Source of the DNA: Chrysemys picta bellii | Taxonomy: Eukaryota | Direction of reading: 5' to 3' | Assembly (NCBI RefSeq): GCF_011386835.1 | Contig: NC_088792.1 | Span: forward strand, 20,150,001 to 20,214,000 | DNA length: 64,000 bases | In this document: positions 1 through 64,000 of the stretch, one piece after another | Numbering within the stretch: position 1 is the stretch's first letter | How the letters are laid out: each line of letters begins with the position of its first letter | The notes under the pieces: generated by a model | What the model was told of the DNA's origin: nothing | Database searches by the model: none | Seen by the model: the letters and a program-made list of their open reading frames with translations, nothing else | Made by a program: the position numbers and the translations under genes

Positions 1-1701
1 GTCCCTATTGTGTTGGGTATGTCACCCACTGATTTCAGTATGCCCACTGGGGTGGAAAGGTCACGGCTGGGCCCCAGGGTTGGACGTACCACTGTTAGAT
101 GTCTGGGATCTGTATAATATGCTCCCTGGAGGGGGGGTCCCAGTTTGGGCAGCTCATGGTAGGCAGGAGATTGTGGAGGAGAGTCTATTTGCCCTTCTTC
201 ATCCTCCTCATCATCGCTCAAAAGGAGTGGAGCTGAGTGCGATGGAGTCGCAAGGAGATTTGGTGCCGAACGTGCCAGGGTTGCATCCGTGCTGAGAATG
301 GGAGACTCAGGCGTAGATCAAACTAAGAGATCTTTGTGCCGTAGGAACTGCTGCGGTGTCTGCATGATCTACACTGGAGACTGCATGGTCGTTGGTGCCG
401 GGAGCCACAGCGTATTTGTTGGTACCATAGGCTGTGCCGGTGTATGTACCAAGTGTGCAGTGGAGGTCGAAAAGTGAGCCACAGTCTGCATTGGTGCCGC
501 GTCGCTGTGGCTGCGTAGATGCTGAGGCATGCGATGTTGATTTCCTCCTCAGTGCCTGGGTCTGAGCTGGCTCTTTTAGAGTCCTTAGTTCTTGTGGTAC
601 AGGCGATGCCAGATGGTCCTGCTGTCTCAGAATGGCCAGTGCGGTTGGTGCCGAGACTATCCGCCCATTGGCAGAATGGCATTTCTTGGCCGATTCCTGC
701 GTTGAGGACATGGTTACCTGCTTTTTGGACACTTTTGATCAGAAGCCTGGGTGATGGCTTCTGGGTGAGGAGGGACCCTTGCCAGAAGCCGTGGTTGGCA
801 AGGCTTGTCCAGGTGGGGTGCGGGCTTCAGGCTCAGACACCAGACTGAGAGACTTCTCCATGAGAAGGAATTTTAGTTGTAAGTCTCTAGACTTTCTTGT
901 TCTAGCAGTTAACTTGTGGCAATGAGGACACTTCTTGGATGGAAAGTTTGAGCGGACTTAATTCCTTAGTACTCACCCGATTTGGAGCGATGTGGGGAGG
1001 GATCCTTTTTCTTAGAGGCAGATCTTGACAGGGATCTGTCCTTATGACAATGGTAATGTCCCCTACTCTTGTGAGAGGTTTTCTTAGACTTGTTGGGGGC
1101 TGTACATGGAATGGTGCTGCTCATAGTCTGAGGTTATTTTATGGGGATGGGGTGTCTCCCCAGCCTTGATCCATCAGGGGCCTCATAGCTTTCTCCATGA
1201 AGTATTTCTGCAGATAGAGATTTTGTCCCTTATGCATTTGAGGGGTTGGGGGGAAGGGACAGCAGATACTGCAGTTGGTGGCAACATGAGCCTCTCCGAG
1301 GCAGTAAAGGCAGCACTCATGTTTGTCACCGGTGAAGGAGCTGGAGTAGGAGATATAATTCATAAACCCTAGGACTCTTGGCATAGTCTGGGGAGAAGTT
1401 CCCAGAGGTAAGAAGACTACACTAAGTATAAAAACCACTAAACTATTTATTATATGTATTTACAGGAATTGAAGTATAGAAAAATTTTAGTGGACACAAT
1501 TCTGACCCAGGCCATGTGGCAGTAAGAAGGAACTGGAGAGGAGTCAATCTGTACTGCCTTTTATTACTTTTGTTTGGAGCATGAGGAGAGCAACTAACTG
1601 TGCATATATGGACCAACAGACACTACTTGCAACAAATCTCTCGTCTCATGGAGCAGATGCATACCCACATGTGGAATACACATCCGCATCAGCACTCCAA
1701 G
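1..1701 (-). mobile_element. DIRS1-like retrotransposon copy A, 5' part (left ITR + decayed gag-like ORF1); continues beyond the window start
   Basis: ITR homologous to the other copies (1500-1701). ORF 1139..1438 has CLYCLGEAH...CSIC, the same Cys/His motif as ORF1 of copy E. Confidence 0.8.
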
Positions 1702-1828
1702 TTTTTCTTTATTTGAGATGCACAGTAAATTTCCCTTTTAGCATGTATGTTTTCTTCTTCTTTCATCCACATGTGCTTCTTATGTATTATATCTAATGAT
1801 TACTCTGTTAACAATATATGAAGGATTT

Positions 1829-1990
1829 TCCAGTGGTTAGGGTTCTAGCCTAAGACATGGGAAACCTATATTCAACTCCCAGTTACGCCAGACTTGTGAT
1901 CTTGGGTGTTGAGGATAAAACCATTAAAGATTGCGAAGCACTCGGATACTACAGTGATGGGGGACATATAAATACCTAAAAGAGAGAGAG
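1829..1990 (+). mobile_element. MIR/CORE-like SINE, degenerate
   Basis: tRNA-like head agtggttagg...ttcaactccca; tail gcactcggatactacagtgatggg. Confidence 0.55.
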
Positions 1991-2209
1991 AACTGGATTC
2001 TCAACATATGTGATGAATAAACGGATTCTCAAAACCAAAAAGTTAGTATTAGTGCAGTTAGAATGAGGACTTTCTACAAAGAATACACAGGAATGTTATG
2101 AGCTAAAAATATCTGCTTCATGTTGCTGTTTACATTGTTCTGGAAGGGAACAAGCTCCTCATTTTGTCTTCAGAAGGGGAAGAGCCATTAAGATCAAGTC
2201 AGACACTAA

Positions 2210-2758
2210 GTGTATGTGGGCACTGCAATGCAAGCCCAGGGTTAGTAGAACTTGAGTTAGCAGACCCTAGTTTGTTAACCCAGGGCTTGAGTGTCTACGC
2301 TCATTTGTAACCCTAGATTAGGACTTGTTCAACCCTGGGCCACAACCTGGGGATCCAGTGACTACACTGCATTATGCAGGCTTGAGTCCAACCACCCATA
2401 TCCCAGACTTCCTAGTGCCATCCCAAAATGTGGTTACTCTAGCCCTTCATTTTTTTGGTGTAGGGTGGGAAAACTGGACTGCCTACTAAACTTGATTGTC
2501 CGGAGGACAAAGAAAGTCAGTCCGTAGGATTGTGGAATACCCAGAGCATGAGTCCAGTGGGGCTGTGTCTACACTGCAAAGCAATAGGGATTGAACCCTG
2601 GGATCCAACTTGACTCAGGCTCAGAGCTTCCACCCCCTTGGGGTCCTGGGTCCCTGGGTCCAAGCTCTAGACTAGCATGATTTGTGTGTAGATGGAAGGG
2701 GGGTTAGGTTTGAGCCTGACTTCAAAAGCTGGTCTTACACTGCGGTATATACATCCCC
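2210..2758. mobile_element. PIF/Harbinger-type MITE (same family as 62877-63416, opposite orientation)
   Basis: taa|GTGTATGT...TATACATCCCC; internal gtctacac subrepeats; aligns in reverse with 62877-63416. Confidence 0.72.
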
Positions 2759-4144
2759 CAAGTAACTATACCTCCATAAAATGCACCATTCTTTGAAAAT
2801 ACTCTCTAGAAATCTAATATTAGAATCCTGCGTCAAACCCTCCCTTGACCACCAATCGTATACACAACATCTGTGCAAGCCAGTTGGCTCTGGACAGCTC
2901 CTGTGGTTCTTGAAGGACTATTTCTTGGCAGATAATTGTTGTTGTTTTTTTACTCTAATTGAAAGGTTAATCAAAATCCTTCATATTGTGTGTTAGCTAC
3001 ATAAACACTGTCTCCACTGATGATGAAACAGATGCTTTACAGCTCACATTTCCCAGGGGGTTCATTTGTTCCATCATTGCGTTCACTTTTCTTCAAGCTA
3101 CTCTGTGCAATACCTGACAGTATTTTGGATAGTTTTCATTAAATGAAATTGTGTTACCTTTAAGAGGCGACGACAGTCACCTCTTTTCACTGTTCTATAT
3201 TTCTGTCAAATAGTAATACATCAACAGCATGGCTGCTGAAGATAGAAAAAATTAATCCTAAAGGTGAGAATAGTTATAAAAGGAGACACAAGTAGGGCCA
3301 AATCCAGCAGTTCTATTTCAATCCCTAGGCAAAATTTCTATCACATTCAATGCTATATTTGCCTGAGTAAAGATGACAGGATTTGTGCTACAGTAAGTAG
3401 CTCTAACAATTTTAGCGGTAAGATGCCAGTCCTGCGAAGGCATGTGCATGTGCTTAATTTTATGCACAGTGAGTAGTCCCACTGATTTTGCCATGAGTAG
3501 TTACGCACACATGAACAGAGGCAGCTAACGGGAGAGTTTCAGAGGGAGTAGCTCCAGCAGCAAATTCTGTGCTTGGAGGTAGAGGGACTTGGTGAATGGT
3601 CTGTCTGTGGGCTGTTGTTCTCTGTATACAGGCTGTGTAGCTGGGGCGTGGGCCTGAATAAGACCATGGGGCTTTGATCAGTGCCTTACTAAGGCTGCAA
3701 GGCGCCAGCCCTGTCATATTCTCTTTCCTGCCTGAAACCAGAAGGAGTTTCCTGTGCCTGAAGCACAAACTGGTGGCTGTGCTGGAGGAAAAGATTCTTG
3801 AACTGGAAGACAAGTTAAGACACGGTTGAAGAGCTCCAAGACAACCAAGTTCAGGAAACACCAGGAAGGAAGAATTGAGTTGGCTGCAAAGAAAAAATCG
3901 GTGAGAGAGGGAGTCAGACAGGAAGCCTGACAGTTCATAACCACCAGGAGCAAGTATTTGGCAGTGGTGCAATCGCTGCTGCAATACTGCGTCCACTTCT
4001 GGTGCCCACAATTCAAGGAGGATGTTGATAAACTGAAGGGGGTTCAGAAAAGAGCCATGAGAATGATTAAAGGATTAGAAGAAATGCCTTATGGTGATAG
4101 ACTCTAGAAGCTCAAATCTATTTAGCTTAACAAAGAGGTTAAGG

Positions 4145-5548
4145 ATCTTCTTGTTGTGTCCTCATACTGCCTCTTGCTATATCTGTGCACATATGATTGC
4201 CCAATCCGTGCACTTCACCAGGTCATTGGAAGAGCCTTCATGCTCAAGCAGATGGCACTGCAGGAGATGCTTTATATTTTGAAGCTCTCTGCCACAGTCC
4301 AGGTATTGAGGCCAATGGTGTAGCACTACTTGATCATCGCATCTCTAGTCTGGCCAGCTCCAGTGCGGAATTGATTAAGGTAACACCATATAGTCCTGGA
4401 CTGATCTGTACCAAATGGAAGGTGCTCAACTGTTGGGAGCTGGAGCACACAGGCTACAGGGTCATCTCTACTCTTGTTTGCCATAACTGAACCCTTGTCT
4501 GGGTGACAATGTTAGGTGTTTAATGGTGGCAAGAAAACTTTGTGACTTCAGTCGCCTCAGCATCCTGATATATGATATAATGGATGTCTTCGATCTGTGC
4601 ATTGCCTTGTGCGTTTGACTCTTAGCGACTTCGTGGCATGTACAAGAAGGAGCAATATCTGCAAGGATGTAGAGGCTGTTGAAGTGAGTAGGCCTAAGGC
4701 ATCCTGCAACGGCACGCAGTGTGAGGGGATTGGGCCCACACTGCACAGATTTATTCAGCAGAGAAGTAGAAAAGGGCCAGTGCTGTTGGTTGGAAAATGG
4801 ACAGGTCAGCATCCCACTTTGATGCAACCAGCTTGCTGATGTTGTTTCGGATGGCAACCTAGACTTTAGTTTTCTCAATGTGGACTCTACAGGAGAGTGT
4901 GCAGTTGAGAGTAACACTGAGGTATAAAAGATTTATGGAATGAGTAAATTTCATTGAGTTTGTGCTCAGTTTTTGAGACAGAATGTACTGACTTGTGACT
5001 TTACTGGGTTTGCATGCAGTTGGTTGGCTGTATAGTATTTGTCTAGGGTGTTAAGTGCGTTCACCAGAGTTCTCTCTAATATGTCAAACTTCTTAGGCTG
5101 TGTGTTGTCGCACAGATCATCTGCCTAGATAAGGCATCTTGTGCAGGATAGCTTGATTGGTCATTTGTGTAGATGTTGAAAAACGCAGGTGCTAAGACAC
5201 TACCTTGTGGGGGGCCCATTCTTCTGTCATTGCCATTGGCTCCGTTTGCCACAAAGGTTCATGAAGAATCTTCTGTTCTCCAGTATGGTCTGTATTAGCT
5301 TTGTGAAGTGGTGGCTCTTCATTACCATTGATACCTTGGCAAGGAGCCAGTGATGACGGACTGTATCGTAGGTGGCTGAGAAACCAAACAACGCCGTTTC
5401 TGTAATCAATCCTTTTTCATAGCCATCTTTGATATATGGTCAAATTCAGAAGCTGCCCAGTATATAACTGACCCGGGTGAAAACCAGCCTGTCATTGTTA
5501 AGTGGATCAATATCTGGTATAAAGAGATATAACAGTAGTTAGATCAGT
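4145..5548 (-). mobile_element. 5'-truncated Ingi/Vingi-type non-LTR retrotransposon
   Basis: 9-bp TSD AGGTTAAGG (4136-44 / 5549-57). Decayed RT QAGF..GQLLNLT..DGYEKGLIT..SATYDTV, KNGPPQGSVLAP.FFNIYTND, *ADDL; C-terminal RLKSQSFL; short AAG-type tail. Confidence 0.75.
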
Positions 5549-5593
5549 AGGTTAAGGGGTGACTTGATTACAGTCTATCAGTACCGACATGGG

Positions 5594-6019
5594 TGTGATG
5601 GGGCTGTGGGCTGCAGCCCTGCCTCTACTAAAAGCACAGACTGCACTGAGACCTTCTTGTTTGTAAACACCACTGTGTAGTTTATTTAGTCTTCTAATCC
5701 CTCCTCTCATACATAGTGGTGTCTCACACCTTTACACACTGTATCTCAACTTTCTAACCCCTTCTCCAAAAGGGGTGTGTGGTAAGGTGTCACTGGCTCT
5801 CCTAGCCTTCTATTTCTCGCCTTCTCTTCCCCCAAGCACTCTTTCCTGTGCCCTTTTATATGGCTTCCCTATTAATGGGCTAATTGGCTCATTAGCCCCA
5901 ATCTGGCCTGGTAATCAAGTACACCTCTGTCCAATTAGGCCTTCTCCAGGGGAACCTAATTAATACTAATAGTGACTAGGAGTGCTGCCTTAAATGCTAG
6001 CCCTCAGCACTCTGTCACA
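5594..6019 (-). mobile_element. Solo LTR (426 bp) inserted in CR1
   Basis: TGTGA...TCACA; exact TSD ATGGG; minus-strand TATAAAAGGG (5860-51) and AATAAA (5686-81). Confidence 0.88.
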
Positions 6020-7830
6020 ATGGGGGACAAATATTTAATAATGGGTTCTTCAGTCTAGAAGAAAAAAGTATAACACAATCCAATGGCTGGAAATTGAAGC
6101 TAAACAAATTCAAACTGGAAATAAGGTGTAAATTCTAATTAACCATTGGAACAGTTTACCAAAGGTCATGGTGGATTCTCCATCACCGACAATTTTTAAA
6201 TAAAGAGTGGATCTTTTTTTTTCTAAAAGATCTGTTCTAGCAATTTGGGGGGGGGGGGAGGGAGTTCTATGACCTGTATTATACAGCTCAGACTAGAAAA
6301 GGATCATAGTGGTCCCTTCTTTCTTATGAACCTATGAATTGCAGGATCAGGGCCTAAGTTTGTTAGAGGATTAATCTTTGTAGTGTACTGTGAAGACATG
6401 AAGTTCTATAACTGCGCTAAGTACTAGAGCTCAGACTGGCATAAATGATTTTACACTGAACATATTTCTGATTCAGAACAATTGCTTTAAATGCAAGACC
6501 AGGAGCAACAAAAGCAGTTTTTTTGTATAACAAAAAGCATCTTAATCCCCACAAACTGATGCACAGCACAGAGAAAATGCTTTTTAAACAGCATACAACA
6601 GCTAACCCATCAGATTTAATTTTTATATCCCAATCTGTGAAATTCATAAACATTTCAGGAACAATACATTCACTATACGAAAAGGGAATATTACCCCATT
6701 CAATTTAAAACAGTTTGTATACAACCATAGAATAATAAAAGTGTAGGACTGGAAGGGACCTCAGTAGATCATCTAGTCTAGTCCCCTACACTCAAGGCAG
6801 GACTATGTAAAAACTAGACTATTTGAGTGGTGTTTAATCTTAAAAACCTCCAGTGACAGAGATGCCACATTATCTCTGGGCAATTTGTTCCAGTGCCTAA
6901 CTACCCTGACAGTTGGGAAGCTTTCAGCCCATTGCTGCTTGTCCTACCCTCAGAAGTTAGGAACAATTTTTCTCCCTCCTTCTTGTAACAACTTTTTATG
7001 TACATGAAAACTACCAAGTTCCCCCTCAATCTTCTCTTCTCCAGACTAAATAAACCCAGGTTTTTTTTTTTCAATCTTTCCTCAGAGATCACCTTTTAAA
7101 ATCATTTTTGTTGCTTTCCTCTGGACTTTCTCCAATTTGTCCATACCTTTCCTGAAATGTGGCGCCCAGAACTGGACACAATACTTCAGCTGAGGCCTTA
7201 TCAGCGTGGAATGGAGTGGAAAGGAAGAATTATTTCTTGTGTCTTGCTTATAACACTCCTACTATTACATCCCGGAATTATGTTTGCTTTTTTTTTTTTT
7301 TTTTTTTTTGCAAGAGTGTTACACTATTGACTCAAATTTAGCTTGTGACCCACTATTAATCCCAGATCCTTTTCCGCAGTACTCCTTCCTAGGCAGTCAT
7401 TTCCCGTTTTGTATGTTTGCAATTGATTGTTCCTTCTTAAGTGGAGTACTCTGCATTTGTCCTTACTGAATTTCACTCTATTTACTTGAGACCATTTCTC
7501 TAGTTTGTCCAGATCATTTTGAATTATAATTCTAGCCTCCAAAGCATGTGCAACCCCTCCCATCTTGATATTGTCCACAAAATTTACAAGTGTACTCGCT
7601 GTGCCATTATCTGAATCATTGATGAAGATATTGAACAGAACTATAACCAGGACAGATTCCTGCAGGACTCCACTCAATATGCCCTTCTAGGTTGACTGTG
7701 AATCACTGATAACTAGTCTCTGGGAACAGTTTTCCCACCAGTTATGCACCCACCTTAGAGTAGCTCCATCTAGGCTTTATTTCCTAGTTTGTTTATGAGA
7801 AGGTCATGCGAGACATTATCAAAAGTCTTA

Positions 7831-8078
7831 GGCTGTCTACACTACAGCCTATGTCGGGAAAACGTATGTTGCTCAGGATGTGAATATTCCACCCCCCCTC
7901 AGAGACATAAGTTACACCGACATAAGCATTAGCGCTGTCCACACAACGTCGGCAAGAGAACTGCTCCCACCGACATAACTTACACCACTCATGGAGGTGA
8001 GGTTTTTTATGCTCACAGGAGAGCTCCCTCCCGTTGGTACAGCTGCGCTGCTGAAGCACTGTATGTATAGACATATCC
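7831..8078. mobile_element. PIF/Harbinger-type MITE
   Basis: GGCTGTCTACAC...TATAGACATATCC termini; TTA TSD; removing it restores the CR1 sequence. Confidence 0.8.
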
Positions 8079-8780
8079 TTACTAAAGTCACGTTATACCA
8101 CATCTACCGCTTCCCCCATCCACAAGGCTTGTTACCCTGTGAAAAAAGCTATTAAGTTGGTTTGACATGATTTATTCTTGACAAATCTATGTTGACTATT
8201 ACTTATCACCTAATTCTCTTCTAGGTGTTTGCAAACTGACTGCTTGATTATTTCCTCCATTATCTTTCTGGGTACTGAAGTTTAAGCTGATTGGTCTAAG
8301 TCCACAGGTTGTCCTTATTCCCCTTTTCATAGATTGGCACTACATTTGCCCTCTTCTGGTCCTCTGGAATCTTTCCCATTTTCCCTGAGTTTTCGAAGAT
8401 AATCACTAATGGCTCAGATACCTCCTCAGTCAGCTCCTTGAGTATTCTAGGATGCATTTCATCAGGCCTTGGTGACTTGAAGACATTTAGCTTGTCTAAG
8501 CAATTTATAGCTTGTTCTTTCCCTAATTTAGCCTCAGATCATATCTCATTTTCACTGTGGTTCACTATGTCAGACATCCGATTGCTGCTAACTTTTGGTA
8601 AAAACTGGAAACAAAAAGTTGTTTCGTAATTCTGCCATTTCCACATTTTCTGGTATTGCCTCCCCAACCCCTCCATCATTGAGTAATGGGCCTATCCTAT
8701 CCTTGGTCTTCCTCTTGCTTCTAATATATTTGTAGAATGTTTTCTTGTTACCCTTTGTCTCTAGCTAGTTTAGTCTCATT

Positions 8781-9077
8781 GGGTATGTCTTCTCTACCAG
8801 CCGGATCAGCGAGCAGCGATCGATCCAGTGGGGAACGATTTATCGCGTCTAGTCTAGATGCGATACATCGACCCCCGAGCGCTCTCCCGTCGACCCCTGA
8901 ACTCGAGCTTGTCGAGAGGCACAGGCAGAGACGACGGGGGGAGCGGCAGCTGTCGACTCACCGCGGTGAAGACACCGCCGTAAGTCGATCTAAATATGTC
9001 TATTTCAGCTACGTTATTCACGTAGCTGAAGTTGCGTAACTTAGATCGATTTCTTCCCCCCCAGTGTAGACCAGGCC
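8781..9077. mobile_element. PIF/Harbinger-type MITE, CpG-rich
   Basis: GGGTATGTCT...GTGTAGACCAGGCC; 3-bp TSD ATT; sits inside CR1. Confidence 0.78.
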
Positions 9078-9517
9078 ATTATGTGCCTTCGCCTTTCTAA
9101 TTTTGTCCCTACATGCTTGTGGTGTTTGTTTATATTCATTTTTTGTAATTTGTCCAAGTTTCTACTTTATGTAGGACTCTTTTTTGAGTTTCAGATCATT
9201 GACGATCTCCTGGTTAAGCCACTGTGGTTTCTTCCATACTTCCTATCTTTCCTACACAGTGGGATAGTTTGCTCTTGTGCCCTTATAATGTCTCTCTGAA
9301 AAACTGCCAATACACAGTAGAAGTTCCTTACTGCTTGAATGAAAACAATAACCCATCAGGAAATACCCAGCCAGTTGACTCCTGCTGCATTTTTCCACCC
9401 GTTTCCTTGACTCCCAGAAGTCTTAAAATTAAAAAAAAAAAAAAAAAAAAAAAAACTGTGAAGGTTGATAATTTAAACATCAACAATGAGAATTATTTCA
9501 CTGCTGATCAAACCCTG

Positions 9518-10319
9518 TGTCAAGGTTCCTTCCCCACTCTGAACTCTAGGGTACAGATGTGGGGACCTGTATGAGAACCTCTAAGCTTAACTACCAGCTT
9601 AGATCTGGTTTTGCTGCCACTACCCAAATTATTTGAGTCATTTGGGAAACTCTGTCTACCTCCCCCCCCAGAATATCTCCCTGCCAAGTACTATAACCCT
9701 TCCCTGCGTAGCCTTGAGAGACTTCTCCACCAATTTCCTGGTGAACACCGGTCCAAACCCTTGGATCTTAAAACAAGGAGAAATCAAGCAGGTTCTTAAA
9801 AAGAAGGCTTTTAACTAAAGAAAGAAAGGTAAAAATCATCTCTGTAAAATCAGGATGGAAAATAACTTTACGGGTAATCAGATTCAAAGAGCCCAAAGGA
9901 ACCCACTCTAGCCTTAGGTTCAAAGTTACAGCAAACAGAGGTAAACCCTCTAGCACAAGGAACATTTACAAGTTGAGAAAACAAAGCTAAAACTAACATG
10001 CCCTGCCTGGCTGTTACTTACAAATTTGAAATATGAGAAACTTGTTTAGAAAGATTTGGAGAGCATGGATTGATGTCTGGTCCCTCTTAGTCCCAAGAGC
10101 GAACAACCCCCAAAACAAAGAGCACAAACAAAAGCCTTCCCCCTCCCCAAGATTTGAAAGTATCTTGTTCCCTTGTTGGTCCTTTGGGTCAGGTGTCAGC
10201 CAGGTTACCTGAGCTTCTTAACCCTTTACAGGTAAAAGGATTTTGGTGTCTCTGGCCAGGAGGGATTTTATAGTATTGTACACAGGAGGGTTGTTACCCT
10301 TCCCTTTATAGTTATGACA
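9518..10319. mobile_element. Solo LTR (802 bp)
   Basis: TGTCA...TGACA inverted termini; exact 5-bp TSD CCCTG (9513-17 / 10320-24). Confidence 0.88.
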
Positions 10320-11968
10320 CCCTGCAAGAAAGAGATCATATTATGAAGGGTTGCACAACTTGCTGAATGGCATCCCATTTTGGTGTCACAAGGAGGTGGA
10401 ACTTTTCCTGTTCTGATCCTGGCTAACTTCTGCTCCCTTTCATCATCTCCACCTGCCTTGAAGCAAGAGACAACTTATTTCTCGTGGCTTTGTCACTTGT
10501 GATAGGACAGCCATACCAAAACTCATGCCGATCAAACCTTTCTCACTATTGTCACCATCGTGTATTTTCTGTACCCCCCACACATAAAAATCACTACTCA
10601 GAGTAAAAAGATATGAAGTGAAAACTACAATGCTAAAGAAAACTGAAGTGATAGTTCAGGGACCTATTGCCCAGGGTGGTAAGAAAACAACATAGGACAA
10701 CCGGGCTGTTTTCTTAAATATCCTCACACTTAATTCTCAGATTCTAGAAACGTACACGGTGTACCAACATTCACTGCTTTTTAAACAGTTTCAAAGCTCT
10801 TACTGACAATGTGCACATGCTCAAGAGTGAGAATCTGCAGAGGCAATTCTCAATGAAGAATCAATATTTATTTTGAGAGATACACGTTTCAACAACAAAA
10901 AAATCCAATAGATATCACTAGAACTGGCAAAAAAAAAAAAAAAAAGTCATTCAAAATTTTTAGCAAAATTTTGAACTCAACATTTTATCCAGCTCTAAGA
11001 TCAGCAGTAAACAGACTGTATAGTTTGAAGATTTCATGTATTATAGTAACCCCAAGGAGGAGCAAAAAATGCTTAAGAAATCACATCAGAGAGTGCAGGA
11101 CTCCAATTCAGCAAGGTACTTAACCAAATACTTAACTTTAAACATTCCCAGAAGTGAAGCAACAGAGAAAGAGGTCAATTACCACAGAGATTTTATGCAT
11201 TCTCTAAAACACAAAATACATAGTTTTAAATACTTATATAAATTAAATAGTATGATATAAACCGAGCTTTCTATGGACAAACTGAAGATCAGCTTTGCTC
11301 ACTTTTTGATATTACTACCTTTGCAAAACCTTCTCAAAAAGTGTGTCTAAATAAGAATATAGTGCCTGCTAAAACACATGGTTAGATACTGTTCAAAATA
11401 CTTCTGAGCAATTCAGAGCACACTTAAATGCAAGAGTTACACTGGGTCAGCAGCATGCATGGTGCTTCACAAGTAAACAGAATGCCTCTCCCCTGACATA
11501 ACTGCTTGCTGATTAAGCAAAATGTACGTGCTCTCAGACTGGGTTTTTTATCTATTTGTTGATCAGGATTAAGAATCTAAAGCGATAAAGTAGATGTAAT
11601 GGCATGTGTATTGCAAGAACAGTTCACTTTTGATAAAATACAAGTTAAAAATAATTTTGAGAGATTTTTAAAAATATTTATTTCATAAAATTGATTACAC
11701 AGAAGAAAGTTATCACAACAGTGTTACGAGTGTGTGGGCTGTAGTCGCTCCCTCCAAGTTTATAAATGTGTCGAAAGGAACACATTTATGCACTTACAAG
11801 AATTTCCTTTTAATTTACCTGGCTTTTATATATTAACATACCCCAAAAAATAAACTTAAAATCTCACACCACTTGGAAAAATGATTCGCTTTCTTTTACC
11901 AGAGTGCCATAACTGCACAATATTTAAAAAAACACCACTAAAATTTAGAGTAAAACATTTATAGTACA

Positions 11969-11974
11969 TTTATT
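11969..11974 (-). terminator. Candidate PAXIP1 polyadenylation signal AATAAA (further AATAAA at 12086-12097)
   Basis: AATAAA about 450 nt after the stop, followed about 30-45 nt downstream by a GT/T-rich tract (minus strand ...TAGTGGTGTTTTTTT). Confidence 0.6.
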
Positions 11975-12426
11975 TAAAACTTGGGCAAAATACCAATATA
12001 AAAGAAAATAGAGTGTAAGAAATAAAAATAAAGTACAAAACATTTTCAATCTTCAAATCCATAACTTAAGAGACAGCAAGCCCTTTTTATTTTTATTTTC
12101 ACATCCAAATTTTCCTTTAGATTGAAGTACCATAGTTAAAATATTTAAAAACTAGCAAACTAATTAATTATGATATCTAAAACGGGATCTTTTAAAACGG
12201 TAGTATAATACAAAACATAGTAAATTATGTTTCCTCATAATAAAATTACACATCCTAAAAAAGATGCAGTTTTTTTTTTGCTTTCCTGCTTTGAACTGCT
12301 CATCATCCCAAGGAACACAGCTGGAAAACAGCACTCACAGGAAGTATTAGTTACTTTACACGGTGGCTGGAACAGCTAGATTTAATGCTCCAAGGACTCC
12401 GAAGCAATAAGGCATTTTACTATCCA

Positions 12427-12442
12427 TCAAGTAAATTTATAT
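12427..12442 (-). CDS. PAXIP1: PAXIP1 last coding exon (S)YKFT-stop
   Basis: cttAC|A TAT AAA TTT ACT TGA; corresponds to the vertebrate PTIP C-terminus YESYKFN as recalled. Confidence 0.92.
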
Positions 12443-13228
12443 GTAAGTTTGTTAAGGGAAAACAACTTTGAAAAATCAGTGCAGAAAAAATTTACATAAA
12501 AACATTAACTCAAAGAAGTATAATGCTTGCTTTTCTTAGGCGAATATTACGGATATCTACAGGGTTTACAATATTTTGGACTAACGAGCTATTTGCTACT
12601 TCTAGAAACCACTGACAGATAGAATTTATACTTTTGCTTAAAATGTTGCTATTGTTCAATCTACTTTGTGTGTTCAGAATAATCTTTTCTAGAATATACT
12701 TCAAACAAGCCAAAAAAGTTTAAGCGCCCCCCCCCCCAATCAATTACATCATATTTATGTAGTACCTTCTTTATCCATCTTTGATACATTATTGCAATCC
12801 AAAAATGTTTAGTTTCAGTAATCAGGATAAAATTTGTCATTTTAAAATTAATTATTCAGACCATTCCCCAACTCATCTACCCCATAGGGTTCTCTGCTTC
12901 AGGGGAATCTGAAGTAATCTGTCAAGTACTGGGAAAATAGCAAGTATGTTTTCCACAAATCCACCCAAGTCTGAAATTCAAGACAAAGCAGTCTGTGTCT
13001 AGATCGGTCCAACTGTGCAAAAAGGGAGGAGGATGAATATAACATAGAGGAGACTACACATGAGTGATTGGAAAAAAAGTCACCACATTCGTTCTACTTT
13101 AAATTGAACCTACGTCTCCAGAAACAACAGACTAACGTATTAACTTACCTTGTCTCCTAGTATATAAATACATTTAGTAAAACCTTTCCCAACAATCACA
13201 TTTCTTGGTTTTCATATAAAAAGGATAT
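12443..13228 (-). other. U12-type (minor spliceosome) AT-AC intron, last intron of PAXIP1, 786 nt
   Basis: 5' end ATATCCTTT; branch site TTCCCTTAAC at 12460-12451, about 10 nt upstream of terminal AC (12444-12443); splicing restores the frame to YKFT*. Confidence 0.93.
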
Positions 13229-13289
13229 GATTCATAATCCAGTGTTTGAGTAAGTACTCCAGTCAGAACAAACTCCGCATTATGGACAT
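13229..13289 (-). CDS. PAXIP1: PAXIP1 penultimate exon (D)[19 protein letters not shown](S)
   Basis: tttctAG|AT...GAATC|ATATCCTTTT (U12-type donor); 61 nt. Confidence 0.94.
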
Positions 13290-13759
13290 CTAGAAATATT
13301 TTAAAAATATACAAGATTAATATACTACAGAGAGCCTTCTTCACTCTACATCGCAAGGAGCATGGGGGATTAGCTGAGATATGTTCACTGACAGACCTAG
13401 AATTGAACACTGAAGAACTGGAAGACGGGCATTCTCTGTGGGATTGTTTTACTTTGACCCTATTTCCTCTATCAGTGTGACACAGCTCAAGTATACTGAC
13501 TTGGCCTATCTGCTTGACCACTTGCCTGAAATGGGCCCTGATCCTGCACAAAGTTCTGTTCGAGAAGAACCCTGTAAATCACTGAAGCACCATGAGAGTG
13601 CAGTTCAGTCACTGAAGCACTACAGGAGTGCAGGGGGAGAGGGGTCTCTCCACAGGATCAAAGCTTTGGTTAGGAAAGTGTTGTGGTTTTTTTGTCTGAA
13701 GTGTGATTACTGTTGGTTATTACACTGGGTCCATATTTGTGGCTACTGTATGTAGATGT

Positions 13760-14198
13760 GCAAGTATTGTCTGTGTGGATCCTGCTATTGGTGTTTGGGC
13801 ATCTCATGCATGCAGGTTCAGAAAGCTTGGCCAGCAGTGTCAACTGGGTCCGCACATGCACCTTGCATGTCCCAGTTCCCCAAACCTGAGGGCATAAAAG
13901 GGGGTGCAGCCCCAACTGCCACTCAGTTCTCTCTGACTGCCTATGGCAGCGAGTTGGAACTGTATACAGTCCTCCCTGCTACACGCAGCAGATTTAGAAC
14001 TTCTCTGCTTATCCCCTCTCTAGTGCAGGATTAGTATTAGTATTTGAAGTGTTCTTCTGTCCTGTTGACAAATTTATTTTCTTCAGATCTTTCAGGATTG
14101 GTACCAAGGCAATTCCCCTACCTCACAGTAAACACAGCCCCAAGTGTTTAAACCCTGCCCTTCAATGATGGCCTCATATCAGTCATAGGTGGGTCTAT
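13760..14198 (+). mobile_element. DIRS1-like 5' fragment (left ITR, T-rich spacer, start of gag) on the plus strand
   Basis: ITR core ...cagcagtgtc...gcacatgc...gagggcataaaag...ctcagttc resembles the other DIRS ITRs; followed by ttagtattagt and an FKPCP..DG-like gag start. Confidence 0.6.
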
Positions 14199-14778
14199 GA
14201 AATGGTTTCTCAGCCTGTGGTTCTTAGGGGGACACATCTCAATGGGTGCTCCACTCTCGGTGTACTTGCGCCCCTTGTGCCTTTGTTCAGAGATTTCACA
14301 TAGCAGTGTCTGTTTGGCCTGCACATATGCTACGTAGTTTCATGCTCCACACCAAACGCTGCATATAGCGCTGTGCAGAATTGCCCTCAGTTCCTTCTCT
14401 ACTGTGAAGCTCCATAGTACACAACTCCAAAGCAGAGGGGAAGGAGGGCGAATAGTGAAGCACCCATAGGGAAACACCTCTCAAAGAACCAGTTCCTGCA
14501 CTGAGTAACCATTTCTTCTCGTTTGAGTAGCTAGGGGGTCACAGTTGAGGTAAAAATCAATACGGATGACTGCTAAGGTTCTCTCTCAGACTGAGGTGGT
14601 TGAGAAGGAACTGAGGATGGTTCGCCCACAGAGCACCATATAACCACGGTGTGGAGCATGAGACTGGGTAACACACATGCACAGGCCAAATGGACACTTA
14701 TGTGAAATCTCCAATTAAAGGCGCAAAAGGAGCAAGCGCACCTAGAATGAAGCACCCATAGGGACACTACTTGAAGAA
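14199..14778 (-). mobile_element. ORF-less mini-DIRS (left ITR + ICR + right ITR + terminal extension), ~580 bp
   Basis: Ends gaaatggtt... and ...ctacttgaagaa. The ICR (14456-14530) is complementary to both termini. Two inverted ITR copies (about 14220-14420 and 14590-14778) are separated from the ICR by only ~70 bp. Confidence 0.8.
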
Positions 14779-15368
14779 AAATTGTGTGATTACTCTGGCT
14801 TGGAGACACTGACAACTTCAAAATCACATTTCCATCTGAAAATGCTGTACCTACTATTTACATTATAATGATTTTATGAGATATACAAAGATCAGAAAAT
14901 AAACCTAAAACAGAGAAAGATATGCAGTTTGTGCATTTGTTGCTAGTCAACTGCATTTCCTGTCTTATGAATTGGTATGATGACTAACATGCAGTCTTTT
15001 TGGTCCTGGAAGACTATTCTGCAGTAGCAGAGCTGAAACTGAAAAGCAGCAGAAAATTTGCACAACAAGATGGCAGGAAGGATAAGATAGGGGTCTGAAC
15101 TATTGGGTGACAGTAACAGGTCTGCTCAAACATCAGCAGGTAAGCAGAAAAGCCCTATATATTTCATTTTAAAACCAAGGACATACTATTAAAAAGGTGC
15201 TTCATCACGTGTTTTTGTTTGTTTGTTTGTTTGTAAGTAGACAGTACTCCTTTAACTGTATTTTAAATCTATGACTGTTCCCAGTAATGGGTGTATGTAC
15301 TTATACAATGAAAAATAAATACAGTAAGCAAATTATGAATTGGAATCCTATTAGCAGTTCACACGTAC

Positions 15369-15444
15369 CTATGCCTCTGGCAAAATATTCTCGACATAAG
15401 TGAAGATCATTTTCACAGGATATCAAGATTATCGCTGACAAACT
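15369..15444 (-). CDS. PAXIP1: PAXIP1 exon [25 protein letters not shown]
   Basis: aatttAG|AGT...G|GTACGT; 76 nt; preceded by a 92-nt intron. Confidence 0.95.
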
Positions 15445-15536
15445 CTAAATTAAAAAAACAACTAAATATGAGTTCAAATAAGAGAACAATATATTTTATA
15501 CATCATTTTTAGAAAGCCAAGTGATACTGCACTCAC

Positions 15537-15671
15537 TTTGTTTTGTTTGTGTTCCATAAGTTTTCGAAAAGAAGGTTGTTTGGATAATACTTTTCCTCCT
15601 GCACATTCCACAATTGCCTTCATGGTGGAAAGGCTAGGACAAATTCCAGGTGTAATGTAAAAGTATTTCCC
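15537..15671 (-). CDS. PAXIP1: PAXIP1 exon [49 protein letters not shown]6
   Basis: tttttAG|GGG...AAA|GTGAGT; 135 nt. Confidence 0.96.
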
Positions 15672-15832
15672 CTAAAAACAAAAATCTTTTTTTTAAAATA
15701 TATACATACACATATATAAATAAAATGTAAAAAAGGGGAAAGTGAAGAGTACAACTTTTGATCCTTTAGCATCTGATATGTGTATAGTGCTGACATCCAC
15801 TATAATGCAAGGGTCATTTTAAAAATTATGAA

Positions 15833-15906
15833 GCAGATCTTCTGCTGGTGTAAACTGTCATAGCTCCATTAAGAGCTATGATAACTTACACTAACTGAAG
15901 ATCTGC
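15833..15906. repeat. 74-bp hairpin element (small MITE-like palindrome)
   Basis: gcagatcttc.gctggtgtaa..tcatagctc / gagctatga..ttacac..ctgaagatctgc. Confidence 0.75.
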
Positions 15907-17257
15907 CCCTATTTACCTCAAATCTTTCTGTGACGCTTACAATAATGACCATAAAACCTTCAAATGATAAATATTTTCTTAATGAATATTAAACAGCAGT
16001 TAGGTAAGGATGCAAAAAGAAACACCCCTATTTCAACTGTGTGGTTGCCCAATGGCTAGCAAAAGGACTTCCACAAAGAAAAGGTGAGTCTTATTTTCCA
16101 ATTTATAACCACTAAATTTCTATTTCTATCTAGCTATCTAGTTTCACTGACAATTTCTTATTGTCCCGTTTATAACCACAAATTTCTATGGTCTGCCAAC
16201 AAAACTACAACTAGCTTTCTGCCTGCTTGAGACGGTTAATAAAGGTGATTATATAAAGTGTATTTTATCTGTTCCTACTTGCTTGCCATCTGAACTGGTA
16301 AAGAGATGCTATTTTAACTTCTTTGACCCTCCAGCCAACTTTACTTCCAGAAAAAAATTGAAATTTTACATTATTTTTGGCTTCCGAATTTCTGACTGAA
16401 CTATGCCAGGTGCAAAAGGTTTTATGCTCAATCCCTAAAGAGTTATTTTGACATGCCTAAGTAAATTGGTCTCTGTTAAAACAACACTTCCACTCCAAAT
16501 CTAAAATTGTTTCTTATAATGCACAATCCTGGGACAAAGTTCAGGAAAGTCATCTTTTAGATGAGGTATGTCTCATTATGTATTGCTCTCAGGACAAAGG
16601 TGAATGGTTTCCTTGTTTGCTGTGAAAACGTAGCACAGAAAGGCCAACTTTTTCTTTTTCTTTAAGTATAAGAATAAAACCAATAGTGATACAGATGTAG
16701 TGTATACCAATAGCAACACTATCTGACATGATTTTAGTAATTGTCAGGTTATTTCATTGTAAGTTTTACATGAAATATTTAGAAATCTACCTATACAAAT
16801 ATTCTTAGAAGAATCACATCATTCTGCTCTTAACAGGAGTCTGAAAGTAAAGTGATTATACAGATGAAACTAGCTTGCATATATGTTTTCTATTAAGAAG
16901 TCAAACTGCTTTAAAAGATTATGAAACTGCATTAAAACTTTGGTTCCAAGTGGAATTCTAATTCAATGCTAACAATAAAAATGTCACATGTATCAGCATT
17001 GTGCAGAAAACATATATGCAAGATTGTTTCCCCTATAAGTACATGTATAAATTTCAGCTAATAGCAATAACACACTCCAGGGAGTTCTTTCATTTGGTTT
17101 TAGACACCTACGTTTTTAGCCTTTTGTGTTACTCTGCCTTCTTGCCTATGCGCATGCCTACCAGGAAAGCTGTCTTTTTACTTAAGCACATGTTTGGGAA
17201 AAGCATTGATAATTATCAGAAAAATACATTTAAGATTGATCAAAGAAAGAGAAACTA

Positions 17258-18841
17258 GTTGAGCACCTTGAGGTTAATGGCAAGTGCGATAATTTACAAC
17301 ATGGTTTTACGAAGGGCAGATCGTGCCAAACGAATCTGATCTCCTTCTTCGAGAAAGTAACGGACTTATTAGATAAGGGAAATGCGGTGGACCTAATATA
17401 CCTGGATTTCAGTAAAGCGTTTGATACTGTAGCCCAGGAGGAATTATTGGTTAAGCTGGAAAAGATGGGGATCGATATGAAAATCCAGAGGTGGATAAGG
17501 AATTGGTTAATGGGCAGAATGCAGCGGGTCGTATTGAAGGGTGAACTGTCAGGTTGGAGGGAGGTTACCAGTGGAGTTCCTCAGGGTTCGGTTTTGGGAC
17601 CCATTTTATTTAATCTATTTATAACTGACCTCGGAACCGATTGCAGGAGTAGACTGATAAAGTTTGCGGATGATACGAAGGTGGGAGGCGTTGCCAATTC
17701 GGAGGAGGATAGGGATATTCTGCAGGGAGACTTGAATGAGCTTGTGAATTGGAGTATCAGAAATAGGATGAAATTTAATAGTGAAAAGTGTAAGGTGATG
17801 CATTTAGGGATGACTAACAACAATTTTAGTTACAAGATGGGGACGCATTGGTTAGAAGTAACGGAAGAGGAGAAGGACCTAGGGGTTCTTGTAGACCGAA
17901 GGATGACTATGAGTAGACAATGTGACGTGGCGGTGAAAAAAGCCAATGCGGTCTTGGGATGCATTAGGCGAGGTATATCTAGTAGGGATAAGGAGGTGCT
18001 GCTTCCGTTGTACAAGGCGCTGGTGAGACCTCATTTGGAGTACTGTGTGCAGTTCTGGTCTCCCATGTTTAAAAAAGATGAACTCAAATTGGAACGGGTG
18101 CAGAGAAGGGCCACTAGGATGATCAGAGGAATGGAAAACCTGTCGTATGAAAGGAGACTAGAGGAGCTCGGGGCTGTTTAGTCTGACAAAACGAAGGCTG
18201 AGGGGGGATATGATTGCTCTCTTTAAATATATCAGAGGGATAAATACCAGGGAGGGAGAGGAATTATTCCAGCTTAGTACTAATGTGGACACGAGAACGA
18301 ATGGATATAAACTGGCAGTGGGGAAGTTTAGGCTTGAAATTAGACGAAGGTTTCTGACCGTCAGAGGGGTGAAATATTGGAACGGCCTTCCGAGGGAAAC
18401 GGTGGGGGCGAGGGACCTGTCTGGTTTTAAGATTAAATTAGATAAGTTTATGGAGGGAATGGTTTAATGGTAAGACATAATTGGTGGGGAATACCGAGCA
18501 ATAGCAGGTAAATAGTACAATGACTAACAAGGGTCAGGCTGGAGACTCTTGCCCACATGCTCGGGGTCTTACTGATCGCCATATTTGGGGTTGGGAAGGA
18601 ATTTTCCTCCAGGGTAGATTGGCTGAGGCCCTGGAGGTTTTTCGCCTTCCTCCGCAGCATGGGGCAGGGATCGCTAGCAGGAGGGTTCTCTGCAAATTGA
18701 AGTCACCAAGACACAGGATTTGGGACTTCATCAGCAGAGTCAAGGGAAGGGTAGGGACGGTTTTGTGGCCTGCAGCATGCAGGGGGTCAGACCAGATGAT
18801 CATAATGGTCCCTTCTGACCTTAAAGTCTATGAGTCTATGA
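17258..18841 (+). mobile_element. Young 5'-truncated CR1 LINE, antisense in a PAXIP1 intron
   Basis: RT ORF 17387..18181 (YLDFSKAFD, GVPQGSVLGP, KFADDTK); a single +1 frameshift at GGGG 18170-73, then ORF 18210..18467; tail ctatgagtctatga. Confidence 0.95.
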
Positions 18842-18925
18842 AATGAGTGACCAAGCATGTTTTGTCTTTTATTGTAGCAATGAAAAACATATATGTATTT
18901 ACGCATGTTATTAAAAAGTGTGTAC

Positions 18926-19026
18926 CTTAAAAAGTGGAGCCACTTGTGCTCTCTTTAGAGACTCCTCTAAACTGAAGCAGAAAAGCACCTCAGCTTCTGC
19001 ATCTCGGAGCATGAAGTTCTGCTCAT
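18926..19026 (-). CDS. PAXIP1: PAXIP1 exon (D)[33 protein letters not shown]
   Basis: ttttccAG|AT...AAG|GTACAC; 101 nt. Confidence 0.95.
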
Positions 19027-20291
19027 CTGGAAAAGAAAATATACACGTTACAAATGTGACAAAGGAAGAAAAGATGTCAACATAACCCTTTGCCCAGATT
19101 CAAACCTTATTTCAAATTGTTATAAAAAACGAATGGTAAAAAATCTGGTAAAAACCTCACTTGTTTTGGTGTAACATGAGCATAATCTCATTGCTTTTAA
19201 TAAAAAACTGCCTTTTATTGAAGTCAAGCTACTAAACAATGTTGTCCATTTAAAAGTCACGACCCCTGTATAAAATGTGTTTTAATTATAATTTAATTTT
19301 ACTATTATTGAGGATCGACCAAAATTACTGACTGACAAAAATTCTTAATATATTTCTGTATTTTTGCTGTGTTTACTTTGTAGATTTCACAGCATTTTCT
19401 ATCCTATATGGGCCCCACAACTTCTGTATTGGAGAGCTTCAAGCCACATTAATGCATTTATCCCCATTTATGAAAAGGTTGTAGAGCAGTTTTTAAACTA
19501 AGGGCTGGGGGAAAGCTGACAGGGGTGGAGAAGCACATGGTTTGGACAGAGACATCCCTAGGGGAGGATCTATAAATGGAGATTCTCTATGTCCTAGTAA
19601 GGAGGAGAGGATGGAAGATGATAAAATATGCATAGGATATGATGAGAAACAGTTACATGAAAAAAAATCCCATTCAATTACATCATGTAATGGCAAACAG
19701 CTAAAAAGTGACAAGTTTTTATATTGCTATAAAATAGGCATCACAGAAACTTGGTGGAATGAGGATAATCAATGGGACACAGTAATACCAGTGTACAAAA
19801 TATATCAGAAGGACAAAACAGGTCGTGCTGGTGGGGAAGTGGCACTGTATGTGAAAGAAAGGGTAGAATGAAATGAAGTAAAAATCTTAAGTGAACCAAA
19901 CTGTACCACAGAATCTCTATGGATAGTAATTTCATGCTCGAATAATAAGAATATAGCAGTAGGGATATACTACCGACCACCTGACCAGGGTGGTGATAGT
20001 GATTGTCAAATGCTCAGGGAGATTAGAGAGACTATAAAAATAAATTCAACAACAACGGGGGATTTCAACTATCCCCATATTGACTGGGTACATATCACCT
20101 CAGGACAGGATGCAGAGATAAAGTTTCTAAGTGGAGCACAGGATATGATTAAATAGGTGAATATAGCTGGACCGCCTGATAATATGACCACAATGTAATT
20201 AAATTTAACATCCCTGTGGCAGGGAAAACATCACAGCAGCTCAACATGGTAGCATTTAATTTCAAAAAGGGGAACTACACAAAAATTGACA

Positions 20292-20511
20292 GGTTTCAGA
20301 GTAGCAGCCGTGTTAGTCTGTATCCGCAAAAAGAACACGAGTACTTGTGGCACCTTAGAGACTAACCAATTTACTTGAGCATAAGCTTTCGTGGGCTACA
20401 GCCCACTTCATCAGATGCATAGAATGGAACATATAGTAAGAAGATATATATACACACATAATACAGAGAACATGAAAAAGTGGAATTAGCCATACCAACT
20501 GTAAGAAGCTA
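20292..20511 (-). mobile_element. Penelope-like element (PLE) terminal-repeat fragment
   Basis: tttcagagtagcagccgtgttagtc...gtggcaccttagagactaac is recognised as the turtle PLE terminal repeat; it contains a minimal hammerhead motif. Confidence 0.85.
20379..20418 (-). ncRNA. Minimal type I hammerhead ribozyme motif
   Basis: GCAT-CTGATGA-A-GTGGGC-TGTA-GCCCAC-GAAA-GCTT-ATGC: intact core, 6-bp stem II, 4-bp stem I, palindromic AGCT stem III. Confidence 0.82.
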
Positions 20512-23448
20512 AGCTATAAAAGATGCAGCGAGAGGCAAAAAGGCATCCTTTAAAACGAGGAAATTAAATCTTAGTAAGGAAAATAGAAAGGAGCATAAAC
20601 TCTGGCAAGTGAAGTGTAAAAATGTAATTAGGAAGGCCAAAAAAAGAATTTCAAGAACAGCTAGCCAAAGATCAAAATGTAATAGCAAAAAAATCTGTAA
20701 GTACATCAGAAGCAGGAAGTCTGCTAAACAACCAGTGGGGCCACTGGATGATCGAAATGCTAAAGGAGCACTCAAGGACAATAAGGCCATTGCGGAGAAA
20801 CTAAATGAATTCTTTGCATCGGTCTTCATAGCTGAGGATGTGAGGGAGATTCCCAAACCTGAGCCATTCTTTTTAAGTGACAAATCTGAGGAATTGTCCC
20901 AGATTGAGGTATCACTAGAGGACCTTTTGGAACAAATTGATAAATCAAACAGTAATATGTCACTAGGACCATAAGGTATTCACCCAAGGGTTCTGAAGGA
21001 ACTCAAATGTGAAATTGCAGAACTGCTAACTGTGGTTTGTAACCTATCATTTAAATCAGCCTCTGTACCAAATGAATGGAGGATAGCTAATGTGATGCTA
21101 ATTTTTAAAAAGGGCTCCAGAGGTAATCCCGGCAATTACAGGCCCGTAAACATGACTTCAGTACCAGGCAAACTGGTTGAAACTATAATAAAAAACAGAA
21201 TTGTCAGACACATAGATGAACAACATTTGTTGGGGAAGAGTCAACGTGTTTTTTGTAAAGGGAAATCATGCCTCACCAATCTATTAGAATTCTTTGTGGG
21301 GGTCAACAAGCATGTGAACAAGGAGGATCCAGTGGATATAGTGTACTTAGATTTCCAGAAAGCCTTTGACAAGGTTCTTCACCAAAGGCTCTTAAGAAAA
21401 GTAAGCTGTCAGTGGATAAGAGGGAAGGTGTTCTCATGGGTTGGTAACTGGTTAAAAGATAGGAAACAAAAGGTAGGAATAAATGGTTAGTTTTCAGAAT
21501 GGAGAGAGGTAAATAGTGTCCCCCAGAGCTCTGTACTGGGACCAGTACTATTCAACATATTCATAAATGATCTGGAAAAACAGGTAAACAGTGAGATGGC
21601 AAAATTTGGAGATGATACAAAATTACTCAAGATAGTTAAGTCCAAAGCAGACTGTGAAGAGCTACAAAGGGATCTCACAAAACTGGGTGACTGGGCAACA
21701 AAATGACAGATGAAATTCAATGTTGATAAATACAAAGTAATGCACATTGGATACATAATCCCAACTCTACATATAAAATTATGGGGTCTAAATTAGCTGT
21801 TACCGGTCAAGAGAGAGATCTTGGTGTCATTGTGACTAGTTATCTGAAAACAGCCACTCAATGTGCAGTGGCACTCAAAAAAGCTAACAAAACGTTGGGA
21901 ATCAGTAAGAAAGGGATAGATAATAAGACAGAAAATGTCATATTGCCTCTATATAACTCCATGGTACGCCCACAGCTTGAATACTGCATGCAGATGTGGT
22001 CTCCCCATCTCAAAAAAGATATATTAGAATTGGAAAGGGTTCAGAAAAGGGCAACAAAAATGATTAGGGGTATGGAACAGCTTCCATATCAGGAGAGATT
22101 AATAAGATTGGGACTTTTCAGCTTGGAAAAGAGACGACTAAAGGTGGGATATGATAGAGGTCTATAAAATCATGATGGGTGTAGAGAAAGTAAATAAGGA
22201 AGTATTAGTTATGCCTTCTCATAACACAAGAACTAGGGTCTCCAAATGAAATTAATAGGCAACAGGTTTAAAACAAACAAAAGGAAGTATTTCTTCACAC
22301 AATGCACAGTCAAATTAGGTGTGCTTAACAGGAACTTTGTGGAACTCGGCCAGAGAATGTTGTGAAGGCCAAGACTATAACAGGATTCAAAAAGAACTAG
22401 ATAAATTCATGGAGGCTAGGTCCATCAATTGCTAACAGCCAGGATGGGCAAGGATGGTGTCCCTAACCTCTGTTTGCCAGAAGCTGGGAATGGGCGACAG
22501 GAGGATGGATCTCTTGATGGTTACCTGCTAGGATTATATATACATACGTACACACTCACACACACTTCCAGTCCTAAATGCACTTTTATCCACAAGTGCA
22601 TTGCACTCAAGCTTTCATCTTTACTTCAGAAAAATTCCTGTTAAGCATACCTAATTTGATTTAAAGAAAAGGGTGGATCAACATTAGTTATTTTTTCTTT
22701 GTCTACATTATAGTAATGCCTACCAACATAATGCATAAAATGTGCAGTTTTTTTTTTTAAACCATCTCCCCCTCCCCCCAGAAAACCCCAAACAAACCAA
22801 CCAACCAACCTAGACATCTAAAAAGCAGCAGAAGTGCAAGTGGATGAAGCACTAGTTAAAATTATAGTTGGTATGCAGAGAACAGAAATAAAGAAAAGGG
22901 AGGGAGGCTTATGAAGGCTTTAAGTAATATTAGTGCATACTATGCTATTTGATAATTCAGAACATTTAAAACAAAGGAATAATGTTATTAAAAGTTAAGA
23001 AAAAAGGAACTAGTTTTCTTTCCTTTGGGTGAAGTAATTGGTATTAAACCATGCGGAGAGCTGAAGGCAAAGGGCTTTAATTGAAAGAGAAAAAGTTAAT
23101 AGAAAACCAAGTGAATTTTGTTCCTATGATACCACTACACTGATAGCAGAACCCTTATTCAACCATGAAATATTTTTTAAAAATTAAACATTTTGTCGGT
23201 TCTAAAATACAAAACAGACTGCTAAGGTCTTAGCTGTCAACTATGTCTGAAGAGAATTATGTTTGAATTTTTACGTACAATTTATTCAGACAATAACTGA
23301 ATGCCTAATATCACATTCCAAAATAGTGGTCTAAACAAAATCAATCACAAAAAAATATGTTTTGTTCAAATATAATTACCACCCTTGCATACTTTTAAAA
23401 AAAATATTGTTCAGTTTATCTATATGAGTGACTCTAGTATTCACTTAC

Positions 23449-23617
23449 CAACAAATTTCTGGCATTTGAAACACTCTTCTAACCACTCCGGAGTTACTAT
23501 GTGCTTGACTACTGAAATTGCTGTCAGGAACTTTACAGTACGGGTCACTTTGCTGGCAACTAGATGTGTGCATTTCTGTGCAGATTCTGCTACTTCACCC
23601 CCAAGAATGTAGAGTTT
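23449..23617 (-). CDS. PAXIP1: PAXIP1 exon [60 protein letters not shown]5
   Basis: ctttcAG|AAA...G|GTAAGT; 169 nt. Confidence 0.96.
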
Positions 23618-23624
23618 CTGAAAG

Positions 23625-24007
23625 TTAGAATCATAGAATTATAGAAATGTAGTGCTAGAAGGGATCTTCAGAAGTCATCTAATCCAGTCCTCTCTATTGA
23701 GGCAGGACCAAATAAACCTAGATCATCTAGATAACCTAATCTGTTCTTAAAGACCTCCAATGATGGGGATTACACAACCACCCTTGGAAAACTATTCCAG
23801 TGCTTAATTATCCTTATAGTTGGAAAGCTTTTCCTACTATTTAACCTACATCTCCCTTGCTGCAGATTAAGCCCATTACTTCTTGTCCTATCTTCAGTGG
23901 AGATGCAGTACAATTGACCCCTTCATAACAGCTCTTAATATATTTGAAGACTATTAGGACTGCTCCCTCCCCTCCACCAACCAAGTCTTCTTTTCTCAAG
24001 ACTAAAC
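23625..24007 (-). mobile_element. CR1 3' fragment ending a few nt upstream of a PAXIP1 acceptor
   Basis: Plus-strand tagaatcatagaattatagaa...gaagggatcttcagaagtcatctaatccag is the reverse complement of the CR1 3' UTR/tail. Confidence 0.87.
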
Positions 24008-24480
24008 CTTTTATCATTTTTTTTTAAGATTACATTAATAAAAACATTAAAAAGGATAAAGTGGGAAGCATAAAGCAGTTATCAAACTATTGCATCCCAG
24101 AGGCTGCATTAGCTGCTATGGAGTTCTATAGCGATGCTCTGTTGATTGCTAGTGGTGGTGGTACTAAGGAAGGCAGACTCTGTGACACCCCAGCAAATCC
24201 TCCTCATATCATGCTTACTTGGACGATGTTCAGGCAAAACTATCTGGGCCTGAGGGAAGATATGAAAGTTTCATTCCAAACCAATTGAACACCCCAATAT
24301 TCACTTCCTATAGGGCACATATATGAATCTTATAAACGTTAAATTGGTACATCTATGAAGTGCACACACTTTAAAAAACACCTATTTATTTTATGTAGGA
24401 AGTTTCAATATGTTTACAAATCTATGCCATGTAAATATCAAAGACAAAACAACTGTAACAACAGGGAGCTTTTGTTTAGA

Positions 24481-27400
24481 TAAGTAACCTCCATTTATAC
24501 TGTATAATGTTTATCTGTAACTGGAGGTTCTTCTAGAAGTGTGGTCCCTATCTGTATTCCACACATGGGTATGCATACACACCATGCGCCTGAGTCTGGA
24601 GATTTTCACTAAGCAGAGTACATTGTTCTGCACATGCACAGTTCTCCTCATGCTCTGAACCTAGGGTATATATGGGAGGCGGTGCAGACTGGCGCCTCTC
24701 CAGTTCCTTCTCCTACCACAAATCCAGTTATGATCTACAGCAGAGGGGATGGAGGAGAGGTAGTGGAATACAGCTAGGAACCGCACATCTCAAAGAGACT
24801 TTAGTTACAGGAAAGTACGCTCCTTTTCTTCTTCCAGTGATAGTTCCTATGTGTATTCCACATGTGGGAGATTAGCAAGCAGTAGTCAAACAGAAGATGG
24901 GTGCAAGGATGCAGAAATGATGGCTGACTGTAATACTTCTGTCCTCATAGTTGCATCTGTAGTAGAAGACTGGACCAAAGCGTAATGTTTTGTGAAGGTG
25001 TGAAAGGCACTCCAGATAGCTGCCCTATATCTCTCTGGTAGAAATGCAGTAGTCTAGTCTCACGTACATGCAGTAGAGGTTGCTTGTACTCTGGGGGAAT
25101 GGGCCCTCACCCTCTCTGGGGCAGGGATGTGAGCTAGCTGGTAACAAAGGATAATGCAATCAGAGATCCATTTAGAAAGTCTCTGTGCAGATGTAGCTTG
25201 ACCACTCAATCTCTCTGCTATAGTAAACAAAAAGTCTAGGTGTCTTTCTAATCACCGTTTTTCTTTGCAGATCAATGCCTGTGCTCTTAGGATGTACAGA
25301 GATTGAAGCTTTCTCTCTCCTCATCAGAGGCATGCAGTTTTGGGGAAAAGTATCCGTAAGTTGGATGATTTGATTCATGTGAAACTCTGGAATTATTTTG
25401 GTGATGCATTTTAGGTGGGGCCAAAGAGAGACCTTTTCTTTATAGAAGGCAGTATATGGTGGATCTGCCATCATTGCTCCCAGCTCGCTGACTCTCTTGG
25501 CTGATGTGATGGTGCCTAGGAAGGCAACTTTCATTGACAGATGGGACATAGAACATGTGGCTAAAGGTTCAAAAGAAGGTTTGGAGAGAGAAGAAAGAAT
25601 GAGGTTGAGGTCCCAATGAAGAACTGGCTTCACCAGCAGTGGGAAGGATCTAAGAAGTCCTTTCAGGAATTTAGTCATCATGGGAGGAGGGAAGATAATG
25701 TTAGACAATAGGACAACCACACTATCTGGATATCCTGGGACCAGATGATTGGGAGGAAAGCATTGCCCGCAGGTGGATTGCTCTTAGTTCCAGTAAATGG
25801 ATAGACACCCTGGACTCCCCCAGGGGTTCAGATGCCTTATGCAGTATGTTTGTCCATATGAGCTCCCCAAACTAAGAGCGAGGCATCAATAGCAATCGTT
25901 GCGTCAGTTGTAGGTGTGAGCAAAGGAGTCCCCACTCAAACTTTCTCCAGCTTCGTCCACCAGACGAGAAAGGCCAGAAACTTGGACGGAACAGTTATTC
26001 TGGCATTGAGATGGACTTTTTCTGGTGAGAAGATGGACTGATTTTGCAGGCAACAAAGATGAAGCCTGGCAAATGGTGTCATATGTGTGCATGAGGCCAT
26101 GTGACCAAAAAGGGAAAGGCAAGTTCTGACTGAAGTCAGAGAATGACCTGTTTTATGAGCTCTTCCATTGCATGGAATATCTTGGTAAGTAAATAGGCTC
26201 TCGCTGTAGTTATGTCCAAGGTCGCTCCCATGAAATCTATGGACCTTGTGGTGGTCAAAGTGCACTTTTCTTGGGTGACACAAATTCCCAAGGAAGATAG
26301 TAAATGGAGCAGGAATTGGGTAGCCAACTGGACTTCCTTTATGATCTGTCTGTAGCAGGGTGGTCACCCCGCTCATGACCTGAAGGGCTTAAAACAGCCC
26401 TGGGAGAGGGCTGGGGTGGGGGAAAAGCTAGGCTGATTAGGGGAAAGCAGCCACAGGTGGGGCTACGCCCCAATCAGGCCATGGCTGGCCCTATAAGAGG
26501 GCTGAGGGCCAGAGACTGGAAGACACTCTCTCTCTAGCTTTTTGAGACAGAAGGACCTGGCTGCCTGGGAGCTGAGAAGGATACCTAGGGTGGAGCAGTG
26601 CTGGGGAAGGGCAGTGGGAGATGGGGAACTCCATCCTAGAAAAACCCCAGGCTGCAGGCCTTGGTAAAGGGCCTACAAAAGGCAGCCCAGAGATAGGCAA
26701 AGGCAGCAGATCCTAACCCCCATGCTGATGACAAGTGGTTTACAGACTGCAGTCTGCCCCAGTGAGCAGGGGCTAGATGATAACTGGCAGTAGCCACTGA
26801 GGCAAGGTAGGGATAGAGGGTTGGGGGTTCCCCTGGGCGGGGAGACCCAGAGAAAGTGGGTTGCTGCTGGGGGCAGAACCCTGAAGTAGAGGGACACCCC
26901 GGGGCCAGTGGCGTGCAAGTTACCGGCCTGCAGAAGGCGCTCTGGGTTGGAAAGAGCTAATTCCTGAGATGACCAGCAGGAGGCGCTGCACCAGTGAGTC
27001 ACTGCCCCGCCACACTGTCATAAGCCAGTTGTTAAGTTACAGGAAGATGGAAAACCAACTTCTTCTTATCCAGGCTGCCACCACTGAAAAGACTTTTGCA
27101 AAGACCTGGGGTTCCGTAGCTAGGCCAAACTGGGCTCTGCATTGGTAATTGTCTTCACCAAAGAGGAACCTTCTGTGGGATGGGTAAATGTCTGTATGAA
27201 AGAATGTCTGTGTGAAAATCAAAATTCAGCATGGTCACACTGGCATCAATAATTCCCTCCATTGAAGAAGGCAAACTATTTAACAAACAGTTTGCCCTCT
27301 TACAGAGAGAGAATTATTGATGCCAGTGTGACCATGCAGAATTTTAATTTTTTGGATGAATAATATATTTAGTTGGCCTAGGTCGAGAATCAGACTCCAT

Positions 27401-28405
27401 CTCCCATTCATTTTGGGGACTAACAAGTATGGGGAGTAGAATCCTTTCCCTTGATGCTGAGAAGGAACTCTTTCTATGGCTCCCCAGTGGAGAAGGGAGT
27501 CCACTTCTTATGCAGAATTTCCTCGTGTGACTAGTCCCAGCAAAGGAGCCAGGAAGTAAGTTTGGGGATAGGGATTGATAGAAATGTGATCAGATAGCCA
27601 TAGTGAATAATTTCCAGCACCCATTTGTCTGTTGCGAAAGCCCTCCATTTGTGGGCAAATCTATGTTGCGACCCCTGAACCTCTTCAAGCTGTATCTGGA
27701 GTGTGGACACCACCCTTTGTAGGAGCTACTGATATTGCCTCTAGTCATCAGGCAGAGATGGTGAAGATGGCATAGCTGCCTCATCTGGGAAAGACAATGA
27801 AATTGCTCCCAAAACCATCAGAACTGTTGGATTCAGTTCAGCTCAGTCTTCTACATATTCCAATGGAGCCAGCTGGTGTTGGCCAAGAGATGGCAAGTAA
27901 GGTTCATGTACTGATTCTGGGTAATGCCAGTATGAAGGCTAAACCGGCTGAGGAGAACCCCATAGCACTGGGTACCACCTGTTTCTCAGAAAGGCCTATT
28001 TTGATTGCAGGATGGAACCCTGCTCTCTTTAGGCCCGTTTCTGCATGATAGGGTAGGGGCTCTTCTGAAACCTCTAACTCATCAGATGAAAATGCTGGAT
28101 CCTGAACTTCTGGCAGAACCAGTGATACGGTACCCAGGTTCAAGGGTGGGAGAGGAGAGAGACCCCATGACCACAGAAGAGGAAGCTCTTCTGCATCAAT
28201 TATGTCTGTGAATAAAGGCAAACCTCAGAGTAGTGGGGAGTGAGGATAGGGGAGAGCAAAAATGTCCTCCAGAGAGACATAGGTCTCGGACCATCTTGGG
28301 GTATGGGGAGAATCAGCTGGTGGGCCTGTCGGATCCAGTGTTTCCCTGGTCACATTGGAAGTTGGACTCAGACATGTGTGTACCTATATGTGGAATACAC
28401 CTCAC
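24481..28405 (-). mobile_element. DIRS1-like copy B, decayed, internally deleted, interrupted by a solo LTR
   Basis: Right ITR/ICR at 24513-24870; YR remnant ORF 25172..25720 (TSAKRVSELGA); RT remnants 27037-27504 (GFYSPYLLVPK...ILDL); partial left ITR 28360-28405. Confidence 0.85.
26351..27014 (+). mobile_element. Solo LTR (664 bp) inserted in DIRS copy B
   Basis: TG...CA termini; exact 5-bp TSD CTGTC (26346-50 / 27015-19); TATAAGAG near 26490 suggests plus orientation. Confidence 0.88.
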
Positions 28406-28679
28406 TGGGCTAAAACTTATGAGGGAGGTCTTCCTCTCTGAGAGGGGTGGGGCTTAGGACACACCCCTCTGCTTGGCATCTCCCATTGGCTGGCTTAGAC
28501 AGGGAGCCATTTAATGTGTTTGCTTTTCTGACTCCCATTCTGAGGAGCCTATCTCTCCCCATGCATTGTATAAGGAGCCTGAGCATCTAATTCAGGCTTT
28601 GGGAATCCCAGGTATTTTCTAGGCATGGTTAGGCATGTTGAGGCTGAACATCGCCACACCTAAATTCATTTCTGAATCT

Positions 28680-28982
28680 AGCTCCAAGTATGTAGCAAGG
28701 TTCAAAGAGGGATTGGACTTTTATATGGGTAACAAGAATATCCAGAGTTTTAACAGTTAATAAGTTTTGGAAGGGATATAAAATCTCATGCTTTAAAATT
28801 TAAAACAATGTCTGTGAAGAAGCAGGATTAAACATTCATGGGAGATAGACAACACAGAGTAGGCAGATATGGGGTAATCTTGCACCTTCCTCTGAAGCAT
28901 CTGCTGCTGCACAGAGTCAGAGACAAGATACTGCACTAGATTGACCTTGGGTCTGATTCAATATGGTAATTCATACGTTCCT
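28680..28982 (+). mobile_element. Old CR1-type 3' UTR fragment
   Basis: aggttcaaagagggattggac...cttcctctgaagcatctg...gacaagatactg...tctgattcaatatggtaattc. Confidence 0.55.
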
Positions 28983-29316
28983 CGCCTGAACTTGGTCATT
29001 TGGTTTGCTATTGGAGGTACTGAAGGTATCCTCCCCTCTTTGAAAATGAACATTAGGAAAGAAAAAATAAGACACAAGCATGAAGTACCTGAGTAATGCT
29101 AACTTGGATATAACTAGCAAATAAAACTCAATTTACCGAAAACTATACTCTCTACTGTTTTAAAACCATTCCCTACAATTTTCTCTCTTTATATCTATTA
29201 GGCCTATTCTGATAAAGGCTTGTAGCCCCAAATTAAACTTGATGTATTAGGGAAAATAATCTAAAGTTGCTAAATGTTCCAAAATATTGTGCATAAGTGA
29301 CAAATATGAAAGTCAC

Positions 29317-29419
29317 CTTGATATACTGCTGGACTTGTGTTGGCTCAAATCCTGTGAAGAGCACCATTGGGGTCAATTCTGGTGAGAGCTTTTTAGTAGG
29401 TGGTGGTATGTCCTCAATT
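29317..29419 (-). CDS. PAXIP1: PAXIP1 exon [34 protein letters not shown]
   Basis: ttttgtAG|A...AAG|GTGACT; 103 nt. Confidence 0.95.
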
Positions 29420-30149
29420 CTACAAAATAGAAAAATACAGGACATCATGATAACTGGGACCAATGTTTTTATTTTAAAACCACTGAAGCACAATCTTGCA
29501 AACTTTTACTCATGGAATTACTCGCACAAGTAATGGTTTGCAGGATTTATGGCTTTATGATAAAAGGTTTCCAACCTGAGAACAAGATGTGTTTAAGTTG
29601 GTACAAGGAACAGACTGAGCACAGTCCTGACCCAGTGGAGGTCAGACTATCTCCACAAAGGCTTCTTAAGCTGCAGTGCTTTTCCAGAAACATATCCGAT
29701 ACCCTGGCCGCTTTTCTTATTTACACTTTCACCATTATAAAGGACTGTAGACTTTACACAGTGAATACAGAATGATTCCCTAGAGAAAAATCACCAATGT
29801 CAAACCAATCATCCAGCATGATTTTAATCCTAGAGTTAATATAAATGCTTAACAGGCAACATATTGTTTGTGCCATGAATGCTAACCCTTTAGAAATCTC
29901 TGCTCAATTGCTGGGCCCAGTTTTGGAGACAAGGTGAAGAAATCTCTCACAAGATGTTGTAGTCTCTGATTCATAAAAGGCTCATAAGCTCACTTTTTAG
30001 TTTATTTAAAAAGATGCCTTTGCAATTATTATGTTTTTATGTGAATATGTTGTTTCCATTTCACTTTCTCTTGTCCATTCTCTCTTCCCCTCCCGACCTT
30101 TTCTATGTTCCATTGGCTTTTTAAATCCTTTTTTCAGTTTTGCTTTCTA

Positions 30150-31656
30150 TTTTTTATGTTTGGATGTCTTCTACATTTTCAAATATATTGATTTCAATTA
30201 CAACACAGAATACAAAGTGTACAGTGCTCACTTTATAAAAAAACAAAAGAAATAGTATTTTTCAATTCACGTAATACAAGTACTGTAGTTCAATCTCTTT
30301 ATCATGAAAGTTGAACTTACAAATGTAGAATTATGTACAAAAAGCCTGCACTCAAAAATTAAACAATGTAAAACTTTAGAGCCTACAAGTCCAATCAGTC
30401 CTACTTCTTTTTCAGCCAATTGCTCAGACAAACAAGTTTATTTACATTTGCAGAAGATAATGCTGCCTGCTTCTTCTTTACAATGTCACCTGAAAGTGAG
30501 AACAGGCATTCACATGGCACTGTTGTAGCCAGCGTCACAAGATATTTAGGTGCCAGATGCGCTAAAGATTCATATGTCCCTTCATGCTTCAACCACTCTT
30601 CCAGGAGACATGCGTCCATGCTGATGGGTTCTGCTCGATAACGATCCAAAGCAGTGTGGACCGATGCACGTTCATTTTCATCATCTGAGTCTAATGCCAC
30701 CAGCAGAAGGTGGATTTCTTTTTTGGTGGTTTGGTGTCTGTAGTTTCCGCACCAGTGTTCCTCTTTTAAGATTTTTAAAAGCATGCTCCACATCTCATCC
30801 CTCTCAGATTTTAGAAGGCACTTCAGATTTTTAAATCTTGGGTCGCATGCTATCTTTAGAAATTTCACATTGGTATCTTCTTTGTATTTTGTCAAATTTG
30901 CAGTGAAAGTGTTGTTAAAACGAACAACATGTGCTGGGTCATCATCCGAGACTGCTATAACATGAAATATATGGCAGAATGTGGGTAAAATGGAGCAGAG
31001 GACAAACAACTCTCCCCCAAGGAGTTCAGTCAGCATGGACGCATGTCCTCTGGAATGATGACCGAAGCATGAAGAGGCACATGAATCTTTAGTGCATTTG
31101 GCATATAAATATATTGCGATGCCGGCTACAACAGTGCCATGCAACAGCTGTTCATCTGTTTCAGGTGACATTGTAATTAAGAAGTGGGCAGCATTATCTC
31201 CTGTAAATGTAAACAAACTTGTTTCTCTTAGCTATTGGCTGAACAAGAAGTAAGACTGAGTGGACTTGTAGGCTCTGAAGTTTTATATTGTTCTGTTTTT
31301 GAGTGTAGTTTTGTAACAAAAAAATCTACATTTGTAAGTTGCACTTTCACGATAAAGAAATTACACTACAGTACTTGTATGAGGTGAATTGAAAAATACT
31401 ATTTCTTTTGTTTATCATTTTTACAGTGCAAATATTTGTAATAAAAATAATATAAAGTGAGCACTATACACTTTGTATTCTGTGTTGTAATTGAAATTGA
31501 TATATTTGAAAATGTAGGAAAACATCCAAAAATATTTAATAAATTTCAATTGGTATTCTATTGTTTAACAGTGCAATTACTCGCAATTAATTTTTTTTAT
31601 TGCCATTTTTTTTTTAGTTAATTGTGAGAGTTAACTGTGATTAATCGACAGCCCTA
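30150..31656. mobile_element. Palindromic hAT-transposase derivative (two inverted copies of the transposase 3' end)
   Basis: Arms ~30150-30625 and ~31030-31520 are inverted. hAT dimerization-like motif (KYL..ATTVPCECLFSLSG) occurs on both strands. TIR TAGGGCTGTCGATTAA at 31656; the left terminal ~130 bp is missing. Confidence 0.88.
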
Positions 31657-31845
31657 TTGGCAACATGTAGCCATTTTTGCCAGATACAACCATCTTAATA
31701 AGTAAGGGATTCGATGGTTCCACGCTGACAGCTAATGGACAGTTTTGTGGACATTCTCTTATGTTTTTTTTTATAACAAAGGAAACAGAACCCTGTGCAA
31801 AAGGAAGTTAATGAGCTTTTGTCACTGGTAGTCAGTTATTCTTAC

Positions 31846-31913
31846 CTTGCCCGTTTAGAAGAAGGCTGAAGACTTGATTCATTTTGCTTTGGTTTCAGGG
31901 GCAATCTCACACC
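31846..31913 (-). CDS. PAXIP1: PAXIP1 exon GVRLPLKPKQNESSLQPSSKRA(R)
   Basis: ttgcAG|GGT...AG|GTAAGA; 68 nt; phases fit both neighbours. Confidence 0.93.
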
Positions 31914-32022
31914 CTGCAATTAGACCACCATACATTTGTGTCTGAAGTAAGCACAAACTTTCTGATTAGCCATCCTAGTTTTTCTGTTTCACAATAAATC
32001 ATTTAACTACTATATTTTAAAG

Positions 32023-32347
32023 CAGCGGTTCTCAGCCAGGGCTCCGGGGACCCCTGGGAGGCCACGAGCAGGTTTCATGGGGTCTGCCAAGCAGGGCCGT
32101 CATTAGACTTGCTGGGGCCTAGGGCAGAAAGCCAAATCTGTGCAGTGCGGTGTTGAAGTCTGGGGCCCCGAGCCCTGCCACTGGGGCTGAAGCTTGAGCA
32201 AATCAGCCTTGCGGGGTCCCCTGTGGCATGGGGCCTCAGGCAATTGCCCTGCTTGCGACCCCATAGACCCAGCCCTGGTGCAGGCAGGCCGTGGAGTTTT
32301 TATAGCGTGTTGGGGGGCATCAGAAAGAGAAAGGTTGAGAACACTTA
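32023..32347. mobile_element. hAT (Charlie-type) MITE
   Basis: CAGCGGTTCTCAGCC...GGTTGAGAACACTTA; TSD TTTTAAAG/TTTTAAAA. Confidence 0.75.
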
Positions 32348-33563
32348 TTTTAAAATATATGAAGACAACTAAATCTACACGGGATGAAAAATGTGCTAGC
32401 ACAAGCTACATTTCAACTGGCACCTAGAAATTGAAGGCTGCATATCCTATTGCTGCCTACTTAGTCAATCAGTCCCTCCATAAATAGTGTGGTAAGTACC
32501 AAATAGTGCAGGCACACAAGACCATATTCCTAAGTGTCTAAACTTCAATTCAAAAACTGGATGATGGCATCAGGCTTAAGGCCAGGTGTCCGGGATACTT
32601 TAGTACTGGTTTTGTCAACTGCTGAATGCTTGAAAAAATGGAATTATTTAAAATATTTTGACAGCAAAAAAAAAGTTCAAATGAATTAGAAAGTTATTCA
32701 GCTCTTGCTTACTAAAGAGTATGGTAATAAGACTAAGATAACAAATAATCCAGAACAGAAAAGATAAGGCAAGTATTGTGTGTGCAATGTGAAATTTTAT
32801 CTAAATGCCATCTGTTGTACAACTGAACTGTATATTCATTGGTGCAAACTAGAATTATCCATAAAAGCAAGTCAAACATTGTGAAATTGTTAAAAGAATG
32901 ACCCTGACATGGATAGGGAAATCCTAGTCTAAAAATTTTCAAGATCATAAAATAGGTTAATGTTATTACACATTGACAAAAACAATTTCCTTGCTTTTGT
33001 CAGTTTACATTACAGTCTTACTACATTGTTTATCAATATAACTTTTTAAAACATAATATTCTTAAATAAGATTACAAATGCCTTTCACTTGGTACCAAGT
33101 CCCTGGTTTTGGGACTTGATATTGTGTACTCATAACAGTACTTGAAACCATATGAATGGAACAATTCTGCCTTAATTTTGCACAGTATAAATATTATGCA
33201 TTAAGGCCAAAATTTTCAAAGGTAACTAATGATTTTGGTTGTCCAGCCTGAAAAGTCTTAGAAGGGGCCTCAGTTTCAGAAAGTGCTGAATACTGATCCT
33301 CTGAAAACCAGAACCCTTTAAGAGGTTTCAAGTGGGCCCCTAAAATTGCTTGGATTTTGCAAAATGATTTCTTTTCTTTTTCTACTGACCTGAAGCATGA
33401 AAATAAATTAACGTGGAGAACAACATCAAATACAGCAAGGAGGCTTTTTTTTAAATATACGTTTATGCCCATCCTGATTTTCACCTACTCTCTCATACAT
33501 GGATACAACAAAACCCTAGCAATAACTATTTGAAAACACAACTGGAAGAATAAGACAACATAC

Positions 33564-33607
33564 CATTAGAAGCTCTGATGATACCTTCAATGGCACTCTC
33601 CAAGCAT
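33564..33607 (-). CDS. PAXIP1: PAXIP1 exon (D)AWRVPLKVSSELLM
   Basis: cttgtAG|AT...ATG|GTATGT; 44 nt. Confidence 0.94.
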
Positions 33608-33765
33608 CTACAAGAGGTGAAGAAAAAAAAAACATAGGATCATGTGAATAATTTGTTACAAAAAAGATATGACGCAGTCCAACATGACTGAGTATAATTA
33701 TAATTGTATCCAGTAGACTAATCTTTGTGGTATACAGGATATTGTGAATGGAAATTCCCACTTAC

Positions 33766-33950
33766 CCAGAAGGTTTAGAACTAGCTGCTGAGTAGGAGAA
33801 AGGGGGTCCTGAAGATTGAACACTGTATATCTGTTATGTTGAATCTGCCGTAATGCTTCAAAATTTCCAAGCAATATATCGCAAATCCACTGCGCGTTTA
33901 CACATGGTATCCTCCATTCTTTGGCTTTCTCATACTTTAACCCAGTAGGC
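33766..33950 (-). CDS. PAXIP1: PAXIP1 exon [61 protein letters not shown]
   Basis: caataAG|G...G|GTAAGT; 185 nt; overlaps ORF 33698..33985. Confidence 0.96.
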
Positions 33951-34548
33951 CTTATTGTGCAGGGGGGGAGAAAGAAAATACACACATTAATAAAAAGGTA
34001 CTTCCTTCAGTAAGTTCTAGAATACCAACATTCTCTCCTCAGCCTACCCTATGGATTTTTTTTATTGGCAGTTGCAGACAAGTAAGTGCTTTTCCTAAGA
34101 GATATTTTTGCTATACATGTGAATGGTTGGTGAGCTAGAATTTCTGCCCAGAACAGAAGATCTAAAATGCCTCTAGTTGAAGACCTTTTAACCAATCAGT
34201 ATTAATCATTTACTTATAAATGGCCTAATAACTGTATCTTCTCTTAAAGAGAAATAACATTACACTTAATAGCTCAAAAGTTAGCTTTCTAAACTCAGAA
34301 GTAAAAAATTGTAATTACTGGAATATAACAGGACTTAGTAATATAATTAATAAACCTGTACATCCATACTGCAGTTGTCTAGATCACTCCAGAAAAACAA
34401 TAATTAAAACATAAGTGCCTTTATCATAAAATAGCTATAAATGAATAACATATAGCGAGAAAGTCACTAACGTAATCAAGGATCATTTTGTAGCTAGACT
34501 GGAAATAGGTTATTGAAGATATGAATGCTGTTGAGATAAACCACTTAC

Positions 34549-34670
34549 TCTTTACAGATGAGAACTGTGTTGCTGCGACACAAATAGCCAGTGTATTTGG
34601 CCCCTGCTAGGTAAGCCATTAGTTTGAGATCATCTCGGTCACTATCAACAAATCCTGTCACTGAGATAAT
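34549..34670 (-). CDS. PAXIP1: PAXIP1 exon [40 protein letters not shown](E), BRCT4
   Basis: tacactAG|ATT...GA|GTAAGT; 122 nt. Confidence 0.96.
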
Positions 34671-34699
34671 CTAGTGTAGAAAAGAATGAGATTTACAAT

Positions 34700-34723
34700 T
34701 AATAATAATAATAATAATAATAA
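34700..34723. repeat. (AAT)n microsatellite
   Basis: Seen directly. Confidence 0.9.
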
Positions 34724-34816
34724 ACTAGGCAGTATTTACACAGATGCACACATAGGTTGTAAATAAATAGGAGATTATTCTTCTCTAGCCTGGTGAACTT
34801 GTCAATGTGTCTCAAT

Positions 34817-37800
34817 GAAATGGAGGTTACTTATTGTAACTGGAAGTTCTTGAGATGCATAGTCCCTATCTGTATTCCACACGTGGATACACATGCACAC
34901 CACGCACCTGAGTCTGGAGATTTTAACAAGCAGTATCCGTTGGACTGCACCAGTACAGTAAGTCTCCTTGTGCTCCTGACTGAGGGTATAAGAGGCAGTG
35001 AGGTGTATGCCCCCCACCCGGTTCCTCTTCTTACCACAAATCTAACCAGATCCAAAGCACAGGGGATGGAGGACGGGTAGTGGAATGCAGATAGGGACCA
35101 CACATCTCAAAACTTCCAGGTACAGTAAGTAACCTCCATTTCTTTGAGTGCTGGTCCCTATGTATATTCCACACATAAGTGAGTGGCAAGTAGTGCTCAG
35201 GCTGGAAGGGGGTGTGAAGAAGCCAGAAACAAAGATTTTTTCAGTATGGCAGATCCCACTGCTACATCTGCAACAGAGGCCTGGACTTGTGCATGGTGTC
35301 TAGGAAACGTGTATGGAGTTCAAGGTAGCTACTGTACCTATGTTCTGCATTGGGAGTTCCTGCACAGATGACCCACTTGGATATGGCCTGACCTCGGGAT
35401 CGCTCTGTAATTGCAATAGAGTGTTTTGGTGACTTTCCGATAGCTTTGGTTCTTTGCAGGTAAAAAGCCAGAGCATGTGGGACGCCAAGAGAGTGAAGTC
35501 TCTTCTCTTCAGGAGAAGCGTGGGGGTTTTAGAAAAAAAGACAGATAAGTGAATACACTGGTTGATGTGAAATTGAGAGAGGACGATGGGGAGAAATTTA
35601 GGGTGGAGGCGAAGCGATACCTTTTCCTTCTGAAAGACCTCTAGGGAGGATCTGCCATGAAGGTTCCCATTTTGCTGACCCTTCTGGCCAAAGTGAGGGC
35701 CACTAGAAGCACCACTTTCATGAACAGGTGGGACATGAAGCATGTCGCTAAAGGTTCAAACGGTGGTCTGGAGAATTTTGACAGCACAGGGTTAAGATCC
35801 CATAGCAATATAGGTTTAGTGACTGGCAGGAAGGCCTCAATGAGACCCTTCATGAATTGTGTCATAGTTGGGTGGGTAAAAATAGAGTGCTCATCTACTG
35901 GAGGGAAGAAGGCATTAATGGCTGCAAGGTGGGCTTATAACAAGCTAATGAAAAGACCAGACTTTAGATAAAGGAAGTAATCTAAAACAATCCAGATGCT
36001 TGAAGTGACTGGGTAAGACTGATTGTGCTGTACAAAGGTGGAGAAATGCTTCCATTTAGCTAAAGAGCAAGTCCTAGTCAAATCTTTTCTACTCTGGGTA
36101 AGCATAGCTTGCACCAGGGAATAACAAGAGTGTTCTACTTCCAACGCACATCCAAACACAAGGCCTTAAAGTGGAGCGAGGCCAGGCTGGGGTCTTTGAT
36201 TCTGCCCCTGTCCTGCATCAGGAGTTCTGGGAAGGGGTGGGTCTTGACTGGAGGGTGGGCTGACATTGACAGCTCTGGGAACCAAAACTGTCTGTGCCAG
36301 CAGAGTGCTAGGAGAATGACGCTGGGCTTGTGGCACGTATCTTTCTCAGGACCTGTGGAAGCAGAGGAATGGGAGGAAAGGCATACTTGAAACCTTGTAA
36401 GTCATGGCCTATGGCTCCCCTGAAGCAATACAGGGGAAGGGAAATCTTTGTTTGTTTGTTTGGGATGCAAAGAGGTCCCAGGAGATGTGCCCCATTTTCA
36501 GAACGGGCTGTGGATTTCCCACTTGCAGTCTGCCTAGAAGTGCCTGCTGAGGTTGTCTGCTAAGGAGCTGCAAACACCTGGGAGGTATGCTGCCTGGATA
36601 GGAATGTTGTGCCTGATGGACCAGTTCCAAGCCTGACTGCTTACAGATACAGTGGGAAAGATCTTGCTTCTCCGTTTGTTTATGTAGACAATGGCAATGA
36701 TACTGTCTGACATCACTTGGATATGGAAGGCCCATATGAGCGGGGGGAAGGCCTTGCATACGAGGCGGACTGCCCACAGTTGCAGTTATGTTGATGTGTA
36801 GTCTGGCCTCCTGTGGGGTCCATGTGTCCTGTCAGTGTGATTGTTCAGGAGGGTGTCCTACCCCAGAAGGGAAGCATCTGTTACAATGGTGTCAACAGAA
36901 GTGGGAGTAGAGAACCTTTTCTAGGTTCGACTGCCATATGAAGGAAGCGATGATCTTGGCAGAAATGGTCACCTTGGCGTTGATGTGGTCCTTGTTGGGC
37001 AAGTAGACTGAATTGAGCCAGGCCTATAGGCATCATAGATGAAGCTTGACAAAGGGTGTCACTTGAGTGGCCTCGCCAGGATAGGCACATTCTCACTTTA
37101 GTTCTTGGTCTGGAGGATATCAAAGAAACCAGGTTGCACATCATTTGGAATCTTTCTGCAGGGAGGAAGGAAAGCACTTGTAGAAACAGAATCCAATGTA
37201 GCCCCAATGAAGTTTAGCATCCTCGTGAGGGATAAAATGGACGTTTCTCTGTTCAGACAGATCCCCGGGGATGCAAGAAGCTGAATGAGGAATTGTGTAG
37301 CTGACCTGACCTCCCATTGAGAGCATCCTACCAGGAGCCAGTCGTCCAGATATGGAAAAACTGTACGGCCCTGAGGTGTCATCTGGGCCGTCACCACAGA
37401 GAACATTTTTGTAAACACTTTGGAGGCTGTCCCTAGTCCGAAAGGGAGGACTTGGAATTGGAAGTGCTCTTGACTCACCATAAACAATAGGAACCTCCTG
37501 TGGGAGGGATGAATGTCTATATGAAAATATGCCTTCCTCATGTCGACAGCCGCAAACCACATCTCCTCCTGAAGATAGGGAATTATTGCTGCCAATGTTA
37601 TCCTGAATCTCAACTTCTGAATGAAGATGTTGAGTTGCCAAAGATCCAGACGGGGTCTCTAACCTCTGTCTTTTTTGGGAACGAGGAAATACAGAGAATA
37701 GAACCCTCTTCCTTGATTCTGAGGTGGGACCTGTTCTATTGCCCTTTGGTGTAGTAGGGATTTCATTTCCTGTTGAAGAATCACCTTGTGAGAGGGGTCC

Positions 37801-39552
37801 TTGAAGGGGGATCAGGAAGAGGGTTTGTAAAGAGGGAAAGAGAAGAACTTTATAGGGTATGCCTGAGGGATGAGCTTCAAGACCCAACTGTCTGTCATGA
37901 TTAGCTCTCAACTGTGGGCAAAAAGAGTAAGATGGCCCGCAGAAGTGGCAGGAAAAGGGGTATGTGGCACCAGTGATGGTAAGTGTGAATCCTAGGAGGG
38001 GGCTGAGAAGGGGTCACAATCATGGTGGTAGAGAGGGCTGAAAAGCAGAGCCTCTGAGTCTTCTGTTTGCATGGAGACTTGGCAGGACATTGGTAGTAGA
38101 AAGCATGAGGAGGAGGAGTTGGTCTTGGTTTATCGGTCTGACTCTGGTGCCTCCTCCTTTGAGCTGGTATGTAGATCCCCAGGAAGTGGAAGGTCGACCT
38201 CAAGTCCTTTAACGAATGCAGAAAGTCATCAGTTTTCTCATTAAAGTGGTTTGACTCGTCAAAGGGAAGGTCCTGAATAGTATTCTGCACTTCCCTGGGA
38301 AAGCCCAAGGACTGCAACCAAGAATCCATTCTCATAATAATACCAGTGGCTAAATTTCTCGATGCTGTATCCACTACATCAACTGCAGCCTGAAGGGCTG
38401 TTTTTGCCACTAACTTGCCTGCTTTAGAAGGGAGAGGAATTGGGGTCTGTCTTCAGGTGAAAGTTTGTCCTGAGAGGCTACCAGCTTAGAATAGTTGCTG
38501 AAGTTGTACTCAGCTAGCAGGCATGGGAATTGACAATGCAAAATTGCAAGCCACAGAAGAGAAGGTACTTTCTTCCCAAAAGGTAGAGTCTTTTGGAGTC
38601 CTTGTTTGATGGGGTGGTCCAAAAGTATTGTGACCTAGTCCTTTCTGCAGCAGCCTATAGCACCAGGGAATTGGGGGCGGGGTGGGAGAACATAAATTTG
38701 GCTCCCTTTGCCTGGACAAAATAGCTCCTCTTGGCCCTGTTAGGTGTGGTGGCACAGGATACTGGGGTATGCCAGACCAACCTCACTGGTTCCAATATAG
38801 CCTTATTAACCAGGAGGGTTAATGTTCAGCCGTCAGGGGTGTGGGTCTTGAACTTCCTCTAGAGGTATTTGGGGATTGTTAGCCACTCTTTGCAGCAATT
38901 CTTGGTATTCCCTATGGTTGTTCAGTGGGGTAGGAGAAAAAGGAGAGACCGCCTCACCTGGGGAGGAGGAGGAGATTCCTGTCAGAACTGTCGGTACCTG
39001 TGGTTCTGGTTCAATATCCTCCTCGTACATGGAGGGATCCAGAGGTTGGCAAGAAAGAGAAGAGTGGAAAGACTCCGGGGTCGATCCTGGGCATCTGTTA
39101 TAGGGACCCCACAGTCCCCGATGGTGCCAGAAGGAGGAGCTATTTGTGGGGAACCCCAGGGGACAGAGTAACATCGGTCTCTGGGGAGGTTGTGTCTATA
39201 TGTGTAAATCACCTGTTCAGACTTGGCTTTCTCCAGGGAAGCAAACTACACTTACTGCACTAAAACTATGACTATACCAAATCTAAGACTAACTATTTAC
39301 AATTTTATTTACGGGTTCTCCTAAAAACTGAAGAAAAAGAGAACACTAGATTCTGAGTGAGGCCATGTGGCAGTAAGAAAGAACCAAGAGGGCATCAGTC
39401 AAACTGCCTGTTACACCTTGCTCAGAAGCACAAGGAGACCTACTGCATATGTGTGGGCTGATGGACACTCCTTGTTAAAATCTTTGGACACAGCAGCATG
39501 GTGCACATGCATACCCACATGTGGAATACACCTAGGACCAGCACTGGAAGAA
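34817..39552 (-). mobile_element. DIRS1-like copy C, near full-length, decayed
   Basis: ~200-bp inverted terminal repeats; ICR 35080-35180 complementary to both ends; RT ORF 37098..37613 with YLDD; YR 35300-36160; gag 37900-39170. Confidence 0.9.
37098..37613 (-). pseudogene. DIRS copy C reverse transcriptase core
   Basis: AVDMRKAYFHI, QVLPFGLGTASKVFTK, FPYLDDWLL motifs. Confidence 0.88.
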
Positions 39553-39564
39553 GAATATACAAAT

Positions 39565-39705
39565 TAGTCCCACTTTATAGGTGGGGAAAACTAGGGCCAA
39601 ACAGTGGAATGACTTGCCAAAGGCCACAGGAGGACTCAGTGTCAGAGTTAGTACTATAGCTATGGGAGTCCTATCTCACTTTTGTGCTAAATTTACTGAA
39701 CTATC
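39565..39705 (-). mobile_element. MIR-like SINE fragment
   Basis: cccactttataggtggggaaaact...tgacttgccaaaggccaca (CORE-like). Confidence 0.6.
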
Positions 39706-40265
39706 AATTCAGTTCCTTCTTGGGAATTATATATTTTTCTGGGAAATATTTTTTGTTCTTGGTCGCTTTTGAAAGAAAGCCACATCATTATAATTGTGAT
39801 AATGAAGCCCTGGAACAGTAAATTGCCAAGATGTGTGCAAGCCTTGTTTTGTAACTGTATCTTATTGCAATCCTTGGTATTTCTCTCCCAAGTCCTCATT
39901 TGTCTATCTTTGGCCTCATATGTTGCATCATGTCTGAATTTGGAGCAGGGTCCATGTCCGTGTCTTTATTAGCTGCCTAGCACACATCTGATGAGGGGAG
40001 GGGACAGAGGGGTAATTTTAAGAATCCACAAAACATATCAAATTTACAAGCACAAAAAAGAATTAAAGATTGAGAGTGTAAATTAATTAATGTCAAGCAG
40101 AAATTAAGAAACCATACAGCAAAGAAATAAAACCTCTCCAACCACCCCCAACTCAACATGTGTAAAGTTTGAGTGTGTGGAAGATCCAAGTTACAAAATG
40201 AGGAAACTACCAGGCCTCTTGAAATCAGGCCATTAATTCTGAGAACTGGCAACTTAGCCGTCTAA

Positions 40266-40506
40266 GGTTATGTCTACATTGTGTTTGAAAACCCCTGGTA
40301 CTGAGTCGCAGAGCCCACGTCTACAGACTTGGGCTTCTGTTATGATGCTAAAAACAGCAATGTAGACATTGCAGCTCAGGCTCTGAAGTCCACCCTGGGC
40401 CTGAACATCAACAAAGCTGTATTTACCACATAGCGCAAGACCAACTCTGTTAACCTGAGTTCTAAGACTTGCTGCCACAGGTTTTAAAATGCAGTGTCAA
40501 CATACC
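40266..40506. mobile_element. PIF/Harbinger-type MITE
   Basis: taa|GGTTATGTCTACA...TGTCAACATACC termini. Confidence 0.65.
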
Positions 40507-41732
40507 AATAGTGAGAAATGACAGCTATCCAAACTACCAAAGAAAGCTACTGCTGAACTAAGAAAGGATTGCCAGGATTCCTAGGAAACATAACTTATTT
40601 CAACTGCGGTGTTTGTTTGGGCTACAGCAAACCTGAATTTCTGTACCTGTATAATTATTAAAATTGCTATTTATGCATATTAGAATACATGGGCCCAATT
40701 CTCAGATACCTAAAGCCCTTTTCTGCAAGTCTAGCAGTAAAAGGAGTCTCAGAGGACTGGAAACGGACTCCTGAGAATGCCCATGCTTAGGGCGTCTCTT
40801 CAGCAGGTATAAGGGCTCTACATTAGCATTTCTCCCACCCTCACATGCTGTGGCACTAAACTGTTCTCTCCTTCCTAGGGCCCTGAAGCTAGACTAATTT
40901 ACACCAGGAGCACAGCAGGACTCTAACTGCATCAGAATATGGGGAACACAAAAGGTAACTTCAAGCTAATTTTGCTCCCCAATATACTCCCGACTCAAGT
41001 GCAGGACCACAGTAACTGAGACCTGGGACCAACGAGATCGGTTTCTATACTGCAAAGAACTGCACAGTGCTGACTGACTACTTGATTTCTTGCTGTCTGA
41101 CCTCTATGAAGTCCTCATCAAGTTTTCTTCATTGAGAATGCACTCAAGATTAAAGTTATATTTTAACATCCAAATTAATAGCTTGCTTTTTGCCTTTACA
41201 AAGCCTGCTTCAGGCATCAATGCAAACACTAAATTCTGCTCATTGAAAAAATTTCCAGCTTTCATTGCCCAGTTAGCAGAAAGCATCCTAATATACCTAT
41301 CTCCTATGCTACATGTCCCTCCTTACTTGAATTCAAAATCTTCTCATAAAAGTTACAGGAACTGAAACTACTGGCTTTGGCCCCAATCATGCAAACATTA
41401 CTCACTGACTTCATACACAAATGTTCGAAGGATCAGGCCCTGTATGGGGAAAGTCCAATGTCTCGTAGCGGGTTTTGCCATTAGTGTTAATGAAAGTGGT
41501 GCAACTAAGATGCCATCCACTGCACTCAAAAAAATATAATTTCTCAACCTTAAGTATCAAAATCCAATCTCTTGAGTTTGTGAATGGTTAGTTATCAATC
41601 TAAGAACAGGTTTCATTATTCTTTTTGGTCCTGCAAATTGGCATTTCACAATACTGAGCATTAAAACTCAAAACATACAAACTGCTACAGTTGCAAGAAC
41701 ATCAGCATCTATGAAGTTAGAGAAAAATGATC

Positions 41733-41930
41733 ACAGTCTAGTGGTTAAAGAACAGGGAATCTAGATTCTAATCTCGATTCTTGCTGTCCAATCTTGGACA
41801 ATTTGCTTAATCTTTGTGCCTTAATTTCTTCATGTGTAAGAGGAAGAACTATTAAAGGGTATTGTGAGGCTTAAAACTCATTAATGCATAGAACACTTTG
41901 AGATCAATGGATGGTACACACCATAGAAGT
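41733..41930 (+). mobile_element. MIR-like SINE
   Basis: tctagtggttaaag...ttggacaatttgcttaatctttgtgcctta...ttgtgaggctt. Confidence 0.6.
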
Positions 41931-42149
41931 GGAAAGTGGAAAGTTCTAACTACCACTTGTAAAAACAAGAGAAAATCCTTTATCTACATGTATCTGAAGC
42001 TAATTCCACCACTGGGAAAAGTCAATTAGGTATTTTCTGGATATGCACTGGATACTGACATGCTGTCCCAATACAACAAATATTCAATACTCGGTGCAAT
42101 TAAAGCTTTTAAAGAAAATGCTAGTTGTTTTAACTTCGGGTTTTCTTAC

Positions 42150-42287
42150 GTGCTGAGAGCATGGTTTCCCTCCTGGTGGGAATGCCACTGGAAAATGAAG
42201 GGCTCGATGTGGTGGTATCATTTTCTTCTTCTTCAAGATGGAGTTCAGCCAGTGTGCTGTGATGCACCTCTTCCTTTCTCTCACAGC
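42150..42287 (-). CDS. PAXIP1: PAXIP1 exon [46 protein letters not shown]
   Basis: ttggtAG|GCT...CAC|GTAAGA; 138 nt; overlaps ORF 42084..42284. Confidence 0.96.
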
Positions 42288-43880
42288 CTACCAAACACAT
42301 GTATATACAGTTAGAAGTTGTTATTCTAACTTTAACTTATATTAAAAACAGCATGCTAGGACACCCACTTAACCCATTAAAAAGACAGACTTTGCTCTTT
42401 TGAGCTCCCAGAGGATATAATTCTTTCCCCCAGCCCCTTAGGTGCCCTCTTTCACACTACATCTCCTTCAGACATACTATGAACACTAGACCTGGGCGTT
42501 CCGGAAGATACATTTTATTTCTCTTTTAATATTAAAGATGTATTATTATGGAGGAGCTGGTCAAAGGAAACTGTTACTTATTGTAATGACAGCTCTTCGA
42601 GATGTGATGCAGATGTGTATTCTACTTAGGTGTGTACACGCCCAGAGCACCAGAGCCAGAGAATTTTGCCTAGCACTACTAACTGGGGGAGCAGCGCTTG
42701 CACCTCATGGGTGTAACCCTTCCACTAGGCAGCACCACCGCGACACTCAGTTCCTTTGCACCAAAAATCAAGAGTATAGACTCCGATGCAGAGGGGATGG
42801 AGGGTGTGTTGTGAAATACACATCTGCATCACATCTTGAAGAACCACAGTTACAATAAGTAACTGTTTCTTCTTTGAGTAGATTCAGACGTGTATTCCAC
42901 TTAGGTGACTCACAAGCAGTAACTGCAGTAGGTGCACTTAAACAAGGACTGCAAGTCTGCTCTAACAAAGTTTGCATTTGCTCTGGATGCCGCAGTAATG
43001 GCATAATGGTTGGTAAATGTATGCACAGAAGACCAAGTGGCAAACCTGCAAACATCCAATACTGAAACGTCACTTAAAAAACACCATTGACATAGCCTGT
43101 GCCCTCGTAGAGTGAGCTTGCACCCTTTGAGAGGGCATAGCTCATGTTATTTCATATGCAGTCTTCATGCAGGAAGTTATCCACCTGCACATTGCCTGTG
43201 AAGAGACTGCTTGTCCCTTCATCCAGTCTGCATATAACATGAACTGAAAGGGCGAAGTATGAAAGGGTTTAGGCCTCTCCAGGTAAAAGGAGAGACAGCA
43301 CCTAACATCCAGCAAATGAAGACGCTGGTCCTCCAAGATTGAATGCAGCTTGGGACAGAAGACAGGTAAATAAAGTGGTGTCTCAGTTTCACTTGCACCA
43401 GTGTAGGTGTGGCCACAAGGTCACTTTGTCTTTAGAGAACTGCATGTAAGGAAGCTCTGCCATCAAAGCCTGCAACTCACACACTCTCCTCGTGGATGTT
43501 ATAGCCACCAGGAATGCAGTCTTTTGACACGGAAGAGGAAAAAAAGATGCCACAGGCTCAAATGAAGGTCCCATCAGAGCTGCTAAGACCATATTCTGGT
43601 CCCACAAAGAAACTGGTTCTCTCACTGGCAGATGGAGATGAAGGACTCCTTTCAAGAACCATGGCATTCAAAAACACCAACCTCCCCTGGATGGGCAGAT
43701 GAAATGCTGAAATCACCTTCAACAATCTGAGTGCAAGAGCTGAAGATGTAACAAGTACTCCAAGGCATCCTGAATCCCACTCAACAGCAGCTGAACCTAG
43801 ACAGCCAATGATCACACCAAAAAAGTTTTCATTTAGTCAAACTAAAGAGACCCCCTCGTCTCTGTCAAATTCTGCCAGAA

Positions 43881-44206
43881 TTCAGGTATCTAAAAGGGTG
43901 TCATAAGGAGGAGGGAGAGAACTTGTTCACCTTAGCCTCTAAGGATAGAACCAGAAACAATGGGTTTAAACTGCAGCAAGGGAGGTCTAGGTTGGACATT
44001 AGGAAAAAGTTCCTAACTGTCAGGGTGGTTAAACACTGGAATAAATTGCCTAGGGAGGTTGTGGAATCTCCATCTCTGGAGATATTTAAGAGTAGGTTAG
44101 ATAAATGTCTATCAGGGATGGTCTAGACAGTATTTGGTCCTGCCATGCGGGCAGGGGACTGGACTCGATGACCTCTCGAGGTCCCTTCCAGTCCTATAAT
44201 CTATGA
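43881..44206 (+). mobile_element. Young CR1 3' fragment inserted in the YR of DIRS D
   Basis: ORF 43923..44126 (RTRNNGFKLQQGRSRLDIRKKFLTVRVVKHWN); 3' UTR and tail cctataatctatga. Confidence 0.92.
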
Positions 44207-44962
44207 AAAACAGGCCAATCTGGTGGAGGGTTTCCTGCTATTAAGTTAGATCTGTTGAACAGCCTCCAAAATGTGTTCCTTCTCTTCCTCCTCCTCGTCT
44301 AACCATTGATCAGCTACACAGTGAGGAGTAGAGAGCTGAGCGTGGGACACAAGGTCTGACCATGATGCTGGGTCAGAATGAAGAGGGAGAGATGCGGGAG
44401 GCCAAACTGACAACACCAGAAGGTTGGAGAACCAACATTGCCTCAGCCATGCTAGAGCAATGAGGGTGATCTTGGCATGGTCCAACTTAAGTTTGATACT
44501 AATCATCCTGCAGGTAATCCTCAGAGGGAAAGCATACAGGAATTCTGAATCTCAGCCCAGGTGAAAGGCATTGGTCAGCAAGCCCGGACTGAGGCCCCAT
44601 GGAGAACAGATGGTATTTCTAGTTGTCTCTCACAGCGAACAGATTGATCATAGAGATGTCCCAAAATGCAAAGATAGAACACAGGACTCTGGGCTTCAGA
44701 ACCACTCGTGACTCAGGGAGAAATTCCTGCTGAGGTGATCTGCGAGTTGAATCTGGGATCCAGGTAACTAATCAGCCACCGGAGTAATGTTCTCTTTGAT
44801 GCAAACCACCAGCCTGATTGCTTTTTGACACAGCACTGTCAAGCAAGCTCCTCCTTGTCTGTTCACATAATACATTGTTACAAACAACACCAGTGCAGTG
44901 TGAACCACTGAGCTCCTGATATGATCTGGAAAGGCATGGCATGCATTGTAAATGACCCAAAA

Positions 44963-45003
44963 CGAGAGAGAGAGAGAGAGAGAGTGTGAGTGTGAGTGTG
45001 AGT
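44963..45003. repeat. (GA)n(GT)-mixed microsatellite
   Basis: gagagagagagagagagagagtgtgagtgtgagtgtgagt seen directly. Confidence 0.9.
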
Positions 45004-45189
45004 CCTACAGCCTAAAAGATAAATAAAAAGAATCCAACTATGCAGTATTTCTTCTTAATGGGGGCTCAGTCAACTTGATGTTAATTTGAATGTTTGTACT
45101 GCATCGTTCTGATTGCCATTGAACTCGCTTGAATACAAATAATTTTACCAGGTATCCTGTATTCAGCATAGGGAAATATGGTCACCCTA
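45004..45189. mobile_element. Truncated DNA-transposon end inside DIRS D
   Basis: Ends ...ATATGGTCACCCTA (reverse complement TAGGGTGACC, a hAT-like TIR); breaks the DIRS RT; the other end is not seen. Confidence 0.5.
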
Positions 45190-48100
45190 TCCAAAGCAGC
45201 AAACCAGTCATTCTGATTTAACACAGGAGGATAGTTGATAGAGTGACCATCCGGAATCTTACATACCTGATATATCTGTTGAGGTTGCAGAGATTGAGAA
45301 TCAGTCTCACCCCTCCTTTGAATGTGGGAACCAGAATGTTATGGAAATAAAACCCTTGGCTCTGGTGTTGCAGAGGGGCTGCCTCTACAACTCCCACTGC
45401 GACCAAAGACTGAATCTTCTCGAGGAGCAGTGTCTCATGAGAAGGGTCCCTGAAGAGGGATGGGATAGAAGGGCAGAGAGAAGGGATGGAAAAGAACTCG
45501 GTGGAGTAACCTGATCTGATGGTGCTGAGGACCCAGCTGTCGGTGGTAATCGAGCCCCAAACATAAAGAAAATGAGTCAACCTGTCTCCAAATTGGGGAG
45601 ACAGGGACATAGAGGTCACAAGTGGATTGCTACCCTGGACAAAAAAGTCAAAACACATGCTTGGTAGACACCGGGGTAGGACAAGTCGACTGACTGAACC
45701 CAGTACCCGAAGACCTCTGCCTCTTGTACCTATGACCATTTCCCCTGTGGGAGGGAAAGACTGCCCAAATGAGCACCACGAACAACACTGTCGATGCTGC
45801 TGCTGACTGTAAAAATGGCATCGCCGCACCGCTGGAGTATAGATACCCTGAGCGCACAGGGTAGTCCTGGAGTCTTTAAACGAATGCAAGGTTTCATCAG
45901 TCTTATCCGAAAAAAGCACTCGACCATGAAAGGCAGGTCCTCAGTAGTCTGCTGCACATCAGTAGCAATGCCCAAATTTTTCAGCCAAGATGCCCTTCTC
46001 CTGGTTACCGCTGAGGCCTTAACTCTGACTGATATATCTGCCACGTCCAAAGCCACCTGCAAGGATGTCTTGGCCACCAAAGAGCCCTCAGCTATCAATG
46101 CTCAAAAATCCTCCCTGGAGGCTTCTTGGTCTACAAATTTAGACATAGTCTAATTAATAAAATCACACTTGGACAGCAATGCCTGCTGCTTTGCAATACA
46201 TGTTTGCAGGGAAGAAGAGGTATAGATTTTTCTACCCAGCAAGTCCAGCATCTTGGATTCCTTGTCCTTGGGAACAGAGTTTTATCTGCGCTGCCAGGTC
46301 CTATCATTCACTTCAGTCACAACCAGGGAATTAGGGACCGGATAGGAACAGAAGCCCTCAAAACCCTGCATAGGTACAATAACACTTCTCTGAACACTTC
46401 ACCGCAGGTGGCACTGAAGCAGAGTACTCCAAAGAACCTTTGAAGGCTCCAGGAGTGCATTGTTAATAGGGAAGGCTACCCTCCCCAGGGCAGATGGCTG
46501 GAGAATATCCAGTAGTTTGTGAGTATTCTCCAGCCGGAGGTCTGCCTGGATGCCCAAGGTAACAGTCACATGATGCAAAAAGTTCTGGTAGGCCTTTAAG
46601 GAGGGAGAACAGCAGCCTGGTAATGCTGAATCGTCAGGGGATGACGATGAAACAGTCAGCTGCACTAGGGATGAGTCCCACCCCCAAACTGTCAGACCTG
46701 GATGGGACAACTCTGGAGGCCCCAAGGAGGACAGCTCAACTGATGCCAGAACCTCTGGTAGAACCGACATGCCTGCTGATCTTGCTCTGGAATGGGATGA
46801 GGAGTGCAACCTCTGAGACCAAGGAGCGTCCCATGGATTCCAGGGAGGCCACTGGGGATACACTTGGGCCGATGATGGCCAGTAGGCTCTGGGCCAGGGC
46901 CTGTCTCAGTATGATGCTGCTCCGAGAACTGTCTATAGCGCAGATCAAGCGATGGAGAGCAGGAGAACTCCAACCTGGATCCCAAGGAGACCTGGGTCTC
47001 TGGGAACAGTGGTGGAGCTAGTCCCAATGGTGCAAGGAGCCAGTCCAACTCATTTGCTACCCTGTAGGAAAGAGGTTCAGTTGCCAATGATGGAACTGGC
47101 ACATCCGATGCCAAATGCATCACGGTTGCATGTGGTGCCAGGAGCTGTGACAAGGTGGAAGACGGGATCTGCTGCCAAGAGAATGGCAGTGCTATGGGGT
47201 ACACAGGTGCCAAGGAGGTCCTTGGTGCCGGGCCGGGCAATGGCCTCAACTCTGAGTCTGTGGCAGGGAGAGACCACGCTGCATTGCTGATGGACCCTGA
47301 GATTCTGCAACACACCCAAAAGGTGCCAGTGAGGCCATGGATGCTGTAACCCCAGCAAAGTCCTGGATAAATGGGGAGTCCAGAATAGGCAGAGTGGGGA
47401 GTCTGAAACTGATGGGCTGCTGCCCAGTATGCCATTGGTGGGGAAACAGCTGGTGCCGGCACTGATGTCATTGATATCAAACTCAACGAACACCCCAGGG
47501 CCAGAACCAGAGTCAACTCTTGCAAGCCTCTACGCAGAACCAGTGAGCAGTTTGAAGGAACTGCTCCATCCCATATGCCGGAAGTGGCACAGTGCCGGTC
47601 CATACTCTTCTTAGACAAAGAGGAAGAATCTCTATAAATCTGGAACAGTCCTGACTGGTCTTATGAGATCTTTTCCTCGGCGAACTCGAGGAGGGCAAAC
47701 GGCTTCTTCATCTCTTGGGAGAGATGCCAGCCCTAAAGCAGCGAGTGGCATTACTCACCAAGCCAAAGGGTGACCTCTGATCCCACATGGCCCTCAGTGC
47801 TGAAACAGGCCTCAAGGCCTACTCGAGGAAGTGATGCTTAAAGGGGAAGGTCTCTAGCCACCTGAGTCCTTTCAGTGAACAATTTACAAACTGAACACCG
47901 CTCCTTGGCATGACCCTCACCCAAACAGAACAAGCACCTTGTGTGGGGATCACTGATGGGGATTACCCCTCCCCCCAAACAATGAGCAGTGTTTGAACCC
48001 TGGTGAGGGCATCATCCAAGGCAACTAACTACACTAACTTACTAACACTAAGTAGGATACTAACTATACAACCATATACAGAGAAAGCTCTCAGTAACTG

Positions 48101-49858
48101 AGAGGGGATTGTGATGTGAAACCAACACAACCCCCAGGTGATGAACTGAGAGGTCAGTACCACCCCTCTATGGGTACTGCTAGGCAAAGTTTTCCGGCTC
48201 TGGTGAGCTGGTTGCATGCACATCTAAATGGAATATGTGGCCACATCTACTCGAAGAACTCTGTAGTTAAGGTGTGTGTTCCATTCTTCACTTAAAGAGG
48301 CAATCTATGAAAAATAGAGCATATCCTCACCAAACTTACAGCACTTACTATTTGAGTAGAGAATGAATTTTCTGAGAAAGTACAGGTAAATCTATTAGTA
48401 GCTTATGAGTTAAAATATTAATTAAAAACCAGGTCCCTTGAAAATTTACCATTTGTATCAGTCTTTTCCTTGTCCCATGTGATTTAATAACGGAACACAG
48501 ACTCTTCAAACTTTCCACATAAGAAAAATTAATTGAAATCTTATTCATGGATTCTGTTCCTAGACAAAAAACTATGGTAAGATGCAGTTACGGCTGAGAG
48601 TAATCTAAGGGTAACAAATATTACAAGTTATAATTATCCCAAAACTGAAAATTATAAACCCAGGAAATTCAGAGTGGAGGTTACACTTAAAAGAAATCCA
48701 AAACATGTTAAGATAAGAAAAGCACAACTGAAGCGCTCAACCATATCTTGTACAGGCACCACACAATAACCATATGTAAGCATTTTACTGTTTGTGGTCC
48801 TAGATTAAACTAATTTTAAAGGCATGTTACACTTTATTCATGCTTTTCCTTCATTTAGGGTGCCAGAAGGAGTTGTTTAAAAATTATTTATGAATTTTGA
48901 TTAACCCCCCCCCCCACATTAATTAATAAAATAATAGTAGGACCATTTCTTATAAAGCCTATTAAAAGCTGGATTGAGAGAAACAGTGCCAGTCTACAGT
49001 CTGATTTTCTCTTGGAGCCACTGAAGCAAGTATTAGGATTGTGTGCATTTATTTTTGATTAAAAATAGAATGTAACATGTATGCGTTTCAATGCACGTTA
49101 GGTGCAGCCCATGTCTCCTGGCAAATACCCAATGAAGCCTATAAAGGTTTTACTGGTATAAAATTAGTTGCAATTTATATAATTTAAACATGTATGTATA
49201 TTTCAGGATAAATTGGTCTGGATTTTCTGTACAAGTACAGTCTAGCTGGTAGATTTTTTTTTTTTTTTTTTTTTACAGTAATGGAGTTCCAAAAATGAAT
49301 ATAAGTTTTATACTGCGTGGTTCCACTTTATCACTTATTTTCAGTTGTATGTACAAATCACGTATCTGCTGAAATACTTAATATAAAACAACTTCCACTT
49401 AAAAGGAAAATGGTGAATTAATGGGATCAGATCACAAGTTGTCAGAAAGACAAGCACACAGCAGGTTAAAAAAGAAATAATGAAAAAAATGTAAATATTT
49501 AATGTAAAACTACTCTAAAAATCAACTTTCTAGTCTTAAATTGCAGGATCTCATATTTTCTCCAATTCTTTGTATTGCAACTCCACACTGTGAATCTAAT
49601 AACTGTTACAGTTTCACATATGCTGTCAACTTCTTTCCCCATTGGAGCTATGAAGTTATTAATAGAGTGACAAATCTTGCAGTCTTTACTGAGACAAATT
49701 CCCATAAACAGCAATGGAAGTTTTATGTTAGTGAAAACTGAAGAACTTGACCCACAGTGTGTTATTTATTCTTTACAATAAAACCTGCAAACACGGACAT
49801 ACTTCAATGATACTTCAGTACATGAGCGTATGCCAACTTATGTTATTATTTTGCTTAC

Positions 49859-49954
49859 CTGAGCATACATATTACTGACTTGGCTTTCACAGAGAAGATG
49901 CGTACATCTGCTTGTAAGCGTGGGGTCCACAGTGCCGCCATGTGCTTGAATGAT
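49859..49954 (-). CDS. PAXIP1: PAXIP1 exon [32 protein letters not shown]
   Basis: ttaccAG|ATC...CAG|GTAAGC; 96 nt. Confidence 0.96.
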
Positions 49955-50870
49955 CTGGTAAAGCATTAAAACCAAATTTTTAATTAAAATGTTTGTTAAT
50001 CTAACTAGCCCCCAGTTTCAAATGGAGTCATCTGCTTAACAGACAATGTTAGGGGAGTGTTTTTACACCTTAAGTGCTGGCCTCAGTTAAAAAACAAACA
50101 ATGGCATACTTGCAAGAAGCAAGTAAGTTTTGCAAACAAAGCCAAGTTCTTTCATACATCAATATGACAAGTGTGTTCTCTTGCTTATTCATCTTTAAAA
50201 ACGCATCCATTCATAATGATTTAAAAATGCATTACTTGGGAACAGCTTCTCTTTGTATGAGTTTAAAAAAAGACAGTGTTACCTGTTCCGTAACTGGTGT
50301 TCTTCGAGATGCGTTGCTCATGTCCATTCCATAATAGGTGTGTGTGCTTGCCACATGCACTGGTGCCGGAAGTTTTTCTCTCAGTGATATCCATACGGGA
50401 CTGGCTCTGGCACCCTCTGGAGTGGCGCGCACATGCCATGGTATAAGGGGCACTGCCGGCTCCCCCCACACTCAATTCCTTCTTGCCAGAATCTCCGACA
50501 GTGGGGAAGGAGGGCGGGTCATGGAATTGGACATGAGCAACACATCTCGAAGAACACCAGTTACAGAACAGGTAACTGTCTTTTCTTCTTTGAGTGCTTG
50601 CTCATGTCCGTTACATATTAGGTGACTCCCAAGCAGTACCAGAGGCAGGTAGGAGTTCACAGACGCGTAGATTGCAACACAGCTCTGCCGAACCCAGCGT
50701 CATCTATGGCCTGCTGAGTGCGCCATGAATGTGTGAATTGAAGACCACATTGTGGCTCTGCAAATGTCCTGGATGGGAATATGCGCCAGGAAGGCCGCCA
50801 AGGACGCCTGGTCTCTGGTCGAATGGGCCCTCATGATTGGTGGCGGTGGGACTTGTGCCAGCTCATAACA

Positions 50871-51217
50871 CAGTGGTGGGCTACCGGCAACCTACGGGCC
50901 GCACGCAGCTCATCAGGGTAATCCGTTGGCGGGCCACGAGACAGTTTATTTACATTGACTATCCAAAGGCACGGCCACCCGCAGTTCCCAGTGGCCGCAT
51001 TTCAACGTTCCTGGCCAATGGGAGCTGCGGGAAGAGGCGCGGGCTGGCCGCCGTTTCCTGCAGCTCCCATTGGCCAGAAACAGCGAACCGCAGCCACTGG
51101 GAACTGCGGGTGGCCGTGCCTGCGGACGGTCAATGTAAATAAACTGTCTCGCAGTCCGACAGCAGATTACCCTGACGAGCCACGTGCGGCCCGTGGGCCG
51201 CAGGTTGCTCACTACTG
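50871..51217 (+). mobile_element. Palindromic hAT (Charlie/Buster-type) MITE, 347 bp, in the YR ORF of DIRS E
   Basis: CAGTGGTG...CTACTG termini; exact 8-bp TSD TCATAACA (50863-70 / 51218-25); arms are inverted over ~150 bp. Confidence 0.9.
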
Positions 51218-51870
51218 TCATAACAGCTCCGGATGCAGGAGATGATCCAGTTGGAAATCCTCTGGGAGGGCACCGAAAGGCCCTTCTTCCTGTCCGCTGT
51301 CGCGATGAAGAGCTGGGTTGACCTGCGGAAGGGCTTGGTACACTCCAAGTACAACACCCAGGCACGTCTGACTTCCAGGGCTTGCACCCTCCTTTCCTCA
51401 CTACTGGGGCGCGGCTTGGGACAAAACACCAGGAAGAAGATCTCCTAGATGACATGGAAGGAAGACTCCACTTTCGGCAGAAAGGCTGGATGGGGTCACA
51501 GTTGAACTTTGTCCTTGTAAAACACCATACATGGCAGCTCCGATGTCAGGGCTTTAATCTCTGACACTCGTCTCGCTGATGTTATTGCTACAAGGAAAGC
51601 GACTTTCCATGACAGGTGGGAAAGGGAGCAGGAGCCCATAGGCTCAAAGAGCAGACCCATGAGCCTAGAAAGAACCAAGTTAAGGTCCCACTGTGGCAGA
51701 GGAGCCGAAACCGGCGGGAAGAGCCTCTCAGGAATCTGATTGACATGTCATGCGAGAACACCATCTGACCTTGGATCGGTGGGTGGAAAGCGGAGATGGC
51801 CACATGGTGCACCGTGATGGAAAGAGGCTAGTCCCTGGTTCTTAAAATGAAGCAGGTAATCTAAGATAGA

Positions 51871-52637
51871 TTATAAGGAGGAGCATGACAAAGAGATGTT
51901 ACGCTTAGACACCCAATAGGAGAACCTCGTCCACTTCGCCAGGTAGGTTGCTCTGGTGAAAGGCTTCTTGCTTTCCAGGAGGACTTGCTGGACCTCATCA
52001 GAGCAGGCCCGCTCTTCTGGGTTCAACCATGCAGCATCCAAGCCGTGAAGTGGAGGGAGGCGAGGTTGCGGTGGAGGAGGTGCCCGTGATCTTGGAAGGG
52101 GCCAGGGAGTGGTCGCCGCTGGGTTCATCAGTGTGCTGAACCAATGTTGGCACAGCCACACTGGGGTGATCATCATGACTTGGGCCTTGTCTCTCTTTAT
52201 ATTTGACAAGACTCTGCTGATGAGTGTCATTGGGAATGCGTATATCAGACCCCCTGACCATGACAGGAGGAAGGCATCGGAGAGAGAGCCCTTGCCCAGA
52301 CCCTGGAGGGAACAGAATTGATGACATTTTCTGTTCTGTCTTGCGGCAAACAGGTCCACTTGGGGAGTTCGCCACCTCTGGAAGAGCATTTGGGCTACCT
52401 CCGGATGCAGCGACCATTCGTGGTGAGAGAAAAAAAGACCTGCTGAGGCGATCTGGTCATGCCGGGGAGGTGGCAGGCCTCCAGGTGCATCACGTGCTTG
52501 ATGCAGAAATCCCACAATTGGAGAAGCCTCTTGACAGAGTGCTGACGAGCGTGCTCCCCCTTGTCTGTTGATGTAAAACATAGAGGCCGTATTGTGCGTC
52601 ACCACTCTCACCACATTGCCTGACAGATGCGGTAGAA
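51871..52637 (-). pseudogene. DIRS copy E RNase H C-terminal part and methyltransferase-like (MT) domain
   Basis: VTHNTASMFYINRQGGARS (RNase H); PQVDLFAARQNRKC and LIYAFP (DIRS MT motifs). Confidence 0.78.
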
Positions 52638-52964
52638 CAGGGGTCGGCAACGTTTGGCAAGCGGCTCACCAGGGTAAGCACCCTAGCGGGCCGGGCCAGT
52701 TTATTTACCTGCTGACGCGGCAGGTTCGGCCGATCGCGGCCCCCACTGCCGCGGTTCGCCGTCCCGGGCCAATGGGGGCGGCGGGAAGCTGCGGACAGCA
52801 CATCCCTCGCCGCTTCCCGCCGCCCCCATTGGGCCGGGACGGCGAACCGCGGCCAGTGGGGGCCGCGATCGGCCGAACCTGCCGCGTCAGCAAGTAAATA
52901 AACTGGCCCGGCCCGCTAGGGTGCTTACCCTGGCGAGCCGCGTGCCAAACGTTGACGACCCCTG
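52638..52964 (+). mobile_element. Near-perfect palindromic hAT MITE, 327 bp, in the RNase H of DIRS E
   Basis: CAGGGGTCGGCAAC...GTTGACGACCCCTG; TSD CGGTAGAA/CGGCAGAA; removing it rejoins VFLP|HLSGNVV. Confidence 0.92.
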
Positions 52965-53113
52965 CGGCAGAAAGACCCTGCAGGCCAAACGTACCACTCT
53001 GAGCTCCATGACGTTTATATGCAACATCATCTCCTCCAGGGACCACGTCCCTTGGGTCTGTAGCTCGCCTAGATGCAACTCCCCAGCTGATGTCCGAAGC
53101 GTCCGATATCAGT

Positions 53114-54217
53114 TCAACTGAGTGGTGTGGGCTGTCGAACGGAACTCCTTCCAGGACAGCCTTGGGATCGGTCCACTATTGCAGGGAGGTAAGTAATGGT
53201 CTTGTCCAGGTGATCTTTGGGCTGGAAATAGACAGTTGCCAGCCACTGCTGCCAGGGTCGCATTCTGAGCCTTACATGGCGGATGACATACATACATGCT
53301 GCCATGTGGCCCAGCAGATGCAGACATACCCGGGACGTGGTTAGAGGGAATGCAGAGACCCCTGCGATGAGGTCCATCATCGTCTGGAACCTCTCCTGCA
53401 GCAGGAAAGCTCTGGTGCAGGTGGAGTCGAGCACCGCTCCCATGAACTCTATCCTTTGCATCGGAACTAACGTTGACTTCTTGTCATTCACCAACAGGCA
53501 CAGGGACCAGCACATGACCTGTAGCACCGTGATTTCCCTTTGGACTTGAGACCTGGAGCGGCCTTTGACCAGCCAGTCGTCGAGATACGGGTATATTTGA
53601 ATACCCCGATGCCTGAGGTAAACTGCTATCACCGACATGCACTGGGTAAACACCCTCTGTGCTGTCACTAGGCCAAAAGGGAGACCCGCAAACAGGTAGT
53701 GGTCCGATCCCACTGTGAAGCACAGGAAGCTTCTGAGTCCTTGGAAAATTGCTATATGAAAGTACACATCCAAGTTGAGGGCAACACACCAGTCTCCTGG
53801 ATCCAGGGAGGGGATGATGGGGGCCAGGGAGACCATGCGGAACTTTAACTTCTTTAGGTATTTGTTGAGGTCTCGCAGGTCCAGGATGGATCTTAGACCA
53901 CCTTTGGCCTTTGGGATTAGAAAGTACGTGGAATAGAACCCCTTGTTCCTGTACTCGCGAGGAACTTCCACTGCTACCTTCATCTCCTGTGTGAGGAGAC
54001 TTTTGTGAGAAGGGTCCCTGAAGAGGAACAGGAAAGGAGAGTGGGAGGGGAGGTAGAAAGAAACTGGAGGGAATAGCCCTGGGCCACTGAGTTGAGGATC
54101 CAGCGGTCCGAAGTTATCGTGGTCCATGCAGGGAGAAAAAAAGAAAGACGCTTTGAGAAACATAGGGAGGATGGAGCCGGGTACAGTCTGGTTGGTCGCC
54201 CTCAGCTGCACCCTCAA
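53114..54217 (-). pseudogene. DIRS copy E reverse transcriptase ORF (367 aa)
   Basis: GFYSTYFLIPKAKGGLRSILDLR, LPFGL, YPYLDDWLV. Small deletions and downstream frameshifts make it non-functional. Confidence 0.9.
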
Positions 54218-57200
54218 AACGCCTGCTAGCCACCCTGCTTATTGCGGGAGGCGCCCGATTGGGTAGAGGGTGGAGGTTGGTGGCTCTGGCGACGTTTGTA
54301 GCCTTTGCTGATCTCCTGCCTGGGTTGGCTCCCTTGACCCTGGGGCTATTGCAGCTTGAACTGCCTACGGGCCAGACCAGGGATGTAGAGCCCTACGGTT
54401 TTCAATCTAGTACAGGAGTCCTTCAACCCGTTTAATTTATTGTCTGTTTGCTCATCAAACAGCACTTGGCTATCAAAGGGAAGGTCCTGTATCGATGGCT
54501 GGGCCTCTGTCGACAAGCCCGAGAGAAGGAGCCAGGACACCCTCTGCATGGAGATGGCTCAGGCCATGGTGCATGCCGCAGAGTCTGCCGCGTCTGAGGC
54601 TGCTTGCAGGGCTGCTTTGACTGCAGCCTTGCCCTCATCGAGGATCACCCAGAACTCCTTCCTGGTGTCCTCGGGAAGCGAATCCTCAAACTTGGCCATG
54701 GCTTGCCACATATTGAAGCCATAGCAGCCAAAGAGGGCTTGGTTGGTGGCCACCCTCAACTGGAGGATGAATAAATTTTGTGTCCGAACAAATCCAGCCT
54801 CTTTGAGTCTTTATTCTTAGGAGAAGCTCTTGGTTGGCCTTGTCTCTCCCACTCATTAACAGTCACTACTACTAGGGAGCTTGGGGCCAGGTGGGTATAT
54901 AAGGACTTATGACCCTCAGCCAGCACAAAGTACTTTCTTTCTGCCCTCTTGGAGATGGGGGGCAGGAATGAGGGTGTATGCCACAGGGCGTTTGTGATCT
55001 TAGACAACTCTTCATGGAGGGGCCGAGCCTGGCCGGTGTTGTTGATCAGAGGACATTGAATAGGGAGTCCAACGGTTCCTCCAGCTCCTCTGCCTGGAGC
55101 CCCAAGTTAGAGGCAACTCTTTTCAACAGTTCCTGATGAGCCTTAGCATCATCCTGAGGAACTGGGTGAGGGGCCCCCAAAATTGCCTCATCAGGCGAAA
55201 ATGAGGAAGAAGCTGCTGCCATGGGTTCTGACACGTCCATTGGTGGTCCAGTTGGCTGATCCCCGTGGTCCGCATGAGCCTGAGGGGTTCCTGTTTCAGG
55301 AACGGCTGGCTCTGGGGGAGGGCGGGATACTGAGGCCGATGGTTTGTCCAAGGCCCCTGCCACTGCCCTGAGCCCTTGTGATGGCTGGGTAAGCCCTGTG
55401 GGTTACATGGGTACCAGGCAGCTGGCCACTGGCCCTGGGGCAGTTGACGGTACCGCCGACATCAAGGGGACCACCGGTGCCGGGTTTTGGCACACTAGCA
55501 ACGATTCCTGTCCAGTGCCGGAGCTCAAGGCCAAGCGGTTGCTCTTAGGTGACCATGAGCAAGTAGATTGGCACTGCAGCGACCAGGATCGCCAATCACT
55601 GTGCTTGGAAGGGGAACTCTCCACTCGGGACGAGTCCCTTCCGCGGGTCCTTGGAGACCGACAGTGTTTGGCGGATTGGCGACGGCGTTTCAGCGATCTA
55701 CACCTCATGCTGCTCAACCAGTACCGGGATCTGGAGTGGGAATGAGAGCTGCAGTGGGTCAGTCTCTGGGAAGACCTTCCTCCCGACCTAGGGGATCCGT
55801 GTTGGGATAACACGTACCAGCGAGCCGACAACTGGTGACTCTGCTCCTGAGACCAACTGTCTTGGGCCCGCAACCAGTGACAAGCCATGGGTGAAGCAAT
55901 GGGCCGGGTCTTGGTGCTACTGATGCTGGGAAGGGCGGACTTCTATAGGCCTGTGCCAGGTCACTGGCGAGGTGCGCCTTGAGTCCTGCAGGCGGTGCCG
56001 TGAGTCCGGACACTGGTGAGGGCTTCGCCAAGCCTGCCTCTCTGCCTTCAATGCCTGGTGGCTCCGCGTGGGCAAGCGCTGGTGGGACATCCCCCACGAT
56101 GGGGAGCAGTGCCGCTGAGATGGTGACCTGTAGAAAGGACCCAAGGTGGGTTTACCCTCAGACCGGGGTACCGCCGTAGCCGGTGTGGACGGCACCGGTA
56201 GCACCAGGATATCCTGCACTGCCTGCGGGGCCTCGGGCATCGACCGGACCTCTAACTGACGAAGGCCCTCGTCATTGTCCAGCGTGGCAGGCATGGGTTG
56301 GGTGGGCTGGACTGCTCAACCTGAGCTGGGGCCCGACTCCCGGTAGGAGGTATCGAGCTGCCCTCCTCGGGCCTTGGCTCCCCTCCTACCTGAACCTTCC
56401 TATTGCGGGATGTAGGAGATCTTCCTCTCCTGGTCTTCTTTTGCCGTTTGGCAGATGCTGGGGAGGGGGATCGATGGCGTCAGTGGGGCTCTCCGCACTG
56501 ATGCTGTGGTGCTCGGGGCAGAGTCGGACCTCGACTGCTCCAGTGTCGGAGTTAAAGCTGACTCCATTAAGGAGCACTTTGAGACGGAGGTCTCTCTTCT
56601 TCTTAGTCCGAGGTTTGAAGGACTTGCAGATACGGCTCTTGTCACTGATATGCAATTCGCTGAGACACCTTAAACAACTATTATGCGGATCGCTGATGGG
56701 CATCCATTTCTTGCAGCAAACGCAGGGCCTAAAGCCTGAGGACCGAACCTAGACTAAGCCCCATTTGGGACCAACCAAATAAATCACTCTAACCCTAACA
56801 CAGTAAGGGAAACTGAACTATGTACAACTATTTTACAAGAAAAGTTTGAAACACTGAACAAAGTGAAAAAAGCTAGCTGAAGCAGCAGACGTTACAGAAC
56901 AGTCACTGGTGCCAAGAAGGAACTGAGGGTGCAGGGAAGCCGGCGGCGTCCCTTGTATCGCAGCATGTGTGCACCGCTCCAGAGGGTGCCAGAGCCGGTC
57001 CCCTACAGATACCACTGAGGGAAAAACTTCCAGCACCGGTGCATGCGGCGATTACACACAGCTAATATGGAATGAACATGAACAAGCACTCGAAGAACTA
57101 TTAGTATTTGAATGAAGGGGAAGAAACAGACTGTAGTTTACACTTTTTCGCTGAACCATGAAAGATGCATTCTCATCTTTAGAAATATTAGAAAAACAAA

Positions 57201-57489
57201 TATGTGATAACTATTAGTACTCTTTAGAAAATTGAGCAGGGCTTTTTTGTGTGTGTGTATGCTTAGCTATAAAATTAGTTTACAAAATCATGCAATTCAG
57301 CCTGGATAGTAAACACAAAGTCTCTACAGAACATTCACTGTTAGAATTTAGCATAATAAAATACAGTTATGTGGTAACTTTGACTACAACCTGTCCAGCA
57401 GAGGCTCCGAGAAGATCAGCCTCCTCTCAATTGGCAAAACCCCAACCCTGTTCTTTTCTAATATTTATTCATCAGCATAGGTGAAAATA

Positions 57490-57680
57490 CACCTCTACCC
57501 AGATATAATGCAACCCGATATAACACCAATTCGGATATAACGCGGTAAAGCAGTGCGCCGATGGGGGGGGGGGGCTGCACACTCCGGTGGATCAAAGCAA
57601 GTTCGATATAACGCAGTTTCACCTATAACACAGTAAGATTATTTGGCTCCCGAGGACAGCGTTATATCGAGGTAGAGGTG
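57490..57680. mobile_element. Tc/mariner (Tigger/pogo-type) MITE
   Basis: TA|CACCTCTACCCAGATATAA...TTATATCGAGGTAGAGGTG|TA; ~22-bp TIR and TA TSD. Confidence 0.88.
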
Positions 57681-58116
57681 TACACTCCTCTCCCATTTCA
57701 TTCACCTCTATCAGATGTGTGCTTCACAGCCTACTTAGGCCCATTTAACTGCTGAAGTTATTATATGTGCACAACTTTATTTTTTTAAAATAGTGATGTA
57801 AAATGCAAAAAAAATATGATAATGCAACATTAAGATTGCAAAGTTTAAAAACACAAAAGGCCAGGAAATGCTAAATCATGCTACCAATAGCAGCATTAAC
57901 TGAGCAATATTGCATTTGTTGCATTTTCTATTCCTGTTTTGTCTGGTTAACTCCGTAGTTTAATATTATTGTTTATGTCATAAAATAGATAACAAAACAT
58001 CTGGAATGTGTAGCACAAAGTTTGTAGTGTTTTTAAAACCACAACACTTGCACTCTTTGATAAGTAAAATAATTAGAAAGCAATCATATTACATTTTGAA
58101 TAAGGTGGAACCTTAC

Positions 58117-58211
58117 CCGTTTCCAGGTCGCTAACAGCTGTTTGTCAGACATCTGTTCTGGGTAATCAGCAATTGCAAAAACACAGCCCAACAGGAAATA
58201 TTCTTCTGGAA
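58117..58211 (-). CDS. PAXIP1: PAXIP1 exon (I)[31 protein letters not shown], start of BRCT3
   Basis: ttctAG|TT...CGG|GTAAGG; 95 nt, phase 1 in / 0 out. Confidence 0.96.
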
Positions 58212-58930
58212 CTAGAACAGTTTGCAGATGAAAGAATAGAAAATTGTAAACTAAAGCAGTTTGGAGGCTACCATTTCAGACCACATTTGTTATATTCAAA
58301 TTTCCCACTATCAGCTATGGAATAAATGAATTTTGAATTTTCTTTCTTTTTAAGGAATTTAATGCTCAAAGGTTCTAGAATTGGACACCCTGGGCACTGA
58401 AGTCCTGCTTCTCTAGAATACAGCTCAAGAAGTGTTTCCCCCCAGTGTGAAATGAAAACTAGGTCAACCAAGAATTATATGCTATTCATTTCATATAAAC
58501 CACCACCAGTGAGATGGAAAAAACTTCCCAGCTGATACCAGGATGGGCAGGAGCTGAAACAGAAATCTAGATGTGAATGGTAACGGAATATCAATTTCTC
58601 TCATGACCCATCTAGTTTCCCAGCCTTTGGAATATTCTTCCCCAACCTCTCTCTTTTTGAAAATTTCCCTCTCTACCTCAAAAAGTAAAGTTGTGTTTTG
58701 CTTTATATGTACAGTACACATAGACTAACACAATATATGCATTTAGATGGTAGTGGCGAAAAACACAAACCAGAAAATAGGAAGATCTCAATGCTTTCAC
58801 CTTCCATCAAGTACTGGATAGTCCCTAGTTTATAGTATATTCTATTTTTGATCAAGAACAAATTTTAACCCAACAAACATTTCATATGATTGACCATCAC
58901 TTTCAGGATTATAAATCAATCATTACTAAC

Positions 58931-59427
58931 TCTCTATGGCTGGATCATGTCCAAACAGCTGATGTTGTTGCAGCTGTGGCTGCTGGTGATGTTGCAGTTG
59001 CTGGGCTGGCACCTGATGTTGTAGCGGCTGAGATGTTTGAGTCAAATGTTGCGGCGCTTGAGTTTGCATTTGCTGCTGTTGATGTTGCTGATGTAATCGC
59101 TGTAAATGCTGCTGTTGCAACTGCTGTTGCTGAATTTGCTGCTGTTGCTGCTGTAGTTGTTGCTGTTGAAGGTTCTGCTGCTGTATTTGCTGTAATTGTT
59201 GCTGCTGCAACTGTTGTTGTTGTAACTGATGCAACTGCTGTTGCAAGGCATGCTGCTGTTGGAATTGCAGCTGTTGCTGAGGCCGGTGGAGTTGTTGTTG
59301 AGGATGTAGTTGTTGCTGTGGAAACTGTAGCTGCTGTGCAAACTGGTGTTGCTGATGAACTTGCTGTTGCTGTTGTGAAAACTGATGAGACTGTTGCTGT
59401 GGGAAAGGTTGTTGAGGAATCTGTGGT

Positions 59428-59459
<32 letters not shown>

Positions 59460-59663
59460 CAACTGCATAAGTTGTTGAGGTTGAAGGTGTAAAAGAGGGT
59501 GGTGCTGTTGCTGCTGTGTTTGATGTTGTTGTTGTTGTTGTAATAAATGTGTCTCTGGAGTTAATTTCACTTGGCTAAACAACACAGCGTTTGTATGTCC
59601 CTGTTGGCTATGATTTACTTGTTGTTCTAAACTTTTTGTAGGTGCTGAAAGGGATTGCAAGAT
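58931..59663 (-). CDS. PAXIP1: PAXIP1 polyQ exon ([23 protein letters not shown]...[12 protein letters not shown])
   Basis: Acceptor ttttctAG|ATC at 59664-5; donor A|GTTAGT at 58930; 733 nt; matches ORF 58926..59660. Confidence 0.96.
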
Positions 59664-60712
59664 CTAGAAAACAAAGATTAATGTTGTGACCTTTAAGATA
59701 TAAAAATATAAATAACAAAATTGAAAAATATTTAGCTTTTTAAAAAAATGAATGAATATAATATGCCTACGTTTTACATACCTTCCAAAGTAAACAAAAT
59801 CCTTCATTTATATGTTATTACATCATCACTACAACAGCATTCAAAAATGGAAAGAGCATATTTAAAGGAATAATTGCACTATAAATGGCATAGCTAAACT
59901 CTAAAGAAAACATGAAAGTGGAAATAACTCCAAAAATCTGTGCAGAAAGTCCCAACTGTCTAGGCTGTTTGGGAAGGGGAATTCAGCACCTTTTTCTCTC
60001 CGAAAATCTACATGGCATATGGTAAGATTTTTTGTGGGCATCGCAAAATAGATCATGCTGTAACAGCACAAACACTAGCAGTCGCATTACAATCAAAGGA
60101 ACTTGTGATGTCATGAAACTACCTATTCCGATATGTCCTTCACAAAAAAGTCTAAAAGTTGCTAAAATATGAGGTGTTTTTTTTATTTAGTCTGTCTATG
60201 TTAATGGCAACAGTCATATACTTCTGGGGCTTAATTTTCATTTTTTCCTTTGCAGTTCACAATTAAGAAAAGATTGCTTCACACTTAACAGAAGCTCAGA
60301 TACCATATATATTTAATTTTGTTTAAAAAGGTACTAGATAACAGAAAAACTATGCAAACTGTCAATAATACCAAAATGTGTACGGAAACAGCAGATACTT
60401 TTCTAACATTAATAAATAATCAACTTCAAAAAGCCACAGAAAGATACTGTAGTCTCCATGAACTACTAATCTACAAATTTCATAAAAGTCTTTCAAAACA
60501 TGAAATATTCATCGAGAGGAATCTAAAAGTTATTCTGAAACAATCAAAACTGGTTTATTGGACTATTTCACTACATAAAATCTCAATGTACTGATAAAAA
60601 AAGACTACAATAAATTGTATTTAAAGATGGCAAATTAAAATGATAAACTATCCCGTTCCCCCAGCTTTCTTGTTTAGTTCTTTAGCATCTGAAAAAACCT
60701 GATGACGTGTCC

Positions 60713-60714
60713 AA

Positions 60715-60745
<31 letters not shown>
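60713..60745. repeat. (AAAT)n microsatellite
   Basis: Seen directly. Confidence 0.92.
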
Positions 60746-61132
60746 AAAGGAAGGTCAGGAAGCCCGCTTTCATTTTTGTTTAATACATTTTCACTTTTGG
60801 AGTTTCACTGACTTCAGTCTTCCCATACAATAGTAGACAAATTCCTTCTGTGATGGCACCAGCCATCTTAGTCAATGTAGGACAGTTTATGAGGGCCAGC
60901 AACCATCACAGTTCCCACGAGCCAAAAGCAAACATCCCTTGTTACAAGAGATGCCACTACTCAGGACTGGTACTTTATTTGGTGTCAGGATTGATCAGCA
61001 GGCAGTGCAGACCTGCCCATAGGAGACGGTTATGTGGGCCCATCACTTGTAGTTTTTGAACATATCAACAGATAATGAATTAAATTAATGAATTTTGTCC
61101 TCCCAAATTCCCGGTTATGTACAAAACCACAA

Positions 61133-61268
61133 TTACCCCATTTTACAGATGGGAAACTGAAACAGAGGAATTAAGTAATGGTTTCACGGATGCATGGGAC
61201 GCTTGTGCCTGAACCTAAATCTCCTGAGCCCCAGTTTGGTGTCTTAAGCACAGAACCATCCTTTCTTC
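61133..61268 (-). mobile_element. MIR-like SINE fragment
   Basis: cccattttacagatgggaaactgaaacagagg is a CORE hallmark. Confidence 0.7.
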
Positions 61269-62048
61269 TAGAAGCAAATCCTTTTCAGATGTCCTCCTGC
61301 ACAAAGTCTTTACTACAGTAAACTTTACTATAAACACTTTTTAAAAAAATCTCTGAGATTGTACAGAATGCAGGGGGAAGAGGGAACACAAGAATTCTAG
61401 TGGAAGGGAAATTAAAAGCACAGCCAGTATTAGATTTTTCCCTTTCAAATCAAACAGAAAAACACAGAAAATCTCTTACACAAGATCCCCATTAATATCA
61501 ATGGTAGTCTTTGTATAAGGGCTGCATAACTGGGCCCAGTTGTGAAACACAGCAACACCAGCTAAAATTTGACATAGACAGACAAATAGGTTAAAACGAA
61601 AGCTTAAGTGAAATTTGCATTAGTTATATTTGGTTGTTCTACTGCTACAAAGGAAGGAAAAATATCTATTTTAAAAGTTGCATAGTATCTTCAAAGGCCA
61701 AATGATTAAAAAGACCTGCTTGCACATGCATTGTCGTGTATGCATGTGCAATTGAAAGCCAGGTATTGGCACAAGCAGAAAGCCAAGGAGACACCTAGTA
61801 ATCTAAACACACGTGTGTCTATTTACTCAATCAACAGTTAAGCGCGCACAAAAACTTGCCCTAAGGTCTAATTTACCGTTGCAAATAAAAACAATTGAGA
61901 ATTTAGCACGGTCATTCCATTTTTCAGACTGTCTGATAATGCGTAGGCAATGCTATGTGGTATGCACTGCTCTGCTCACCAACAGAAAGGTTGTCAGACA
62001 CCGTAGGCCCCTTCTGATCCCATCTTGAAAGGAGAGGATGGAGTAGGA

Positions 62049-62375
62049 CAGTGGTCCTCAACCAGGGGTACCTGTACCCCTGGGGGTAGGCAGAGGTCTT
62101 CCAGGGGGTACATCAACTCATCTAGATCAGTGTTTCTCAATCTCAGGGGACTGCGACCCTCCTGAGGGTTGCGGGACAGGTTTAAATGGGTGGCAAGTGC
62201 AGGGCTGGCATTAGGCAATGGCAGGCAGCGCAACTGCCTGTGGCCCCACACCACAGGGGGCCCCACGAAGCTAAGTTACATGCTTCAGCCCAAGACGGCA
62301 GGGCTCGGACTTCAGCCCCACGCAGCGGGGCTCGGGCTTCAGGGATACGTAGTCTGGAAAGACCGAGAACCACTG
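62049..62375. mobile_element. Composite hAT (Charlie-type) MITE
   Basis: CAGTGGTCCTCAACC...GAGAACCACTG; TSD GAGTAGGA/GGGTAGGA; second internal 5' TIR CAGTGTTTCTCAA at 62128. Confidence 0.78.
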
Positions 62376-62876
62376 GGGTAGGATTTATCATACAGAAAAA
62401 AATATTACATTTGTTACTCAATCCCTTCCCATTTGTTTCTCTTATACACCCGTTATGTCATATCTTTTAAACTGTAAGCTCCTTGGGGCAGCGACTGTTA
62501 TGTGGTCTATGTTTGTACATCACTTCACACCAACAGGTCCTGACCTCACGGAGGCCTCTAGAGGCTATAATATAAACATTAAATAATAATAAGCACACAC
62601 AGAGAGGATAGCTTTGGAAGGATCCCCAGTATGCAAGGAGATCTGTACATTGATTCCCAAAATCCAAAAGGTCCCATAGTCTGCAGGACACACAGCAAAC
62701 ACAGGTTATACTTCAAGATGTGGGGCAAAACTCTCAGAAGTGCCTAAGTGACCTAGGAGCCCTTGTCCCATTTTCAAAATTGACTTAGGCACACGGGAGC
62801 TTTCAATGTGATTTCGGTTCCTGAGTGACTCAGTCAGTCATTTCTGAATATGGGATGTGTGCTCATATGTCACTTG

Positions 62877-63416
62877 GGGTATGTCTACACTGCAGTGCAA
62901 GCCCAGGGTTCAAACTCAGGCTCAAGCCTAAGCACCCATCTGTCTACACATAAATTGTGCCAACCCAAAGGTGAGACCCAGGGTCCCAGGACCCCACCGG
63001 GGTGGAGGGTTCAAGCCTGAGTCAAACCGGGATCCAGGGTTCAAGCCCTATCACTTTGTAGTTTTGATGCAGCTCCACCGGACTTGTACTCTGGAAGACT
63101 GCCAAAAGTATCCCACGATCCCATGGGCTGACTTTCTTTGTGCTCTGGATAGTCAAGTTTGGTGGACAGTCAAGTTTTCCCACACTGCACCCATGAGCAA
63201 AAGGCTAGAGCGGCCACATTTTGGGAGGGGACTAGGAAGTCTGAGATACGGATGATTGAACTCAGTCCTGTATAATGCAGTGTAATGCCTCTGGAGCCCT
63301 AGTTTTGGAACAAGAATTACAAATAAGTGTAGCCGCTAAGGCCCTAGGTAACAAATCCAGGTCTGCTTACTTGAGTTCTACTAACCCTGGGCTTACACGG
63401 AAGTGCAGACATATCC
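62877..63416. mobile_element. PIF/Harbinger-type MITE nested in an older repeat (62720-63440)
   Basis: GGGTATGTCTACACTG...GTGCAGACATATCC with TTG/TTA flanks. Confidence 0.78.
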
Positions 63417-64000
63417 TTAGGCACTTTTGAAAGTTTAACCCATGATCTAACTGTTGCACATTCAAGTACAATTATCTGAATAAAATGCACTGTCTATAAG
63501 AGTCAAATAAATTCACCAGCATCCTGCCTTTCCCCACTCCCATCCTTTCAACATGCATTCACTGAAATCTAGTAGTGTGTTTATTTCAATGCGTGATCAC
63601 TTATTTCATATTCTTTTCTAGAATAAATAAATTAACCATAATTATTTTACACCAAAATTATGTGGATTGCTCTGGAGATAGAATGTATAAGTTAGGACTT
63701 TCGCAACTGTACCTTGGCTGTACTGCATAGCAATTAAACATTACTCAGTAGTACCAAACACTGCAAACGAACAATAGGAATCAAATTGCAGCTGTTTGAG
63801 AGAACCATCAACTTTAACACTTTCTGAGTATAGAACATGGTAATTTATTGCACTGAATAAAAGTACTGAAGGACACAAAGTTCGGTTTAATAAACAGGGT
63901 AACTAGCTTGAAGACTGTGAATCACTTTGTGCTCCTGCCAACACTGAAAGTGCCTAATAGGAATCTTGGTATCAAATGCTGGAGTAAATCCTGATTTTTG

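What the first reader, a model, noticed from the sequence alone, without database searches (positions are those of the whole stretch)
12443..13228. PAXIP1 terminal intron is a minor-spliceosome AT-AC intron
It has a canonical U12 donor ATATCCTT, a branch site TTCCCTTAAC about 10 nt from AC, and no polypyrimidine tract. It is needed to attach the last residues (YKFT*) of the phosphopeptide-binding BRCT5-6 module. Both the intron and the next exon start with ATAT, so aligners can slide the junction up to 4 nt and misannotate it. PTIP output may therefore depend on U11/U12/U4atac/U6atac. I could not check whether this intron is already catalogued.
Basis: partly seen in the sequence, partly recalled or inferred. 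Interest (0 to 1): 0.7.

Follow-up and report, generated by a model that had tools for sequence, protein, structure and literature searches.

The report
Known U12 intron ending turtle PAXIP1
The last intron of the turtle PAXIP1 (PTIP) gene is a textbook minor-spliceosome AT-AC intron, but the same intron is already catalogued in human and mouse and already shown to depend on a minor-spliceosome factor in human cells, so it is real but ordinary.

Summary
On the minus strand a 786-base intron (13228..12443) starts ATATCCTTT. It carries CCCTTAAC 9-10 nt before a terminal AC, with no room for a pyrimidine tract. It joins ...LDYE-S to YKFT-stop. The flanking exons are 100% identical to the solved human PTIP BRCT5-6 module (PDB 3SQD), which ends one residue after ...ESYKF.

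The donor octamer alone is not above chance. The composite donor + branch site + AC signature, however, occurs only once in the window, exactly here. No GT, GC or AG lies where a U2 intron would need it. The junction can slide -1 to +4 nt, and only offset 0 gives AT-AC.

It is also listed as a U12 A-type AT-AC intron by de Wolf 2021. There its retention in HeLa cells rises from PSI 0.25 to 0.81 after CENATAC depletion, and it also rises in patient cells.

The scan has noted other U12 introns in this genome (TPC3, PROX), but not this one on other DNA.

Verdict: genuine, conserved, already known.

The parts
15537..15671 (-). PAXIP1 BRCT6 coding exon (45 codons, GKYFYITPG...HKQNK), ordinary AG/GT borders
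   Evidence: Sequence read. 100% identical to 3sqd_A residues 126-168, E 4.5e-25.
15369..15444 (-). Next coding exon (76 nt, [25 protein letters not shown] plus G), AG/GT borders
   Evidence: Read by eye only.
13229..13289 (-). Penultimate exon (61 nt): completes the D codon, then [19 protein letters not shown], then TC of the Ser codon. The 3' splice site upstream of it is an ordinary U2-type tttctag.
   Evidence: Matches 3sqd_A residues 196-216 of 219 at 100%.
12443..13228 (-). Terminal intron, 786 nt, AT-AC, phase 2 (inside the Ser codon)
   Evidence: No Rfam family. No AATAAA or ATTAAA inside it.
13220..13228 (-). U12-type 5' splice site ATATCCTTT
   Evidence: With the exon's last three bases it gives the same 12-mer as mouse Paxip1 in MIDB Table S2, 5'SS score 95.9.
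12451..12460 (-). U12-type branch site TTCCCTTAAC; the candidate branch adenosines at 12453/12452 are 10 or 9 nt from the intron's last base
12443..12444 (-). 3' terminal AC
12427..12442 (-). Coding start of the last exon: A completes the Ser codon, then TAT AAA TTT ACT TGA (YKFT-stop). The 3' UTR follows, with AATAAA/ATTAAA hexamers starting at 12386, 12097, 12091 and 11974.
   Evidence: The human chain reads ...ESYKF plus one residue.
13174..13176 (-). Stop codon (TAA) reached if the intron is retained. The C-terminus would then read ...[19 protein letters not shown].
13143..13150 (-). U2-consensus donor AG|GTAAGT inside the intron, 26 nt after the read-through stop

Best explanation
This is the last intron of the turtle PAXIP1 (PTIP) gene. 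It is a genuine U12-type (minor-spliceosome) AT-AC intron, orthologous in position and phase to the catalogued terminal minor intron of human and mouse PAXIP1.

Inferred mechanism, from established knowledge of U12 splicing:
- The U11 snRNP, and later U6atac, pair with ATATCCTTT.
- The U12 snRNA pairs with CCCTTAAC and bulges a branch adenosine 9-10 nt from the AC.
- There is no pyrimidine tract and no involvement of U2AF.

Splicing joins GAA TC to A TAT AAA TTT ACT TGA and closes the BRCT5-6 module with ...LDYESYKFT.

If the intron is not removed, translation runs 16 further codons into it, to a stop at 13176-13174. Because this is the last intron, that stop would not be followed by an exon junction.

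Shown here: the sequence signals, the gene identity, the C-terminus, and the lack of any U2 alternative. Shown in the literature for the human ortholog: the U12 classification and the rise in retention when a minor-spliceosome factor is removed. Inferred: that the turtle intron is spliced the same way.
For: - Signals at the stated coordinates.
- The composite signature is unique in the window.
- There is no GT or GC within 12 nt of the donor. There is no AG between 12466 and 12422.
- The exons are 100% identical to PTIP BRCT5-6, PDB 3SQD, and that chain ends where the spliced model ends.
- MIDB Table S1 lists the orthologous intron in human and mouse. The mouse 5' splice-site 12-mer is identical to the turtle's.
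- de Wolf 2021, Dataset EV1, sheet 'U12 A-type', has human PAXIP1 as AT_AC with donor score 0.948 and branch score 0.878. The exon flanks are the same as in the turtle (...TATGAATC before the intron, ATATAA after it).
- In that dataset PSI goes from 0.25 to 0.63 to 0.81 after 24 and 48 h of CENATAC depletion (padj 2.4e-25). In patient cells it goes from 0.35 to 0.58 (padj 6.6e-10).
- The same paper reports that none of 85 major-type AT-AC introns responded.
Against: - No turtle transcript was seen.
- The branch-to-3' splice-site distance of 9-10 nt is slightly below the 11-13 nt optimum quoted in Olthof 2019.
- In ZRSR2-mutant MDS samples the rise in retention of the human intron is only borderline (PSI 0.24 to 0.33, padj 0.054).
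- No formal PWM or intronIC score was computed for the turtle sequence.
Confidence: 0.93

Rival explanations
1. It is an AT-AC intron removed by the major (U2-dependent) spliceosome, like the divergent AT-AC subclass described by Wu & Krainer and by Dietrich et al. in 1997.
For: Terminal dinucleotides alone do not tell the two classes apart, as Olthof 2019 notes.
Against: The 5' splice site is ATATCCTTT, the U12 consensus. A U12 branch consensus lies 9-10 nt from the AC, with no pyrimidine tract. The human ortholog is scored as U12 and responds to CENATAC depletion, whereas none of 85 major AT-AC introns did.
Confidence: 0.02
2. The motifs are a coincidence and the turtle transcript ends differently. 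It might read through to ...[19 protein letters not shown], or it might use another last exon.
For: RTATCCTT is not enriched in the window. No turtle RNA evidence was obtained.
Against: The composite signature is unique in 64 kb and sits exactly at the break in homology. From the frequencies I estimate a joint chance of about 1e-8 to 1e-7. The spliced model reproduces ...ESYKF plus one residue, as in the human protein. The intron position, phase and both exon flanks match the human intron.
Confidence: 0.03
3. Retention of this terminal intron is a used, regulated output. It would give an mRNA that escapes nonsense-mediated decay and a PTIP with a different tail, not just a splicing failure.
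For: Basal retention of the human ortholog is high: PSI 0.24-0.35 in controls. The read-through stop lies in what would be the last exon. There is no poly(A) hexamer inside the intron.
Against: Beyond Y-P-F, which the U12 donor consensus itself dictates, the read-through peptide differs between the turtle and the human donor flank printed. The tail is therefore not conserved. Retained U12 introns are usually nuclear-detained or degraded (general knowledge, not tested here). Spliced human mRNA fell after CENATAC depletion (log2 fold change -1.2 at 48 h).
Confidence: 0.05

Closest known systems
Human PAXIP1 terminal intron chr7:154944165-154946364 (MIDB, Olthof 2019; de Wolf 2021 Dataset EV1, U12 A-type AT-AC)
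   Same: Same gene, same codon position and phase, and the same exon flanks (...TATGAATC before the intron, ATATAA after it). Same ATATCCTTT donor, AT-AC ends and spacing from branch site to AC.
   Different: The turtle intron is 786 nt, against 2200 nt in human. The turtle branch site, CCCTTAAC, is closer to the consensus than the human TTCCTCAAC. The last residue is T in the turtle; the last human residue was not shown by the tools.
Mouse Paxip1 terminal intron chr5:27742504-27744114 (MIDB)
   Same: Identical 5' splice-site 12-mer ATCATATCCTTT, MIDB score 95.9.
   Different: The mouse branch site, TTTTCCTCAATG, scores only 66.7. The mouse intron is 1611 nt.
U2-type AT-AC introns (Wu & Krainer 1997; Dietrich et al. 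1997)
   Same: AT-AC terminal dinucleotides.
   Different: Those introns have U2-like 5' splice-site and branch sequences. This one has the U12 donor and branch consensus.

Membership tests
U12-type (minor-spliceosome) intron, AT-AC (A-type) subclass | 5' splice site matching /RTATCCTT | tested here: met
   ATATCCTTT at 13228-13220 on the minus strand. The 12-mer equals the mouse Paxip1 entry in MIDB.
U12-type (minor-spliceosome) intron, AT-AC (A-type) subclass | Branch-site consensus TCCTTRAY close to the 3' splice site (optimum 11-13 nt) | tested here: met
   CCCTTAAC at 12458-12451 matches 7 of 8 consensus positions. The branch adenosine is 9-10 nt from the 3' end. This is slightly under the quoted optimum, but the spacing is the same as in the human ortholog.
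U12-type (minor-spliceosome) intron, AT-AC (A-type) subclass | No polypyrimidine tract between the branch site and the 3' splice site | tested here: met
   Only AAACTTAC lies between them.
U12-type (minor-spliceosome) intron, AT-AC (A-type) subclass | AT-AC terminal dinucleotides at the only junction offset that reproduces the mRNA with a known pair | tested here: met
   Offsets -1 to +4 were enumerated and only offset 0 gives AT-AC.
U12-type (minor-spliceosome) intron, AT-AC (A-type) subclass | The spliced junction is seen in RNA of this organism | tested here: inconclusive
The runs found are kept as contigs and none is on record as RNA.
U12-type (minor-spliceosome) intron, AT-AC (A-type) subclass | Removal depends on minor-spliceosome components | not testable with these tools
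   Shown for the human ortholog only: CENATAC depletion takes PSI from 0.25 to 0.81, patient cells go from 0.35 to 0.58, and ZRSR2-mutant MDS is borderline.
PAXIP1 / PTIP, C-terminal BRCT5-6 module | Sequence identity to the solved PTIP BRCT5-6 domain, and the same C-terminal end point | tested here: met
   Two exons match 3sqd_A at 100% (residues 126-168 and 196-216 of 219). The chain continues K-F plus one residue.

The most novel reading that the evidence does not exclude
The ATAT/ATAT repeat at this junction, conserved from turtle to human, may make aligners place the junction 3-4 nt off. Published minor-intron tables would then mis-score PAXIP1.

In Olthof 2019 this intron shows 100% 'cryptic' 5' and 3' splice-site use together (CAT6 and CAT7, MSI = 1) in human and mouse, and retention MSI = 1 in mouse. 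IntEREst, by contrast, gives PSI of about 0.25 in human controls.

If this is an artefact, part of the reported coincident CAT6+CAT7 'cryptic splicing' of minor introns would be an alignment artefact and not biology.
Probability: 0.35. Interest if true: 0.3.

Novelty: already known. Interest (0 to 1): 0.1.

Why it matters
This ties PTIP, a DNA-damage and MLL3/4-complex adaptor, to minor-spliceosome activity. That link is already in public catalogues and data sets for human and mouse. The turtle copy adds only that the intron, its phase, its donor and its branch-to-AC spacing are shared by turtle, human and mouse, with a branch site nearer the consensus in the turtle. The practical value is for annotation. 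The junction must be placed at offset 0 (AT-AC), and junction counts for this intron should be normalised for the -1 to +4 nt ambiguity.

Tried and rejected
- Full-text searches for PAXIP1 with 'minor intron', 'U12' or minor-spliceosome terms found no paper that discusses it in its main text. The evidence is in supplementary tables only.
- The supplements of PMC7507305, PMC11347168 and PMC6800510 are not held as text. I therefore could not check whether the 263-species version of MIDB lists the turtle intron.
- The second minus-strand GTATCCTT, at 26584-26577, was looked at. It sits in non-coding, repeat-like sequence and is taken as chance. The second (5') PAXIP1 minor intron known in mammals has no donor match in this window.
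- An Rfam scan of the whole window found nothing, so the intron hosts no known RNA gene.
Exons were searched one at a time by reference.
- The large protein searches and a cross-species intron alignment were not run. They were not needed for the identity, and the tools do not reach other vertebrate genomes without a full-length protein.
- No PWM was built from the published tables, because that would have meant retyping long lists.

Full report
**1. The observation**

PAXIP1 lies on the minus strand of the window. Reading that strand, the penultimate coding exon runs 13289..13229. It is preceded by an ordinary tttctag acceptor. It encodes (D)[19 protein letters not shown] and ends with TC.

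- The next bases, 13228-13220, are ATATCCTTT.
- 786 bases further on the intron ends ...GTTGTTTTCCCTTAACAAACTTAC, with the final C at 12443.
- The last exon then starts A TAT AAA TTT ACT TGA. The A completes a Ser codon, YKFT follows, and the stop is at 12429-12427.
- The branch-site decamer TTCCCTTAAC is at 12460-12451. Its two adenosines are 10 and 9 nt from the last intron base.
- Only AAACTTAC lies between the branch site and the exon, so there is no pyrimidine tract.

**2. Is it more than chance?**

The donor octamer alone is not. RTATCCTT occurs 4 times on both strands, against 4.8 expected from shuffles. Near-matches to TCCTTAAC are, if anything, fewer than expected.

What is informative is the combination and where it sits:
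- The pattern ATATCCTT followed within 5 kb by CCTTRAC, 4-14 bases and AC occurs once in the whole window on either strand, at exactly 13228/12457/12443.
- It sits exactly where identity to human PTIP breaks off in genomic read-through and where it must resume.
- From the observed motif frequencies I put the joint chance at about 1e-8 to 1e-7. This is my rough estimate.
- There is no GT or GC within 12 nt of the donor, and no AG between 12466 and 12422. No U2-type GT-AG intron could produce the conserved C-terminus.

**3. Gene identity and the C-terminus**

I searched the exons one at a time, by reference.
- Exon 15671..15537 (45 codons) is 100% identical to residues 126-168 of PDB 3sqd_A, 'PAX-interacting protein 1', E 4.5e-25.
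- The penultimate exon, plus the two read-through codons, matches residues 196-216 of that 219-residue chain at 100%.
- A longer read-through query shows that the human chain continues K-F and then has one last residue. The spliced turtle model...ESYKFT-stop, ends at the same point.

The exon at 15444..15369 was read by eye only.

**4. Junction ambiguity**

The intron and the last exon both begin with ATAT. The terminal pairs are CA-TA, AT-AC, TA-CA, AT-AT, TC-TA and CC-AT. Only offset 0 gives a recognised pair together with a donor that matches the U12 consensus.

**5. What is already known**

- Olthof et al. 2019 (BMC Genomics, PMC6717393), Table S1, holds the MIDB coordinates. It lists two minor introns in PAXIP1 in each species.
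  - Human: chr7:154944165-154946364 (2200 nt) and chr7:154991070-154993725.
  - Mouse: chr5:27742504-27744114 (1611 nt) and chr5:27781486-27783729.
  - Both genes are on the minus strand, so the lower-coordinate intron is the 3'-most of the two.
- Table S2 gives the mouse Paxip1 5' splice site as ATCATATCCTTT (score 95.9) and the branch site as TTTTCCTCAATG (66.7). That 12-mer is identical to the turtle's.
- De Wolf et al. 2021 (EMBO J, PMC8280824), Dataset EV1, sheet 'U12 A-type', lists human PAXIP1 chr7:154944165-154946364 as AT_AC. Its donor score is 0.948, its branch score 0.878 and its branch sequence TTCCTCAAC. The printed flanks end ...TATGAATC before the intron and begin ATATAA after it.
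- These are the same exon flanks, the same phase and the same branch-to-AC spacing as in the turtle. Orthology of the intron is therefore secure.

**6. Dependence on the minor spliceosome**

This is already measured for the human intron.

| Data set (de Wolf 2021) | Retention, control or healthy sibling | Retention, test | Adjusted p |
|---|---|---|---|
| EV1, HeLa, CENATAC depleted 24 h | PSI 0.25 | PSI 0.63 | 4.7e-10 |
| EV1, HeLa, CENATAC depleted 48 h | PSI 0.25 | PSI 0.81 | 2.4e-25 |
| EV3, CENATAC-mutant patient lymphoblasts | PSI 0.35 | PSI 0.58 | 6.6e-10 |
| EV2, ZRSR2-mutant MDS samples | PSI 0.24 | PSI 0.33 | 0.054 |

- In EV1 the spliced mRNA is estimated to fall by log2 -1.2 at 48 h.
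- The same paper reports that 92% of A-type minor introns responded to CENATAC depletion and that none of 85 major-type AT-AC introns did.
- This argues against the U2-type AT-AC rival for this intron.

**7. Mechanism**

From established knowledge of U12 splicing (inference for the turtle):
- U11, and later U6atac, pair with ATATCCTTT.
- U12 pairs with CCCTTAAC and bulges a branch adenosine.
- The AC, 9-10 nt downstream, is the 3' splice site.

If the intron stays in, translation continues ...[19 protein letters not shown] to a TAA at 13176-13174.
- This is the last intron and it holds no AATAAA or ATTAAA. A retained transcript would therefore end at the normal 3' UTR signals (hexamers starting at 12386, 12097, 12091 and 11974) and would have no exon junction after its stop.
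- Beyond Y-P-F, which the donor consensus itself encodes, the read-through peptide differs from the one implied by the human donor flank. I therefore see no sign of a conserved alternative tail.
- A consensus U2 donor, AG|GTAAGT, sits at 13150-13143, after that stop.

**8. What I could not do**

- No turtle RNA evidence was obtained.
- No formal PWM or intronIC score was computed.
- The multi-species MIDB could not be consulted.
- That the genome is a painted turtle comes from earlier notes of this scan, not from my own test.

**9. A side observation on published data**

In Olthof 2019 Table S7 the PAXIP1 terminal intron has MSI = 1 for both CAT6 (a cryptic 5' site) and CAT7 (a cryptic 3' site). 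This holds in nearly all tissues of both species. Table S5 gives retention MSI = 1 in mouse tissues.

- Their reads were aligned with Hisat2. A site counted as cryptic only if it lay more than 2 nt from the annotated one.
- The authors remark that CAT6 often coincides with CAT7.
- I read CAT6 as a cryptic donor inside the intron and CAT7 as a cryptic acceptor inside the downstream exon, by contrast with how the paper defines CAT5 and CAT8. On that reading, a junction slid 3-4 nt to the right would give exactly this pattern.
- It would also leave no 'canonical' junction reads, which would explain retention MSI = 1 where IntEREst finds PSI of about 0.25 in human controls.
- In human there is also a CAT9 call. 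An antisense transcript, PAXIP1-AS2, has an intron (chr7:154944621-154946359) that ends 5 nt inside the U12 donor. Either could confound unstranded data.

**10. Verdict**

The feature is a conserved, already catalogued and already functionally probed minor intron. It is a correct annotation point for the turtle genome, not a discovery.

Noticed in passing
Literature: Olthof 2019 (PMC6717393) Tables S5 and S7, orthologous human and mouse intron: The PAXIP1 terminal minor intron is scored MSI = 1 for cryptic 5' and cryptic 3' splice-site use together (CAT6 and CAT7) in human and mouse, and MSI = 1 for retention in mouse. De Wolf 2021 finds PSI of about 0.25 for the human intron. The pattern fits an aligner sliding the ATAT/ATAT junction by more than 2 nt, but human antisense PAXIP1-AS2 and a CAT9 call may confound it.
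   Followed up: partly
window 13220-13228, + strand: The reverse complement of the U12 donor reads AAAG|GATAT. In human, the antisense transcript PAXIP1-AS2 has a GT-AG intron ending 5 nt inside the PAXIP1 U12 donor (de Wolf 2021 Dataset EV3), so it uses that AG as its acceptor. I did not examine whether the turtle has an antisense transcript here.
   Followed up: no
window 13143-13176, - strand: The read-through stop TAA is at 13176-13174. A consensus U2 donor AG|GTAAGT follows at 13150-13143, 26 nt later. This is the subject of the sister note s1-314160. The read-through tail is not conserved with human beyond Y-P-F.
   Followed up: partly
window 26577-26584, - strand: A second minus-strand GTATCCTT in the PAXIP1 gene body. 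It sits in GC-rich, repeat-like non-coding sequence with no coding exon before it, so it is probably chance. The known 5' PAXIP1 minor intron of mammals has no donor match in this window.
   Followed up: partly
window 58929-59663, - strand: A long open frame very rich in glutamine (runs of Q), which I take from general knowledge of PTIP to be its central Q-rich exon. It shows that the window covers the gene from its middle to its 3' end.
   Followed up: no
window about 50000-56800 and 7000-8600, - strand: Long open frames that look like retroelement remnants (reverse-transcriptase-like and DIRS-like), lying in a PAXIP1 intron and downstream of the gene.
   Followed up: no
window 12727-12737: A run of about ten C on the + strand (G on the gene strand) in the middle of the U12 intron. 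No function is suggested.
   Followed up: no

Follow-up and report, generated by a model that had tools for sequence, protein, structure and literature searches.

Background

Non-autonomous tyrosine-recombinase retroelements are, as a concept, already known. TOC1 of Chlamydomonas belongs to the split-direct-repeat type of the DIRS order. It is an active non-autonomous DIRS element (PMC9940879). SIRE of Trypanosoma cruzi, about 435 bp long, is a shortened form of VIPER in which about 30 bp lie between the 5' end and the 3' end, and its authors have debated both possibilities, mobile element and remnant (PMC6681497). For the DIRS-1 element of Dictyostelium, the internal complementary region (ICR) is essential, the reverse transcriptase (RT) can act in trans, and a marked element in truncated form stopped short of complete retrotransposition; it is so far only in Dictyostelium that the cis requirements of DIRS RNA have been addressed experimentally (PMC7192593).

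Here we compare with these systems a DIRS1-like element of about 580 bp without open reading frames (ORFs) for DIRS proteins, found on the minus strand at 14199-14782 of a turtle sequence of 64,000 nucleotides, the whole of which we call the window. With the DIRS1-like ITR/ICR elements, by which we mean Dictyostelium DIRS-1 and the vertebrate DIRS including three gene-bearing copies in the window, this mini-element has in common the ITRs, an ICR that lies directly upstream of the 3' ITR and complements the 3' terminus with its own 3' half, a terminus rich in T and of TTC type, the lack of a target-site duplication, and homology in the ICR region. An initial sequence-only reading had suggested that it could belong to a family for which that reading knew of no description. 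Non-autonomous elements using a tyrosine recombinase (YR) have in fact been described, TOC1 and SIRE/VIPER being examples, but a vertebrate mini-element of the ITR/ICR type was not found in a search of an incomplete collection of papers. The mini-element is, in our judgement, probably a one-off fossil, an ITR/ICR-type DIRS1-like copy that suffered an internal deletion either during reverse transcription or after insertion.

Anatomy of the mini-element

Along window coordinates, the order of parts is right ITR, spacer, ICR, stub, and left ITR, as listed in Table 1 together with the other DIRS copies of the window. The ITR arms 14242-14402 and 14599-14759 align as inverted repeats of 161 nt at 80% identity with indels (123/153; BLAST E = 1.9e-18). 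On the sense strand the element begins TTTTTCTTCAAGTAG, which is the outer 5' end from 14760 to about 14782 and includes the TTCTTC start that the sequence-only reading had pointed to. This terminus is also marked by paralogs, in that 39-57 paralogous contigs per run lose their likeness just past 14778 and then continue into varied flanks. The inner boundary of the left ITR has a motif, GTTGAGAAGGAACTGAGG, common to the mini-element and to E3, one of the gene-bearing copies. At the opposite end, the terminal extension lies outside the ITR and within the stretch complementary to the ICR. The stub presumably represents 5' untranslated sequence of the parent element.

Table 1. Positions in the window of the parts of the mini-element, of the summed contig depth across it, and of the other DIRS copies
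Feature	Position	Strand	Evidence or remark
Right (3') ITR (14242-14402) with 43-nt terminal extension (14199-14241)	14199-14402	-	Arm alignment; ICR complementarity; orthologous contigs
Spacer, ICR to right ITR	14403-14453	-	Matching layout in E1-E3
ICR half facing 3' terminus	14454-14515	-	Complementary to 14199-14255
ICR half facing 5' terminus	14513-14543	-	Degenerate, probably clipped at inner end
Putative deletion breakpoint (internal junction)	14541-14544	.	ITR/ICR likeness ends at 14543; paralog from the opposite side ends at 14541; depth drop in junction bin
Internal stub, ~55 nt, adjoining left ITR	14544-14598	-	Paralog match 14541-14722 at 82% (X1 record 8)
Left (5') ITR with outer end	14599-14782	-	ITR proper 14599-14759; arm alignment at 80% identity
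X1 summed depth	14402-14509		8018-8210
X1 summed depth, junction bin	14510-14563		235, of which the orthologous contig alone gives 31
X1 summed depth	14564-14617		4101
X1 summed depth	14726-14779		18794
DIRS fragment	25340-27507	-	RT and YR pieces
E1	about 34811-39536	-	Gene-bearing DIRS copy
E2	about 42567-48235	-	Gene-bearing DIRS copy
E3	about 50267-57097	-	Gene-bearing DIRS copy

Read directly, the joints between element and flank are GGTCTAT/GAAATGG and CTTGAAGA/AAAATTG, with no target-site duplication, and on the sense strand a TTTC-type motif is present at both of them. The computed fold of the sense-strand RNA is an ITR panhandle (-258 kcal/mol, z = -12.4). As to coding capacity, the longest ORF has 84 amino acids, no ORF runs across the internal junction, and there are no Pfam hits. 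That 84-residue ORF lies over the left ITR and has no relatives in a set of 5.8 billion proteins. A tblastn search with DIRS proteins gives no similarity between 12 and 17 kb of the window, and Rfam has no matches in or around the mini-element. The claim from sequence alone that, within ~580 bp, a DIRS-derived unit without ORFs has an ITR at each end, an ICR, and the 3' extension is borne out by the ITR alignment, by the ICR complementarity, and by the null result for ORFs and Pfam.

DIRS ancestry and the other copies in the window

The DIRS insertions of the window have recognizable remnants of gag, RT, methyltransferase, and tyrosine recombinase, on the minus strand. Positions 14424-14530 of the mini-element match the ICR regions of E1-E3 at 71-77% identity on the same strand, and therefore its own sense strand is the minus strand. 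At their low-coordinate (3') ends, E1-E3 have an ITR, a short spacer, and an ICR, the two halves of which complement the 3' and the 5' terminus, respectively; in E3, for instance, these pairings are of 50528-50587 with 50267-50326 and of 50586-50624 with 57059-57097.

Six loci were found through homologues of the E3 RT, their sources being Malaclemys, Chelydra, Gopherus, and one Logan contig. The mini-element is 71-81% similar to the ICRs of DIRS loci from Chelydra, Gopherus, and the Logan contig, with L002, L003, and L006 among the loci matched; it matches in the ICR only, and its parent was not recovered among the six. A blastn search with 14150-14830 gave ICR-level matches to E1-E3 only and no further copy of the mini-element within the 64-kb window, and another 138 kb of turtle DNA likewise has none.

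Internal deletions are commonplace in the neighboring old DIRS copies. E2 keeps remnants of gag, methyltransferase, and YR and is missing RT residues ~170-448 relative to the RT of locus L002, while in the fragment at 25340-27507 RT residues 106-423 nearly adjoin YR residues 95-213, the C-terminus of the RT, the methyltransferase, and the N-terminus of the YR being lost.

Two further features of the gene-bearing copies are recorded here. A GTTAC..GTAAC palindrome is found at the 3' ends of E1 (34826-34842), E2 (42572-42588), and E3 (50277-50297) and in the matching ICR halves, with one arm altered in E2. It is possibly the 3' hairpin for which a role in priming reverse transcription has been proposed (mentioned in PMC7192593). 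The coding part of E3 contains 2 related palindromic cassettes at 50860-51228 and 52638-52964, with arms of 180 nt at 81% and of 111 nt at 96%; the cassettes are 75-78% alike, and in Rfam they have only weak, sub-threshold matches of hairpin type to miRNA models.

The internal complementary region

The sequence-only reading had the ICR complementary to both termini. This holds for the 3' terminus, where 14454-14515 pairs with 14199-14255 at 43 of 57 positions and not one of 2000 shuffles scores as well. The same half is a direct repeat of the outer end of the left ITR (14456-14475 versus 14748-14767, 95%). For the 5' terminus the match of 14513-14543 is not significant on its own: 498 of 2000 shuffles do as well, and the two have only TTTCTTC..AGTAG in common. 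A 12-mer in this half, TAGGGGGTCACA, resembles TAGGGGGACACA in the right ITR (p about 0.06). In paralogs, the corresponding ICR half fits the 5' end over 25-40 nt, as seen in opposite-strand joints of 14491 to 14778, and the likeness of the mini-element to the ICRs of E2 and E3 stops at 14528-14530. It seems that the 5'-facing half has decayed in this copy and that its inner end at ~14543 has been clipped. Likewise decayed in the mini-element is the GTTAC..GTAAC palindrome found in E1-E3 and at the 3' ends of the abundant family. With the 5'-facing ICR half degenerate or clipped and the 3' palindrome decayed, it is too strong to say, as had been said, that every cis-element is kept.

Genomic setting

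The mini-element sits in an intron, sense to the gene, of what we take to be PAXIP1. Just downstream of it, on the minus strand, is an ORF with a BRCT-like exon, most of this ORF being intron. The two flanks of the mini-element are unrelated to each other, and therefore it is not nested inside a single repeat.

Several other repeats lie in the vicinity. The flank next to the 5' end, 14780-14887, is repeated, with an X1 summed depth of 470-680 where unique sequence has 30-64, and at 14888 the depth falls to ~7. This flank resembles neither the left flank nor any other part of the window, and is probably a separate old repeat beside or into which the DIRS inserted. On the other side, a short repeat at 13808-13969 (X1 depth 150-336) is separated from the mini-element by ~230 bp of single-copy sequence. 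An ORF at 30401-31216 on the minus strand has a hAT dimerization domain (E = 3.3e-08) and one at 17387-18181 on the plus strand has a reverse-transcriptase domain (E = 2e-25) that is not of the DIRS copies, and these indicate further transposon remnants in the introns. All five DIRS-derived pieces, from 14199 to 57097, are on the strand of the PAXIP1 exon ORF, which is the minus strand.

The locus in related turtles

At least half of the words of 13900-15100 occur in 18 public sequencing runs from seven organisms. Contigs of four organisms (X1, X7, X12, and X13, one run each) were aligned to 13700-15300 at a likeness of at least 80%. The runs are of close relatives only, with at least 55% shared 31-mers, and X1 is possibly the source sample of this assembly and so is not independent.

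The insertion is present at the same locus in contigs of three other related species as well as X1. Contigs run from the left flank into the right ITR in X7 (record 25, 13700-14417), X12 (record 9, 13894-14416), and X13 (record 17, 13700-14318), and from the element into the right flank in X7 (record 32, 14751-15205) and X13 (record 24, 14753-15205). The internal junction is crossed in X1 (record 6, 14388-14777, 0 differences), X7 (record 30, 5 differences), and X13 (record 21). No empty-site joint of 14198 to 14779 and no longer DIRS at the orthologous locus is found in the contigs of these four runs of close relatives. The locus is thus orthologous and fixed in several related turtle species. 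Divergence inside the element is 1.3% in X7 and 1.7-2.2% in X13, to be compared with about 1.1% and 1.5-1.9% in the flanks; the element diverges as its flanks do, and therefore gives no sign of constraint.

Copy number of the internal junction

Paralogous contigs that match the ITR and ICR parts number in the hundreds. The evidence on the junction consists of short-read contigs rather than reads, taken as the longest pieces only and at a likeness of at least 80%, so that copies below 80% are invisible to it. The summed depth of the junction bin in the four runs is 235, 19, 22, and 244, where the neighboring bins have 8210/4101, 993/316, 557/270, and 10085/3848, respectively.

Among the longest pieces listed, paralogs on the ICR side leave the window sequence at 14519-14530 (X1 records 3, 5, and 7; X12 records 15 and 16; X13 record 20; X7 record 28), and most of those reaching 14526-14530 run on for 37-210 nt unlike the window (all of the above except X1 record 3). 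Coming from the side of the left ITR, X1 record 8 fits as far as 14541 and then has 313 nt unlike the window. X7 has a single non-orthologous contig at 14567-14568, which is there 39-40 nt from its own end and is read as ending at about 14528. Non-orthologous contigs number 1-5 per run over 14520 and over 14561-14568, and among the longest pieces listed none other than the orthologous contigs crosses 14530-14541. Paralogs from both sides appear to converge on the putative breakpoint at 14541-14544.

The junction appears to be near single-copy, apparently present only at the PAXIP1 locus and its orthologues, with a few extra copies possible given the 1-5 paralogous contigs per run. At a likeness of at least 80%, a sizeable family sharing the junction can be excluded. 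Dispersed copies with the same junction and different flanks, which had been put forward as the mark of a mobile family, do not show up among the longest pieces at 80% likeness or more, and the unique junction that had been named as speaking against one is apparently what the locus has. As to the other feature named in that sense, none of the close relatives examined has a full-length DIRS in the orthologous position.

Origin of the mini-element

On the reading that we favor, a one-off fossil, gag, RT/RNase H, methyltransferase, and YR were lost in a single deletion that began ~55 nt inward of the left ITR and reached as far as the ICR, at its inner edge. The copy is left with both ITRs, the ~55-nt stub beside the left one, the spacer, the terminal extension of the right one, and an ICR that is slightly clipped. 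This deletion may have occurred before integration, by a template jump of the reverse transcriptase across the base of the ITR panhandle, or after integration, by a genomic deletion across the inverted repeat, and the product would be the same. In the panhandle fold, the two breakpoints lie together at the base of the stem. Thereafter the copy was probably not amplified further but inherited vertically; it is fixed in several related turtle species and drifts neutrally, and it is presumably inert, with only passive transcription as part of the intron. Insertion of a full-length DIRS whose interior was then deleted in place, a sub-case of the one-off fossil in which distant turtles would keep the longer element, is somewhat less likely than not. 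Long inverted repeats promote deletions in genomic DNA, and the nearby old DIRS copies have independent internal deletions of their own, but the locus has no longer form in the four runs, which as close relatives are weak evidence on this point. Ectopic recombination between direct repeats, here the terminus and the ICR, has been suggested for DIRS (PMC8498967) and was considered separately; it would remove one ITR and was rejected, since both are present.

That the coding part has been removed almost exactly and the non-coding signals nearly all spared is also what selection for a non-autonomous element would give. Such an element would belong to a small old family of mini-DIRS made up of ITR, short stub, ICR, and ITR, transcribed from a promoter in the ITR, with autonomous DIRS supplying in trans the RT and YR for copying and integration, as happens for TOC1 in Chlamydomonas and as VIPER may do for SIRE. 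The clean loss of the coding part, with the spacer, the 3' extension, the ITR of each end, and the larger part of the ICR kept, fits this well, as do the trans activity of the RT, shown only for Dictyostelium DIRS-1, and the status of its ICR as an essential cis element (PMC7192593), and the 1-5 paralogous contigs per run over 14520 and 14561-14568 could be its members. We nevertheless think such a family unlikely. Its members should cross 14530-14541, where non-orthologous contigs are absent among those listed; all the longest paralogous pieces listed diverge at the junction instead, and depth in the junction bin is 20-40 times below that of the parts on either side. The locus has neither an empty site nor a polymorphism in the four runs, the 5'-facing ICR half is degenerate or clipped and the 3' palindrome decayed, and no second copy accompanies the four other DIRS pieces of the 64-kb window or occurs in the 138 kb of other turtle DNA. 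The TRIM/MITE-like non-autonomous family of the sequence-only reading accordingly finds no support in a junction that is near single-copy, at which the listed paralogs diverge, in a locus that is fixed without an empty site in four runs. A reading in which the unit owes nothing to DIRS, being an inverted repeat arisen by chance or a DNA-transposon MITE, would also account for terminal inverted repeats without an ORF, but it is hardly credible when gene-bearing DIRS copies have ICRs homologous to the internal region, an internal stretch complementary to one terminus is a layout specific to DIRS, a target-site duplication is absent, and the termini are common to hundreds of DIRS-like paralogs.

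Significance and comparison with known systems

As it stands, the mini-element is a decayed, internally deleted intronic transposon copy of a kind that is routinely masked by repeat annotation. Its value is as a clean natural example of how a single deletion, with both ends of the gap at the foot of the ITR panhandle, can leave little more of a DIRS than the ICR and the terminal repeats. Should the family after all be real, against our expectation, it would be the first non-autonomous ITR/ICR DIRS element described in a vertebrate and would provide a natural definition of the minimal cis signals. If this junction turned up in further copies, these would reveal which parts of a DIRS RNA are needed for copying and insertion by borrowed enzymes.

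Among the known systems, TOC1 resembles the mini-element in being a DIRS-order element without enzymes of its own, but TOC1 is demonstrably mobile and multi-copy, whereas the turtle element comes without a second copy or shown mobility. SIRE is likewise a short, gene-less element, formed by the two ends of a YR retroelement with a short internal piece between them, and the same question of trans-mobilized element or remnant applies to it; it differs as a high-copy family with split direct repeats, while the turtle mini-element has the ITR/ICR arrangement and an apparently single-copy junction. The TRIM and LARD derivatives of LTR retrotransposons and the laboratory mini-Ty1 (cited in PMC7192593) similarly have terminal repeats and minimal cis signals with the coding region gone, but these are amplified families or donors proven by helper assays, and they use an integrase instead of a tyrosine recombinase. 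The closest relatives are the DIRS1-like elements themselves, which at 4.7-6.8 kb carry gag, RT/RNase H, methyltransferase, and YR, where the mini-element, at about 580 bp, has none of these and its ICR is degenerate in the 5' half.
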